Part shown: piece after piece, positions 1 through 64,000 of the stretch
Layout of the letters: every line of letters starts with the position of its first letter
Numbering within the stretch: the first letter of the stretch is position 1
Origin: Caecitellus pseudoparvulus
Lineage: Eukaryota > Protista > Bigyra: Bicosoecida
Assembly (NCBI GenBank): GCA_965644315.1
Contig: CBFFRQ010000068.1
Span: forward strand, 1,116,001 to 1,180,000
DNA length: 64,000 nt
Reading direction: 5' to 3'
Made by a program: the position numbers and the translations under genes
Notes under the pieces: generated by a model
What the model was told of the DNA's origin: nothing
The model's database searches: none
Seen by the model: the letters and a program-made list of their open reading frames with translations, nothing else

Positions 1-85
1 GCTGCAGCGTGTGGGATTTGTCGCCCGCACGCAGTGTGCGCACCCGCTGTTGGCGTGGCCTTGCATTCTCCCGTGTGCAAGCAGG

Positions 86-3000
86 TCACGGCCCATCGCT
101 GGAGTCCGAGTCGCCGTCACCCTGCCCCTCCCCCCGCTCCTGGAACATCTCCCGCACCGCCTCCGACCCCAACGCCTGCTCCCCCAGCAGCTCCTCCCCA
201 GACCCCCCCTTGCCCTCGCTGCCAAAGCTACGGTATCCAGACCGGCCCAGGGCGGGGCTTGGGGACAGGGCCATGTCCAGGCTGGCCTCGGAAGCCATGC
301 GCCCGTGGCGTGGTTCTGCCTCTTCCCCGCGCGTCGCCACAGATAGCAGCGGCTCGGCTTCGTCAGAGGACAGGCGCCGGCGCTGCTCCGCCACCCGCCC
401 CGAGTCCTGCGCGGCGCTGGGAGGGGGGGACTCAGCTCGACGCACGGGGCCCAGGAGTTCATCGCCTTCGCCTCCACCTGGGGGGCCCTGCGGCGTCGCC
501 AGCACAGAGGAGGGTGGGGGGGGCGTCCCTTTGCGCTCCACCTTGAACCCCACATCGGATGAGGGGCCGCCCCAGCCGGACCCGCCCTTGGGCGAGCCGC
601 CCACCTGCGGGGGCTCACCCGGCAGAGGACGGCTGTCCACAGACAGGGACCCGTCCACGGAGTCACCCATGGCGTCGTGAATGACGGGGGAGTCTCCCGA
701 GGAGGTGGCCGAGCGGACGCCAAAGCCCCCTCGGCGCCCCAGGCGCCCTCTCTCCAAGCCCCCTGCCCGGCTGCGGGGGGGCAGGGCGCCTCCCCGCTCA
801 GCTTTGGCCAGCGGGACAGCCTCTGCCTCGTCGTGGGCCTCGTGGGAGTCAGAGTCCACCTGCTTCGTGGCCCGTGTCTCCGCGGCTCGCTTGGCCACGG
901 CGGCCCGCCGGGCCATGATGGCACGCTTGCGCCGGTACTTGGGGTCCGAGCGCACGCTGTACAGCCAGCAGTAGTACATGCCGCAGCCGAAGACCAGGAT
1001 GAACACCAGCACGCCAATGCAGATACCGATGATTTCCCACAGGCTGAGCCCCGTCTCGGGGGTGTTGCTCGCACCAGCCACGTCCTGCGTCACCTCTGTG
1101 CTGCCTGTGAAGCTGGCGTCCGCGACAGCGGCGGTGTCCACTGTCGACGCCACTAGCATGATGCGGGGCACGCCAGCTGCGTCCACCTGACTAGCCGCAG
1201 CCTGTGCACGCCTGCGCAGGGACGTGGTGCTGGTCGCAGCCTGCCTGGAAGCCACAGCTTGTGCCGCAGCGTACACGGCTTCAACGCCGACGCGCACAGC
1301 TGACGACGCGGACTTGGCGCCATTGACCAGCTCCTGCACGGCAGCGGGTGCGGCGGCCTCTCCTACCGCACTGGACCCCGGGCTAGCGATCTCCAACTGC
1401 ACATCCACACCTTGTGCACAAGTGGCGGCCCTGCCCAGGCCGCCGCAGGACGCCGCCCCGGCCACTGCCACGGCACCGGTCGCCGCCAGCCGGTTGCCTG
1501 CCGCGTTCACCCGCACACGCTGCACGGAGATGGAGGCGGCCACAGCGACATCCACGGCAAGGCTGGTGACCCAGGCCTCCCCCACGGCGCCGTCGTCGCC
1601 CACGTGCACGCCGGCAGCCACAAACGCCCCAGCGCCCCCTGTCACGCGGTGAAACGGGTACTCCGCTCCATACCGCGCCGTGGTTGTGTCCACTGAGGAC
1701 CCTGTCAGGGTGGCTGCGCGGGCTAGCACCGCGTCCACGACAGCCTGGGAGTAGCTGGACACGGGCAGGGTGAGTGTGGAGAGGGAGGTGCCGCAGGCCA
1801 CTGTGCGGCAGCTGCGGGACACTGACGGCCGCGTCAAGGCCGAGCAAGAGCCGTTCACACCCGACCAGGGGCTGAACAGCTGCGTGGGCACACCCGCCTC
1901 CAGGGCACTGCTGTAGCTCTCAGGGTCCGTCGCTGGCGTGAAGGAACCGGTGCCGTCACTGCGCCGGGTGGGGCCGTCGTACAGGACAGCCTCGCACACT
2001 TGGCCGGGGCGCCGCCCCGCCGCGTTGCGCACGTTGCACTGCACTGGGCGCACCTGCACCCCCCCATTGCAGGCTGTGGAGCAGGCAGACCAGGCGTCTG
2101 CCACAGTCCACATGGGCACGTCCAGGCGCTGGCCTGTCAGGGGTGTCGCGCCCTGGGGCAGCGCCAACGCGAAGTCGCTGCGGGTGGCGGAAGTGAGGGG
2201 CAGGTGGCACCGGTCTCCGCCCCACCCAGCCACGCACTGACACTTGGCCAGTGTGCTGGGCCACATGTCGCTGCGGTCTGGGTTCAGGAAGGTGTCAAAG
2301 GCAGTCTCGATGCCAAGTTCTCCCTGCTTTGCCGGCAAGGTGCCAAAGAGGCGGTACTGCTGGTATGCCTTGGAGTGCGTGCAGGCGCCGTGGCCAGAGC
2401 ACGACGGATCACCCGAGCACACCGCCAGCACTGCGAGAGGCGGGAAGCCATCCACCGCCCCGCTCTCCGTGGCGTTCAAGGCGGCCTGCCCATTGGCACC
2501 TGCCGCCATGGCGCCGGATGCCGCCACCTGCGACCCGCTCGCGATGTGCACGCCGCAGTCTGGACCAGCCCAGCCTGGGGCACAGGCACAGGCACCTCCA
2601 CCCACAATGGCCGGGGAGGCCAGGAAGGGCAGCACCCACGTCAAGTTCAGGGGTGCCACCACTTCTCGCAGCATGGACGTCGTGCCGCGGGATGTGTGCA
2701 TGGAGGGCAGGTCCTGCACTGCGCCCCGGGCGGTGGCCCCTGCCAGCGCAGTCCACGCTTGCTGCCCAGCCACCGGCCCTGGCTGCTGGCTGCCTGTGAA
2801 GAAATCTGCCGCAGCGCTCTGCAGCAGGGCCTTGGCAGTGGTGGGGTCTGTCAGGTTGCCCAGGCGCTCGGCAGCTGCGAAGAGGCCTGCTTCTGACACT
2901 GTCCAGCCCTGCAGGGCTGCGGCAGCGGCAGCGTGGCCGCCCAGGCCCTGGCCGGAAGTGAGGGTGGCAGGGTCGGTTGGGGGCCACACCCCAGCCGAAG

Positions 3001-4246
3001 CGGGCAGGCACATGCCGTGGCCTGAGCACGTCGTGCCCGCAAAAGCCTCGGCTGCCGTGGCCTGGGTCGCACTGCCAGCATCCTCCACCACGCTGACGAG
3101 GCGTGCGCCGGAGCAGGGGACGCAAGCATCCACAGCGTGCACGGCCGTGCCTCGCGCGCCCAGGCTGTCCCCCGCACACTGCTGGAAACCAGCCGGGCAC
3201 GACACTGCGCCAGTGACAGCGTCCACGACGGAGGCTGCGCAAATGCCGCTGCCGTCCTGTGCCGTGCAAGCCCCATTGCCGGCCACACTGCCAGTGGCGC
3301 CGTAGCCTGTGGCAGCTCGGCCAGCGCCGTGCCACCACCAGGGCGCGGCAGCTGCGAGGTCGGGGTGTGGCAGAGAACATGCCACTTCGCGGAGAGCTAG
3401 CGTCTCCACAGAGCAGCCGGTGGCGTTGCTGGGGGCAGGGGCCGGGCAGCTGAACACGCTGCCTTCTGCGCACGTGTCGTTAAGCACAATGGTGCCGTTG
3501 GGAAACTTGACAGCTTGCAACCAGGCACCCCAGACATTGCCCACAGTTGTGTTGCCGCCGGCAGCACCAGCCACAGCCTGCGCCAGGCTGCCTGCCACTT
3601 GGGAGGAAAGTGTGATGCTGCAGGTGGCACACACTCGCTTCACGTGCATGCCAGGAGCACAGGTGGAGCAGGAAGCACCGGTGAAGCCCCAAGCACAAGC
3701 ACAAGCACCCCCACCGGAGGTGGACCCAGTCTGCCGGGAACAGGTGCCGTGCCCCGAGCAGACGTCAACGCGGCGCCAGGCTTGGCCCGGCGCCAGACCA
3801 GCGTCGCTGGGCGCCCTCTGACGCCAAGCAGCCTCTCCGTCACTGTGGTACCCGTAGCCAGGGTCCCGTGCAGCCAAGGAAGCCAAGGAAATCATGGACG
3901 CTTCCCTGTCAGCCAAGCAACGTGCATCATCCACAACGCCGAGGAAGGAGCGGCCTGCTTGCGCCGACGTTACAGCCTCCACAGCGGCAGCGCTCCCAGC
4001 TGCGGCTGCCGCAGCCGCATCCGTCGCGTACAGCGCCTCGAACACCTCCCCGGGACATGAAAATGGTGAGGGTGTGGGTGTCACACTGGGAGTGGCTGCA
4101 GGCGAAGGGCTGGGGCTGACAGAAGGCGACGGTGTGACGGCAAGGAAACGTGCGTGCCTGTCGCCAGCGACACCTTGAGCGGCAAGACTAGCCAGCACGA
4201 CAAGCACCGTGGCCAGAGCAGCAGTCCCGCGCATCGCAGACAGCAT
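86..4246 (-). CDS. Type I membrane protein with several EGF/laminin-like repeats and a thrombospondin type-1 (TSP1) domain
   Basis: Within ORF 86..4456, ATG at 4246 (accATG) starts a signal peptide (MLSAMRGTAALATVLVVLASLAAQGVAG). Three CSGHGxC motifs with CxCxxGWxGxxC/CAWGFTGASC EGF tails, TSP1 motif WSACSTACNGGVQVRPVQC, one TM helix (IIGICIGVLVFILVFGCGMYYCWLY) followed by a basic cluster and a disordered tail. Confidence 0.8.
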   Translation of the reverse strand: MLSAMRGTAALATVLVVLASLAAQGVAGDRHARFLAVTPSPSVSPSPSPAATPSVTPTPSPFSCPGEVFEALYATDAAAAAAAGSAAAVEAVTSAQAGRSFLGVVDDARCLADREASMISLASLAARDPGYGYHSDGEAAWRQRAPSDAGLAPGQAWRRVDVCSGHGTCSRQTGSTSGGGACACAWGFTGASCSTCAPGMHVKRVCATCSITLSSQVAGSLAQAVAGAAGGNTTVGNVWGAWLQAVKFPNGTIVLNDTCAEGSVFSCPAPAPSNATGCSVETLALREVACSLPHPDLAAAAPWWWHGAGRAATGYGATGSVAGNGACTAQDGSGICAASVVDAVTGAVSCPAGFQQCAGDSLGARGTAVHAVDACVPCSGARLVSVVEDAGSATQATAAEAFAGTTCSGHGMCLPASAGVWPPTDPATLTSGQGLGGHAAAAAALQGWTVSEAGLFAAAERLGNLTDPTTAKALLQSAAADFFTGSQQPGPVAGQQAWTALAGATARGAVQDLPSMHTSRGTTSMLREVVAPLNLTWVLPFLASPAIVGGGACACAPGWAGPDCGVHIASGSQVAASGAMAAGANGQAALNATESGAVDGFPPLAVLAVCSGDPSCSGHGACTHSKAYQQYRLFGTLPAKQGELGIETAFDTFLNPDRSDMWPSTLAKCQCVAGWGGDRCHLPLTSATRSDFALALPQGATPLTGQRLDVPMWTVADAWSACSTACNGGVQVRPVQCNVRNAAGRRPGQVCEAVLYDGPTRRSDGTGSFTPATDPESYSSALEAGVPTQLFSPWSGVNGSCSALTRPSVSRSCRTVACGTSLSTLTLPVSSYSQAVVDAVLARAATLTGSSVDTTTARYGAEYPFHRVTGGAGAFVAAGVHVGDDGAVGEAWVTSLAVDVAVAASISVQRVRVNAAGNRLAATGAVAVAGAASCGGLGRAATCAQGVDVQLEIASPGSSAVGEAAAPAAVQELVNGAKSASSAVRVGVEAVYAAAQAVASRQAATSTTSLRRRAQAAASQVDAAGVPRIMLVASTVDTAAVADASFTGSTEVTQDVAGASNTPETGLSLWEIIGICIGVLVFILVFGCGMYYCWLYSVRSDPKYRRKRAIMARRAAVAKRAAETRATKQVDSDSHEAHDEAEAVPLAKAERGGALPPRSRAGGLERGRLGRRGGFGVRSATSSGDSPVIHDAMGDSVDGSLSVDSRPLPGEPPQVGGSPKGGSGWGGPSSDVGFKVERKGTPPPPSSVLATPQGPPGGGEGDELLGPVRRAESPPPSAAQDSGRVAEQRRRLSSDEAEPLLSVATRGEEAEPRHGRMASEASLDMALSPSPALGRSGYRSFGSEGKGGSGEELLGEQALGSEAVREMFQERGEGQGDGDSDSSDGP

Positions 4247-4742
4247 GGTGCGCTCGAGGGTCCAGCCCTGTCCCGCTTCGTCGAGGCGGCACAGTGACCT
4301 CCACCACCAAGGCGAGGGGTGAAGCAGCCGGCTGCCCGGTGCAGCGCCTGGCTCGCCGAAGCACTGAGTTGCTAAGCTTCTGCACCTGGCCTGTTTGAGT
4401 GCGCACCTTGAAATGCACGTGCATCCGCCCCTCGCACCGCAAGCACGCAGTCTCATAAATTTGCCGTCAGGGCGAGAGCACGCTTTGCCCAGGCCTCAAG
4501 GCTGTTCAAGTTGCTTGTGCGCCCCCCGCCTGGCCTGCCGGCACAGTTGCAGCGCAGGCACACCAAGCAAGCATTCTTCACACACCGTCGCGCATCGGGT
4601 GCCACTTGCTCTTCCTCTGGCTCCTACTTGAGGCGTGCACAGGCATTCGGCTCTTGTCGTTCGAAACAATTTCCGCACAGCATCCTCTGCGTGGGCAGCA
4701 GCGCCTACCGCAGCCCCGCACCGGCACCCTCAACCACCTGCC

Positions 4743-6854
4743 ATGGCTGATGAAGACGGTGGCTCTTCCACCAAGATCTCAGTTGGGCTGAACACGAACT
4801 GCGTCAGGGATATCAATGCCGCCATCGCTGAGGTGAGAGGCACCTGCGGAACATGCACACTTGCCTGCCCCGCGTGACCCGTGCCCGCTTTGCCTGCCCA
4901 GGCAGCCGATGTGCCCTTTGACTTCATTTGCGTGCCAGTCTTCCACCCGCGCCTCAAGCGAGACAAGCTGGGCATTTCTGCTAGCCGCCTGGCCCCTGGA
5001 ACTCGCAGTGACCTGGAGCTGGACAGCTCTCGCTGGACCAGCTGTGTTGTGGGCAAGCTGTCACCATGGCTGGCCGTGGACTCGCCATCCCCCGCCGTGC
5101 GCGCAGCCAGCACAGCTGCCTGGAAGCAGGAGGTGGCGTGGTGCTCACACCTGGGCGTGCCAGCCGTGCTGTGCCCCCCCGTCACGCGGAACTGCGCCAA
5201 CTACGCGCAGCTGCTCACCAACACCGTCAAGGCCTCCACTTTCCTGCACGCTTGGGTGACTGTGCCCCTCGTGTACTCCCACAAGTCTCTGGCCCCCCAG
5301 ATGGAGGGCGCCGTCGTCGCTCGCACGGCAGGCGAGGCAGAGGCCAGCGCCCTCGCTGCCCTGCCCACAGCAGCAGCTGGAGCCGGACTGCTGGGGGGTG
5401 AGGGAGGTGCTGGTGGCGCAGGACCGCCCAGCCTGGACAAGGACGACCCCTGGTATGCCTGGGACACCCTGCGCACCATGTCGGAGTTCTCCACGCAGAT
5501 CTCCGCGGCCCTGTTGGTCACGGAGGACCTGCCCAGCGACGCCGCGCTGGAGCGCTGGACTGGCGAGCCCGTGAAGGCCGCCATCCTGCCCACGCACCTC
5601 TTCGTCGCAAACAAGGCGGGGTACCCTGTGCTGCTCCCCCGGCACAAGGCTTTCGTACGGGCGCTGTACGCGCAGCGAGTGCAGTTCATCCTGCAAGGGC
5701 GAGCTGTGCTGGGCGGCACGGCGGGCGCCAGTCCCTACACCCCCTACGTGCAGTACTTGCACCACATCCTCATGTCCCTGCCTGGGCACACGGAGAAGGA
5801 CGAGTTTGAGAGCCCCTACTACGACTACCTGCAGGCGCCCCTGCAGCCCCTCATGGACAACCTAGAGTCCAGCACCTACGAGACATTCGAGCGGGACCCC
5901 ATCAAGTACCAGCAGTACGAAGCTGCCATCAAGGCCGCCCTGCTGGACACGCCGGAGAGCAAGGTCAGCGTGGTCATGGTGGTGGGGGCGGGGCGAGGCC
6001 CCCTCGTCCGCCGGGCCATCTCGGCAGCAGCCGACGCCCACCGCACCATCCGAGTGTACGCAGTGGAGAAGAACCCCAATGCCATCATCACCCTGCGGTC
6101 CCTCTCGCGCCGCCTGGGGTGGGAGGGTGTCGTCACCATCGTGCACCAAGACATGCGCCAGTGGGAAGCTCCCGAAGGCGCCGACATCATGGTGTCTGAG
6201 CTGCTGGGGTCTTGGGGCGACAACGAGCTCAGCCCAGAGTGCCTGGATGGCGCACAGCGCTTCCTGAAGCCGGGCGGCATCTCCATTCCCTACGAGTACA
6301 CCTCCTACGTCGCCCCCATCACCTCTTCCAAGCTGTGGAACGAAGTGGCTACCCAGGGACCCGACTCACTCAAGGGCTACGAGACGGCCTACGTCGTCAA
6401 ACTGCACAACCACAAGATGCTTGCACCGTCCCAGCCTGTGTTCACATTTGTGCACCCCAACCCTGAGGCGCCCGTCGGCGCTGCTGTGGCGCCGCCGGGC
6501 ACGCCTGGCACTGCCCCAGGCGGCATCCCGGACAACACCCGCTACACGGCGCTCACATTCACCTCCGATGTGGATGGCACGCTGCATGGCTTTGGGGGCT
6601 ACTTCATCGCCAAGCTGTACAAGGACATTGACATTTCCATCGAGCCGGAGACACACTCCCCCGGCATGTTCTCCTGGTTCCCCCTGTACATCCCTCTGCG
6701 CACGCCGGCGGTGGTGGCCAAGGGCGGCACCATCGAGGTGCACATGTGGCGGTGTGTTGGCGGAGGCAAGGTGTGGTATGAATGGTCAACTCTGCAGCCC
6801 ACCGTGTCCCCTCTTCACAACCCCACCGGCCGTAGTTACTGGATCGGCCTGTAA
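4743..6854 (+). CDS. PRMT5: Protein arginine N-methyltransferase 5 (PRMT5/Skb1); 2 exons, intron 4833-4901
   Basis: Hallmark motifs YYDYLQAPLQPLMDNLESSTYETFERDPIKY, VVGAGRGPLV, AVEKNPNA, SELLGSWGDNELSPECLDG, HSPGMFSWFP. Exon 1 (MADEDGG..AIAE) joins in phase across a 69-nt GTGAGA..CAG intron that contains a stop. Confidence 0.97.
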
Positions 6855-6986
6855 GGCAATGCACGGTCATTCGCTCGCGGTGGAGGGGCGTAAACCGCGC
6901 TCAAATGCAGCACACGCGCGCAGCTCCCTGTGCTCACTGAGGCATAACGGAACATTTGCACGGAGAAAGCCGAAACGCAAAAAGTA

Positions 6987-7058
6987 AGCACCCCGTGGGG
7001 GTCGAACCCACAACCTTCTGAGCCGAAATCAGATGCGCTGCCATTGCGCCAGAGGTGC
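6987..7058 (-). tRNA. tRNA-Arg, anticodon UCG (copy 1)
   Basis: Reverse complement folds as a cloverleaf: GCACCTC/GGGGTGC acceptor, GCGC D-stem, TCTGA-TTTCGGC-TCAGA anticodon arm, GTGGG-TTCGACC-CCCAC T-arm. A T5 Pol III terminator follows (plus-strand A run 6979-6983). Confidence 0.92.
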
Positions 7059-7149
7059 GGCTAATAAATTTGAGGTGGAAAAATAGCAAGTTAGAAACTG
7101 ACTTGCACGAGAAACACTCCCAGGTCTGTTCGGGCGCGGAAAAAGAGAG

Positions 7150-7221
7150 AGCACCCCGTGGGGGTCGAACCCACAACCTTTTGAGCCGAAATCAAATGCG
7201 CTGCCATTGCGCCAGAGGTGC
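7150..7221 (-). tRNA. tRNA-Arg, anticodon UCG (copy 2)
   Basis: Identical to copy 1 except the anticodon stem is TTTGA/TCAAA. T5 terminator at 7140-7144; AT-rich TATA-like 5' flank. Confidence 0.92.
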
Positions 7222-7530
7222 ATCGACCTGGGGGATGGCATGAATTTAAATTATCTAAACAACTGTACACATTCCAAATTGAGCAAGGATCCTGCACCCT
7301 TGACCTCGTTGCCGCTTTCAATTCAAGGACGCTTGCAGAGTTGCACACCAGCGCAAAACAAGTCGCCATGTCAAAAAAAGTACCATTTCTTCCAACAGCA
7401 AAGGTGCACTCCCGAGCACCAGCGCCTGGCCCTCTGCACGGGCGGTTTGGAAAGTGGAATTGCAGCTCCTGAAATTCCGCATCAGCCCCGTGCAAGGCTG
7501 AACCCTCAAGCCCTGCAGGACATCTGCAGC

Positions 7531-10152
7531 ATGGCAGCACAGGCTGACAATGGCTCCGCTAGCCTGCCATCCCTACCTGACTCTGCAGACACCGGACTGT
7601 CGTGCGAAAGCGTGACGGTGAGCAGGGTCAAGCCGGGCTTGCCCACCCCGGCGCCGTTGGGCAGGTGGAAGCGCAGCGCAGGAGCATGCAACACTGAGAG
7701 CATGCTGCTCCATGCCTTGACCCCACCCACAGCTGCCGTTCCACCGAATCCCCATGCGTTCTCGGTGTCAAAGCATGCCCCCGCCCACGTGAAAAAGTTC
7801 ATGGCAGCAGTGGTGCAGGAAACCAGCCAGCCTGGGAGCCCGACTGCTGCGCAACAGTTGGCCCCCGACGCCAAAAAGAAGCCACGCAGGCGCAAACCAC
7901 TACCCACGACATACTCTATGTCTTTCCAAGGTCTACAGGGCAAGGCGCCTGCCAAGTCCGATGCAGTGCTGCCTGCAGGCACACAGTCAGTGCCGTCCAC
8001 GACCATTGCGCAAGGTGCAGCGAGCGCCAGACGCCAAGTCGCGTCAGCTGTGGGCGGCAGCCCCATCAAGCTACAGAAGTGCCTGAAGGCCCTGGACGGT
8101 GACGGCGACGGCGCGCTGACCTACTCCCAGCTGCTGCACTCCCTCCGTGGCCTGGGCGTGCACCTCTCCACTCGGGAGCTGGGTGGCATGCTCACTGAGT
8201 TGGACCCGCAGGGGCTGGGGGTGGTGGACGCAGCCCATGCCACAGCCTGCATTTGCCCTCCGCAGTCACTCTCTGCGTGGCAGCCCCTGCAGCGCATGCG
8301 TGAGATTACGTGGAGGGCTGGTGCGGACACAGCGCAACTGCGCCGACTGCTGCATGAGGCCGGCCCGCCAGGGTCGTCCGATGTAACGACGACGACCTTG
8401 GCGACCGCCTTGGCGCGAGCTGGAGCCCCCATGGCGACGTCTGACGTGCAGTCTGTCTTGAAGTCGTTGGGGGCGCGTGGGGACGAAACTGTGTCGCAGC
8501 ATGCTCTGCTGGCGGCGCTGGAAGAGGCAGACGGACAGCTGGACAGCACAGCACGGCCTGGCCCTACGACGGGGCTGCAGGCGCCCGACCCGGCGGCGTC
8601 CGCGGGCCAAGGGTCCGACGCCGGAGGGAAAGACCGCCCAGCCCCCCGCGGCGCGCTGGTGAAGACCGTTGCAGACTCAGTGCTGGCGCCGCAGGTCATC
8701 CCAGCCACGTCCCTGCCCAGAGAAGCAGCCCACCTGCCGGCCCACCACCGTCGCCTCAGGCGAGTCTTTCAAATCGGCTCGTCTGTGGCGTGCCCCGGCA
8801 CACCCGATGCGCCCCCAGGCTCCCTTGCCCATGATCAGCTGCGCTTCGGGCTGTCACGCATTGGCGTGCACTTCACAGACGGGGACTTTTCTCGCTTCGT
8901 CCAGGCGGCAGATCCACAGGGCCAGGGCTTCGTGTCCTACGACGGCATGTGTGATCTGCTCGGCGTCTCGGAGCGCCCACAGGCGCCCCGTGAAGCGGCG
9001 CCGCCCAGCCTGCCCTTCCGCCCTGGGCCTCAGCCGGCGGGGCCAGTCACCCGCGGCGACGCCAAGTGGCACAAGACACGCCCACGCTCCAGCGAACAGA
9101 CCTTCCACCCACTCATGCGGTACGAGACGCCGGGGCTCGTCAACGTGTCACCCCCCCACGCCCAACGACCGGGCAAGTGCAAGCCTGACCCCACGACAGC
9201 GGCCCTGCGGCGCAAGGGGTTGGCGATTCCCGACGATGACTTGGCTGGCGCAGTGCGCCCGGACCGCCACCATGTGAGGAGGCATGCCCCCGAGGTGAGT
9301 AAGGGGCACATGGAGGGGCAACCCCGCCGCCGCGCCCGCCGTGGTGTGCCCCAGCCAGCCACGGACCACATCGAGCGGCTGGGCATCTTGCCCAGCTCCC
9401 GGGCTGCCTCTCCCGCGGAGCAGAGGGTGGAAGGGGACCGGGGCTGGGGCCTGCGGGGCTTCACGACACAGGCTGGGACCCTGACAGCTGATGCGCAAGC
9501 TTCCCGCAAAGCCATGGCCCATAGCAGCCTGTGGGGAGGGGCCGCCCCTCCACGTGCGAAAACCAGGTCACAGTCAGCGCCCAGGCTGTCCGTGGGTGAC
9601 TTTGCGCGGGGAGCTAGTGCCCGGGGCAGCTTTGACTTGGCGCCGTCCGACCTCAGCTCGCGCCAGGTGCGCCCCCCCCCTCCCTCACGCAAAGTGGGTC
9701 ACAAGGAGCAAGCCTCACTTGGGCAGGACCTCGTCCCGCTTGGCACCGCACGCACGACTCGAGACGCCGGCCAAGAGACCGTGCAGCCAGCCAGTATTTC
9801 CACGTACCGCCCCAACGCCGCCAGGCAGCGCGGGGAGTTCGCATCTTCGGGCAAAGGCTCGTGGCAGGCAAGGGCCGCCACAGCGCTGCGAGACTGGCGT
9901 GCCCGCGCCGCTTATGCGCAGGCGCACTTTGTGTCCAGTGTGGACATGATCGGCCAAGAGCAGACTGCTCTGCATTGGGCACAAGCCAACAACCAGCGGG
10001 GGGAGCAGCTGGCCCCTGCAGCACAGCACACACCTGACGCTGCGCACAGCATTGGCGGGGAGAAGGTCTGTCGCCCAGTGCAGCGCCCCCCCCCTCCCCC
10101 CCTTGCAGCAGGTTGCTCAGCAGACACACCTTCATTGCCTGAGTCTGAGTAA
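7531..10152 (+). CDS. EF-hand-containing protein with long disordered regions
   Basis: Within the 981-aa ORF, probable ATG at 7531. EF-loop-like segments LDGDGDGALTYSQL, LDPQGLGVVDAAHA and ADPQGQGFVSYDGM lie in helix-loop-helix context; several are degenerate. Confidence 0.65.
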   Translation: MAAQADNGSASLPSLPDSADTGLSCESVTVSRVKPGLPTPAPLGRWKRSAGACNTESMLLHALTPPTAAVPPNPHAFSVSKHAPAHVKKFMAAVVQETSQPGSPTAAQQLAPDAKKKPRRRKPLPTTYSMSFQGLQGKAPAKSDAVLPAGTQSVPSTTIAQGAASARRQVASAVGGSPIKLQKCLKALDGDGDGALTYSQLLHSLRGLGVHLSTRELGGMLTELDPQGLGVVDAAHATACICPPQSLSAWQPLQRMREITWRAGADTAQLRRLLHEAGPPGSSDVTTTTLATALARAGAPMATSDVQSVLKSLGARGDETVSQHALLAALEEADGQLDSTARPGPTTGLQAPDPAASAGQGSDAGGKDRPAPRGALVKTVADSVLAPQVIPATSLPREAAHLPAHHRRLRRVFQIGSSVACPGTPDAPPGSLAHDQLRFGLSRIGVHFTDGDFSRFVQAADPQGQGFVSYDGMCDLLGVSERPQAPREAAPPSLPFRPGPQPAGPVTRGDAKWHKTRPRSSEQTFHPLMRYETPGLVNVSPPHAQRPGKCKPDPTTAALRRKGLAIPDDDLAGAVRPDRHHVRRHAPEVSKGHMEGQPRRRARRGVPQPATDHIERLGILPSSRAASPAEQRVEGDRGWGLRGFTTQAGTLTADAQASRKAMAHSSLWGGAAPPRAKTRSQSAPRLSVGDFARGASARGSFDLAPSDLSSRQVRPPPPSRKVGHKEQASLGQDLVPLGTARTTRDAGQETVQPASISTYRPNAARQRGEFASSGKGSWQARAATALRDWRARAAYAQAHFVSSVDMIGQEQTALHWAQANNQRGEQLAPAAQHTPDAAHSIGGEKVCRPVQRPPPPPLAAGCSADTPSLPESE

Positions 10153-10330
10153 ATCCCGACCCTGCCTTGCATTGCTCAGTCGGAGATCGCTAGAAGCTGA
10201 GCCTGGCGTCGGTTGTACCGGGGTCGCAGAGCCAGGCAGGCCACGCACCCCGAGGAGGCTGCATCCTGCCCCAATCTCGGCAGAACAGTGAATGAAAGAG
10301 ACCACGTAAAACTTTCAGTTGTGTTTGGGG

Positions 10331-13300
10331 ATGGCGTTGGCGTGTGGAGGGTGGCAACATGCACCTTCCTCCGCCCCCATGCGGAAATTGCCCCGCGACA
10401 CGCCAACGCAATCAACCGCCGGGATGTGGTGTCACTTGAGAACGTTGGTCCCCACTTCAGCGCCACATGCAGGCCTTGCAGCCCTCCGCGGTATGGGTGG
10501 CAGGAAAACTCGCTTCCGAATCCTGAAGCTCCTCGAGGCTTGCATACCGCGAAAGTCACCTGCTTTCGGCGAGCTGGTCCAAGCAGTGTTTGAGCTTGCG
10601 GTGCTGGCTGGCGACGACCGTGTGGTGGCGACCATGCTCGCTGAGTGTGCTGGTGATTTGAGAACCCTTGGGTGCGGGGAGCTCGGCGTAGCCAGCATCT
10701 TGGACTTGGCCTGCGCGGAGGACAGCAGCATGATGCATGCGCTGCTGCTGCCACGAACCCGCAGCCGCGCGGACGTCGAGTTCGACGTGTTCGCAAGCCC
10801 AACTGACTTCGAAGCCTTCTTGCACGTGTGTGCTGGAGATGGGCATGCGGGGGCGTTCAAAGCAGCCCTGCAGCATGCTGCCAAGCGCCCGGGCGCCCTC
10901 CCGGTGGCTGACTGGACCGGCATAGTCTACGCAGCAGCCAGCACGACGAGCCTGGCCATGTGGCGGACACTGTGCGATTGCATGATGGAAGCAGGCGCCA
11001 TGCAGGGTGTGGTGGGTGTGTACCCTGACCTGGCTGCGGCCGCCGCCCCGCCAGCCATCCTCATGCACGTGCTAGACAACACAGGAATACGGCAGCTGCT
11101 CCCGTACGTGCTACAGCGCCTGGAGCCCCTGTCCGGGCACCATGTGGTGACGGAGCAAGTGGTCGCTTTCATCAATGGCCTGGCCGTTGACGACGCCCAC
11201 ATCCTGCACGTGCTGCAATCCCTGCTGCTCGCGACTGATTGCGACGGACACCCCTTCCTCGCCGCGGCGCCCGCCATCCCTGAGATGTGTGCGACGCTGG
11301 AGGCTGTATTGATCGCATGGCGAGGACCGACAGGCTCCCCTGACAGCCCTTGGCCCGTGCAGCTCATGCTGCACCTTGCCGAGCGGCAAGACAGCACGCT
11401 TGCGAAAGTGGTGGCTCTGTGCTCGGTGGCTGCAGACAAGGCTGGGCATCGGGACTTCGTCACTCCGCTGCTTGATTTCCTGTCTCAAGAGCGCAGCCAC
11501 ATGGCTGCTCAGCTGGCCGGCGTCTGTGCGGCTGCCCAAGGCGGGGGCCAGGGACATGACTGCTCCATCTCCCACTTGTCCGGTGGCACGCTACTGCCAT
11601 CCGACCTCATGGAGCAGCTGTCGCTGCCGCTGCGCTTGGCTCTCCTGTGCACAGGGCGCGCGCTTGGGCACAAGATGTTGGTCACTCGGCTGGCCCGCTT
11701 CCCTCTCCACCTGCAAGACATGACCCTGCTGACGCAGGCAGTAGCAGAGGGCCGCATCCCCATTCCTGGTGAGCGCCCGACAGCCACGTGGCTTGAACTG
11801 CTCGCTGCGAGGGCGTGTCTGTTTGGCAACCCTGAGCTGCTGCGGTGGGTGCTACGGCAGCAGTGTGGAGTGCTGCCGTCCCTCGCGAACCCCATTGCAG
11901 CCGCCCGCGGCGTGCCTGACACAGTTCGCCCACTCGAACAGACTGCCCTGCGGGGGCACTTTCTCGTTTTGTGTGCACTCCTGCATCCTCGCGGGCTGGA
12001 GTGCGGTGTGGACATCCAGAACCATGGGTGTGAAGCGTTGAAGTTCGCCGCTGGCCGCGGACATTACCGCATCGTAAAAAAGTTGCTTTCTCACCGTACA
12101 CAGGAGCTGCGACCACGGCTAAGTCAGGAAGCAGCCCTGCTGATCATTAGCCAGGCAGTCGACTTCGGACATGCCAAGGTCTTGCGCCTGCTGCTTCTCC
12201 ACCCACTGCTGCGAGGCTTTTTCCCTGTCGCAGTGTCAAGCTTGATGCTGTTCCCGGCACCCTCTGGTCCGCAAGCAGTGGAGACGTTCAAGGCCCAGCT
12301 GCAAGCCATTCCTGTCCTTCATGATCAAGCGTACAAAGGGGGCTCGTACACCCTCCGCAACTGCCTGCATGGGTGTCCACACTCCACGGAAACCCAGTTC
12401 ATGCTACTTCGCCGAGTCGACGGCCGCCGAGCAGTTGCCACGCTACCATCGACACACACAGAGCTGCCCTTGTCCTTCCTTGCGAGCCTACAAGACAGAG
12501 ACGTGCAGCGCGCGCGGCATTCCATCGAAGGTATTGCTGAAGCCGGAGACCAGGTGGACTCCAGCACAAGGGGGGCAGTTGCAATTCTGGCAGCTGCCGG
12601 GCAGCTCATGGCAGAGCTGCGCAGCTTCAAACTGGAGCCGCACACTCGATCCCTCGTCTCGTCTTTTCACTGGGTGCACCGCAAAGACCTGGTCCTCCTT
12701 CGTGCACAGCGACGGCCCCTGCGAGGTCATCCCACTCCATTTGAGTGCCTCGCTGTAAGCGACTCGTTGCAGGCACTCATGGGATCACAGGCAGTATCGA
12801 GAGCAAGCTTGACTGAAGCTGCTCTGCATGTCTTGCGAGGCAGGGCCCCTCCCCGTGATATCCTCGTGCTTTCTGAGAATGAAGCTTGGGACAGGGCCCT
12901 CTCGTTCGCTTGGGTGCTCAACAAAGCTTTGCAGTTCGACAGCCCTGCAGTGTTGCGCCTGGTCCTTGGCCCGGGTGGACAACCGACCACAAGCTTTGCC
13001 CGGGGTCCTTGGTCTCGGGTTACGCTCAGCCGCAGCCTGGTGGCGTCGGCCGTGTACAGCAACGCTCCTCGGTGCTTCGAACTCGCATTGAGTGAGGAAT
13101 TGGAGCCAGTCACCTTGATTGCATTCAGGCCCATACGATATTTGGACATTCCTTCGGTGAACATGCTGCGTGGTGTTTGTGAGGCAATCCTGTGCACACC
13201 TGAAGTCCAAGCTGCCGACCAGGCAGAGCGAAAAGCCATCCTCACCGACTTCGCCACTCGGCTGCTTGGGCGAGAGCACACGCAACTACCTGTTCTCCAG

Positions 13301-13942
13301 CGGTGGGTGACTATGAAAGGCATTCCTTGGTGGAGTGACGCCCTCCCTCGGGTGGATGAGGTGATCCTGTCCTGCGGAGCCAGGTCGTTTGCGTTGCCCC
13401 TGCTCGAGTCTCTCACGCGACAGTCCCCGCACCTGCACCCTGCGGATCTCCGCCGAAGTAGAGACCACATCCTGCAGGTTTGCCTTCGAGAAACACGCCC
13501 CGAGCACCTGGGGCGCATCATGTCCTTGCTTTCGCCACCACCTGCCGAAGAGCTGCAGTCTCCCCGTAGTGGCACATGCTCTGCCACCGAGCTGCTGATG
13601 AGCCTGGTGAACCGACAAGCCTGCCTGGCCGCGGACAGCGTGAGCAAAGCTGCTTCTGTGTGTTCCGTGGTCCTGCGGGGGATTCAGCGACAGAAGGCAG
13701 ACCCAGCACTTGCGCTCCAGATCGCGGGTGCGTCGGTGCGCTTCCTCAGCCTGAGCACTGACTCGCAGGACATTGAAGCGGCTGGACAGCTCTGCAGCTC
13801 ACTTGCTCGCGAAGGGGTTTTCAAGAAGCCCCGTCTGAGACGCCTTCGAGGAATCCTCAGAGGCCCCAGGTGGGTGACGCGCTGGCAAATTGTGCTCCTC
13901 CGGAAGCAAGTCGCCGGAAACCTGGCGGCGACTGGAAAATGA
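10331..13942 (+). CDS. Ankyrin-repeat-like helical protein (start codon uncertain)
   Basis: 1207-aa ORF. Ankyrin-like units PLEQTALRGHFLVLCALL, EALKFAAGRGHYRIVKKLL, AVDFGHAKVLRLLL, ACLFGNPELLRWVL. Confidence 0.6.
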   Translation: MALACGGWQHAPSSAPMRKLPRDTPTQSTAGMWCHLRTLVPTSAPHAGLAALRGMGGRKTRFRILKLLEACIPRKSPAFGELVQAVFELAVLAGDDRVVATMLAECAGDLRTLGCGELGVASILDLACAEDSSMMHALLLPRTRSRADVEFDVFASPTDFEAFLHVCAGDGHAGAFKAALQHAAKRPGALPVADWTGIVYAAASTTSLAMWRTLCDCMMEAGAMQGVVGVYPDLAAAAAPPAILMHVLDNTGIRQLLPYVLQRLEPLSGHHVVTEQVVAFINGLAVDDAHILHVLQSLLLATDCDGHPFLAAAPAIPEMCATLEAVLIAWRGPTGSPDSPWPVQLMLHLAERQDSTLAKVVALCSVAADKAGHRDFVTPLLDFLSQERSHMAAQLAGVCAAAQGGGQGHDCSISHLSGGTLLPSDLMEQLSLPLRLALLCTGRALGHKMLVTRLARFPLHLQDMTLLTQAVAEGRIPIPGERPTATWLELLAARACLFGNPELLRWVLRQQCGVLPSLANPIAAARGVPDTVRPLEQTALRGHFLVLCALLHPRGLECGVDIQNHGCEALKFAAGRGHYRIVKKLLSHRTQELRPRLSQEAALLIISQAVDFGHAKVLRLLLLHPLLRGFFPVAVSSLMLFPAPSGPQAVETFKAQLQAIPVLHDQAYKGGSYTLRNCLHGCPHSTETQFMLLRRVDGRRAVATLPSTHTELPLSFLASLQDRDVQRARHSIEGIAEAGDQVDSSTRGAVAILAAAGQLMAELRSFKLEPHTRSLVSSFHWVHRKDLVLLRAQRRPLRGHPTPFECLAVSDSLQALMGSQAVSRASLTEAALHVLRGRAPPRDILVLSENEAWDRALSFAWVLNKALQFDSPAVLRLVLGPGGQPTTSFARGPWSRVTLSRSLVASAVYSNAPRCFELALSEELEPVTLIAFRPIRYLDIPSVNMLRGVCEAILCTPEVQAADQAERKAILTDFATRLLGREHTQLPVLQRWVTMKGIPWWSDALPRVDEVILSCGARSFALPLLESLTRQSPHLHPADLRRSRDHILQVCLRETRPEHLGRIMSLLSPPPAEELQSPRSGTCSATELLMSLVNRQACLAADSVSKAASVCSVVLRGIQRQKADPALALQIAGASVRFLSLSTDSQDIEAAGQLCSSLAREGVFKKPRLRRLRGILRGPRWVTRWQIVLLRKQVAGNLAATGK

Positions 13943-14088
13943 GACTCCACATTACATTCGACGCTTCATCCGACGTTCTTGCTTTTGATACTGCGTCGGG
14001 CTGTTGAACCCTCCTGCCCACGCTTGTCGCCTAGTCGCCTTGGTAGACTGGTCACGTATTTCTGCAGCTCTGCCAACGCCAGCGTTCC

Positions 14089-15083
14089 ATGGCGGCAAGA
14101 CGCAGCTTCAGCCCAGTCTCCCAGACGGCTGCAGAGGTGTTGAAGCTAATGCCTGGATCAATGAGTATGTTGCAAGACATGGTCTCTGCTTCCAAGTACC
14201 TCACGTGCGTCACTGGAGCCGGGGTCAGCACAGGTGCGCCATGCGGAAACTGCATGCGAAGTGGCGATGCAGCACCAACTTGCACCCGCTCCTGGCTTTG
14301 ATCGGGTGTGCAGAAAGTGGGATCCCCGACTATCGCAGTCCCCATCGCCCGGAATACACGCCTCTGCAGCATGGGGACTTCATCACCAAAGAAGCCACTC
14401 GGCAACGGTACTGGGCAAGGAGCATGATTGGCTACAAGAACTTGTCCCGCACGGTGCCGAACGACACGCACAAGCTGCTGGCAAAGATGGAGGGCATGGG
14501 GAAGGTAAAGCATGTCATCACGCAGAATGTTGACCGACACCACCAAGGAGCCGGCAGCCAGAGCGTGCTGGAGCTGCACGGTACCATCCACGAAGTGGAG
14601 TGCATACAGCCTGAATGTTCTTGGACTGGCCCCAGGCAGCTGGTTCAGGAGATGATGGAGGAAGACAATGAGCTGTGGATCTTGCAGTATGCGGAGTCCC
14701 TGACAGAGGAAACAGCCCGGCCTGACGGAGATGTGGTCCTCCCTGCCTCAGCATACAGCACGTTTCATATGCCGAAGTGCCCGTCCTGTGGGAGCGAACT
14801 CCTGAAGCCGAGAGTGGTCTTTCACGGCGGGCAGATTCCCCAGCATGTCAAAGAAGCAGCAACGGCTGCCGTTGACGCAGCAGATGCGTTGCTCATTCTC
14901 GGCACGACCCTGTCCACCTGGTCTGGCTTCCGGCTTGCCAAGCGCGCGTGTGAGGCCGGCAAGCCCATTGCAGTGGTGAATTACGGCCCCACGCGTGCCG
15001 ACAGGCTTAACCCTGCACCTCTTACATTGCATGCCTCCACTTCTGCTGTACTGCACGCGCTGATGGCCGGCTTGCAAAGGTGA
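14089..15083 (+). CDS. SIRT4: NAD-dependent sirtuin, class II (SIRT4-like); intron 14234-14313
   Basis: Splicing GTGCGC..CAG restores TGAGVSTESGIPDYRSP. Also RYWARSM, ITQNVD, ELHG, RPDGDV and Zn-binding Cys pairs. The basic N-terminus (MAARRSFS) could be a mitochondrial presequence. Confidence 0.9.
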
Positions 15084-15124
15084 GGCCAGGCTGTGGCTCT
15101 GCCAATCTACATTACAGCCTGCAG

Positions 15125-16154
15125 CTACTCAGCCTTGCTTGCAGTGGTCCGCTTGTGCAGCGCAGCATCTCCCATGCCTGGTCGGGGCAAACTTGCGGTG
15201 CCAGCAGTCGGTCGCTGGCTGCTGCCCACGACGCCTTTCAGAGCTGTTGGTGTACCAGATGCTACCATACCGTGCACGTGGGGCTCTCGAGAGCGCAGTG
15301 CTCCGGCCGGGACAGACGCACCTCCAGAAGCGCGGAGGCCGCCTTCCAGCAGCTCCCCTTCGTCGGAGGGGGGGTGCATGTCGGAGGCAGGGGCCCAGCT
15401 AACTCCGAGCTGTGTCAGCATCTCGTGCACCTTGGCAGTGCGCTTCACGGGCCGCAACAGCGCGTGTGCGAGGATGCCTGTGTTTGGGAAATCAGCATGA
15501 GGAGCGGTGACGTTGCCCACCGGCGTCCAGTCCGCGAGAGAAACTTACAAGTTGCTCCGAAGAGCAGCACCCAGAGGAGCGTGGTCAATGTGCCTGACAG
15601 GCCCAACACCAGCAAGCTAAAAACGCCCGCGACTCCCATGCGATGTGTTGGGGACTTCACGTGCACTGCGTAGCGCTGCACAGGCGGTGGGAGGGCTCGA
15701 ACTCGCAGACTCATGATGACAAGGCTGCCTGCCACAGCGATGGCAAGTGCGATCAGGAGCAGCAAGTTCCAGAACCTGTAGGAGGGCGACCGGCAACTTT
15801 GCGAGGGAAATCCGCCGTACACCAGTTGTCAGCACGCACATTCCAATCACAAACAGCCCCATGAGCAGCGCCAGGTAGTTCGCTCTGTAGTACAGCACGT
15901 TGGTGAAGACGCCTTTCTCCACGCTGCGCCAGTCGCTGAACTGGGGCACCTGAGGGAAACGGTTGAAGAAGTCCGTTTGCCAGGGCTGTGAGGTGGGAGG
16001 GGGGGCGGATGTGCTCGTGGGGTGGCAGGAGGGCTGTGTTGCTGGCGCAGAACAAGGGCCGCCTGCGAATGCACTGCCACTTGGCGTAACGCCACGAAAC
16101 GCAGAGCAACCCACCCGAAGCGTGCCAAACCCGGCTGTCTTCGCCCAAATCCAT
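15125..16154 (-). CDS. PRA1 family protein (prenylated Rab acceptor); predicted introns 16130-15986, 15839-15776, 15548-15478
   Basis: Spliced product has RPWQTDFF, NVLYYRANY, hydrophobic hairpins and ILAHALLRP, all PRA1 signatures. All three introns are GT..AG and keep the frame. Confidence 0.85.
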
Positions 16155-16709
16155 AGCTCGCGGAGTTCTGCAGCGTAGTTATGATGCAGTGCATGCGTGC
16201 CATTCCATTCGCCGCCTGCAGGCGCTCGCCGTACCCTCCTCAATGCCAGTGTTACCGTCCATTGCGCTGCGCCGGGTATGCCGAGGTTTTGCCAGTGTGT
16301 AATTCCCAGCTCTGTGCCGTGTGGCAGACAAGTGACCCGACTGCAACGGGACTTTTGGTGGACAAGTTTGTGTCGTGGGAAATGGAGGATATATTGCCGA
16401 TGTTGGTGCTACGCGAAACACAGTCACGGTAGTGTTGTTTAGATATGAGTACATGAAATTACAAGACATCGCGTGAGCCTCGTCGCCTTTGATAAGGAAA
16501 AAGGGGTGTTGGTATGCACAAAATAAACCCCACCCGCCCCTCTGAGCGGGGCCCCACACAAGTGACGACCACCTGCTAGCTTTCAGGACCGTGCATGGTC
16601 TCCCAGGTTGAGGAAGTACGGATCCAAGTGCGGTCGGGGTGGGCCAGCGCTTGTACCCACGGTTGCAAGGGGGACCCCTCCAGAACGTGGCAAGTGTGAA
16701 AAGCGACTC

Positions 16710-19700
16710 ATGGCTGACCAGGTTGTCAGTCAACTGCAGGTGCTTCTGTCAACTTTCTATGGTGGATCGTGTGATAAAGCTCGCAGGAAAGAGATTGGTG
16801 AGGCAGTGTGCCCGGGAGCAATTTCCGCGCCAGGCCCTGCCACCCGCCTGGTTCTGCACACAGAGAGGAAGCTGTTTGATTTTCGCCACCACAAGGCCGC
16901 CTGGCACATCTGTGCCCACATCCTACGGAGACAGTGCGTGGCAGCTATAGCGATGCCTCACCTGAGTTCTGCGCTGGCAGCTCAATTCCTCCCCTGTCGT
17001 GTTCAACTGCTGCTCGCAGGAATGACGCGTACCTGTGCTTCTTTGCTGCCCAAACCATTGAAGTCATGCTTCGAAATCGGTGGGGAGTGAGTGATTGCCT
17101 TTGGCTGCCAGGCTCCACGGCCCGCCACCTTCCTCCTTTCCTCAAGCAGGACCTCACAGCTGAGGACGCGGACCAGCTGCGCACGTTACTCTGGGAGGGA
17201 TGCCTGCTGCAGAAGGCTGCACTGTATGCACCGTTCGTGACGAACAAGCTTGTAAAGGTGGCCGTGGATGTGGCTGTGCTTACCTGGGCGTCGGCTGGAC
17301 ATGGCCTGCTCGGTGACATCGCCAAGCTACTGCAGCAGCACGACAGCACAGCAGTGGCCCTTGGCCTGGCGGTGCTGGAGACGCTGTGTGAAGAGTGCAC
17401 AGGGTCACCTCCTCCTATCTTGTCCTCAGGCCTTGTCACGTCTGATAGTGCCAGTGCTGTTCGGCGCCAGCTGTCGGACCAGCTGTCAACGTTTGGTGTG
17501 GCCCTGAGCGCCGTGCTGCAGCAAGCTGCCTCCGGCTCGTACTCAGGGGCAGCACTCTCTCCAAGTGCTGGGCAGTCCCCGACAAAGGCAACCAGCTCCC
17601 AGGGAATGTTTGGCGGGCAGCCAGGGGCGGCTGCTGTGAACCAAAGCCTCACCAAGCGAGCCCTTTCCTGCCTGGGACTCACCATTTCGGAGTGGAGGTT
17701 GGGCGAACACGTACAGCTAAGCGCCTTGAACACTGTCTTTGCCTTGGTCTCCGCGGGCCTGCAAGCCTCACACACGGCGTCATCGCAGTCAGCGGTGACT
17801 GTCGCCGCAGTGAATGTTGTGGTGGACGTTGTGCGCACGTCCTCCGTTCCGTCACAGTTCCAGGGCCTGTTCGGGGACGTGGCCATGCAGATGCTGCGAG
17901 GGGTAGAGGCACTCCTGGGCGCCCATCCGTCAGCCCCAGCATCCAGGATGCTCCAAATGCTGCCGGACGAAATCGTGGGCAAGTTCGCGGAGTTCGTGGG
18001 CGTCTTCCTGCAGTTTCATGTTGGCCGCCTGTCTGACTTGGCAAGGTTCTCCTTGCCTGACTTTGTGCGGGTGTTTTTCAGCTTTACAGTGGCACTGGCA
18101 GATGTGTCTTCTTTCTCTGCCGACGCGTACTTGTCGTGCCTCCAGGGTTGGAGCGCGTTGGTGGACCACTTCACAGCTTCCCCTGCCGGCACCAGCAGTC
18201 CGACAGGCGGAGAGGCGGCCGTGTACATGTCTGCCATTTCCAGCTTGGCCACTCAGCTGCTGGATCGCGTGCAGTTTGCGAAGAATGGGGAGTTGCTCTC
18301 CATGCTCGACGACGGCGATGCGGCTGAAGACCGATCTTCTGTCGCTGGCTCCACGTCCACCACTGCCACAATGGGCTCTGTGCTGCCAGCCCTCCCTGGC
18401 AGGGCAATGCTTGGTGCAGGGGCCGGCACGCCTCCACGTCAGCCACCCACAGCAGGTGCCCCTTCGAGAGGCGCAGCAAGCAGGATCGGCGCCTCGGGCA
18501 CTGGGTCGGGAGGCAACAGCATCTTTGGGGATTTACTCTGGGAGCCAGACGAATTGGAGGAGGGCGGCTGGGACGAGTCAGGGAGGGCCACAGACGACAC
18601 TGACGGCGGTTCAGGTACGGTTCAGGTGCTGCAAAGGGTGCTCCCGCCGAGCAGCACACTGGGTCGCAGTGACCTGGATGAGTACATTTACCAGTGCCTG
18701 TTGCTCCTCGCACGCATCGGGCGCCTGCCGGCGGTCACTCAAGCTCTGGTGTCAGCTGTCTTGACACGGCTGCAGGAGACGGCGGCGACGACCAGAGCCG
18801 CAGTCGAGTCTTCTACGACAGTGGAGGAGGACGCGCAATGGAATGTGTACGACACGTCCACTCTGTGCGGCCTGACCGCAACTCTGGCCCACGTCTGGAC
18901 GTCGCACTCCGTATCGGCGTCCGCAGCTGCGCAGGCCACTGCTGGCCAAGTTCTCCAACTCACAGCCGCGCTGGGTGCCAGTGTCAGCCGAGCGCTGCAA
19001 CACAGGGCTTCCTCGGCCGGGGCGGCTTGCCTGCCCCAGCACTTGCTGCATCGATTGCAGCGCTCGTGCTTTACGTGCCTCCTCGCCATGCTGCCGTGGC
19101 TGGACTTGCACCTGCCTTCCACCAGCGCCGTCGTGGAAGCGTGCCTCTCAGATGCGACGGCAGATGCTGTACTGTCAGACATCTTGACACTGGTTGTTGC
19201 CGCGGTAGACTCGCGGGGGGCAGTGTCACCCCCATCCGACAGCACGATTGCGTCAGCCGTGACTCTATTCACTGCCCTCACAGAGCGCTCACAGGCTTTC
19301 ACGCAGCGCTTGTTGCGCCTACCCCTTGCCAAGTCTCTGGTGCAAAGCCTACCTGAGCTCTCAGCCGCATTGCCCACCGATGCCCAGGCACATCTCCTGG
19401 CGGCAGTGTGCAAACTGTTGGTGCAGGGGGGCAGCGCTGACGGGTTGCTCACGCTTGAGCAGCTCTTGCGCTCGTACACGTCCCCGCTGCAGAAACTGGC
19501 AGCCCCTGCGGCCAGTGCGGAAGGACAAGACCTGACCGTCGCAGTGGCCGCAGACCGATCCCTGCCGAGTCAACTGAAGCGCATGTGCACGATTCTGCTC
19601 GCCGTTTGCCGCGGCCTGGCGGGTGTGCCCGACAGTTTGCGGTCCAGCCTGAGGGAGCTCTTTTCCCCGCTGGTCAGCGTGCTTGTGAAAGTGACTGCTG

Positions 19701-20770
19701 TGCTTCTATCACCCGCAACGAGCGCTGCGCTCATGACCAGACGCGGACACGCGCCGACTGCCCCAGCCGCTATCGCAGTTTCGTGCCTCAACGCAGCGGC
19801 TGCGTCCCTGCGCTTCATCGGCTGCTTCCTGGACTGCATTGGGCCAGGGGATCGTTCCTGGCCTGGAAGCATTACGAGGACGATTGCACAGCCCATGTCT
19901 GTCGCCCTCACAAGTGGCCTGCTGGTCCCAGCCAGGCACGGGACTGCCCACGCAGCCAGGGGCAGCTCCCACTCTGCCACCCGCGTGCTGTTGGAGTTCA
20001 TGCGCCTCATGAGGCACTGCTGCAGTGTAGTCGAGGGGAAGGCTGCCTCCTCAGAGCTCTGCACTTTGGTCTTGGAGGCCATGGGGCCCACTGGACTAGC
20101 GGCGCTGGTTGAGCAGGGCCAGGCTCCTCAGGCACCGCCGGTCGCGCCACACTCCAGAGATCCACATGCTGACCTCAGCCCTGCCCTGCACCTTCTCGTG
20201 CGCCAGGTGCTGGAGCAACACTGGCGAGTGTTCGCCGTGTCCAAAGCAGAGGCTGGTGGGCAAGAGGCAGGCTTTCGAAGCGCCGATGCTGCTGGGCAGG
20301 TGGAGGGCATGGTGTCCCTCGTGCTGGCCAGCATGGCAGCGCCCGGGCTTGCGCCCTCGTTGCTGCGCCTGCACTTGGCGACGCTGAGGCGCATGCAGGT
20401 TAAGCAACGCGCGTTCAGCCTGCCACCAATGCGGGTGTCCATCTTGCCCCGTGTCCTGACCTTGCTCTTGCGGCTCTTGCTGCAGGGTGAGCACACCCTG
20501 CTCACTGATGAGTTGCACAGCACCCTGTGGTGCCTCGTGACAGCAGCAGAGCAGCCGGAGGCTGCCACGTTGGCTTGCTTACAAGGCGTGCTGGCTGACA
20601 TGAGGTGGCTGCGCCCGCAGCATGTGGCCGCTCTCGAGGGCAAGGCTGCGCAAGTTGTAGCTGCAGCTCGGCAGGGGGGCAGTTCGGACTTCCGGCAGGG
20701 CCTGGACAACATCTGCGCAGACCTGCGGGTGTGGGGTTCCAGCGTAGCCGCCGCTGCCGAGCACGGGTGA
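16710..20770 (+). CDS. XPO6: Exportin-6-like karyopherin; predicted introns 16798-16863, 16934-17019, 17087-17149
   Basis: Spliced N-terminus LLSTFY..RRKEIERKLFDF..AWHIC..YLCFFAAQTIE..W..PFVTNKLVKVAVDVA..LGLAVLETLCEE follows the recalled human XPO6 N-terminus (RKREIEELL, AWRFC, FIRNKLCKVIVDIG, LGLIMLKTTSEE). QFAKNGELLSMLDD resembles QFRYNQAQLEELDD. Confidence 0.75.
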
Positions 20771-20821
20771 GGGGGGCTGCATTTAGGGAGGGACAGCCCC
20801 GCACCGACGCCACCAGCGCAA

Positions 20822-23171
20822 CTACAAGAAGCCAGCACCGACAGTGAGGCTGCCAAAGAAGAGAGCAAAGCCCAAGTAGCTGCTGAAGGGGAGAGCTGCG
20901 AGGCTGTACAAGGTCCAAGCTGTGTTTGTGATGCCACGTTCGGCCAGTGCGAGGCAGTTGCGCGCGAAAGATCCGTGCGCATCAGAAAGCGGATGCTGCT
21001 GCAGCCCCGCTTGCCTCAGCTCCACCTGCATGCGCTTGCGCTGTGCAGCAATATATGCTACGATTTCCTTAGCGACGCGCAAGTCACCCACGTCTGCTGA
21101 AGCGACAAGGACACCGTGGACATCACGCAGCAGGACGTATGCGGTGCCCTGGTCACGGTATACAAGGGGTTCTTGCGGCAGCCGCGGTGCCAGGCCGGCG
21201 AAGTATGCCCCGGCCATGATGAGGAAGTAGAGGAACATGGCAATGGAGCAAGCTCGGAAGCCAGGGAGGAATGAACTCTTGCACATGCCGCACGACTTGT
21301 CTTGGGGGGTGGTGGAGGCAGTGGCTGCCTCGTAGGCATAGTTATTCACACTCCCAAGGGCGCTCTGGCCAGTAGGACAGGCGAAAGCCACGAGGTCGTT
21401 CGGCAATCCAGGTGTGTGGCTGGGGGTCGGGTCGCCCTGCATGCTGCGCCCAGAAAGAGGTCGGGACGTGGGGGAGGGGCTCGCAAGGTGGGAGGTGCGA
21501 CGGGTGGCCGCCGCTGGCTTCGCTGCTGGCTGGGCCGCTGGTGCAGGCTGCAGGACGGGGGGAGGCACCCAGGAGGGCGCATCGGTGGATGGGGCAAACG
21601 CTGCGTAGGATGGTAAGCCGGAGTACTCCCCCCAGCACTTCTTGGCGTCAGCAGGTGCAAACAGGGGCTCGCAGCTGAAGTAACGTGACATCTTGACAGG
21701 CACTGGGACAAAGCAGCCGCCAGCCGACTGCGGCAGCTCGTGTCCGAGATACCCCATCCACCCCACAGCATCAATGCAGGGCGTTGCTGTCAGCGCGATG
21801 CCGCCCACAAGCAGAGCAACAAGGAGAAAGCCTGTTCGACGAGAGCAGCCACAGAGGCGCCCGCCTCCCTCTCGCTTTGTTGCGTACGAATCCGTGGGCA
21901 CGGCAGCTCGCTCATCCAAAGCAAGCGGCACGACGTCAGCGTCTTCTTTCAAGGGAAAGGGGTCGTCATCTTCCTTGGGAAGGGGGGGCGGGAAGGGCGC
22001 TTCTGCAGGCGACACCAACATCCTCCACACCGCATTGCCACAGTCACAGCCACAGCACAGGAAAGCGCGGTTGTCCGCCCACCACGAGTACAGCAACATG
22101 CCCATGTGCAGCGCGAGGGCAACGAACGACAGCACCACGGCCGCAATGAAGGGCGCCTCAGGCTTGCGCCAGTCTGCTGCCCCGACGACGTTGACGATGC
22201 AAGCTGCCAGCAGGCAGGAGAGGACGCAAATGTACAGCGGCTGGGAACGCAGCCACTGGCCCCATGCGCCATTGCAGCATGCAAACCACTGACGGACCAC
22301 CATGGTCGCACACAGAGGGGGGTCCTCGGCCACGACGACACAGGTCTCGACCTGGTCCAGCGGCACCACGCTGCTCCACGTGTTTCCGGCAAAGTCTGTC
22401 GTGGAAAACGTGACCTCGGTGTGGTCTTTTGGGAGGCTGACCTCAGACACACGCCAGTGTCGGCGGGCCACCCAGCGTGTGCGGGGAGCCTCCTCCTGCA
22501 AATCCTCCTCCAGATGCACACGGGTGCTGTGGCCTGGGCTGGGGAAGTAGTGCGCCCCAGCCTTGGTCGGAGGGGCATACCCTCCGACAAGGCCCCGAGC
22601 TGAGCGAGCCCCTGCTGCCCCTTTCGGGTCCTCGAGTCCCGATGTCCCATCAGTTGGCCGACTGGTCAGGTCAGCATATGGGTGCTTGGCTTCTTTGAAG
22701 TACTGTCGGCCTTGCTGCCGCTCGAGCCACTCCTCCACGACAGTATCGAAGATCGAAAACCGCGCCCGCCGGTCAATGAGTGCCCCCAGCGCGGCTTCTC
22801 GACCCCATGTGCCGCTGCTGTGGGTGGACCAGGAGGCAGAGGAGGGAAGTCGGGCTGACGGTGCGAGTGGCACGGATGGTCGCCGGACGGGGCCATCAAT
22901 GTCTGAAGTCAGGCCCGTTTGGTAGCCAGCTTCGGCAAGCGGTGCAGATGGACCCCCTGCCCGCCCTACCTCCGTGCCCTTGAACTCTGGCGGCTCGCCG
23001 TGAATGAATGAGTCGTCCAGGGCTGGAGGTGAGGCGCCACCACCGTCATTGTCAATGCCTTGAGCCTGCAGAAAAGGGTAGGTGTTGCAAGCGCTGAACC
23101 AAGGTGCAGCACCTCAACACAAACGCGACTCTTACGCTGTCCCCAGACTTGGCTGACCGCGGAGAAGCCAT
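20822..23171 (-). CDS. Uncharacterised multi-pass, Cys-rich membrane protein, paralogue A; intron 23135-23066
   Basis: ATG 23171 (MASPRSAKSGDS), then a GTAAGA..TTCTGCAG intron, then exon 2 in frame with ORF 20822..22873. About 4-5 hydrophobic helices. Collinear homology with the gene at 23635-25813. Confidence 0.8.
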
Positions 23172-23634
23172 GGCTTTGCGGCAGCTAGGCGTGTGGGTGG
23201 AGGATGCGGGTGGTGCAGCGACAGAGTCTGGACAGTGCAGGGCCGCTGGCAGGCTGAGGGGCAAGGCGGACAGGCTGGGCGCTGAGCTGCCGCCAAAACC
23301 ACTTTGTCTTGGATCACGCGGCTAGATTTTGTGCCACAGTTATGCGTGTGCGGAGTCAGGCAGCCCTTGGGGGGGTGCAAGGTGCAGTGCACCACCCCAC
23401 CACGCCATGTCGGGGCCGCATGACAGTCTCACTGCAGCCGCCAATTCACGCACATCGAACCCTACCTTCGGGGACTTTGATAAGCATGCTACTAGGCAGG
23501 CGATTCCCCACACTCGCGGAAGGGCTCACTCCTTCGTTGTGCCCGCAGTTCTGGTGCTCAGCACAGCAAGTGTGGTGGTGTGTGCCCACACCTTCCCAGC
23601 CGGTTGAACTGCGCCACATCGGTGCTTCGTCACC
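23172..23634. promoter_or_regulatory. Probable shared bidirectional promoter of the paralogue pair
   Basis: 463-bp gap between two divergent ATGs. Inferred from geometry only; no motif identified. Confidence 0.4.
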
Positions 23635-25813
23635 ATGGCTGCCAAAGGAGGCTCGGGTTTGGATGCACCACTCATAGGAGGGAGCTCTGCCGTGAGTGAT
23701 GGGCCAGCTTACCCGCTGCTAGGTTTGCCTGGCTGACAGTCACGCAAGCCTCCCTCGCATCGCCCAATCGTGTGTGCAGGACTACCAGACGCTAAGTGAC
23801 GAAGCCCCTGACTCAGCAAGGGACGCCGATCACGTTGACATTGCTGTGCCATCAGCTTCCGTAGCAGTGCTGGCTGGGGGAGACCGTGTGCCTGTGCGAG
23901 GCAGCGGGAAAGACGGCTGCAAGCCCAACTCAACGGAGCACACCCTGAACACGTGGCTCAACAAGTCTCAAGCCCGGCAGTACTTCAAGGAGGCTCGTTT
24001 CCCTTACAAGACGGGGGAGCTCAGGCCACCGGGACCCGGGATTGCAGGTGTCAGAGATGCGCACCACGTTGTGGGCGGCCACGTGCCTCGCAGCGAGGGG
24101 CCTGCCCACGACTTTCCAGCGCCGGGCAAGGCCAGCGTCGTGCACTTGCAGTGGAGCACAGACACCCGGGAGGCCACGAACACGTGGATGCACCGGTCGT
24201 GGTCTTGCTGCTGCCAAACGTACACTGCCGCCCACGAGACGTCCATGACGACCTCAGCCCTGCAGACCACAAGCATTGACCAGGAAGGCAACGCCGTTGT
24301 GAACACCGTGCCCCTGGAAGACATCGAACGCTGCACTGTCGTGGCAGACCAGCCGTTTGTCGGAGAGGTGGTCTGCAAGCGAGGGGCCGTGGCGTGTGCC
24401 AACTCGGCATGGGGCCGCTATGTGGTTTCACAGCCATGCTTCCTGGCCGCTTCCACAGCAGCACTGCTCTCTTGCATCTTTCACATCGCCGCCAATGCCG
24501 TCGTGCCCAAGAGTGTGGACCTCTTCTATGCAGCTGCGTGGTGCTTGTACATTGCTGTGTTCCTGCACATTTGCCTGGTGCTGCACGCATTCATGGCTGA
24601 CGCGACGTGCGCGCTGCTCTGCCACTTCTGCGCATGTTGCAGCAGGGGAAAGGTGAAGGACCCCGCCACAGGAACTTGCTGTGTGGAGTACGGCGAACCC
24701 AGGGAGGAGTGCGACCCCTTCCCCCATGACCCGTCTGGCACGCAGATCCCCGCGGAGGTCCTGGAGCGCTCAGAGGTTCCGGGGTCCACATCCACCACGC
24801 GGCTGAGGCAGGGCGGAGGCGTCCTGTGCTGTGGATGTTCCCGCCGTTCTTGGGGCATGCTGGCAACCTTGCTCGTCTTTGGCCTTGCTGCCGCCACCTC
24901 TGCCTGTGCTGTGGCTGTGTGGTGGACAACCTTCCCTGGCTCTGGCGGCACCCCCTCCTCTGGCACCTGCGCGGTGTCAACTGCTGAGCGGGCGTGGCAG
25001 AACTTCACCTGTCAACCAGAGTACTCCAGCTCGGACACCAAGTGCTGGAACAAGGTGGCAGGCGGCGGCGGCGGTGGCAATGACCCGCAGCCCGCTCCTC
25101 CTGTGCTGCGTGTGTTGCAAGCCGTGGGCTGGATGCCACCCTCCCCGTCAGCCGGTTACCAGCCGTTTGAGGCTCTCTCCAGCCCTGACCAGCCCGCTGA
25201 CCGACGCAAGCTGCAGTCGTCACCCTCTCCAACGCCCACACCGAACGCTGACTTGGCATTTGCGTGCCCCGCGGGTTCCTCGGCCATCGACAGCGTGAAC
25301 GTTTACTCGCAATCAAAGGCCACCTCTTCCAGCGGGACGCCTGTCGGGGACGCGACGTGCGGTATGTGCAAGAGCGCCTTCCTTCCATCGTACAGAGCGT
25401 GCGCAGTGCTGACTGCACTGTACTTCCTGTCTTTCATCTTGGCGTATGTTCTGGGGCTGGCCCCTCGAATCCCACAAGAGCCGTGGCGGTATCTGGATGA
25501 AGGCACTGCTTACATCTTTGTCATGACCAGGTACGGCACGTTGGGAGCATGTGCAGTTGTGGGAGACCAGCGCAACGCGCAGCAAATCGTACGGGCTGTC
25601 ATGGCGGCGCGTGCCCGCATTGCAGCGGAGCTCGTGGCCAGCGGCGGAGCCCCGCCAGCTCTCGTGGATGTGTACGGCACAAATGGCCGTGCAGGGTGCT
25701 GGGCATGCAACACTGTCGGGACTGGGGCTCCAACCCTCCTGCTACTGCAGCTCAAGTGGCTGCTGCGATACCTTGACCCCGCGAATGTGCTGTACTTCAT
25801 TCCGGCTCTGTAG
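23635..25813 (+). CDS. Uncharacterised multi-pass, Cys-rich membrane protein, paralogue B; intron 23692-23779
   Basis: caccATG 23635 (MAAKGGSGLDAPLIGGSSA), then a GTGAGT..TGCAG intron, joining ORF 23774..25813 at DYQTLSDE. Shares many motifs with paralogue A. Confidence 0.8.
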
Positions 25814-25840
25814 GGTCAAGCAATGCACACGTAGCTACAG

Positions 25841-28306
25841 CTAAAGTACTGGCAAGATGGCGGGGCATTCTTGCCGAGAAAGGTAGTCCAGAGGCCAGTC
25901 CACCCGCACAGCTGCGATACGATCTGACTGCCACCCGGCAGCGCTTGCACTGGCACGCAATGCGGCGAAGGTAGGAGAGAGATCCGGCACTGCGGCACCA
26001 CCTTTCATCGTCTGTGGCACCAGCAGCAGGACGTGGGGAGGCAACAAGCGGTCACTGCCCCACGCATCATCAGAGCCTGCTGGCTGCAGAGCTCCAGGGA
26101 GCGAGGGAGCAGCAGTGCTGGGGCCTGGCACTGGCACCTGGGAGGGTGATGGCTCAAGCCTGCATATGTGCGCGCCGCCTGCAGTCAGTATCCGCTCCAG
26201 CATGGCACAAGGTGGCCCAGCTGCGCCGGGAATGTCCACGACGGCTACGCACCAGTCCTGGAAAGCAGGCCTGCCATGCAGCCGCCACGCCCTGGCTGCA
26301 CCTGGCCACACTCGTGGATCTGCGCCCACTCTTGAAGCAGCAGTGGCGCAGGAGACCTCTGCCTCTTCCAAGCCCGTGGCTGTGCCCAGAAGGTGAGGGC
26401 ACAACACCCAGGCCCCAGCCGCAAATGCAGAGCACAACTTCTCCACTCGTGACAAGTTCCACACCACCAGGTGAGTACACGATGCGTCCCAAGCGTGCCG
26501 ATCCCCGTTCCGAGCGCTGACGAGGACGGAGGATCGCGGGATCAGGGCCAGGGCAGCCTTTTCCACCGCCTTGGTGGACACAGAAAACGCACCCCGAGCG
26601 CCAGACACTGGCTGCTGTGCATCTCCTGGCATGTGCTTTGTCCCACTGAACATGATGCACGCACCTACTTGCGCTGGCTCTCCAGCTTCATCAGCTGCGG
26701 CGGCGCTGTGGTCTGTAGCGCTGCTGCCTGTGTTCCACCTGGACGGATCCAAACCAGCATTTCGACGCCGGATAGCAAGTCGCAGGAAAGTGAAGTGGTC
26801 GTGTTCGCTCTCCTTCGGCAATCTGCCTGCGGGGAATCGACTGGCCTCTTCTGCAACGTTCGCTGGTGTGATGAGAGTGTGCAAGCACGGCAGTGAAGCT
26901 TGGGTCTGAGCCCCACCTTGTACAAGGGCAAATTCCTCCTCGGCGGCAGGGGCGCCCAGCTCCTCACTTGCCAAGACCCACCCCGCTGTGACCAGCGGCA
27001 CACCGGCGGCGCGGGCCCACTGTGCTCGGGCACACGCGCTTGCAGCTTGCCTCCAAATCCACCCATCTGCGTGGAGGGGAATCCCGGCTGAGGAGTCCGC
27101 CCCACCGTCCATGCCCAGCCCCCCTCCGTATGCTTGCACTGTAAATCCACTTTCGCTGGTGGACATGGGGCCTTCAGACAGGGCAACTGTGCCCTGCTTT
27201 TCCTCAGTTTCCCCGCCCCCCGCACCTGGTGCCGGACTTGGCACTGCGGCAGCAGCGCCTCCCGGCTGCTCACGAGTCGCGTCTGTGACGGCAAGCAAGC
27301 CAGCCACGCCGCCATTCACGCGGAACAGCTGCCGGGCCGACAGTTCAGCTTTGCGGGCGGCTGCCAATGCTGCCTGGTTCTGTTGCGGCGCTGCTGGGTC
27401 TCCAGACCGTGCGATGGGGTACACACTGGTGGCCACTGTTGAAGACCCAGCCGGAAGCCCAAGACAAGATGTCGACGTGCCAGCCTCCGCTGTCACCGTG
27501 ACGATGCCAGACACATGCCCACTGGCATCCACAGTCACAGCCGGGCACGGCACGTAGACCACCATGTGACTCAGCAGGTCTGTGAAGGCGGCACGCAGAA
27601 CGCAGGCGCCGCACCGGGCAAGCGCAGCTTCCACTTGATCTCTGCTTGGACTTGTGTGGGAGCTGAACCCCGACGTGGCAACGACGCACCCCTGCAAGGC
27701 TGACCTGTGCGGCGGACGAGGGTAGCAAGCATCATATGCTGGCGTATGCGGTGCCGTTTGGGGTACTCACGAGGCAGGGACAGGTGCAGGAGACACGGCA
27801 AGGTCGTGTTCAGAGCGAGAGGGAGGGAGAGGGCTGTCCCCATCTGGCATGAAGGGTGGCCACTGAAAGCCTGCCGCGACAGGTAGTGGCTCAGCCAGGC
27901 GTCTGGCAGCGAGGCCTGCCGCCTTGTGACCACCAGGGTCTTCCTCGCAGCAGCCGTGCAGCGCCTGAGGAACCGCGGCAAGAGCCCCATAGCCTTCCAG
28001 GGCATGGCTCCCCGCGCCCTGTCGCGCGCAGGCGGCGAGCCAAGCCTGGGACAGCACGCGAGGTTTCGGCGCAACCCCTGCTGCCACTCTGTTCGCCCAC
28101 AGCTTGACTTCCGGAGATCTCCAGGCATCAGGGTGGGTGCCTGGGATGACGATGGTTGGATTTGCATCAAAGGCAGCGCACACACGGGCGCCAAAGTGGC
28201 GGATGACATGACAAAGTGCCTGCGTGCGAGGGCTGCCCTGGCTCATGCCCAGCATGAGCACCACCTGGCCACGAAGCTGCAAGGAACCAGAGCCGGTAGA
28301 CTGCAT
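25841..28306 (-). CDS. Multi-BRCT protein (TopBP1/Cut5-like); intron 27770-27705; 5' end uncertain (may extend to ATG 28505)
   Basis: At least four BRCT-like units: LRGQVVLMLG..RHFGARV..VLSQAWLAAC; LQGCVVATSGF..VTAGWVLAS; CTHLVV..RVEKLCSAFAAGAWVL; AFQDWCVAV..RILTAGGAHI..VDWPLDYL. A phase-2 GTGAGT..CAG intron links the two ORFs. Confidence 0.75.
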
Positions 28307-28677
28307 CGTGACCAGCGTCTAGATGCAGATCACATTCAAAATTCAAGCGGATACCCCACAGCGCTGTCTTCAGCGTGCACGGCAGGCCTCAAACAATGCT
28401 TGGGCGAAGTGTGCGGAAATTGACCCGCACCACAGAGCGGTCGACCAGGCAATTCAAGCTTGCGCCCGACGATGGCAGGTGGCTGGACAGCACGACACGC
28501 TGCATGTCATTCCATTGTTCGAGCCACTCGGAATCGATCTTGCGGCTGATGCATGTCGTTGTTTGTGTGTTTGCCGCACTGGCTCGACTGCAGCTCCAGT
28601 GAATTGCAGCGCACGGAACGAGGCACGAGGATCCTGAACACAAGCTCTGAGCGGTGCAAGTGCATTTGTCTCTAACC

Positions 28678-30457
28678 ATGCGTGCATCTTTTGGGGCTCT
28701 GGTCTGTCTCGCGGCACTGGTGTGCTTGGCGCCTGTGTCCGCAGCCGAAGGTGCGGGTTAGCCACTCTCACACGTGCCACCCGCCGCGCACTTTGGTTCT
28801 CGCTGTACCTTGGGCAGATTGCGGTCCAGAGGAGGACCTGTTCACGCCACTGGTGGTGTACTTTTTCTTGTCTCTCAGTGCAGCTGTTCTCTACGGCGGC
28901 TACTTGGTGAGTGCTGCGAAGGAGCACAGCGTTTCAGAGTTTCAGCTGCACCACTCCAGGCTCTGCCCGCCACAGGCGTACCAGTGGGCGACAGGCATCG
29001 AAAGCAGCAGCAGCGAACGAGACCTAAAAGGAATGGAGATGATGACTGCTCGGGTTGAAGGCGTGACCTCCCCGCAGATGGAGTCCTGGCGAATTCCCAT
29101 CCGCGAGCTGAAGTTCGGGGCAGTGGTCGGCAAGGGCAACGTGGGGGAAGTGTACGAAGGGGAGCACCGGGGGCGCGTGGTGGCCATCAAGAAGCTCTTA
29201 GGAACGTGGTACAAGGACTCTGACATGGTGCAACGCTTCCGCGACGAAATCCTTCTCATGTCCACGATGCACCACCCGAATGTGCTTGTCTTCCTCGGCG
29301 CGGTGTTGGACCCCGAGGCCGGCAACATGTGCCTCGTGACAGAGTTGTGCCGCAACGGCACCTTGCACTCCTTCCTGCACTCCGAGAGCCCCATGGACTG
29401 GCGCACAAGGCTGCGCATGTGCACTGACGTGGCCCGCGGCATGCACTACCTGCACGGGCGTGCAGGGATCATTCAGCGCGACCTCAAGTCTGCTAACCTG
29501 TTGCTAGACGACTTTTTGCGCGTGAAGATCGCAGATTTCGGACTGAGCCGCCAGATGAACACTACGGTCATGGAGACGTACTGTGGCACGCCCGCCACCA
29601 TGGCACCGGAGATTGTCAAGCAGCAGCCGTACAGCGAAAAGGCAGACGTCTTTTCCTTTGCTGTGATCATGTGGGAGATTTTGACGCGAGCAGAGCCGTA
29701 CGAGGGCCGCTCTGGGCTGGGCCTGGCCATGGCTGTCGCGAACGAAGGCATCCGGCCGCCTGTGCCTGCGTACTGCCCCGTGGAGTGGGCTCGACTCATG
29801 ACGGCTGCGTGGGCCGCAGACGCTGACGCCCGGCCTTCATTTGAGCATAATCTTGATACGCTGTCCTCGATGGAAGCAAGGGTTGATGCTGCCCTTCGTG
29901 GGGTGCCGCTGCAGGCTGCTGATGCCGGGGATGCGGTGCTGGCCAGAGTGGCACGTGCGCGTGGCAGGGACTTTGAAGCCATGCAGGCGAACATTGCTCG
30001 CAAGCAGATCCGTGGACCCCACCAATCGCTGACCAGCAGTGATGGCGATGAGGAGGGGTGGTCTGGTGAGGAGAGTGACCTGGAGGAAGGGGGGGCGGCG
30101 GCTCCCACGGCTGCCCATTCGCCAAGCACGCCAGCCCGTGATGCGGGCGATTCCAAGGCAACTTCGCCACGCCTGGCCCAGGAAGGCTCTCTTGGGGCTC
30201 CCGTTGGGAGTGCCGTGTCCAGAGGAAAGCGTCCCCCCGCCGCCCCTCCCCGGCCAGCGCAGTCTCAACCCACGCCTGTGGAGCAGGTTGGTCCTGACTG
30301 GGCCTACGCCGCACAACGACCACGCCGTGCCCGCCGACACACCATGGCCAGGTACAGGAGCTATGAGCGAGATGCAGACAGCTCAGAGCGCCCAACACCG
30401 CCGCCAGCTCCTCCTGCGCCGTCCCAGGCCGTGGTGTCTTCCGATTCCGACGGGTAG
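28678..30457 (+). CDS. Single-pass TKL-group protein kinase; introns 28751-28817 and probably 28907-28975
   Basis: Kinase motifs GKGNVGEVY, VAIKK, QRDLKSANLL, KIADFGLSR, GTPATMAPE, KADVFSF. Spliced N-terminus gives a signal peptide (MRASFGALVCLAALVCLAPVSA) and one TM helix. Confidence 0.9.
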
Positions 30458-30511
30458 CGTGCCTGCATTCAATTCAATGTATATGTCGCGAGCTGGGGCG
30501 CAGCGCCCAGT

Positions 30512-33500
30512 TTAAAGCAAGTCGCCGACGTCCACCACGCCATCTGCGTCCCCACTGGGCAGGTCGCTGTCGTCCATGTCCAGCAGCTGCGCAAGCGTGG
30601 TGCCAGTGCCAATCCCGAGCGCTCCCCCAAACTCCAGCTCCACACCCTCGCCGCTCACACTGGAGATGTCAGATAAGTGCTCTTGCGCATCTTCCTCCAC
30701 ATTCTGTAAGTCGTCTGGTACGTCCTCCGCTGCAAGTGGGGTCTGGGTGCTGTCCAGCACGCCAGCAGCGGCTGCATGTGCTGCGGCATGAAGGTCGCGG
30801 TCCTGATGCAGGTGTGTGGCTGGCGATGCTGCATCAGCACGACGCCTGTGCGCCCCCTCCCGTTGCTCCGCAGAGACGGAGTCCACCAAGGCTTTGACCC
30901 CCTGAACCGCTGCCCTCTGCCATTCCTCTGGGGCCGTGCGGGATGCCCGCAGCGCGCTGTGCAAGGCAGCCAGCACTGGAGGCACCGCACCACGCAGCTG
31001 CAGCACAGCGGCACTGGCTGGGCCAGCTGCCGCAGCTTGAACAGCCAGCTGCAAGCTGGCCAGGGCTGCCCTGGTATCTTGAGGTGCGGAGGTGCTTGGA
31101 GCAGCGCCCATTGCAGCTGCGACGCCAGTGAGCCGCTCAAGTCGCCTCGCAAACACGGCACTTTCTGCTTCTTCAGCATCTCCAGCAGACTCCGTACCCT
31201 GCGATGTAGAGGGAGAGGGGGTCGCCTCCGAATGGGGCGAGGCAGGCTGCGCGGGGGACCCAGGATTGGGGCCCACTGATGGCCTCTCCCACTCTGCCAG
31301 CTGCTGCTGCAGTGCCAGCACCCGCGCCTCTCGTTCCTCCACACTATCTTTCGCACCCTGTAGCTCTCGCTGCACAGACGCCAGGCGGAGCCGCAAAGCT
31401 TTAGCCTCGGCTTCTGCGGTTGCCTTGGCCTCTTGGGCACGGGAAGTGGCCTGCCGAGCACTCTCCACGTCTGCTTGCAGCCGATCACAGCGCTCCTGGG
31501 CACCTCGAGCCAGCGCTGTAGCCCTTTCCGTGGCTGCCGTGGCACTCGCAAGCTCACTGCGAAGCTGATCGACCTCCCGGCTCCGCTGCTGTGCCGCCTG
31601 CGCAAGTTTGGCCTCCAACCTCGCTTCGCGCCCACGAAGCGCGCGGAGCTGCTCTGCGATCATGGACGCTGCCGCGTCAACCTTGGAGGGAGTGCTGGTC
31701 TCCCCGCCACTCTGCAGCTCTGTCGTCAGTGCTGCCAACACCGCCCCCTCCCGTCGCCGCAGAATGTCCAGGGCAGTCTGCGCTTCTTCCAGCTCCTGTC
31801 GCAACTCTTCCTGTACCGCTGCGCCCCCAGCTGCAGCCGCCTCCCGCTGTTCCTCAGCTGCAGCGAGGGCAGCCTTGCTGGCGGACACCTGGCCCTGAGC
31901 TGCTGCAAGGCGCCGCTCCAGGCTTGCCTTCTCAGCACTCCATGCGGCTGACCCCCGCATGTACGCCTGTCGCTCCGACTCGAGTCGAGCTGAGCAGGCC
32001 TCCGCCTCGGCAACAGCAGCGGCAGCCGCTTTCCTTGCAGCCTCTGCTTCTGCTTTGGCGGACGCTGCAGCAGCCGCCTCTGTTGCGCTCTGTCCTGACT
32101 GCTGCTGCAGGGACCGCTGCAGCGCCTCCGCGTATTGGATCTTCTGCTCTGCTTCACGTGTGCGTGCTGCTGCGTTGGCTTGCGCTTCAGAGGCAGCGCG
32201 AGTGGCCGCCTTGGCTTCCGCTTTGGCTTCCTCCGCCTCCGCCAGCACACCCTCCGCTGCAGCAATGGAGGCTGCGGCGGCAGCTTGTTTGGCCTGCAGC
32301 GATCGCAGCCATTGCGCAGCAGCGGCGGCCCCGCTAGACCCTGCTGCACTGACTGCAGATGAGTTGGGGCTGCCAGATGCTGGTGCTGTGGATGCGCCTG
32401 CCATAATGCTGGTTGCTAGTGCTTCCAGCTCGGAGCGCTCTGCAACGAGGTCAGCCTGAGCTGCAGCCCGCTGCTTGTCCAGAGCTTCCCGCAGCTCGGC
32501 TGCCTTGCGCCGCGCAGCTTCAGACTTGGAGGCCACCTCCTCCCGGGCAGCAGCCACACGCTCTTGCAGCGAGGAAGCTGCCTTGTCCAGGGCCTCTTGC
32601 CGCTTGGCCAGGGCTGCTTCAGTCGCAGCCCTGTTGCGGGCCAAGGACGCCGCCCGGGCCTCCACTTCAGCTGCCCGGGCGTCCAAGGCGTGCTGCTGCT
32701 GCACAAGCTCCCGCTCAGCTTGTCGGAGGCGCTTCGCTTCTGCTGTGCTTGCTTCCTCTCGGGTGGCAACCTCCTCCTCGGCAGCCTGAACCTGCCGTTC
32801 CCGTGCTGCCAGCTGCTCAGCAGCTTGGTCTGCTGACGCACGTGCCTGGCGTTCCGAAGCTTCCACTTGCCTCTCTCGCTGGGCAAGACGCTCTGCCTGC
32901 TGCTGCAACGCTTCCTGCTGTGCCACAGACTTGGCCTCGGCCGCGGCGATCTCGGCTTGCAGGTCTTCAAGCGCCTGCGCCACGGCGGCTGCGCGCTGGT
33001 CTGCCTCCTCCTTCGCCGCACAGGCAGCCTCCTCGCGCTGCTTGGCTGCCTCTTGGCGCTGGCGGGCCGCATCTAGTGCTGCTTCTGCTTTGGCTTGCTT
33101 CCTGGCCAACGCGGCGGCCGCCTTCTCTGACTTCCGGGATGCAGCAGCCAGTTTGGATGCAGCTGCAGCTTCTCGGCGTGCGACCTCCTCCTCTCTGCTG
33201 GCGAGAGCCTCCATTCGAGCAGCGTACCCGGCAGACGCCGCCTGTGCCCTCGCAGCTGCAGAGGCTGCCGACCGCTTGGCAGCCGCTGCCTTGCCGGACG
33301 CGGCTTCCTTGGCCTCTTCTGCCTCCCGCTTCGCCTTGCTAGCCTCTGCCCGCGCCTTGCTGGCCTCTGCACGTTCGCTTTCAAGTGCCCGTCGCGTGCG
33401 CTCTGCTGCCGCGGCCGCCTTCTTGGCAGCTGACTCACGCTCCGCCACAGCTGTCTCCCGTGCTTGCAGACCCGTGCTACGCTCCTCCAGCGCAGCTTGC

Positions 33501-36500
33501 CGCGCTTGCGCCGCAGACAGAGCCTCACGCGCTTCGCGTTCAACTTGGGCAGCGGATGCTTGCGCGTCTCGTGATGCGGCCTCAGCCGCCTGCACTGCCT
33601 CCACCCGCCGCTGCAGAGCCGCCTCCCGTGCCTCCAGCTGCGCCCGCAAGCGGGCAAGTTCGGCGGCAGCTGTCTCATTCTCGGCTGCTGCCGCAGCGCG
33701 GGCTTGCTTAGCCGCCTGTTCGGCGGGAAGCAAGGCCGCCTCGCGCTGGTCCAGGCTGCGGGACCGGACCATGAAGGAAGCCTGCGACTCCTTCACTTCT
33801 GCCTCCCTGGCCACGAGTGCCCCCTCCCGCTCAGCGAGGGCCTTGGCCACAGCCTCTGATTGAGAAATGGAGCGCGACAGAGCACTCTCTCGCGCCGCCA
33901 CTGCGGCGGTGCGTGCCGCCAGGTCTGCCTCTTGTTTGGCCCGGGCGGCGTCAGCCGCCGCCTGAGCGGCCACCAGCGCAGATTCCCGCTCGGCTAATGC
34001 CGTGGCAGCAGTTGAGGCGGCATCTTTGGCAGCTTCCTTGCGCTCTCGCAGCCTCGCCGCGGCGGCTGCAACATTGGCTGCGGCGGACTGCAGTGCCTCT
34101 CGTTGCCGCTCCGCTGCCCGGGCAGCCTCTGCCTCCGCTCGCTCGGCCTGCTGCTCTCGTCGCTGCAGAGCCTCACGAGCGCCCTGGTGTTCAGCTGCGA
34201 CCCGCTTCACCTCTGCCGCGTGGTCGAGGCGCTCTCGATGGAGGGCTTCCTTCGCAAGCCGCACCTCCTCGGCGTGTGCTCCAGCGGCTTTGGCTGCTGC
34301 GGCGGCTTCTGCTTTGGCAGACGCTGCGTTGGCCTCAGCCTCCTTCAGGGACAGCTCTCTCGCATGGAGCTCCTCCTCTGTCGTCCGCAGCGCTGCCTCC
34401 CACTCTGCCAGTTCACGCTGCTTGTCAGCCAAGCTGCTCTGCGTGCGCTCAAGGGCAGACACGGCCCCCTCAGCTCGAGCACCGGAGTCAGCTGCTTGTG
34501 CCTCTGCCGTGCGCGCAGCTTCCAGGCGCTGCTCTGCACGCTGCTCTGCTGCAGTTGCCCGCTGCATGAGGTGTGCAGCCTCCTCTTCTCGGCGGCGCAG
34601 GTTGGCATCTCGCGCTTGTGACGCCTCCTGGCCTTGCCGCAGAGACTCTTGTGCGGAACGCAATGCTTCCAGCTGCTGCCTAATGTCTCTCTCTTGTTCT
34701 TGCAGCATCTCAGCTTGTGCCTGGGCAGTGGCCAGCTGCGCCGCCACTTCCCCCTCTTGCTCTGACACGCTTGCTTGGGTGCGGGTGACGCGGGCTTCTG
34801 CCTCAGCCACTGCCGCTTGCCTCGCCTCCAGCGCCGCCTGCCGCCGGTCCAATGCTGCCTCCAGAGCAGACAGCTCCCCTCTTTGCCGCGCCACCGCGTC
34901 GTCTGCCGCTTGCACCGCCTGCTCTCGCTCCTTCACGCGTGCAAGGATGGAGTGGGCCCGTGCCGCGTCTGCCGCTACCGCTGCCTCCTTCTCTGCAAGT
35001 GCCATGGCAGACTGGTGCAAGTCCTCCTCCCGCTGGCGCAGCTCGGCTGTGGAGCGAGTAGTGTCTGCCAGTGCCGCCTGTGCCGTTTCTTGGCGCTGCT
35101 CCGCTGCTGCCTGTGCGGTGGCAGCTGCGGCTTGTTTGGACGCCAGTGCTGCCTGCGCGGCCTGCAGCCGGCCATGTGCCTCTGCCACCTGCTTCGCCTT
35201 TGCTTCCAGAGATTGGCGCACCTCCTCCGCTGCCGCTTCAGCTGCCTCGGCAGCTTCAGCAGCCTCCTGCGCGGCAGCCTCCCGCTCCTCTGCCCGCTGC
35301 AACGCTTGCTGCAGCTCTTCTGCGGCAGCTTCTACCTCCGCACGATCTCGGGCAAGGGATTGCCTGTCCTGGGCCAGATCGGCTTGCTGCTGAGACAATG
35401 CCTGCAGGGCTTGCCTGAGCCCTGCCTGCTGCTGCTTGAGCTTCGCCGCCTGCGTTCCGGACGCCTCCTGCAGTGCTGCCTCTGCTGCCTTGACAGCCTC
35501 CTCCCGCTTCACCAAGGCTGCTTCGGTAGCCCTGGCCTTGTCTGCCGAGGTGGTGGAGGCATCCTCTGCCAGTGCCAGGCTCTGCGCAGCACGCGCTTCC
35601 TCTTGGGCCAGGCGCCGCTGTCGCTCATCCAAGGCGTCACTGCGTGCCTGTAGACGTCGCTGCAAGTCCTGTGCCTCCTCCATGACCTCGGCAGCTCGAG
35701 CCAGCTGCCCAGCCGTCGCCTCAGCCTGCGCGTCTTGCTCCGCCTGCGCTGCGGTGGCGGCCATGGCCGAATGCACGGCGTCGCTGGTCGCCTGTTCTTG
35801 CAGCTCTCTCCGCAAGGCTGCCTCTTTGCGCTGGTACTCCTTGTCCAAGGCAGCTTTGTGCTCCTGTAACCGCTCTTCCACCTTGGAAGCGGCGTCCTCC
35901 GCTTCCCGACGGGCAGCAGTGGCTGCGTCAGCGGCAGACTTTGCTGCTGCTTGGGCCTGGCCCAAGGCCAAAGTGTCGCGCTCCGCCTGCTGCAGGGCAG
36001 CTTTGGCAGCAGCTTCTCGCTGCTCCAGCTCCGTCCATCGCTGCTTGAAGGCTTCTTCCGCCTGTCTGTGTTCTGCTTCCCGCTGCCGCAGATCATCTGC
36101 CGCTCGCCCCGCCGCTTGCTCGCGCGCCTCAGCCGCCTGCCTCGCAGCATCTGCGTCTTGCTTGGCGGCAGCTGCCCCCTCCAGCGCACTTTGCAGTGCC
36201 GCCTCCTTGCGACCAAGCTCAGCTGATCGGTCTTCCCAGGCGCGGCGCGCAGCCACTGCCTCCTCCTGGCGTTGCTCGGCATTGTCAGCTTGCCTGGCAA
36301 TGTCTCTCGCCCGCTCCTCCAGCCTGGCTGCACGGGCTTCCAAGTCCCGAGTGCTAGCAGCGCTGGAAGCCTTGCTTTCCACCAGCGCATGCTTCAGCTG
36401 CGCCTCTTGACTCGCCAGCGCCTGCTCCCGTGCCGCCACAGCCGCTTCCTTGGCTGCCACTGCAGCCTGAGCTTGTGCCAGGTCACTTTGTGCTCGGGAC

Positions 36501-38719
36501 AGCTCTGATCGTTTGCCGTCCAGGGCAGCAGCTGCTTCTGCACGGGCCCTGCTCTGCTCTGCCTCGGATCGTTCGCGAGACAAGGCAAGGGCCTCCTCAC
36601 GGCTTGACACGGCAGACTCTCGGCGCGCCGCCACACGCTCGCGTTCCTCAAGCCCGGCCACCCTGCCTGCCGCTGCAGCCGCTGCCTCCTCCGCTGCCGC
36701 ACGGGCCTGCCGCGCTGCAGCGAGCTCCCGCTCCAGGGAGGCTTCCTGTGCAGCGCGGGAGTCAGCAGCCCTAGCTGCCTTGCGCTCCAGCTCCTCTGCA
36801 GCGGCACGCGCATCTCGTGCTTCCTTTGCCGCGGCCTCCTTCAAGCTGTTGGCTTCCAGTGCAGCAGCTCTTGCAGCTGCCTCCTTCTCTGCCACGCTCG
36901 CTTCCCGCGCCTGCAGTGCGCGCTCTCGGCGCTGCAGAGCCTCCTCTGCGCTGGACAAGTCTGCAGCCTTGCGCTGTGAGCGCACCTCGCCCTCTTGGGC
37001 AGCGGAGTGAGAGGCTTTCACCTGAGCCAGTTGGTTCGCCAGTGCAGCCTCCCGCTCAGCAAGTGCCGCCTCCCGACCCTGCAGCGTGGCTTCGCGCTGG
37101 GCCAGGCTTGTGGCAGAAGTGGACGTTTCCTGCGACGCTGTGTGTGCCGCTGCCCGCTCTGCTTCGGCAGCGGCCGCCTTCCGCGCCGCTGCGTCCTCCG
37201 CCGCCGCCGCCTGGGCCACTCGGTCCTTGGCTTCCGCAGCCAGACGAGCGGCTTCAGCTTGCGCTGTGCTGACGTCTCTGGAGCGCTGTTCCAAGGAAGC
37301 CTCTTGTTCCTTGACAGCCTTCCGCCTCTTGCGCAGGGAGCGAGAGTGCTTGGCGAGCTGTGCCTGCACAGCCTGCAGGCGCGCGACTGCCGCAGCGACG
37401 GACTGCTGGTGTGTGGACGCGGCATCGGCCAAGGCAGTTGCTTTGGCCACCAGGGCCACCCGCACAGCCTCAATGACACCCACGCCTACCTGTTGGGGGT
37501 CAGTGGGCAGTGTCGGCAGACTGGCTGCTGTGCGGCGAGCGGCGGGTGCTGGCGTCCCAGGTGGTGTGAAGAAGGCCATTCCAGGCCCGTCTGAGCTGCC
37601 TTCTGAGCTGATGTGGGACGCATCCAAGGTGAAAGAGACGCCTGCTCCTGGCGTCGGCGGTGGCGCCGGCATGCGGTCCATGGCTGCATCCATGGACCCC
37701 GCCGCCTCCGCCATGGCGTGCAGCCCCCGCAGCAGTTCGGACTGGGCGGCCCGTGCCTTGGCCAGCTCAGCCCTGGCATGCTCCAGCATCCCGGTGCCCT
37801 CCTGCTGCGACACGTCCAGAGAGGCTTCCCGCTCCTGCAGGCCTGCTTCGCGCTGAGCGGCTGCCGCTGCCGCTGCCGCCGCCGCTTCAGCTGCAGACCG
37901 AGCTTCGGCCTCCTGAGCACGCAAGCCGTCTCGCGCCTGCTCCAGCTCCTGCTGCTGGCGCTGCAAACGCAGGGCAGCCTGTGATGCCTCTGCATCCCGT
38001 TGCGCCAGGGCCTCCTCCCGCCGAGCAACATCCGCCAGCCGACTCCGTGCCGCCTCCTCCAACTCAGCCGCCCGAGCCTGCCGGCTCTCAGCCTCTGCGC
38101 GCTGGGCTGCCAGTGCCCTTCGCTCGGCTGCGAGTGCACGCCGCTCTTCGTCTGCCCGTGCGATGGCTGCCTGGACATCTGCCTGGGTCTGTGCAAGGGA
38201 CTCTGCTGACCTCCAGCGCTCGCTGGCAGCCGCTTCCCGCTCTGCAAGTTGCTGTGCCTGCTGCTCCACAGCAGCACTGCGAGATGCAAGGGTCGTTTTC
38301 GTGGTGGCCAGGCTTGCTTCCTCGCGCTGCAGCGCCGCTTCACGCTGCTGCAGCGCTCTCGCCTTGGCCTTCAGCTTCGCATCGTGCTTGCGAAGGCGTG
38401 CTTCCCATTGGTTATACAGGTACTGCAGCTGCTCCCGGTCCACGCTGCCCGACGAGGCCCCCAGAGCGGGAGGCTGAACACTGCTCAAGTCTGATCCCGA
38501 TGCGTACGGGTCGCTGCTGTCCTGGGGTGCGGGGGGAGCTGGCCGTGGAGCTGTGCGCTGACTGCCACCGTTTGAAGCAGCACCAGGCCCTTCCGCTGAC
38601 GCCGCGAAGCTGACCGAGTGGCGGGCCGGAGAAGGTGCCGACATGCCGAAGTCAATGGATCGCACAGCACTTCCATCCTGGCCCCGGGCCGGCCGCCTGC
38701 GCCCTGGAGTCCTGTCCAT
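30512..38719 (-). CDS. Giant Ala/Glu/Arg/Gln-rich coiled-coil protein (~2735 aa)
   Basis: Uninterrupted ORF with ATG at 38719. More than 2000 aa of nearly Pro-free helical sequence with recurring LxxRExxL/AAREAAL units and an acidic C-terminal tail. Confidence 0.8.
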   Translation of the reverse strand: MDRTPGRRRPARGQDGSAVRSIDFGMSAPSPARHSVSFAASAEGPGAASNGGSQRTAPRPAPPAPQDSSDPYASGSDLSSVQPPALGASSGSVDREQLQYLYNQWEARLRKHDAKLKAKARALQQREAALQREEASLATTKTTLASRSAAVEQQAQQLAEREAAASERWRSAESLAQTQADVQAAIARADEERRALAAERRALAAQRAEAESRQARAAELEEAARSRLADVARREEALAQRDAEASQAALRLQRQQQELEQARDGLRAQEAEARSAAEAAAAAAAAAAQREAGLQEREASLDVSQQEGTGMLEHARAELAKARAAQSELLRGLHAMAEAAGSMDAAMDRMPAPPPTPGAGVSFTLDASHISSEGSSDGPGMAFFTPPGTPAPAARRTAASLPTLPTDPQQVGVGVIEAVRVALVAKATALADAASTHQQSVAAAVARLQAVQAQLAKHSRSLRKRRKAVKEQEASLEQRSRDVSTAQAEAARLAAEAKDRVAQAAAAEDAAARKAAAAEAERAAAHTASQETSTSATSLAQREATLQGREAALAEREAALANQLAQVKASHSAAQEGEVRSQRKAADLSSAEEALQRRERALQAREASVAEKEAAARAAALEANSLKEAAAKEARDARAAAEELERKAARAADSRAAQEASLERELAAARQARAAAEEAAAAAAGRVAGLEERERVAARRESAVSSREEALALSRERSEAEQSRARAEAAAALDGKRSELSRAQSDLAQAQAAVAAKEAAVAAREQALASQEAQLKHALVESKASSAASTRDLEARAARLEERARDIARQADNAEQRQEEAVAARRAWEDRSAELGRKEAALQSALEGAAAAKQDADAARQAAEAREQAAGRAADDLRQREAEHRQAEEAFKQRWTELEQREAAAKAALQQAERDTLALGQAQAAAKSAADAATAARREAEDAASKVEERLQEHKAALDKEYQRKEAALRRELQEQATSDAVHSAMAATAAQAEQDAQAEATAGQLARAAEVMEEAQDLQRRLQARSDALDERQRRLAQEEARAAQSLALAEDASTTSADKARATEAALVKREEAVKAAEAALQEASGTQAAKLKQQQAGLRQALQALSQQQADLAQDRQSLARDRAEVEAAAEELQQALQRAEEREAAAQEAAEAAEAAEAAAEEVRQSLEAKAKQVAEAHGRLQAAQAALASKQAAAATAQAAAEQRQETAQAALADTTRSTAELRQREEDLHQSAMALAEKEAAVAADAARAHSILARVKEREQAVQAADDAVARQRGELSALEAALDRRQAALEARQAAVAEAEARVTRTQASVSEQEGEVAAQLATAQAQAEMLQEQERDIRQQLEALRSAQESLRQGQEASQARDANLRRREEEAAHLMQRATAAEQRAEQRLEAARTAEAQAADSGARAEGAVSALERTQSSLADKQRELAEWEAALRTTEEELHARELSLKEAEANAASAKAEAAAAAKAAGAHAEEVRLAKEALHRERLDHAAEVKRVAAEHQGAREALQRREQQAERAEAEAARAAERQREALQSAAANVAAAAARLRERKEAAKDAASTAATALAERESALVAAQAAADAARAKQEADLAARTAAVAARESALSRSISQSEAVAKALAEREGALVAREAEVKESQASFMVRSRSLDQREAALLPAEQAAKQARAAAAAENETAAAELARLRAQLEAREAALQRRVEAVQAAEAASRDAQASAAQVEREAREALSAAQARQAALEERSTGLQARETAVAERESAAKKAAAAAERTRRALESERAEASKARAEASKAKREAEEAKEAASGKAAAAKRSAASAAARAQAASAGYAARMEALASREEEVARREAAAASKLAAASRKSEKAAAALARKQAKAEAALDAARQRQEAAKQREEAACAAKEEADQRAAAVAQALEDLQAEIAAAEAKSVAQQEALQQQAERLAQRERQVEASERQARASADQAAEQLAARERQVQAAEEEVATREEASTAEAKRLRQAERELVQQQHALDARAAEVEARAASLARNRAATEAALAKRQEALDKAASSLQERVAAAREEVASKSEAARRKAAELREALDKQRAAAQADLVAERSELEALATSIMAGASTAPASGSPNSSAVSAAGSSGAAAAAQWLRSLQAKQAAAAASIAAAEGVLAEAEEAKAEAKAATRAASEAQANAAARTREAEQKIQYAEALQRSLQQQSGQSATEAAAAASAKAEAEAARKAAAAAVAEAEACSARLESERQAYMRGSAAWSAEKASLERRLAAAQGQVSASKAALAAAEEQREAAAAGGAAVQEELRQELEEAQTALDILRRREGAVLAALTTELQSGGETSTPSKVDAAASMIAEQLRALRGREARLEAKLAQAAQQRSREVDQLRSELASATAATERATALARGAQERCDRLQADVESARQATSRAQEAKATAEAEAKALRLRLASVQRELQGAKDSVEEREARVLALQQQLAEWERPSVGPNPGSPAQPASPHSEATPSPSTSQGTESAGDAEEAESAVFARRLERLTGVAAAMGAAPSTSAPQDTRAALASLQLAVQAAAAGPASAAVLQLRGAVPPVLAALHSALRASRTAPEEWQRAAVQGVKALVDSVSAEQREGAHRRRADAASPATHLHQDRDLHAAAHAAAAGVLDSTQTPLAAEDVPDDLQNVEEDAQEHLSDISSVSGEGVELEFGGALGIGTGTTLAQLLDMDDSDLPSGDADGVVDVGDLL

Positions 38720-38906
38720 GAGTGGGGTTGCAGCGGAATTTGAACCTGGGGCAGTCGCGGCTGGGATACAGGGGGGAGCAGCCTGGGCAGTCCCCACTCC
38801 CTAGGGAGAACGAACACATGCTTGGACGGGAGTTTGAGTCTGGGCAATGCATTGCAGCCCAGTGCTGGTGAAGCCAGTGGGCAAGGCGCGAAGGGGGCCT
38901 AGCAGT

Positions 38907-40809
38907 TTACAGCGCCTTGGCAGCGGCCACGAGCTTGGCAACGTTGGGGGTGCCAAGGCCGGTGGTGGCGTCCCAGCCAGCGGCGGCGGAGAAGCCAGTG
39001 GAGCAGCACAGAGTCTCTGTGCACTTGTTGTCGCCCTCAGTGACGTCGTTGAACGCATCGGGGTTGTTGGCGGCGATGGCGTACAGGGTGGGGTTGGCGA
39101 AGCCGAGCTTGGACTTGCCTGCCTTCACTCGGGCAGAGTTGACGATGGACATGATGCCGGCGACGACAGGGCAGGAGGCAGAGGTGCCATCCACAGCCTG
39201 GACCTGGCCGTCCAGCTGGATGTAGTAGTTGTGGCCCAGGGCGGCAATGTCGGGGTAGCCACGGCCGGCCTTGTTGAAGTCCTTCTCAGGGGGGGTCACG
39301 CCAGACTTGGACAGATAAGCAGACACGACGGCCTCCTGGTAGGAGGGGCGAGGGGCGTAGACAGAGAAGCCACCGCCGGAGGTGATGAGGGCACCCTTGG
39401 CGTTGGAGCAGACGATCTCAGTGCCGCCAGTGGCGCACTGCAGCTGGTTCTGGCAGATGGGCTCGCTGGCGCCAGAGGTGGAGCCAGAGCCAGGCTTGAT
39501 CTGGGTGGCGCCGACAGCGGTGATGTAGGGGGAGGAAGCGGGGAAGGCGGGGTTGGCCTTCTCGGTGGTGCAGAAACCGTCCGTGCGGCCGTGGGCACCG
39601 GAGTCACCAGAGGAGGCAAGCAGGGTGATGCCAGCGGCGCCCAGCTTCTGGAAGTTGGTGTTGACGGTCTCCACGAAGTTCTTGGAGCCGCCCTGAGAGC
39701 AAGGCTTGGACCCTGCGTCGATCTGGCACTGGTCAGTCTCGGACCAGCCGTAAGACATGGACACGACGTCGATGCCGTAGCCGGAGTTGGAGAGCATGTC
39801 CTCGGTCATGTCATACATCCAGTCGGAGGAGGTGTAGTAGTAGTTCGTGGCGCCCTCGCCGGTGGAGCCGATGTACTGCACGTCCAGGGTGGACTCAGCC
39901 TGGGGCTGGTTGTTGAAGGGTCCGATCTTCTTGTCCACAGTCCAGCTCTTGACGCCGGTGTTGGAGACGAAGGTCTTCAGGTCCATGTCAGAGTACGCAG
40001 TGAGGCCCTGGAACTCGAAGGCAGACTGGACGATGCTGGAATCAGCCGTGTGGTCGCCAATGTTGTAGAACGACTTGATGGTCTCAGGCACGACAGACAG
40101 GTCCCCAGCGCCGTTCTTGACGGCATGGGTGCGCCCATGGCGGCTAGTCTTGGGCAGCTGGTTCAGGCCGGCGATGAACTTGACATCGCCACGCAGAGCC
40201 TTGGGGAAGGTGTAGTCCCCCAGGACGCGGTGCACCTCGGCGCCGCTCTCGGAGTGCTTGTAGTGGCCGACCTTGGCGCCGCCCAGCATGCTGGAGACAG
40301 CAGCGGCAGTGCCAGAGCACTTCAGGGAGGCGCGTGTCGCGGCCACTTCGCAGTCCATGCCTGCGCGTGAAGCGGAAGTCGCCGCATTGCACTCCGTGCA
40401 GGCGCCGCCGACGCACAGTTGGCGCAGTGCTTACCAGCATCAGCCAGAGTGCGCTGCACCTTGGCCACGTGGGCAGAAGTAGGAGCAGTCAGCTTGTTCA
40501 GCTGCTCCATGGGCACAAACTTGCCGTATGCGGCGCTGTAGTACGGGTGCAGGCGGATGTGCAGTGCACCAACAGTTCCTCACCCTAGGGCTCGTCAAGT
40601 GCAAGCATCGCGTAGCAGAGCGCAGCTCACCTGCCGGGGGTGGACACGTCCCAGAACAGCTTGTCCAGGACATCCAAGTTGCGCTGGGGAAGGGCCACAG
40701 TGAAGTCCAGCTTGGTGCCGGGTGCACTGGCGCCAACCTTGGTCCAGCTTGGCGTGGTGGCTGCCACGGTCGTGGCAGCCACCGCAAGCAGAGCTGCGAT
40801 GGTCTTCAT
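38907..40809 (-). CDS. Secreted sedolisin / tripeptidyl-peptidase I (S53); introns 40630-40536 and 40434-40361
   Basis: Signal peptide MKTIAALLAVAATTVAA; prodomain ALPQRNLDVL..VSTP..YGK; catalytic motifs AESTLDVQY, SSGDSG, GGGFS, GRGYPDIAA, GTSASCP; Ca-site GWDATTGLG. Strong C-ending codon bias. Confidence 0.93.
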
Positions 40810-41296
40810 GGTGAAGGTGGGGCTCCTTAAATTCAGGGCAACACTGTTTGTTGCCAGGGGTGTGTTGGAAGTGATCGTAGTTTGAAGATCGTTGGCGTCT
40901 GTGCGAGGGACCGTGCAAGACTGGTCAAAGGTGGCAAGGGAAGTCAGTTGGCAGTCGGCGTGAAGCCGTGGGGATCGCATTGCTAGCTGGACTGGGGAGG
41001 ATGCTAGTGGAGCCCTGTGGAACACTGTTCAGAGCACGTAGTTGGGGCGAAGTGCTTGCTGTGCAGCTGCTCGGCCGAGTGTAGCTGGTAAGTGGACAAA
41101 TCGCACGGTTTCGGCGAGCTCCGTGTCTCCTGGAACCTTGTAGCCGCCCAAATCAAACTTGGCACATTGATCCACACCTATGAACGTATGGTTCCTTGTA
41201 GCAGCGCATGAGACCGTTTTTATTTGCGTTTCAGGCTTTCCAACCGCGCTGCCCTCTGCGTGCGCAATTTCCGCAAGCTGCAGAGACTTCGGCACC

Positions 41297-44200
41297 ATGT
41301 TTGCCCTCGCAGAAGAGGTACAGGAGTCCTTTGCACCAGAAGCACTTGCATTAGGATGCCAATACAAGGTGCTGCACTTAGAGGGCGCAGAGCAGCCGGA
41401 GGCACGGCAGGACGACACGTGGAGCTGGTGGGACGCAGCTGGTGCTGCGGCTGCCTTCATTTCAGCTCCTTGCGCCCCTGCCCGGTTCATCCCAACAAAG
41501 GCAGTCCAAAGTGCTTTGGACGCACGAGACATAGAATGGAGGGCCTTCTGCCTGCCGTCAACCAGGAACACGTTGCTTGTCGGCGAGCGCATGCTTGCAC
41601 TCTTGGACACGTCCACCACCTGGCGTTGCCAAGCTCTCCTGCAGCTGCCGTTAGATGCTGGGGACTGTCTGCCTTCAGGAGCCGGGCACTTCGGCGAAGC
41701 TGCCGCTTTGGCAGTCCCGGACGTGCACGGGGTTGTGCATTTGTGGTACGGCAGGCAGGGCCGCCTTCTACACAGGGCTGTGGGAAACCTGCCCTGGACC
41801 GAGACTCTTGGGCACGGTGCAAACTGCATTGCCCATGCTGCGACAGACGCACAGATTTCCGACGAGCAGGAGCTGTTTGGGCAATTGGTGGTCGTGACCC
41901 TCGACGGGACGGTCTGGCACGGCAGCTTCCGTGCTGAGCTGGAAACGGGAATGGCTGCACCAGCACCTGGCGCACCCGATCAGCCGACCCAGTCCCAGTC
42001 CCGCAGCCCCAGCTCCCTTTGTGTTCGCTGGAGGGCCCCGCTGAATGCCCGCCAAACTGGCCTGCGCAGCATAACTTGCGCGAAGGTGGCGCGCGCTCCA
42101 CGGGAAGGGAGGGGCACACACGTTTTCCTCGCTGGCAGAGTGGGGCAAGGGGCATCTCACCATCACTGCCTCTGCATTCACCTTCCGGTTGATGATGCTG
42201 CACCACCGTCGCTGCTGGCTTGCGCCCCGGTTGTCCCACCTGGCGCGCCTGGGCAGACTTGTGACATTGCCACACAGCTGTTCCTGGAACCTTTACAAGA
42301 GACAAGCAGGGTCGGCACGCTGCAGTCTCTATCAGTTCCCTCTAAAGGGTATTCCGGTCCCCCATCCTGTGCTGCAGCAGGCTCATGCTCTTGCTCTGCA
42401 GTTGGCAGCCACTGTGCCCAGCACGGCCGCACTTGCAGAAGGGAAGCTGGTGCTACCGAGCCAAACAGTTCCGATTCCATAGTGTTCCTGTTGCCTCCAA
42501 GCAGTGCTGAGGCAGATGTGGTGGCCATCAATGCTGCTGGCCACTTGTTCATGCTGCAGCCAGGCGGACTTCGTTTTCACCTGCCGCCACCAGCAGAAGA
42601 TGCGTGGGTGGAGGCGGCATGGCTGTCGAGGCACTGCTTGATGGCATTCACCCGGACTGGAGACTTTGTCGCTTTCCATGGTGACGCAGAGGGTGGTTGG
42701 TCCACAGCGGCCTCCTTTGATCCCCTTCCTGTCGGCCAGCACCATGGCGCCATGTGCGTTGCAGGACAAGCTGCCGCGATGTGTGCAGTCAAGGCTCCAC
42801 TCACAGCTTGTGTGGTGCCGAGCGCCACATCAAGCCCCAAGCTCCTGCTCTTGTGCAAGCATGTGGCTGCTTGTCGAACACGCTTCGCTTGGTCTGCAGT
42901 GGATTCTTCATCTGCGACGGCTGTCGAGCAGCGCCCGGGAAGCATGTCTCACGATGAAGGAAGTGCGCAGCTCGACGCGATTTCTGAGGCAGTTGATCAT
43001 GCCCTGCAGGGGGCATCAAGTGAAGACTTAAAAGAAGGCGGGCACATTTTCAAGTCTCGACTGTTCAACATGGTGTCCCTTTCACCCGTGCCGCTTCGGG
43101 CTTTTGCTGTTTCGGTTGTGGAGTCCATCGTTCAGGAGCTGAGTGGTGGTGCCACCGTGGGGGAGGCGGAGCTTTCTCAGCGCATCCGGGCATTGCTTCA
43201 GCTTGCAGCCACACACAGTGAGCCAGTCGCCACCCTGCTTTTGGAGGCAGTGCTGGGCGTACTGAAACCGCAGCCAAGCCCCGCCGGCCTAGATGTAGCA
43301 CGGGGCAGCGTGGAGGCAGCCTGCCGCCTCGTGGACATCTTGCTGCAACACGTTGCAGCATTGGGAGGACAAAAGGCAGCGCACATATTGGCCTCAATGC
43401 TCGCTGGCTGCACGGCTAGCACCGTCTCAGAGACATGCTGCCTGTGGGAAACGGGGCTGAAGTGCCTAAGACAAGCGGGAGAATCTGGAACTCCGATTCA
43501 GGGACAGCTGCAGTCTCAGCTCGACGCTCTTGAGTTGTTGGACCGCCTTGACATGAGTGGCGACGTCTGCCCTGCCCTCATCTCCCAGCTTGTTGATGAG
43601 GGGCCGCGTGCTCTCCTCCGTGTTGCTCTCGTTGGAGGGCAGGAAACACATGTGCGCGAGATTTTGACCCGCACCCCAGCGGTCGCACCAGAAGAAATGT
43701 TCGAGCTGCTTGAAATTGCTGCGGCGTCCATGTCAGCCCACGGGCTTCTGCCGCTCCTCCCTGCCCCCCCTGCCGTTCAGCTTCGGGACCCGGTTGTTGC
43801 TGTCCACAGAGGCCCGCCAGTGGGGCTGCCTCCCCCGCTGACTGTGGGGGCAGGAGGCCCCTCGACGAGCCCAGTGCAAGCTCCTCCGCCCCACTTTTCA
43901 TTGCTTGTGCAGCCGCACCGTTTTGTATTCGAGGGACAGGCTGCGACATGGACAGTACAGCCACATTCCTCCTCAAGCCCTCAGCCACTGCCAGTGGTAC
44001 TAAGCGCGCTATGCCACGCTTGGATCCACCTTTTAGACTGCTTGGATCGGCATGGGCGCCATGATGTGGCTCTGTCTACTTTACAGCAGCTGTTTCGCCA
44101 CATGCCTGCAGAGGTGCCCATGCTGCCTGCAATAGATCATCTCCGCGAGCGCATGAGCAAGCTGCACGAAGAAAACTTCATTGAATCTCGAGACTTGGCT

Positions 44201-47200
44201 GTGTCCAGGGACGAATGGGCCACCTTGAAGGCATCAGAGAAGCTCGAGGTTGCTCTCGCAGGGGCTCACCCGGCTGTCGCGCTGGTTGAGGCGGGCAAGG
44301 CGGTGGAGCAGCTAACAGGATCGGCCCTCCGTGATCTCGACGCAGAGACACTGGAGAATTGGAGACGCGCCTTTCGCGGCATGCTGGAGGAAAGCGAACC
44401 AAACTATTCCGTTCAAGTTTTGGCTCACGCCGTGTTGGACCACGCGGCCCACACGGACCACGCCCTCATGTCAAGCAACACTGCACAGCAGCTGCTCTTT
44501 GACCTGTGTTCAAGCCTTGAGACAGCGGATGAACAGGTACTATCCTTGGTACAAGAAGCCCTTCTCTCTCTGGATAATGCGCTGGCTCTGCGTGTGGGCG
44601 CAACTCTTGCCGCCCTCCAGAGTGCGGCTCATGCAGCACGAGACACTTCCCTCAGCCTTGCGCAAGCATGGCACCTCTGCTCTGCAACTGACCACCAGCT
44701 AGCTGCTTGGGATGACGCACTGCTCGCATGCTGCTTTGGCGTTCCTGATGAGTCCATGAGCACTCTTGCAGCCATGGCACCTGAAGACTTGAACCCCCCG
44801 TCCTTCACAGCCTTTGCGTCGAAAGTTGACCGTTGGCTCCCAGCGGGCGCCCCCCATACCATGCTCCTTCACATGCTTTCCATAGCAAAGGCCAGCGAGC
44901 ACCCAGCGGTTGCACCACTTGTGTGTGCTGCAGCTGCGTCCCGCTTGTCTGTGTGTGTGATGGGATCCCCAGACTCAGCAGCAGCTGTCATGGGAGTGCA
45001 GGAGGTTCACGAAGCCCTTGCCATAGCCCTCCGTGACACAGGGCTGGCTATGGATTGGCTTCCATGGGCTGAAGGCATGATGAAGTTGGCATGCTTTCGC
45101 CTGGCTCGGCGCCTTCTGGACGATGCGCCCTCAGTCAGCCACACATCTGTCCGTGTAGCACACCGCATTCTGCAGCACGCTGCTGAAACTATGGGGCACG
45201 CAGAGTGGCAAAGCCGTCCACTTCCCCCTGGTGCATTGACTGCCTTCTTTGAGGTGCAGCAAGAAGTTGAAGATGGCGTCCGCGATGATGTGGCTTTCCT
45301 TGGTTCCATTGAACGTGTTGCTGCCTTTGCGGAGACTGCTGTCGATGCAGGCTATGCCGGCTCGGCTGCTCAGCGCCACGTGACGCTGTCACAGCTTCGC
45401 AGTCTCATTGACAGCAACACAGGGATTTCTGTGGGAGTCTCGGCTGTGCATGCCCTGCTGTCTGCCTTCCCCCTTTGCTTTCGCCTTGTGCAGGACCCTA
45501 CCTCAGGCTTGCTGTCGGATGAAGCAGCATGCGACCTAGGCAACGAGCTGCTGCAAGCCCGCGAGCGCTTACTCCAACGATCCAGTGTTGCATCAGGGAT
45601 GTCTTGGATAAAGAGAAAGCTTGGGGCCACCGTCGCCGCTGCCTTTTCACTCGACGTTCCGTCAGCTCTCCTGGAGGACTCTCGAGCGTCGGGGGAGCTG
45701 CCAGCTGACCTTCGGGCCGCTGCAACAGCAGAGCAGCTTTTGGGTGTCGCTTGGAGCTTGAACGTTCAACGGAACACAGCAGATGAAATGCTCACTTGGT
45801 GCATGGTGGTGGACGCAGCCATGGACACATCTCAGTGGCTCCATGCTGCTGCAGCAGCGTTCACGTGCCTCATACGTGCCCAGAAGTGCCGCGATGTTGA
45901 GGCGGTCCAAGCATGTGCAGGGCTCATCATCGAGCTCGTTGTTCGCCACTCAGGACTCTCGACGCCAACCTTGACCACTGGTACCCAGCTCCTGCAGTCT
46001 GCGTGCCCTGCATTGGCACGTCTCAAACTCAGCGATGAATCGATAGCACCGGATCGGCGTTGCCCGGCAAGTATCTTGCTTCACATAGCTAAGTGCGGAC
46101 AAGGGGTGCTTGATTGCGGACAAACTGGGACAACTGCTGCATTCCTGGACGCTTTCAATGCCTTTGTCGATGTGTTGTCGGTGCAGACTCTTGCTCGCTG
46201 CTGCAACCTTTCGCTGGATTGTTTGCTCCTCCCTATTGAAGAGGCAGTGCCTACCCTTGCGCCACTAGCGTCAGGGTCCCCCTTGGCCTTGCTCGTGGCT
46301 TATGCGGCGAAGTTAGAGCTCTCCGATGCCTCAGCGATGAGGATCGTGTCCTTGCTAGCAGAGGGGTCAGCCCCATCTCCAGCTCCCGGAGGGACCATTC
46401 GACATGGGGTGGCGATGTGCCTCTTCGCAGTTCTAGATCGTCAGCTCAGTGCGTCAGCTGCAGCCTTTGCTGCCTGTCCCGAGCCTTCCCTGCAGGCTAC
46501 ATTGTTCTTGGGGGCTGCCTGCTTCGGCGCTGAAGCAACCGCTGCCCTTGCCCAGTGGCTTCCACATGAGCAGTTTCAAGAGCAATTGGTTGGTATGGTC
46601 GGCCCTACGATTCATCAAGCGCTCACAGCTGCGGCTCGGAGCAGCATTTTTGGCTCCTCTGCTGACTCTGATGGGGATGGGGAGATCTTCGAGCGGTTTG
46701 CTGCTCTCACCGGAACCTCCGCAGCGAAGAAGCAAAGTGTCAATCTGAGCTTTCGAGATGTTCTGAAGGATGCGGCAGCTGCCCTGCTCATGCTACCCCC
46801 TGTTGTATTGGACGATCAGAACCCACCATCGGACCACGTGCTGGTCATTTCCAGTGTTCATGTTGCCCAAGCATTCGCAGTGAAGCAAGGCGCTGTGTCT
46901 GAAAGAGAGATGTGCAAGCAAGTGCTTTCTGACTGCCTCGACCTCGGACGAGCAGAGGCTCAGTGCAGCTTCCAATTCGCGCAGGCGTTCAGCAGTGATA
47001 CCTCGAGTTCCGAACTGTCTGAGCCTGTGGCGATTTTCTGGTGGCTTGTGCATTGCTTCGACAGCTCTGCAGCTGCGCTTGTCCTTCACATCATGGGACA
47101 CGCACACCGCTTGCCTGCGCGTGCCCTGAAACCTGCTGCGGCAGTCTCTTCAGTCATCCACGACCCCTCAGTTGTTGAGGCTATGTCAGGCGCCGATGAA

Positions 47201-50200
47201 GTGGAGCCTGGGTGCCGTCATGCCATTGCCTTCGCACATGCCTTGAGTTGCGCGCTGTCACTTGATGCTTGCCTCGTGGCAGAGCACACTGCCGAGTGGC
47301 TCCACAGCATCGAGGCTTCAGCCACCCTTTGCCAATGTGGCGCAAGGGAGCACGCTTGGACCCAAGCTGTCGTTGAAGCTGCCACCGCTTTGCCCAGGCC
47401 GCTTTCTGGCGGAGAGTTGCTTGCGGCATTGGGGCTCACCTCCAGCCTGAACCTTGTGCGTGGCGTTGGTCACGCGTGTGACGCTGACCCACTTCTAAGC
47501 GAGCAAGTAGCACTCATCTCTAGCAGCCTGCCGTTTGTCGAAGTGGAGCAAGAGCCGTTTCAACGTGCAGCACTGGTTTGGTCGAAGGCTGTGCGTGCTG
47601 CAACATTTAAGGTTTGGCTGTCCAGTGTACCTCTCGTCAACTCCGTGCTCGAGTTCTCATTAGGCCAACTCCCATCGGACTCTGAGGCACTTCGATTGTC
47701 TCCAAGGTTCCTTGTCGAAGCTTTGCTCACTCGTCACCTGTGGACGGCGGCCCAGCCAGGAGACGAGGCTCTTCAAGATCTGCTGACAGTGCTAGAGCAA
47801 AGAGGGAAGGTGGCGCCAGCAACTGCAGAGAGAGTCCTACTGCCACTGCTTCCTGGGGGAGACCAACTGTGGAGGAGCATCCTCCAAAGCACCTCAGAAA
47901 GGCTGGTGCCATGTGCAGAACATTCCCACATCCAGCTGGCCTCCCAGCACGAGGTGGTAGCGCTGCACCTTGCGAGTGTCCAAGCTGCATGGTGGCCAAA
48001 ACTCGCTGCCACAGCAGGCTTCTCTTCCGGAATGACGGAGTTTGGCAGGAGCTGGCTAGCCACTGTTAGTGAATGTGTCCGGGCTGCTGACGGAGACGTT
48101 CTCCTTGCAAATGTTTCGGAGGGTGTGTCTCATGCATTTGCTCGACATACCCCGAACTCTCCTGATGTTGCCATGTCAATTGCGCGGGGTGTCCTCCGAG
48201 AGATGGTATTTGACAGCGTTCTGCAGGCTGATCTATCTCACACCAAGCACCTGGCAACCATGGTTGCCCCATGCCTTGAAATGAGGTCCCCAGAATCACT
48301 TGTGAGAGAAGTCGTCGCTGACTCTTGCACGTCAATGGTGCAAGCTGTTCTTGACAGCCTCGGCGACACAGTTCAGTCAGAGAGCAGCTTGGAGAGCGCT
48401 GAAGATGAAGCCAACCAGCTGCTTGTCCTCCTAGATGCTACCCAATCAATGCTTGGTACAGACTTGGCGGATGTTCCTCGGACTGTTGTAGCTGCCGCAG
48501 AGGCCCTGGCTTCTGGTCTTGCGAGCTTTCCATCAGATTCGGAAGCTGTCACACGTGCCCGTGATGTGCTGTACGGCAAGCTGAGCAGCATGTCCTCTGC
48601 ATCTTTCTCCAGCCATTTTGAAGCAGGCGTAAGGAATTGGGTGAAGGCGCTCAAGGCAGCTGGAGTGCTGGATGCTGAAGACTTGGAGCGTGTCGCGCTG
48701 CCGGGTACGTTCTCCGCACCGACTGTGGCCGCATTCGTGGCTTCTTTGCTAGAGAGAGCAACTTGTACGCTCGGCGCGAAAGAGGTGCTGCTCCAAATGC
48801 TATGGTTGCTGGCTTCAGATGGTTTAGATCACCTGCCAGCACTGCACGACACTGACAGCTGGGTCGCTTGCGCGTGGGCCGACATTTGGGACGGCTCAAG
48901 CCGATTTGGGCACGAATCTCTGCTTACAAGCACAGCTGCACAAGAAGCAATCGCCGACTTGACAAGAAGCAAGCTTTCTCCAGGACATGTCGATGCAGCG
49001 CTTGTGCTTGCAATTGGGTTGTCTGGTGCGATGCAGGGAGCTGCCACGATCGAGTCCATCCGCTGCCTTCACACTGTGTTGTTGAAGCTGCTGGGCTCCC
49101 CATGCGCCCAGGCGGTGCATCTTGCGAAGGCACTATCCAGGTGCTTCGGGGCCGAGGTCCAGGTGGACGCGCCTCAAGAGCTGGTGCTCGCAGTGTCTTG
49201 CATGGTCGGTACGCAGTCTCAGAAGAGCCACGAGGCCCCAGCTGCACTGCTGCGTTCTGTATCAGATGCTATATCGCACAGCATACTTGGGTATGGTGCA
49301 TTGAACGATGCAAGTGGGTACACTTTGGATTTTCGGCCGACCCTGGCTGCCTCGTTTCAGCCCTCACCAGCTCTAGCCCGTGCGTACGCCCGAGCTTGCA
49401 TTCACTGTCAAGAGAACCGAGTGCTTGCAACAAGGGCAGGCGCCAAGTGTGCACAGGCACTTGTCCTGTCTCATGATAGCAACGCATTTGCAGACTTCGT
49501 CCACGGTGCGGTGGAGCACTGCTCCGATGCAGAGCTGCTTGCTTGGGCATGCACAGCGACTCAGAGCTTGAACTCGAGACAGGCACTCGTGCAGCTCTCT
49601 AGATTTTGCTCCGAACTCGAATCTTCGAGCCTGGCTGGTGCTCGTATCCAAACACTTTTGTCAGCTTCGATTGCTCCAGAGCTCAGGTCAACAGCGGCAT
49701 TTCATGCAGTGTTGGATTGGAGCACCCATATAGTCTGCGAAAGAGTGAACCAACCATCCAGCTTGCGCACAGGTGGAGATTTGGTTCGAAAACACCTGCG
49801 GCCACACACTGCATCACTGGAAGAGCCGTGGGAGACCTGTTACGAAGACGGTGATGTGAGCGATGTGGAGTCGGGTGGCGATGTGGGTGCTGGGGGCGGT
49901 GACGGGTGGGAGGGCTGGGGAGAGGAGGGTGGAGTGACGGCTGTGTCGGGTGGCGATGGAGGCGGTGTGGAGTCGGGTGGCGATGTGGGTGCTGGGGGCG
50001 GTGACGGGTGGGAGGGCTGGGGAGAGGAGGGTGGAGTGACGGCTGTGTCGGGTGGCGATGTGGGCGATGTGGAGTCGGATGGCGATGGAGGCGATGTGGA
50101 GTCGGTTGGCGATGTGGGTGCTGGGGGCGGTGACGGGTGGGAGGGCTGGGGAGAGGAGGGTGGAGTGACGGCTGTGTCGGGTGGCGATGGAGGCGGTGTG

Positions 50201-53200
50201 GAGTCGGGTGGCGATGGAGGCGGTGTGGAGTCGGGTGGCGATGTGGGTGCTGGGGGCGGTGGCGATGGAGGCGGTGTGGAGTCGGGTGGCGATGTGGGCG
50301 ATGTGGAGTCGGGTGGCGATGTGGGCGATGTGGAGTCGGGTGGCGATGTGGGCGATGTGGAGTCGGGTGGCGCTGGAGGCGATGTGGAGTCGGGTGGCGA
50401 TGTGGGTGCTGGGGGCGGTGACGGGTGGGAGGGCTGGGGAGAGGAGGGTGGAGTGACGGCTGTGTCGGGTGGCGATGGAGGCGGTGTGGAGTCGGATGGC
50501 GATGGAGGCGGTGTGGAGTCGGGTGGCGATGTGGGTGGTGTGGAGTCGGGTGGCGATGTGGGCGGTGTGGAGTCGGGTGGCGATGTGGGCGATGTGGAGT
50601 CGGGTGGCGCTGGAGGCGATGTGGAGTCGGGTGGCGATGTGGGTGCTGGGGGCGGTGACGGGTGGGAGGGCTGGGGAGAGGAGGGTGGAGTGACGGCTGT
50701 GTCGGGTGGCGATGGAGGCGGTGTGGAGTCGGGTGGCGATGTGGGCGGTGTGGAGTCGGGTGGCGATGTGGGCGATGTGGAGTCGGGTGGCGATGTGGGC
50801 GATGTGGAGTCGGGTGGCGATGTGGGCGGTGTGGAGTCGGGTGGCGATGTGGGTGGTGTGGAGTCGGGTGGCGATGTGGGCGGTGTGGAGTCGGGTGGCG
50901 ATGTGGGCGATGTGGAGTCGGGTGGCGATGGAGGCGGTGTGGAGTCGGGTGGCGATGTGGGTGGTGTGGAGTCGGGTGGCGATGTGGGCGGTGTGGAGTC
51001 GGGTGGCGATGTGGGCGGTGTGGAGTCGGGTGGCGATGTGGGCGGTGTGGAGTCGGGTGGCGATGTGGGCGATGTGGAGTCGGGTGGCGATGGAGGCGGT
51101 GTGGAGTCGGGTGGCGATGTGGGTGCTGGGGGCGGTGACGGGTGGGAGGGCTGGGGAGAGGAGGGTGGAGTGACGGCTGTGTCGGGTGGCGATGTGGGTG
51201 GTGTGGAGTCGGGTGGCGATGTGGGCGGTGTGGAGTCGGGTGGCGATGTGGGCGGTGTGGAGTCGGGTGGCGATGTGGGCGGTGTGGAGTCGGGTGGCGA
51301 TGTGGGCGATGTGGAGTCGGGTGGCGATGGAGGCGGTGTGGAGTCGGGTGGCGATGTGGGTGCTGGGGGCGGTGACGGGTGGGAGGGCTGGGGAGAGGAG
51401 GGTGGAGTGACGGCTGTGTCGGGTGGCGATGTGGGTGGTGTGGAGTCGGGTGGCGATGTGGGCGGTGTGGAGTCGGGTGGCGATGTGGGCGGTGTGGAGT
51501 CGGGTGGCGATGTGGGCGGTGTGGAGTCGGGTGGCGATGTGGGTGGTGTGGAGTCGGGTGGCGATGGAGGCGGTGTGGAGCCGGGTGGCGATGTGGGTGC
51601 TGGGGGCGGTGACGGGTGGGAGGGCTGGGGAGAGGAGGGTGGAGTGACGGCTGTGTCGGGTGGCGATGGAGGCGGTGTGGAGTCGGGTGGCGATGTGGGC
51701 GGTGTGGAGTCGGGTGGCGATGTGGGCGATGTGGAGTCGGGTGGCGATGTGGGTGCTGGGGGCGGTGACGGGTGGGAGGGCTGGGGAGAGGAGGGTGGAG
51801 TGACGGCTGTGTCGGGTGGCGATGTGGGCGGTGTGGAGTCGGGTGGCGATGGAGGTGGTGTGGAGTCGGGTGGCGATGTGGGCGGTGTGGAGCCGGGTGG
51901 CGATGTGGGCGGTGTGGAGTCGGGTGGCGATGTGGGCGGTGTGGAGTCGGGTGGCGATGTGGGCGGTGTGGAGTCGGGTGGCGATGGAGGCGGTGTGGAG
52001 CCGGGTGGCGATGTGGGTGCTGGGGGCGGTGACGGGTGGGAGGGCTGGGGAGAGGAGGGTGGAGTGACGGCTGTGTCGGGTGGCGATGTGGGTGCTGGGG
52101 GCGGTGATGGGTGGGAGGGCTGGGGAGAGGAGGGTGGAGTGACGGCTGTGTCGGGTGGCGATGTGGGCGGTGTGGAGTCGGGTGGCGATGTGGGCGGTGT
52201 GGAGTCGGGTGGCGATGTGGGCGATGTGAAGCCGGGTGGCGATGTGGGCGATGTGGAGTCGGGTGGCGATGGAGGCGGTGTGGAGTCGGGTGGCGATGTG
52301 GGTGGTGTGGAGTCGGGTGGCGATGTGGGCGGTGTGGAGTCGGGTGGCGATGTGGGCGGTGTGGAGTCGGGTGGCGATGTGGGCGATGTGGAGTCGGGTG
52401 GCGATGTGGGCGGTGTGGAGTCGGGTGGCGATGTGGGCGGTGTGGAGTCGGGTGGCGATGTGGGCGGTGTGGAGTCGGGTGGCGATGTGGGCGGTGTGGA
52501 GTCGGGTGGCGATGTGGGCGGTGTGGAGTCGGGTGGCGATGTGGGTGGTGTGGAGTCGGGTGGCGATGTGGGCGGTGTGGAGTCGGGTGGCGATGTGGGC
52601 GGTGTGGAGTCGGGTGGCGATGTGGGCGGTGTGGAGTCGGGTGGCGATGGAGGCGGTGTGGAGCCGGGTGGCGATGTGGGTGCTGGGGGCGGTGACGGGT
52701 GGGAGGGCTGGGGAGAGGAGGGTGGAGTGACGGCTGTGTCGGGTGGCGATGTGGGTGCTGGGGGCGGTGATGGGTGGGAGGGCTGGGGAGAGGAGGGTGG
52801 AGTGACGGCTGTGTCGGGTGGCGATGTGGGCGGTGTGGAGTCGGGTGGCGATGTGGGCGGTGTGGAGTCGGGTGGCGATGTGGGCGATGTGAAGCCGGGT
52901 GGCGATGTGGGCGATGTGGAGTCGGGTGGCGATGGAGGCGGTGTGGAGTCGGGTGGCGATGTGGGTGGTGTGGAGTCGGGTGGCGATGTGGGCGGTGTGG
53001 AGTCGGGTGGCGATGTGGGCGGTGTGGAGTCGGGTGGCGATGTGGGCGATGTGGAGTCGGGTGGCGATGTGGGCGGTGTGGAGTCGGGTGGCGATGTGGG
53101 CGGTGTGGAGTCGGGTGGCGATGTGGGCGATGTGGAGTCGGGTGGCGATGTGGGCGGTGTGGAGTCGGGTGGCGATGGAGGCGGTGTGGAGCCGGGTGGC

Positions 53201-55165
53201 GATGTGGGTGCTGGGGGCGGTGATGGGTGGGAGGGCTGGGGAGAGGAGGGTGGCGATGTGGGCGGTGTGGAGTCGGGTGGCGATGGAGGCGGTGTGGAGC
53301 CGGGTGGCGATGTGGGCGGTGTGGAGTCGGGTGGCGATGTGGGCGGTGTGGAGTCGGGTGGCGATGGAGGCGGTGTGAAGCCGGGTGGCGATGTGGGTGC
53401 TGGGGGCGGTGACGGGTGGGAGGACTGGGGAGAGGAGGGTGGAGTGACGGCTGTGTCGGGTGGCGATGTGGGTGGTGTGGAGTCGGGTGGCGATGTGGGC
53501 GGTGTGGAGTCGGGTGGCGATGTGGGCGGTGTGGAGTCGGGTGGCGATGTGGGCGGTGTGGAGTCGGGTGGCGATGTGGGCGGTGTGGAGTCGGGTGGCG
53601 ATGTGGGCGGTGTGGAGTCGGGTGGCGATGTGGGCGATGTGGAGTCGGGTGGCGATGTGGGCGATGTGGAGTCGGGTGGCGATGTGGGCGGTGTGGAGTC
53701 GGGTGGCGATGTGGGTGGTGTGGAGTCGGGTGGCGATGTGGGCGGTGTGGAGTCGGGTGGCGATGTGGGCGGTGTGGAGTCGGGTGGCGATGTGGGCGTT
53801 GTGGAGTCGGGTGGCGATGTGGGCGGTGTGGAGTCGGGTGGCGATGTGGGCGGTGTGGAGTCGGGTGGCGATGTGGGCGGTGTGGAGTCGGGTGGCGATG
53901 TGGGCGGTGTGGAGTCGGGTGGCGATGGAGGCGGTGTGGAGCCGGGTGGCGATGTGGGTGCTGGGGGCGGTGATGGGTGGGAGGGCTGGGGAGAGGAGGG
54001 TGGCGATGTGGGCGGTGTGGAGTCGGGTGGCGATGTGGGTGGTGTGGAGTCGGGTGGCGATGTGGGCGGTGTGGAGTCGGGTGGCGATGTGGGCGGTGTG
54101 GAGTCGGGTGGCGATGGAGGCGGTGTGAAGCCGGGTGGCGATGTGGGTGCTGGGGGCGGTGACGGGTGGGAGGGCTGGGGAGAGGAGGGTGGAGTGACGG
54201 CTGTGTCGGGTGGCGATGTGGGTGCTGGGGGCGGTGATGGGTGGGAGGGCTGGGGAGAGGAGGGTGGCGATGTGGGCGGTGTGGAGTCGGGTGGCGATGG
54301 AGGTGGTGTGGAGTCGGGTGGCGATGGAGGCGGTGTGGAGCCGGGTGGCGATGTGGGTGCTGGGGGCGGTGATGGGTGGGAGGGCTGGGGAGAGGAGGGT
54401 GGCGATGTGGGCGGTGTGGAGTCGGGTGGCGATGGAGGCGGTGTGGAGCCGGGTGGCGATGTGGGCGGTGTGGAGTCGGGTGGCGATGTGGGTGGTGTGG
54501 AGTCGGGTGGCGATGTGGGCGGTGTGGAGTCGGGTGGCGATGTGGGCGGTGTGGAGTCGGGTGGCGATGTGGGCGGTGTGGAGTCGGGTGGCGATGGAGG
54601 CGGTGTGAAGCCGGGTGGCGATGTGGGTGCTGGGGGCGGTGACGGGTGGGAGGACTGGGGAGAGGAGGGTGGAGTGACGGCTGTGTCGGGTGGCGATGGA
54701 GGCGGTGTGGAGCCGGGTGGCGATGTGGGCGATGTGGAGTCGGGTGGCGATGGAGGCGGTGTGGAGTCGGGTGGCGATGGAGGCGGTGTGGAGCCGGGTG
54801 GCGATGTGGGTGCTGGGGGCGGTGACGGGTGGGAGGGCTGGGGAGAGGAGGGTGGAGTGACGGCTGTGTCGGGTGGCGATGTGGGCGGTGTGGAGTCGGG
54901 TGGCGATGTGGGTGCTGGGGGCGGTGACGGGTGGGAGGACTGGGGAGAGGAGGGTGGAGTGACGGCTGTGTCGGGTGGCGATGTGGGCGGTGTGGAGTCG
55001 GGTGGCGATGTGGGTGGTGTGGAGTCGGGTGGCAATGGGGGCAATGCGGAGGCTGGTGGTGCTCTTATCCCAGCAGGTATCGAGCAAGCTGTTGTACCTG
55101 GTGCACATGATGCCGCAGAGGCAGTGGCAAGCTTGACCAGCAGCATGTCGAGTTGGTTCACCTGA
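41297..55165 (+). CDS. NBAS/Sec39-like giant protein (beta-rich N-terminus plus helical solenoid) with a ~1700-aa repetitive acidic Gly-rich tail
   Basis: One open frame of 4661 aa; caccATG at 41297. Three segments resemble recalled NBAS sequence in the same order: ASMSAHGLLPLLP (~ETTSPHEYSVLLP), LARRLLDDAPSVSHTSVRVAHRILQ (~ASREYFNSSTNLTDSCMDLARCCLQ), QLLGVAWSL..VVDAAMDTSQWLHAA (~KLLGLAELL..LVEQALRFHDYKAA). Divergent and not confirmed by HMM. Confidence 0.6.
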   Translation: MFALAEEVQESFAPEALALGCQYKVLHLEGAEQPEARQDDTWSWWDAAGAAAAFISAPCAPARFIPTKAVQSALDARDIEWRAFCLPSTRNTLLVGERMLALLDTSTTWRCQALLQLPLDAGDCLPSGAGHFGEAAALAVPDVHGVVHLWYGRQGRLLHRAVGNLPWTETLGHGANCIAHAATDAQISDEQELFGQLVVVTLDGTVWHGSFRAELETGMAAPAPGAPDQPTQSQSRSPSSLCVRWRAPLNARQTGLRSITCAKVARAPREGRGTHVFLAGRVGQGASHHHCLCIHLPVDDAAPPSLLACAPVVPPGAPGQTCDIATQLFLEPLQETSRVGTLQSLSVPSKGYSGPPSCAAAGSCSCSAVGSHCAQHGRTCRREAGATEPNSSDSIVFLLPPSSAEADVVAINAAGHLFMLQPGGLRFHLPPPAEDAWVEAAWLSRHCLMAFTRTGDFVAFHGDAEGGWSTAASFDPLPVGQHHGAMCVAGQAAAMCAVKAPLTACVVPSATSSPKLLLLCKHVAACRTRFAWSAVDSSSATAVEQRPGSMSHDEGSAQLDAISEAVDHALQGASSEDLKEGGHIFKSRLFNMVSLSPVPLRAFAVSVVESIVQELSGGATVGEAELSQRIRALLQLAATHSEPVATLLLEAVLGVLKPQPSPAGLDVARGSVEAACRLVDILLQHVAALGGQKAAHILASMLAGCTASTVSETCCLWETGLKCLRQAGESGTPIQGQLQSQLDALELLDRLDMSGDVCPALISQLVDEGPRALLRVALVGGQETHVREILTRTPAVAPEEMFELLEIAAASMSAHGLLPLLPAPPAVQLRDPVVAVHRGPPVGLPPPLTVGAGGPSTSPVQAPPPHFSLLVQPHRFVFEGQAATWTVQPHSSSSPQPLPVVLSALCHAWIHLLDCLDRHGRHDVALSTLQQLFRHMPAEVPMLPAIDHLRERMSKLHEENFIESRDLAVSRDEWATLKASEKLEVALAGAHPAVALVEAGKAVEQLTGSALRDLDAETLENWRRAFRGMLEESEPNYSVQVLAHAVLDHAAHTDHALMSSNTAQQLLFDLCSSLETADEQVLSLVQEALLSLDNALALRVGATLAALQSAAHAARDTSLSLAQAWHLCSATDHQLAAWDDALLACCFGVPDESMSTLAAMAPEDLNPPSFTAFASKVDRWLPAGAPHTMLLHMLSIAKASEHPAVAPLVCAAAASRLSVCVMGSPDSAAAVMGVQEVHEALAIALRDTGLAMDWLPWAEGMMKLACFRLARRLLDDAPSVSHTSVRVAHRILQHAAETMGHAEWQSRPLPPGALTAFFEVQQEVEDGVRDDVAFLGSIERVAAFAETAVDAGYAGSAAQRHVTLSQLRSLIDSNTGISVGVSAVHALLSAFPLCFRLVQDPTSGLLSDEAACDLGNELLQARERLLQRSSVASGMSWIKRKLGATVAAAFSLDVPSALLEDSRASGELPADLRAAATAEQLLGVAWSLNVQRNTADEMLTWCMVVDAAMDTSQWLHAAAAAFTCLIRAQKCRDVEAVQACAGLIIELVVRHSGLSTPTLTTGTQLLQSACPALARLKLSDESIAPDRRCPASILLHIAKCGQGVLDCGQTGTTAAFLDAFNAFVDVLSVQTLARCCNLSLDCLLLPIEEAVPTLAPLASGSPLALLVAYAAKLELSDASAMRIVSLLAEGSAPSPAPGGTIRHGVAMCLFAVLDRQLSASAAAFAACPEPSLQATLFLGAACFGAEATAALAQWLPHEQFQEQLVGMVGPTIHQALTAAARSSIFGSSADSDGDGEIFERFAALTGTSAAKKQSVNLSFRDVLKDAAAALLMLPPVVLDDQNPPSDHVLVISSVHVAQAFAVKQGAVSEREMCKQVLSDCLDLGRAEAQCSFQFAQAFSSDTSSSELSEPVAIFWWLVHCFDSSAAALVLHIMGHAHRLPARALKPAAAVSSVIHDPSVVEAMSGADEVEPGCRHAIAFAHALSCALSLDACLVAEHTAEWLHSIEASATLCQCGAREHAWTQAVVEAATALPRPLSGGELLAALGLTSSLNLVRGVGHACDADPLLSEQVALISSSLPFVEVEQEPFQRAALVWSKAVRAATFKVWLSSVPLVNSVLEFSLGQLPSDSEALRLSPRFLVEALLTRHLWTAAQPGDEALQDLLTVLEQRGKVAPATAERVLLPLLPGGDQLWRSILQSTSERLVPCAEHSHIQLASQHEVVALHLASVQAAWWPKLAATAGFSSGMTEFGRSWLATVSECVRAADGDVLLANVSEGVSHAFARHTPNSPDVAMSIARGVLREMVFDSVLQADLSHTKHLATMVAPCLEMRSPESLVREVVADSCTSMVQAVLDSLGDTVQSESSLESAEDEANQLLVLLDATQSMLGTDLADVPRTVVAAAEALASGLASFPSDSEAVTRARDVLYGKLSSMSSASFSSHFEAGVRNWVKALKAAGVLDAEDLERVALPGTFSAPTVAAFVASLLERATCTLGAKEVLLQMLWLLASDGLDHLPALHDTDSWVACAWADIWDGSSRFGHESLLTSTAAQEAIADLTRSKLSPGHVDAALVLAIGLSGAMQGAATIESIRCLHTVLLKLLGSPCAQAVHLAKALSRCFGAEVQVDAPQELVLAVSCMVGTQSQKSHEAPAALLRSVSDAISHSILGYGALNDASGYTLDFRPTLAASFQPSPALARAYARACIHCQENRVLATRAGAKCAQALVLSHDSNAFADFVHGAVEHCSDAELLAWACTATQSLNSRQALVQLSRFCSELESSSLAGARIQTLLSASIAPELRSTAAFHAVLDWSTHIVCERVNQPSSLRTGGDLVRKHLRPHTASLEEPWETCYEDGDVSDVESGGDVGAGGGDGWEGWGEEGGVTAVSGGDGGGVESGGDVGAGGGDGWEGWGEEGGVTAVSGGDVGDVESDGDGGDVESVGDVGAGGGDGWEGWGEEGGVTAVSGGDGGGVESGGDGGGVESGGDVGAGGGGDGGGVESGGDVGDVESGGDVGDVESGGDVGDVESGGAGGDVESGGDVGAGGGDGWEGWGEEGGVTAVSGGDGGGVESDGDGGGVESGGDVGGVESGGDVGGVESGGDVGDVESGGAGGDVESGGDVGAGGGDGWEGWGEEGGVTAVSGGDGGGVESGGDVGGVESGGDVGDVESGGDVGDVESGGDVGGVESGGDVGGVESGGDVGGVESGGDVGDVESGGDGGGVESGGDVGGVESGGDVGGVESGGDVGGVESGGDVGGVESGGDVGDVESGGDGGGVESGGDVGAGGGDGWEGWGEEGGVTAVSGGDVGGVESGGDVGGVESGGDVGGVESGGDVGGVESGGDVGDVESGGDGGGVESGGDVGAGGGDGWEGWGEEGGVTAVSGGDVGGVESGGDVGGVESGGDVGGVESGGDVGGVESGGDVGGVESGGDGGGVEPGGDVGAGGGDGWEGWGEEGGVTAVSGGDGGGVESGGDVGGVESGGDVGDVESGGDVGAGGGDGWEGWGEEGGVTAVSGGDVGGVESGGDGGGVESGGDVGGVEPGGDVGGVESGGDVGGVESGGDVGGVESGGDGGGVEPGGDVGAGGGDGWEGWGEEGGVTAVSGGDVGAGGGDGWEGWGEEGGVTAVSGGDVGGVESGGDVGGVESGGDVGDVKPGGDVGDVESGGDGGGVESGGDVGGVESGGDVGGVESGGDVGGVESGGDVGDVESGGDVGGVESGGDVGGVESGGDVGGVESGGDVGGVESGGDVGGVESGGDVGGVESGGDVGGVESGGDVGGVESGGDVGGVESGGDGGGVEPGGDVGAGGGDGWEGWGEEGGVTAVSGGDVGAGGGDGWEGWGEEGGVTAVSGGDVGGVESGGDVGGVESGGDVGDVKPGGDVGDVESGGDGGGVESGGDVGGVESGGDVGGVESGGDVGGVESGGDVGDVESGGDVGGVESGGDVGGVESGGDVGDVESGGDVGGVESGGDGGGVEPGGDVGAGGGDGWEGWGEEGGDVGGVESGGDGGGVEPGGDVGGVESGGDVGGVESGGDGGGVKPGGDVGAGGGDGWEDWGEEGGVTAVSGGDVGGVESGGDVGGVESGGDVGGVESGGDVGGVESGGDVGGVESGGDVGGVESGGDVGDVESGGDVGDVESGGDVGGVESGGDVGGVESGGDVGGVESGGDVGGVESGGDVGVVESGGDVGGVESGGDVGGVESGGDVGGVESGGDVGGVESGGDGGGVEPGGDVGAGGGDGWEGWGEEGGDVGGVESGGDVGGVESGGDVGGVESGGDVGGVESGGDGGGVKPGGDVGAGGGDGWEGWGEEGGVTAVSGGDVGAGGGDGWEGWGEEGGDVGGVESGGDGGGVESGGDGGGVEPGGDVGAGGGDGWEGWGEEGGDVGGVESGGDGGGVEPGGDVGGVESGGDVGGVESGGDVGGVESGGDVGGVESGGDVGGVESGGDGGGVKPGGDVGAGGGDGWEDWGEEGGVTAVSGGDGGGVEPGGDVGDVESGGDGGGVESGGDGGGVEPGGDVGAGGGDGWEGWGEEGGVTAVSGGDVGGVESGGDVGAGGGDGWEDWGEEGGVTAVSGGDVGGVESGGDVGGVESGGNGGNAEAGGALIPAGIEQAVVPGAHDAAEAVASLTSSMSSWFT
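49850..55033 (+). repeat. Coding composite tandem array: 27-bp unit (GGTGGCGATGTGGGCGGTGTGGAGTCG = GGDVGGVES) interspersed with 22 copies of a Trp module, usually 75 bp (GGDVGAGGGDGWEGWGEEGGVTAVS)
   Basis: Directly visible. Motif spacings such as 75, 237 (75+6x27) and 663 bp (2x75+19x27). The frame is never broken. Confidence 0.98.
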
Positions 55166-55181
55166 TCAACTGGCAATGCAT

Positions 55182-57251
55182 TCAGAACTCCAGGGGCCGG
55201 ACTGCCATGAACTGTTCTACGACTTCATCTGTGACGGTTGCCCGTGCCGCTTGATGAGCAGACACCATTTCTTGCATCACCTCAATGAGCCGTGCTTTCA
55301 CCTCGCCGGTCAGCATCTCACCAGACTCGTACTTCTTGCCGATCTCTGCAAGCTCCTCATCGCTTTCGAGGAAGAAACCCAGGTACTGGAATGGCACGTC
55401 AACTGCCAAGTTGGCGCCGGACTCGCGCTGCTCTTCAGCAGTCGCACCCCCCCCCGAAAATGCGTACTTGTTGATCTTCTTCTTGATGTCTTTCGGCGAG
55501 TCCGTCACGAAAATAGCACTGGTCTTCGACGAGGCTGACATCTTAGATTTGGACCCTTGGAGAGCGGGAAAGAAAGTTGAGTGAATGAGGGCAGGCTTGT
55601 TCCATCCTTTGCGGGCAGCGACGTCCCGAGTCATGCGGAAGTAGGGGTCTTGATCAATGGCTTGCGGGATGAGGCAGAGCAAGTCTTCCTTGCCCTGCAG
55701 GGGGACCTTGAAGCTGGTGGGGAAGGAAGGAGCGGCCTGGGTTGCAGGGAACGATTGCTTGCCAATGCAGTCAGAGCCAGTGAACCCGAAGATGCCCTTG
55801 ACTTGGTTGTGCGTTACCGCCTTCTGGATGGTGAGAATGTTGCGGTACATGTGGCCGTAGTACTCCAAGTCGGAAAAGATAAAGGTCTTTTTCGGATCAA
55901 AGCCACACGCGATGATGTCCTTCGCGTTCTCCTTGCCAAGTCGGTGGCACTCCTCCAGCTCCAGGTCTTTCCACAGGAACTTCTCGTCATCAGTGAGCTG
56001 AACGACAAGCGGCACGTCAAAGGCTTCTTGCAACCACTGTGTGAACTGAAACGGCACCATGTGTCCCATGTGCAGTGCCTCGGAGCTGGGGCCTCGTCCA
56101 GTGTACAGGTAGAACTTCTCGCCCTTCATGTAGCGTTGGAGCAGGATGCCCAGGTCACGATGCGAGAAAAAGATGCCACGGCGCAAAAACCGATGGGCCT
56201 TGCGCTTTGTGACAGCCTCCACTGTCGCAATGAGGTCGGGAGTGATTGCTGAGCAGCCAAAGTCTCGAATCAGCTTCTGGTAGTCAACGCCCTCGTCACC
56301 CTCTGCCTCCATCTCCCAAGGCGTAACCTTCTGACCTCCTGAATCCGCAGCTGCAGCAGCACTTGCCTCATCACTGCCGCCAGTCTCAGCTTTAGGTGCT
56401 GCGGGTGCCAGAGCAGCTTCAGCTGGGGGAGCGGCTGCGTCCGCAGGCACCTCATCAGCCGCACTGCCCGAACCTGCCGCTGCAGCAGCAGCAGCGTCTG
56501 CAGTGCTGGCAGCTGGTGTTTGGGGCTTATCTGGTGGTGTGGGGTTCAATGCTTGGATATCCTCTGTGGGCGGCAGCTCGGCGCTGTCGGCTTCAACAGG
56601 CGCAAGTGGGATGTCACTCTGCCCTTGGTTGGCAGCAGTGAAGGTGATATCAAGCCATCCGCGCTTTTGGGGCTTGTACTTGGTCTTCAGCACCTTAATC
56701 TCGCCGACCGCTCCAGTACTTGCAGTGACAGCTGCATCAGCCTTGACGGCATTGAAGTCAACTCCGGGAATGTACACCAGGCGCAAGTCAGTGACGCTGT
56801 CTGGCACCTTGGCTGAATCGTACACCGCGTGCCCGAAACGTGACTCTACGAGAGCCCGACTCGCCTCGATGAGCTGCACGGGGATATCTTGCCCCACAAT
56901 CTCATTTGCCTTCTCCTCGAAAGCCGTCAATTCATCTGCCGTGGGTGCAACCTGTGCAAGCGCGCAGGTGCGAAAAGGTGTGGCAGCGATTTCCGCACAC
57001 ACCACCGCAGACCTCCCCAGCACGCACGTCATCACGGAAAAGCTTGACAGTCATGGAAATCTTGCCCTTCTGCACTTTCTTCTTCATGGTTGTCTGCTGC
57101 AGGGGCGTCCCGAACGTCATCGCGATGGCGCCCTGCGCAGGAAAACGCGAGAAGTGTGGCGCTCCGCCTCAGGATGCAGCTGTTGTTTGCCAGTCCACAC
57201 CTTCACGATGTGCGTTGCTGTCTCAGCAACTGGCTCGCTGAGGCTCTGCAT
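55182..57251 (-). CDS. WARS1: Cytosolic-type tryptophanyl-tRNA synthetase with an N-terminal AlaX-like domain; introns 57200-57133 and 57027-56952
   Basis: [62 protein letters not shown]. Two GT..AG introns give a continuous frame from gccATG at 57251. Confidence 0.96.
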
Positions 57252-57921
57252 GGCTCTTGGTGCTTGCTGTTTGGGGTGTCAAACTCTGCGCGCAAAAGCT
57301 GCTCTTGTGGCGCTCAGGTTCGGCAGCTGCTTGGAGGTAGTCAAGGTGGGCTCGGGAAAGCGGGGAAAGGGATCACACGGTCGGCGTGAGGAGAGGGTGG
57401 AGCACTTGTCAGAACCCGTGAAGATTCTGTGAGAGGTTCGGGATTGTGCCTGGTTGAGAAGAGTGCGCCGCATGGCTGTCAGCTATGACTCAACTCAGAG
57501 CAGCGCCAGCCGCCAAGTCGCGCGGGACTGCACAGTCCACAGCACAAATCAACTCCACACAAGGTGAGGTGCCGTGAAAAGCTGTGCAACGTGAGTGCTT
57601 CATTGGATCTTGCTCGGTCTCGGGACGGCAGCTGCCCCAATCTCCCAGCGCACGCACTGTGGGCCCCTGGAGATGCCGTAATCTTCAAATCCGGGCGCAA
57701 CTTTTGTCACATTATTCCCGACATACGGTAATTCTCGAATTGGAATGCACGGGGCTCGCCCACGTCTTTGATGGCTGCCTACAGCTCGTGAAGCATTGAG
57801 CAGCTTTGCTCAATTTCCGCACAATAAGCAGGGTGGTAGACCGCTCACTGTTGTGCAGCAGATTGAGAGGCAGCCTCTGTTGCTGCCAGCGACACCTAGA
57901 ATTGAGTCATTGCATCGAACC

Positions 57922-59942
57922 ATGGCAGTTGAAGTCCACTGCTCTGCAACGCACATGGGGCAAGTTTACTCTGTGCTTGAGGACTGCGCAGCCAACCGTC
58001 ACGCAAGCCACGCTTCACTGCCCAGGGTGCCAATTTTCGAGTGCGACCTGAGTGAAGGCTACAAAGTTGACTTGGCTTCAGCTTTAGATGCCTGGTACAG
58101 CGTGAGTGTGCATGTAACGGACGACAGTGGCGCTGCTCGGCAAACTGCTTGTCCCTGGGTTTGAAGGCTGAGGCTGAGGATGGAGCTGGCGCAGCTGGGA
58201 ATGGAAGTGAAACCGAAGAAGAGGAGGACGATGATCAAGTGTTGTATCGAGAGCAAAAGGCGATGGCAGGTGCGGCGCCACACGCGTCTGTACCCTCAAC
58301 AGCACCTGTTGTTGGAGGCGGTAGGACACACAGCCAACTGGACCAAGTGGTTCTCAAATACGAGGCCCTCGCGATGGCGGAGCAAAGCGGGATGAACCTA
58401 GGAGGGGGAACGCTGGATGATGGAGTCAGTTCAGGAACGGAGGCTTCTGACGATGATGTAGGGGGCGGCCGTGGCGATGATGCAGAGTCTGGGGATGAGG
58501 GGGACACAGGCAGCGTGGATGGCTTTATCGATGACTCAGAAGTGCATCAAGCCCGTGCTGCGGTGATCATGGCCAGAAAACAGCGACCATTACATGGTGA
58601 CTGGTTTGTCATGAAGGGAGGTGGGGCCATCCAAGCTGAAGAGCTGCCTGATTTGGAGGCAGCCCACACCCCGTCAGCAGCTGCGAAGGAACCAAGCACG
58701 GAAATGTCAAAGAGCCTGGCAAACCGCGAGCGTTCCAGGCGCTCTTTCATCCGAGAACACAAGCAAAGCTCAGTGGAGTGGCGTGAGAGCGCATCGGCGT
58801 CGACACTCAGCGCATTGAAGGCGCTGGAGGCCGCAGCCAGTCAGCGATCGCCAATTCCTTTCACTCCGGGATGGAGAGCAAAAAAAGCGGGACTTATAGA
58901 GGCACCAGATTGGCCATATGACTTGGATGCGCTGCTTAGTGATCTTGACGCTGCTGTGTTGCAAGATGGCTCCTCCCAACGCAGCAGCGGGTACATTTGC
59001 ACCTTGTTGGAGCATGCAGTCCCATTCAGCGAGGGGACTGTAAAGCGACACTTAAACAGACTTGAGCGTGCACGCTCTGTCGAGAGCGCATGGAGTCAAC
59101 TGCAGAGCGCGCTTGATGCGGTGGGTTCTCAAGGAGGGTCCCTTGACGCTGCCACCAACGCGCTAGCGGCGGTCAAGGCATACCACCACGCCGTGGTGCT
59201 CCACCGAAAGCGCCTCAACAAAAAGGACCGGAATGCCCTGGCTGCATTGTACAGAGCGCACCATCCTGCCGACCTCCCAAACGCATCGCTACTTTGTACG
59301 GGGCTGCGGGGTTCTGCGGCCAGCCAAAGTGGGAAATCACTCATGCGCGCTGGAAAAACTGGTGCAATCTCATCGGCTCCGGCCGGGCCTGACTCAGAGG
59401 TCTTCTGGCGGGCACAGTCCATGCCCCCACTGTCAAGGTGCACACAGTTGCTCTTGGAGTGCGTAGGCGGCCACATGTCGCCAGCTCAACTGTCTGCCGT
59501 GAAGGGGTTGATTTCATCCCTGCCGGGTGATCCAACCAGCCCCGATGCTCCGACCCCCACAGCTGGTATAGACACCGTGCAAGAGAGCCAGGAGCAGCAG
59601 GCACCAGGGATGGCAAGGGGCGAAGTTGACCAGCAGGCCGCTACCCCTGCACCAGCGCATGCTCCATCTCAGGCGATCCGAATGCCTTTGTCTCGTGCCT
59701 TGCCAAGCTCCGTTGCAACTGGCGGGTTGCTACTGCGCGACGGGGCTCAGCCAGGGAAGCCCCCAAAAAGCAAAGCGGCACTTGTGTGCTTAGCATACGC
59801 CGATGGAAGCCTTCCTGACAGCGACATTAGCTCTGGCCAGTCGATCGCACACTTCAAACGCATCTGGGGGGCATTCCATAAGCCAAAGCCGCTGAAGCAA
59901 GACGATATGAGGGCCCTGCTTGAGCAGGCGGTTCAGAAGTAG
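57922..59942 (+). CDS. Ubinuclein/Hpc2-like HIRA-complex subunit (HRD/HUN domain); intron 58102-58166
   Basis: LDQVVLKYE (NHRD-like), an acidic stretch, DGFIDDSE, then GDWFVMKGG, matching the FIDDxE..GFY/F pattern of the Hpc2-related domain. Confidence 0.7.
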
Positions 59943-59944
59943 GC

Positions 59945-62925
59945 TTACAGCTGTGCCACTTCTGGATAGCACCTCGCGATGGCATTGGCCAGCTGCGCTG
60001 TGTCCGGTGCGGCCAATAAGGATTGCAGTGTCGGCTTCCACTCGGCACCGTGTGCCGCTGCGATAGACCGCAGCCACTGCAGCGCCTGGGCCCTGTCTTC
60101 AGCAGAAGGCTCATTTCCTGAGGGGTAGTACCACGAGCAAGCAAAGAATATCACAGCTTGTGGAACCTGGTTGAATAGGGCAGCCACGGCAGGCTCAGAA
60201 GAGTACAGCGCCACAAACACCTGCTGGATCTCGCGCTTCTCCTCCGTGTCACCATTCACGGCCCCGGCCTGAAGCCAGCCCGTCAAGAACTCATGCATAC
60301 GCGGAGCAACAACTGTCGGGGCACAGCTCGCTGTCCTTGCAAGCAGGAGTGCAGCCGACGCAAGTGGTTTAGCTGGCAGGCGCTTCAGCACCTGAAAGCA
60401 GCTTGCACAAGCTGCCATGGCAGTGGGCGCAAAGCTCGCAAACTCTTGGCCCAGGGCTTTCGCAAGGGTGGCAAGTGCAAAGACGGCATTGTTGAGGGGT
60501 TTGCGGACGATTGTAGGCGGGAAGCCAGGCTTGCTGCTGGCCTGCAAGATGGTAGTGGAGGACTGGACACACCTTTCCACGAGCCCGTGCACTGTGTCGT
60601 GAGTCACGAACCCCGGCACAGCAGCGTCAACGAGGTCAATAACAATTGCGAATGCAGACTTGCGAACTTTCTGTGACCGCTCACTCAGGCACGGGTTAAG
60701 GAGTGCGAGCAAGCTTGGAGCCTGCTCCACTCCCGCTGAACCTTCTGAGCCGCCCAGCAGGGGCGCAATCTCCTTGCCCAAGCCAATGATCAAATGGTCC
60801 AGGATGTCAAGGTTGACAGAGATGGGCGTGCGATCCACAACAGCTTGCGGATTCTCTGCCTCTTGTGTGGCAAGGTCAAGCAGCAGAGCTTGCACAGTTC
60901 GGGCGGCGTGGTTCCACAACTCAACTGCCATGGGAGCAGATGCCACGCCGACGACAGAGGCTGCCGCAGCTGTGCACTCTGCCAACATGAGGTACTGCAC
61001 ATCAGCTACTGGAGTGGCGACGTATCGAGTTGCGAGAGGTCTGAGCACAAGTTCTGCAGCCTCTTGGTTCGCCATGACACTGGTGCCGCCGAGAGCTTCG
61101 CACACGCAAGCCACAGCGTCATAGGCATACCGAACGCAGTGGAGCTGGCATTTTGGGAGTAATGCCATGAGTGACCGCAGGATTTCCATGGCGTACTCTG
61201 TTATGTCGCTTTCCATGGTGGCACAAGTGCAGCCAAGGGCCTCAAGCGCATTGCAAACCACTCGCTTGCGTGGATCAGAGATCGCCGTCAGCAAGCCGCG
61301 CAGCAATTTCGCCGCTGCCTCTGGGTCTCCCAGCCCATACACAATGGTCTCTGCGAACACCTTCAAGGTCCACCCAGTGGTTGCGCGCACCATGGGATGG
61401 GGATCCTGCAGACGCTGCAGCAGGAATGGCAACAGGCCCGCAAGGTGTGACTCCTCAACGAGGCAGTCGTAGAAGCCATCTGACGTCGCCCCCAGCAGCA
61501 TGATACCTACCTCTCGGGATTGCCAGGAAGTTTCTCCGGCGGAAGCCTGCAGGAGGCGCTGCAGCAGCTTGAAAAACTCGGGCCACATCAGCTCCCCAAA
61601 GGCGGTGGACAGGTCAATGAGTGCTGTGACGCAGGCATTGCGCACGGTCCAACTCCCTTGCATGTCCATGGCAGAGGATCCCATGTCAGGGGAGGCGCCA
61701 GAGTCGAGAATCTCGCCCCCAGTGGTATCGATGGTGACTGCAGGCTTCGCCCGGCCGTCGCTGCCAGCAAGGTGGGGCACAACATCCTCTGGCCGATCAG
61801 GCTCACCCATGTCTGAAGTGTTGTCCATGGGAAGGCTCATCATTGTCTCTTCGTCGAAAACACAGCCCTCCACCAACGCTGGCAGCAAGCGTGGAAACAG
61901 CTCCACAGGCTTTAGCTGCAGGGCGCGGAGGACCGGGTCAACTTGCTGCACTCCATGAGCCAAAGAGCCGGTGGCGTCCGCATAGGTGCCCCAGAACTTG
62001 GCGGCAAGCTTTCGGGCAGTTTCGTTCGTGCTACTGCTTTGCTGCAGCATGAGCTCCATCACATCATCAATGTTGGGCGTGATTGCACTCAGCGCATGCT
62101 CCGTCAGTTCCAAGAACGAATTCAGCGCCACTGGCAGGAGCTTGGAGTGCCCTTCACGGACAAGGAACCCTAAGGCTTGAAGGTAGTCTGGCATCTTTGC
62201 GGTCAAGGCACCCGGCATGACGCAAATCAAGTTACACAGTGCATATCCGGCATGCGAAGCATGTGTCGGAGACGAGCCCTGCATGTACTGCAACGCCACG
62301 TTCACTAGGTGTGACAGCGGGGCCTCTGCTGTGCTATTGGCTTCCTTAAGGTCCATAGGGCAGTCCTTGGCCAGCAGCATAAACAGGCGCAGTCCGCCTT
62401 CAGCGGCGACAGCCTGCTGAGAGCCCACCGCTGCCAGCACTTGCTGCAGGAGCTGCGGCCAAGCCGACAAGCCACTTTCCCGCACGATGGTGGAGCACAC
62501 ATTGCATACGGTGCGCCGGACGCCGGCATCGGCGTCAATCAAGGACGGCAGCAGCAGCTGCTGCACGACAAGGCGATCCCCTTGAGGCAGCTTCGTGTAG
62601 TAGCGTTCCACCCAGGACTTGAGGCTCAGGCCACCGAGCTGCCGGATGTCAGATCCGCCCCCCGCACTCGGTGAGAGGATGTAAGCCAAGTATTTTGGAA
62701 AGTCCGCGTGCTGCTCCAGGCGGCGCAGCTCCTGCGAAGGCCGCCAGAGTACCTGTGCACGAGCCAGGTGCTAAGCACCCCGCGAACAGCACGGGAACTT
62801 ACATCCAGGGCCTTTTGCTGCACGCCTGGACGCCCAGACGAAGCTAGTGCAAGAAATTCACACACTTGCCGCAGGGTTGCTGCGTCGGGAGACCAAGCGG
62901 CCCCCGTTCCACCCTGTGCCGCCAT
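59945..62925 (-). CDS. TNPO1: Transportin-1 (karyopherin beta-2); intron 62802-62732
   Basis: N-terminal WSPD..FPKYLAYIL..RQLGGLSLK; acidic H8 loop PDRPEDVVP; WTVRNAC; REVGIMLLGA; DPHPMVRATTGWTL; HEAT repeats throughout. Confidence 0.88.
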
Positions 62926-63205
62926 GGTGGTGTACGCAGACGTTGCTGCGGAAATTGGTTCAACTTCCTGCTTGCCGAGGCTCTGAGCACCGCAGAGGGG
63001 CGTCAAGAAGGCAAAGTCACAGGTTATCGTTACCCTTTGACATGGGTGCACCAACTGCGCTGAAGATGCAGCGTCAAGATATGTTTGATCGGTGAGGATT
63101 GGTGCTTTGGCAATCACAGGTGCTTGCCAAACATGAACCACCCGAACTGAGTGCTGCTGGCGCAGGGCATGAGGTTGGCTGTTCTGCTCACGAAAAGGAC
63201 CCAGC

Positions 63206-64000
63206 ATGCAAGTTGATCCCGCTCCTGGCCAGGCCGCTGGCCCAGGAGCTGAAGGCCCGGCCCCCGTGCCTAATGTCGGTCATCCGAGGAAGTGGAGCTT
63301 GTGCAGCTGGCTCTGCTGTCACTGCTGTGGCACGTGCACAGACCTTAGGTGGGCCGTCTACTCCTTCTTGAGCACGCTGCTTGCTGCAGCAGTACTACAC
63401 CACGCTTTCGTGACTCGAGAGCAGTTTTACCCGGCCGTGGTGTACCTGATTTCCAGCAAAGTTAGCGTGGCAGTGAGTGCCGCGTGGCAGGCAAGCCACA
63501 AGCAACGCCTTCACGACTGATTGCCGCAACCCCAGGTGCTGTGCAACTTTGGGATTATGGTGCTTACCAACCTCGCGTATGTCGTCACTGCCACGTTCCT
63601 TGGCGAGCTGTACCCTCTGGAAGTTGAGGTTCGTATCCTGGCGTTTCAGTGCACCACGCCAGAGCAGCCTTGGCAAGCCCCTTCCCCCCCGGCCTCCGCA
63701 GCGAATGTACGACAGCCTGCGTTTCGCAATCCTCGAGATTTGCTTGGCTCTGACGATTTTCCGGGAGGAGTTGTCGCCCCGGGTCATCGCTCTCTTCGTT
63801 GGCCTGCTGGTCTTCAAAGCGTTTCATGTGCTGGTGGATGCACGCATGGAAAACGTAAGAGCCGCGCCCCGTGGGAGATGTGGCTGGCCGCCCCTGTCTC
63901 TAGGGTCCAAGAATCAAGTAAACCTCCATCTCTATTTGCAGATTGAACGCCATGCACAGCAAGTGCAGCTGGAAGAGCAGCCTGAATCACAGGACTCCCG
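63206..64000 (+). CDS. HRD1: HRD1/synoviolin ERAD E3 ligase, 5' part (truncated by window); introns 63473-63535, 63629-63701, 63855-63941
   Basis: Spliced segments HAFVTREQFYPAVVYLISSK, VLCN, FLGELYPLEVE, EICLALTIFREE, LLVFKAFHVLVDARME match the HRD1 transmembrane region. Exact start uncertain. Confidence 0.88.

Follow-up and report, generated by a model that had tools for sequence, protein, structure and literature searches.

A giant protein of Caecitellus pseudoparvulus bears a multivalent acidic di-tryptophan arm, a candidate ligand of vesicle coats

In Caecitellus pseudoparvulus a single gene encodes a giant scaffold that ends in a real and unusual multivalent arm, in which an acidic di-tryptophan motif is repeated 22 times. 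The gene lies in a stretch of 64,000 nt, here called the window (assembly GCA_965644315.1, contig CBFFRQ010000068.1, positions 1,116,001-1,180,000, forward strand), and all coordinates below refer to it. Judged from its sequence, the 22-copy array appears to have arisen recently and within this lineage, by amplification of a coding minisatellite that forms G-quadruplexes. We propose that the arm may act as a multivalent ligand of vesicle coats, the delta-COP mu-homology domain (mu-HD) being the best-fitting partner, a model that we regard as plausible though still short of probable.

The uninterrupted plus-strand ORF spans positions 41180-55165, and its segment 41297-55165 is one open, intron-free frame of 4,622 aa (ORF call). 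The first 39 in-frame codons (41180-41296) are probably untranslated. Homology to the orthologue P0001, a metagenome-derived protein of 3,100 aa, begins exactly at Met 41297, and P0001 has stops 12 and 17 codons 5' of its own Met; therefore we consider Met 41297 the right start, as an earlier note on this DNA had proposed. The residues M1, F2 and A3 are invariant between both proteins. That note had also described some 2,850 aa of ordinary-complexity sequence, followed by repeats and a unique ..SSWFT end in a single frame, a layout that our analysis recovered, with the ordinary part at about 2,840 aa. A secreted or surface protein was considered and rejected, as the hydrophobic 39-codon extension is not conserved and P0001 has stops there. 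The ORFs called on the minus strand at 49814-55176 arise from the stop-free nature of the repeat. A search of the 30.6-Mb genome revealed no paralogue of the body, and we propose that the gene product is a single-copy, fast-evolving cytosolic giant devoid of a signal peptide.

P0001 is 27% identical to the window protein and syntenic with it. Both loci share the order giant coiled-coil gene, kinase, this gene, TrpRS, 600-aa gene and importin-like gene, and the neighbour proteins are 64% and 45% identical between the two loci, versus 27% for the giant protein. Together, the conserved synteny and sequence identify P0001 as a true orthologue. A scan of metagenome loci retrieved one locus, L015, with an identical N-terminus and belonging to the same species as P0001, so that the protein family comprises two known members.

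The arm (49814-55030, + strand) is a polyanionic, Gly-rich and disordered stretch of about 1,750 aa, a coding minisatellite of Gly/Val/Asp/Glu/Ser repeats composed of spacer units and W modules. A regular-expression search found exactly 22 copies of DGWE[GD]WGEE (49901-54952, + strand), 19 with G and three with D at the variable position and 25-196 aa apart, matching the number given in the earlier note. The tail is 43% Gly and contains 410 Asp and Glu against nine Lys and Arg, together with 46 Trp. TRF reported a 27-nt period with about 193 copies at 49945-55042; at the protein level, the array consists of about 130 nine-residue spacers (consensus GGDVGGVES) and the 22 W modules, of 20-25 aa each, which correspond in the DNA to units of 27 and 75 nt with higher-order duplications and a GC skew over the arm of +0.69. 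Neither the motif DGWE[GD]WGEE nor a second array was present elsewhere in the 30.6-Mb genome, implying that the array is far beyond chance. The arm is followed by a unique and conserved C-terminus of about 40-44 aa (55031-55165, + strand), which aligns with the C-terminus of P0001 and closes in an S/T-rich amphipathic stretch (hydrophobic moment about 0.34-0.35), ..SSMSSWFT, before the stop.

The acidic tail of P0001 is about 215 aa long and non-repetitive, with 35 D/E versus three K/R. It carries W[DE]GWG[DE] twice (as WDGW both times) and WSQF, and ends in ..SSWFS; in composition-preserving shuffles of this tail the 7-mer arose in one of 200,000. The prediction that relatives would show short WxxW-acidic tails thus held true in P0001, the single orthologue on which this check rests. 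Since both the di-Trp motif and the C-terminus were kept despite only 27% overall identity, they must be ancestral and constrained, and the conservation of the motif argues for function. The WxxW/F spacing is present in every motif copy of both proteins. These data also bear on whether the array is excluded from the mature protein, either as an intron or because the gene ends before it. We consider this highly improbable: the frame continues beyond the array into the conserved C-terminal peptide, the acidic W-motif sequence of P0001 occupies the same position inside one called gene, and 5.2 kb pass with no stop.

Whether the copy number itself matters is a different question. Only four DNA forms exist among the 22 W modules and only 11 among the approximately 130 spacers; consequently, the copy number carries no selection signal and may be neutral or mis-assembled. 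It is therefore possible, if on the unlikely side, that what matters is the ancestral one or two motifs plus the C-terminal peptide, and that the 22-fold array is a neutral or assembly-inflated expansion. A 573-bp exact internal duplicate at 51894/52557 is in line with this idea, as are the fact that each of the 22 di-Trp motifs also forms a sense-strand G-quadruplex (G4) sequence motif and the fact that P0001 manages with its short non-repetitive tail. On the other hand, all indels over 5.2 kb kept the frame and the conserved C-terminus remained within it; this is a weak point, however, because frame-preserving units would give the same result without selection. Neutral expansion is compatible with any model of the partner. 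As to its origin, the array may have arisen by slippage or unequal exchange of the G4-forming minisatellite. The locus is a clear-cut natural example of how minisatellite expansion can multiply a short linear motif, with the ancestral two-copy state kept in P0001, and the two-copy and 22-copy proteins make a useful pair for studying the evolution of avidity in disordered tails. Long disordered tails in which a weak ligand of a coat or adaptor is repeated for avidity are found in FAM21, with about 21 LFa motifs for retromer, and in Eps15, with DPF repeats for AP-2. The FAM21 and Eps15 arrays are, however, degenerate, old and of a different motif chemistry, whereas the array in the window protein is recent and a near-perfect minisatellite.

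In the multivalent coat-ligand model, a domain of a vesicle coat would bind each W module weakly through a pocket for tryptophan, and the arm, fixed to the scaffold body, would catch coated vesicles over a long reach and with high avidity; a low affinity per motif would be what gives multivalency its meaning. The reader that best fits would be the delta-COP mu-HD, whose ligands form the 'delta-L'/di-Trp class of the Dsl1 lasso and Gcs1/ArfGAP1. Delta-COP di-Trp ligands form an ELM class under the entry LIG_deltaCOP1_diTrp_1 (PMC7145657), and their pattern, a Trp with Trp or Phe a few residues further on in acidic, disordered sequence, is found here in the 22 WE[GD]W modules with D/E flanks in a disordered, 43%-Gly tail. 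The yeast Dsl1 lasso, at the tip of the tether, is acidic and disordered and bears Trp and di-Trp motifs (PMC4868844, PMC7145657), which bind delta-COP and alpha-COP (PMC4868844). The WxxW core of the window protein fits the same motif class; the lasso, however, is a short loop inside a CATCHR subunit and has few Trp, whereas the window protein has a C-terminal arm of 1,750 aa with 22 near-identical modules and no detectable CATCHR or Sec39 homology. In Gcs1 a C-terminal WxxF 'delta-L' signal binds the delta-COP mu-HD with low-micromolar affinity, and in Gcs1/ArfGAP1 this signal lies near the C-terminus, together with an amphipathic, S/T-rich (ALPS) motif (PMC6737914). The WxxW modules, the WSQF of P0001 and the S/T-rich ..SSWF terminus resemble this arrangement, although the terminus seems ALPS-like from its composition only; in contrast to Gcs1/ArfGAP1, there is no ArfGAP domain and the copies number 22 rather than one or two.

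The genome contains five mu-HD genes, the weakest and most divergent of which is a 542-aa ORF with a C-terminal mu-HD (G000:C81). As the weakest mu-HD match is what would be expected for delta-COP, this protein is the candidate delta-COP. The WxxW/F pattern also serves as a ligand for further coat components, the AP-2 alpha-ear and the W-box of the clathrin terminal domain, a point against the delta-COP reading. The consensus residues of the kinesin-light-chain W-acidic, PEX5 WxxxF and LIR/AIM motifs are not found in the modules, and these candidates were rejected. The 22-fold natural amplification would make such a coat-capturing function easy to probe.

Against the coat model, tryptophans next to glycines in Gly/Asp/Glu-rich low-complexity sequence also have the look of an Argonaute hook. 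The whole ORF has 42 GW and 22 WG, with a single GW outside the tail, and every Trp of the array sits in a GW or WG context. GW/WG repeats are known Argonaute ligands that act multivalently (PMC2965232, PMC9262622), and the genome encodes a PAZ+Piwi ORF (G000:C41). The arm could thus be a platform recruiting many Argonautes to one large scaffold, as in GW182/TNRC6, Tas3 and the plant proteins NRPE1 and SPT5L, in which case it would represent a new and very large GW platform; we judge this rather improbable. As in this protein, GW182/TNRC6, NRPE1 and SPT5L bear many GW/WG Trp in Gly-rich disorder and act multivalently (PMC2965232, PMC9262622), whereas the window protein differs from them in its fixed WxxW, acidic flanks, near-identical modules and unrelated body. 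Two distant orthologues have kept the exact WxxW spacing together with the acidic flanks, which weighs against the hook. In Argonaute hooks it is usually the number and context of Trp that are conserved, not a set di-Trp distance; a gap of two residues is also too short for two PIWI pockets. Moreover, the conserved WSQF and terminal SSWF suit WxxF coat ligands better, and Pfam scans of both orthologues detected no RNA-binding or silencing domain in the body. The coat reading of the earlier note stands in part: the motif fits, but the Argonaute-hook reading, which was not considered there, fits about equally.

The earlier note had placed coat capture on an NBAS/Sec39-like tether. The acidic, disordered WxxW sequence of the arm does match the delta-COP ligand class and is kept in P0001, but the NBAS seat found no support, as neither orthologue gave a Pfam, PDB or database match to justify the label. 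The N-terminal region (aa 1 to about 550; 41297-42950, + strand) is predicted to be beta-rich and is the best conserved part, with 30-36% identity to P0001 (computed per 100 aa), and contains a WxWWD motif at aa 42-46 that is invariant between the two. It is followed by a predicted helical-repeat body of about 2,290 aa (42951-49813, + strand), colinear with P0001 over its whole length and broken by a Pro-rich loop at aa 820-895. The most conserved helical block, aa 1254-1556 (45056-45964, + strand; 31-37% identity), appeared as the second BLASTP segment in the alignment and was also the best stretch in the search of representative sequences. AlphaFold2 models of aa 1-1200 and 1230-1700, from two-sequence alignments, had pLDDT of 34.6 and 46.3 and were unusable as structures; at this low confidence they placed strands at aa 139-470 and helices at aa 555-1200 and 1230-1700.

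Neither the 2,870-aa body nor P0001 had a significant match in Pfam or NCBIfam, the sole Pfam match being U3snoRNP10 on the window protein with a non-significant E of 0.13. No PDB chain sequence, that of yeast Sec39 included, matched the body at E<=10 by phmmer or with a two-orthologue profile. When aa 401-1600 of the ORF starting at 41180 (window 42380-45979) were compared by HMMER with 1.84 billion representatives, the only matches were P0001 and, from a close relative, a fragment of 57 aa. Homologue searches with body residues 1-2870, body residues 1-600 and the P0001 tail found nothing new, these being weak searches, as the 1-600 query missed even P0001. The body thus has no detectable relative besides P0001.

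Could the body nevertheless be the NBAS/Sec39 subunit of the ER Dsl1/NRZ tether, with the COPI lasso, which yeast has on Dsl1, seated at the NBAS C-terminus and amplified? We consider this unlikely. The agreement with NBAS is confined to the coarse layout: as far as the low-confidence models show, the N-terminus is rich in beta strands, and more than 2,000 aa of helices then continue to the end of the body at about 2,840 aa. NAG, of 2,371 aa in total, has a propeller at 1-420 and a Sec39-like domain at 734-1355 (PMC4206994); NBAS/NAG and its paralogue ROD/KNTC1 resemble the window protein in overall size and, as far as its low-confidence models go, in having a beta region at the N-terminus ahead of a very long helical solenoid, but neither gave a sequence, profile or structural match to it. 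With only about 13% shared between the Sec39 domains of human and yeast (PMC4206994), a fast-evolving NBAS orthologue would be expected to escape sequence searches. The gene is single-copy and the acidic di-Trp motif is conserved in P0001, as this reading would have it. Against it, Sec39 (PF08314), Nbas_N (PF15492) and Rod_C had no match at E<=1 in the window protein or P0001, the PDB search was likewise empty, and Foldseek against the PDB with the aa 1230-1700 model (pLDDT 46.3) gave a best E of 0.28, with the Sec39 chain 8eki_C ranked 23rd at noise level (E 0.7, TM 0.20). Nor is the layout family-specific: a propeller followed by a solenoid is common to ROD, nucleoporins and coat and HOPS subunits. 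In searches of the organism's own genome, six-frame for Sec39, the families Sec39, Nbas_N, RINT1_TIP1, Zw10_middle and ZW10_C had no match; these searches had no positive control and do not imply absence. A Zw10_N match was spurious, falling on a coiled-coil/RS-rich protein.

Dsl1 homologues outside some fungi have no lasso and the mode of NRZ-COPI binding is open (PMC4868844, PMC4206994). No acidic Trp tail on NBAS is described in the literature cited here. It is conceivable, at low probability, that the protein is this lineage's highly diverged NBAS equivalent and that its C-terminal arm provides the COPI-binding element that non-fungal Dsl1/NRZ tethers have seemed to lack, with two ancestral motifs expanded to 22 on an arm that would reach hundreds of nm at full extension. 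If the NBAS reading were true, coat capture could sit on the NBAS subunit and the arm would be a natural high-avidity COPI ligand. Regardless of the identity of the body, the conserved acidic di-Trp tail on a giant propeller/solenoid-like protein represents a candidate COPI-capture element in at least one lineage.

The predicted beta-rich region also harbors an inserted Cys/His cluster, C358-x5-C-x-C-x5-H-x3-H-x3-C380 (42368-42436, + strand). All six residues are invariant between the window protein and P0001, which are 27% identical overall, and the cluster is possibly a zinc site.

A single unbroken open reading frame occupies positions 41180-55165 of the forward strand, and its translation confirms in all details what the earlier note had read from the sequence. 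The motif DGWE[GD]WGEE occurs exactly 22 times by regular-expression count (19 copies with G and three with D, nt 49901-54952), at distances of 25 to 196 residues, and the array is followed by a unique C-terminal peptide of about 44 residues (55031-55165, +) ending in ..SSMSSWFT. The proposed start at Met 41297 also holds, since the sequence alignable with P0001, a metagenome orthologue, begins precisely at this residue and P0001 has in-frame stops shortly 5' of its own start. From this methionine the giant protein comprises 4,622 aa. Two minus-strand ORFs of 1,764 and 1,778 aa (49814-55176, -) are not genes, being a side effect of the stop-free repeat.

The tail is dominated by Gly (43%), Val (17%) and Asp plus Glu (23%), with 410 acidic versus nine basic residues, and holds 46 of the protein's Trp residues; the body, of 2,860 aa, has 48. 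Tokenising the protein resolved it into some 130 spacers of nine residues each (consensus GGDVGGVES) and 22 W modules, the 20-25-residue units carrying the di-Trp motif, in an arrangement with higher-order duplications. This arm is a multivalent short-linear-motif tail, a known kind; such tails are an established design principle in FAM21 and Eps15. Two things about it are unusual: the motif has been amplified to an extreme degree and almost perfectly along a polyanionic arm of 1,750 aa, and the two-copy ancestral state survives in a relative.

That relative emerged when 1.84 billion representative proteins were scanned in full with HMMER, window 42380-45979 being the query; the two matches were P0001 (3,100 aa; E 9e-64, 29% identity) and a 57-aa fragment (91% identity). 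The P0001 gene lies on a 144-kb metagenome contig (L014) with the gene order of the window: genes for a giant coiled-coil protein and a kinase, then the giant gene, then those for tryptophanyl-tRNA synthetase (TrpRS), a protein of about 600 aa and an importin-like HEAT protein. The two giant proteins are colinear end to end at 27% identity, below that of their neighbours (TrpRS 64%, importin-like protein 45%). By synteny and full colinearity P0001 is thus a true orthologue, and the gene evolves fast. Another metagenome locus, L015, belongs to the same species as P0001, and the known members of the family are therefore two.

P0001 ends in a short WxxW-acidic tail of the sort the earlier note had suggested looking for in relatives. 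It measures about 215 aa, lacks repeats and is rich in Ala, Gly, Val, Asp and Ser (D/E 35 versus K/R 3); it starts with DDWSDDWDGWGDG, carries DGGWDGWGDS and GWSQF near its end, and its terminus, ..SNLSSWFS, aligns with ..SSMSSWFT of the giant protein over about 35 residues. Among 200,000 composition-preserving shuffles of this tail, the 7-mer GW[DE]GWG[DE] occurred once and at least three W..[WF] motifs were present in 76. Because the motifs and the C-terminus are kept in P0001, the comparison indicates ancestry and constraint for the di-Trp core, its WxxW/F spacing and acidic, Gly-rich surroundings, and likewise for the C-terminal peptide; in the C. pseudoparvulus lineage the W module rose from two copies to 22 and the spacer to about 130. 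The C-terminal peptide kept in both proteins is S/T-rich with V, L, M, W and F at intervals (hydrophobic moment ~0.35), resembling ALPS-type curvature sensors such as that of ArfGAP1 in composition only.

At the DNA level the array is a coding minisatellite, expanded recently or undergoing homogenisation. Tandem Repeats Finder reported a 27-nt period with about 193 copies (49945-55042); only four DNA forms occur among the 21 of 22 W modules caught by the parsing expression, and only eleven among the 130 spacers. An exact 573-bp duplicate within the array (51894-52466 and 52557-53129, offset 663 bp) arose either through segmental duplication very recently or in the assembly. Given the few DNA forms and the exact duplicate, the likeness of the copies is uninformative on selection for the motif or for its number. 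Every W module is a canonical sense-strand G-quadruplex motif (49885-54960), so that the array holds 22 of the 26 such motifs in the window, with none on its opposite strand and a GC skew of +0.69; no second copy of the array or its motif was found elsewhere in the 30.6-Mb genome. The G-quadruplex modules could plausibly be what makes the array mutationally unstable, and copy number in a minisatellite this prone to G-quadruplexes may be neutral. The same motifs would also be present in the mRNA.

As to function, the WxxW/WxxF spacing, acidic flanks, disorder and terminal ..SSWF fit the delta-COP di-Trp ligand class, curated as LIG_deltaCOP1_diTrp_1 (PMC7145657). The Dsl1 lasso, an acidic loop without fixed structure, uses its Trp motifs to bind delta-COP and alpha-COP (PMC4868844), and Gcs1/ArfGAP1, which additionally has an ALPS motif, binds the delta-COP mu-homology domain (mu-HD) with low-micromolar affinity through a C-terminal WxxF 'delta-L' signal (PMC6737914). 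Both share the motif class of the arm but differ from it in carrier, position and copy number. Since affinity per motif is low, repetition would be functionally meaningful, and we therefore favour a putative long-reach, high-avidity arm that would capture a Trp-pocket domain of coat type; of the single candidates for the partner, COPI fits best. The genome encodes five mu-HD proteins, and the most divergent, a 542-aa ORF with the mu-HD at its C-terminus, looks as expected for delta-COP.

This reading is weakened by the possibly neutral copy number and by two other kinds of reader of the motif. GW/WG Argonaute hooks look the same as the array in sequence (PMC2965232, PMC9262622), and the genome carries a divergent Argonaute (G000:C41:127837-131217; a 918-aa open frame whose matches to PAZ and Piwi take in only parts of those models). 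The likeness is one of GW-rich composition, whereas the motif geometry differs; a fixed two-residue spacing, kept at 27% identity, in our judgement favours a single-site di-Trp reader over the pockets of Argonaute. The basis of this preference is the spacing of the Argonaute pockets. Alternatively, the arm could be read by other coat parts, as the AP-2 alpha-ear and the clathrin W-box likewise recognise WxxF/W.

The further proposal that the body is an NBAS/Sec39-like tether found no support in Pfam or PDB-sequence comparisons. Neither orthologue matched Sec39, Nbas_N, Rod_C or other meaningful Pfam families at E<=1, and PDB chain sequences, including yeast Sec39, gave no match at E<=10 in single-sequence and two-sequence-profile searches. 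Word-indexed searches of 5.8 billion proteins returned no relative, a blank of little weight because one of them missed P0001 too. AlphaFold2 with the two-sequence input yielded unusable models (pLDDT 34.6 for aa 1-1200, 46.3 for aa 1230-1700), and Foldseek of the latter against the PDB gave noise (best E 0.28); the Sec39 chain 8eki_C, at rank 23 (E 0.7, TM 0.20), is not counted as evidence. The body is single-copy. A six-frame genome search, run without a positive control, was blank for Sec39, Nbas_N, RINT1, Zw10_middle and ZW10_C, while the mu-HD matched strongly; either the Dsl1-complex proteins have diverged strongly in this genome or the search is insensitive to them. The lone Zw10_N match, a coiled-coil/RS-rich protein, was judged spurious.

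In NBAS (NAG; 2,371 aa) a propeller spans 1-420 and the Sec39-like domain 734-1355; the Sec39 domains of human and yeast have only ~13% in common (PMC4206994). The NBAS layout is common to ROD, nucleoporins, and coat and HOPS subunits (PMC4868844). The models suggest that roughly aa 139-470 form beta strands and that helices take over at about aa 555, so that the giant protein would resemble NBAS and ROD in layout only. With coarse architecture and size as the whole of the case, we regard its being NBAS as rather unlikely. We found no description of an acidic Trp tail on NBAS in the cited literature; if the body were NBAS, the arm would bear directly on how non-fungal NRZ tethers bind COPI (PMC4868844, PMC4206994).

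Several short elements of the body are shared by both orthologues. W-x-W-W-D (41420-41434, aa 42-46) and, about 30 residues later, LD-x-RDIEWR are invariant, and a cluster C-x5-C-x-C-x5-H-x3-H-x3-C (42368-42436, aa 358-380) is likewise invariant within poorly conserved flanks; the latter may be a zinc site inserted into the beta-rich region.

Upstream of the giant gene, long ORFs overlap on both strands at 38847-40370 (+), which has no Pfam match, and 38907-40358 (-). On L014 the syntenic gene encodes, from the minus strand, a protein kinase of 524 aa, and the minus ORF is therefore probably the real gene. Downstream lies the TrpRS gene (55182-57035, -), whose orthologue (L014:19793-21595) is on the strand opposite to the giant gene there. 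At its N-terminus TrpRS has the remnant of an AlaX-like editing domain (NCBIfam AlaXM, E 5e-7), and this fusion is kept in the orthologous contig, with the 64% identity extending across the full length.
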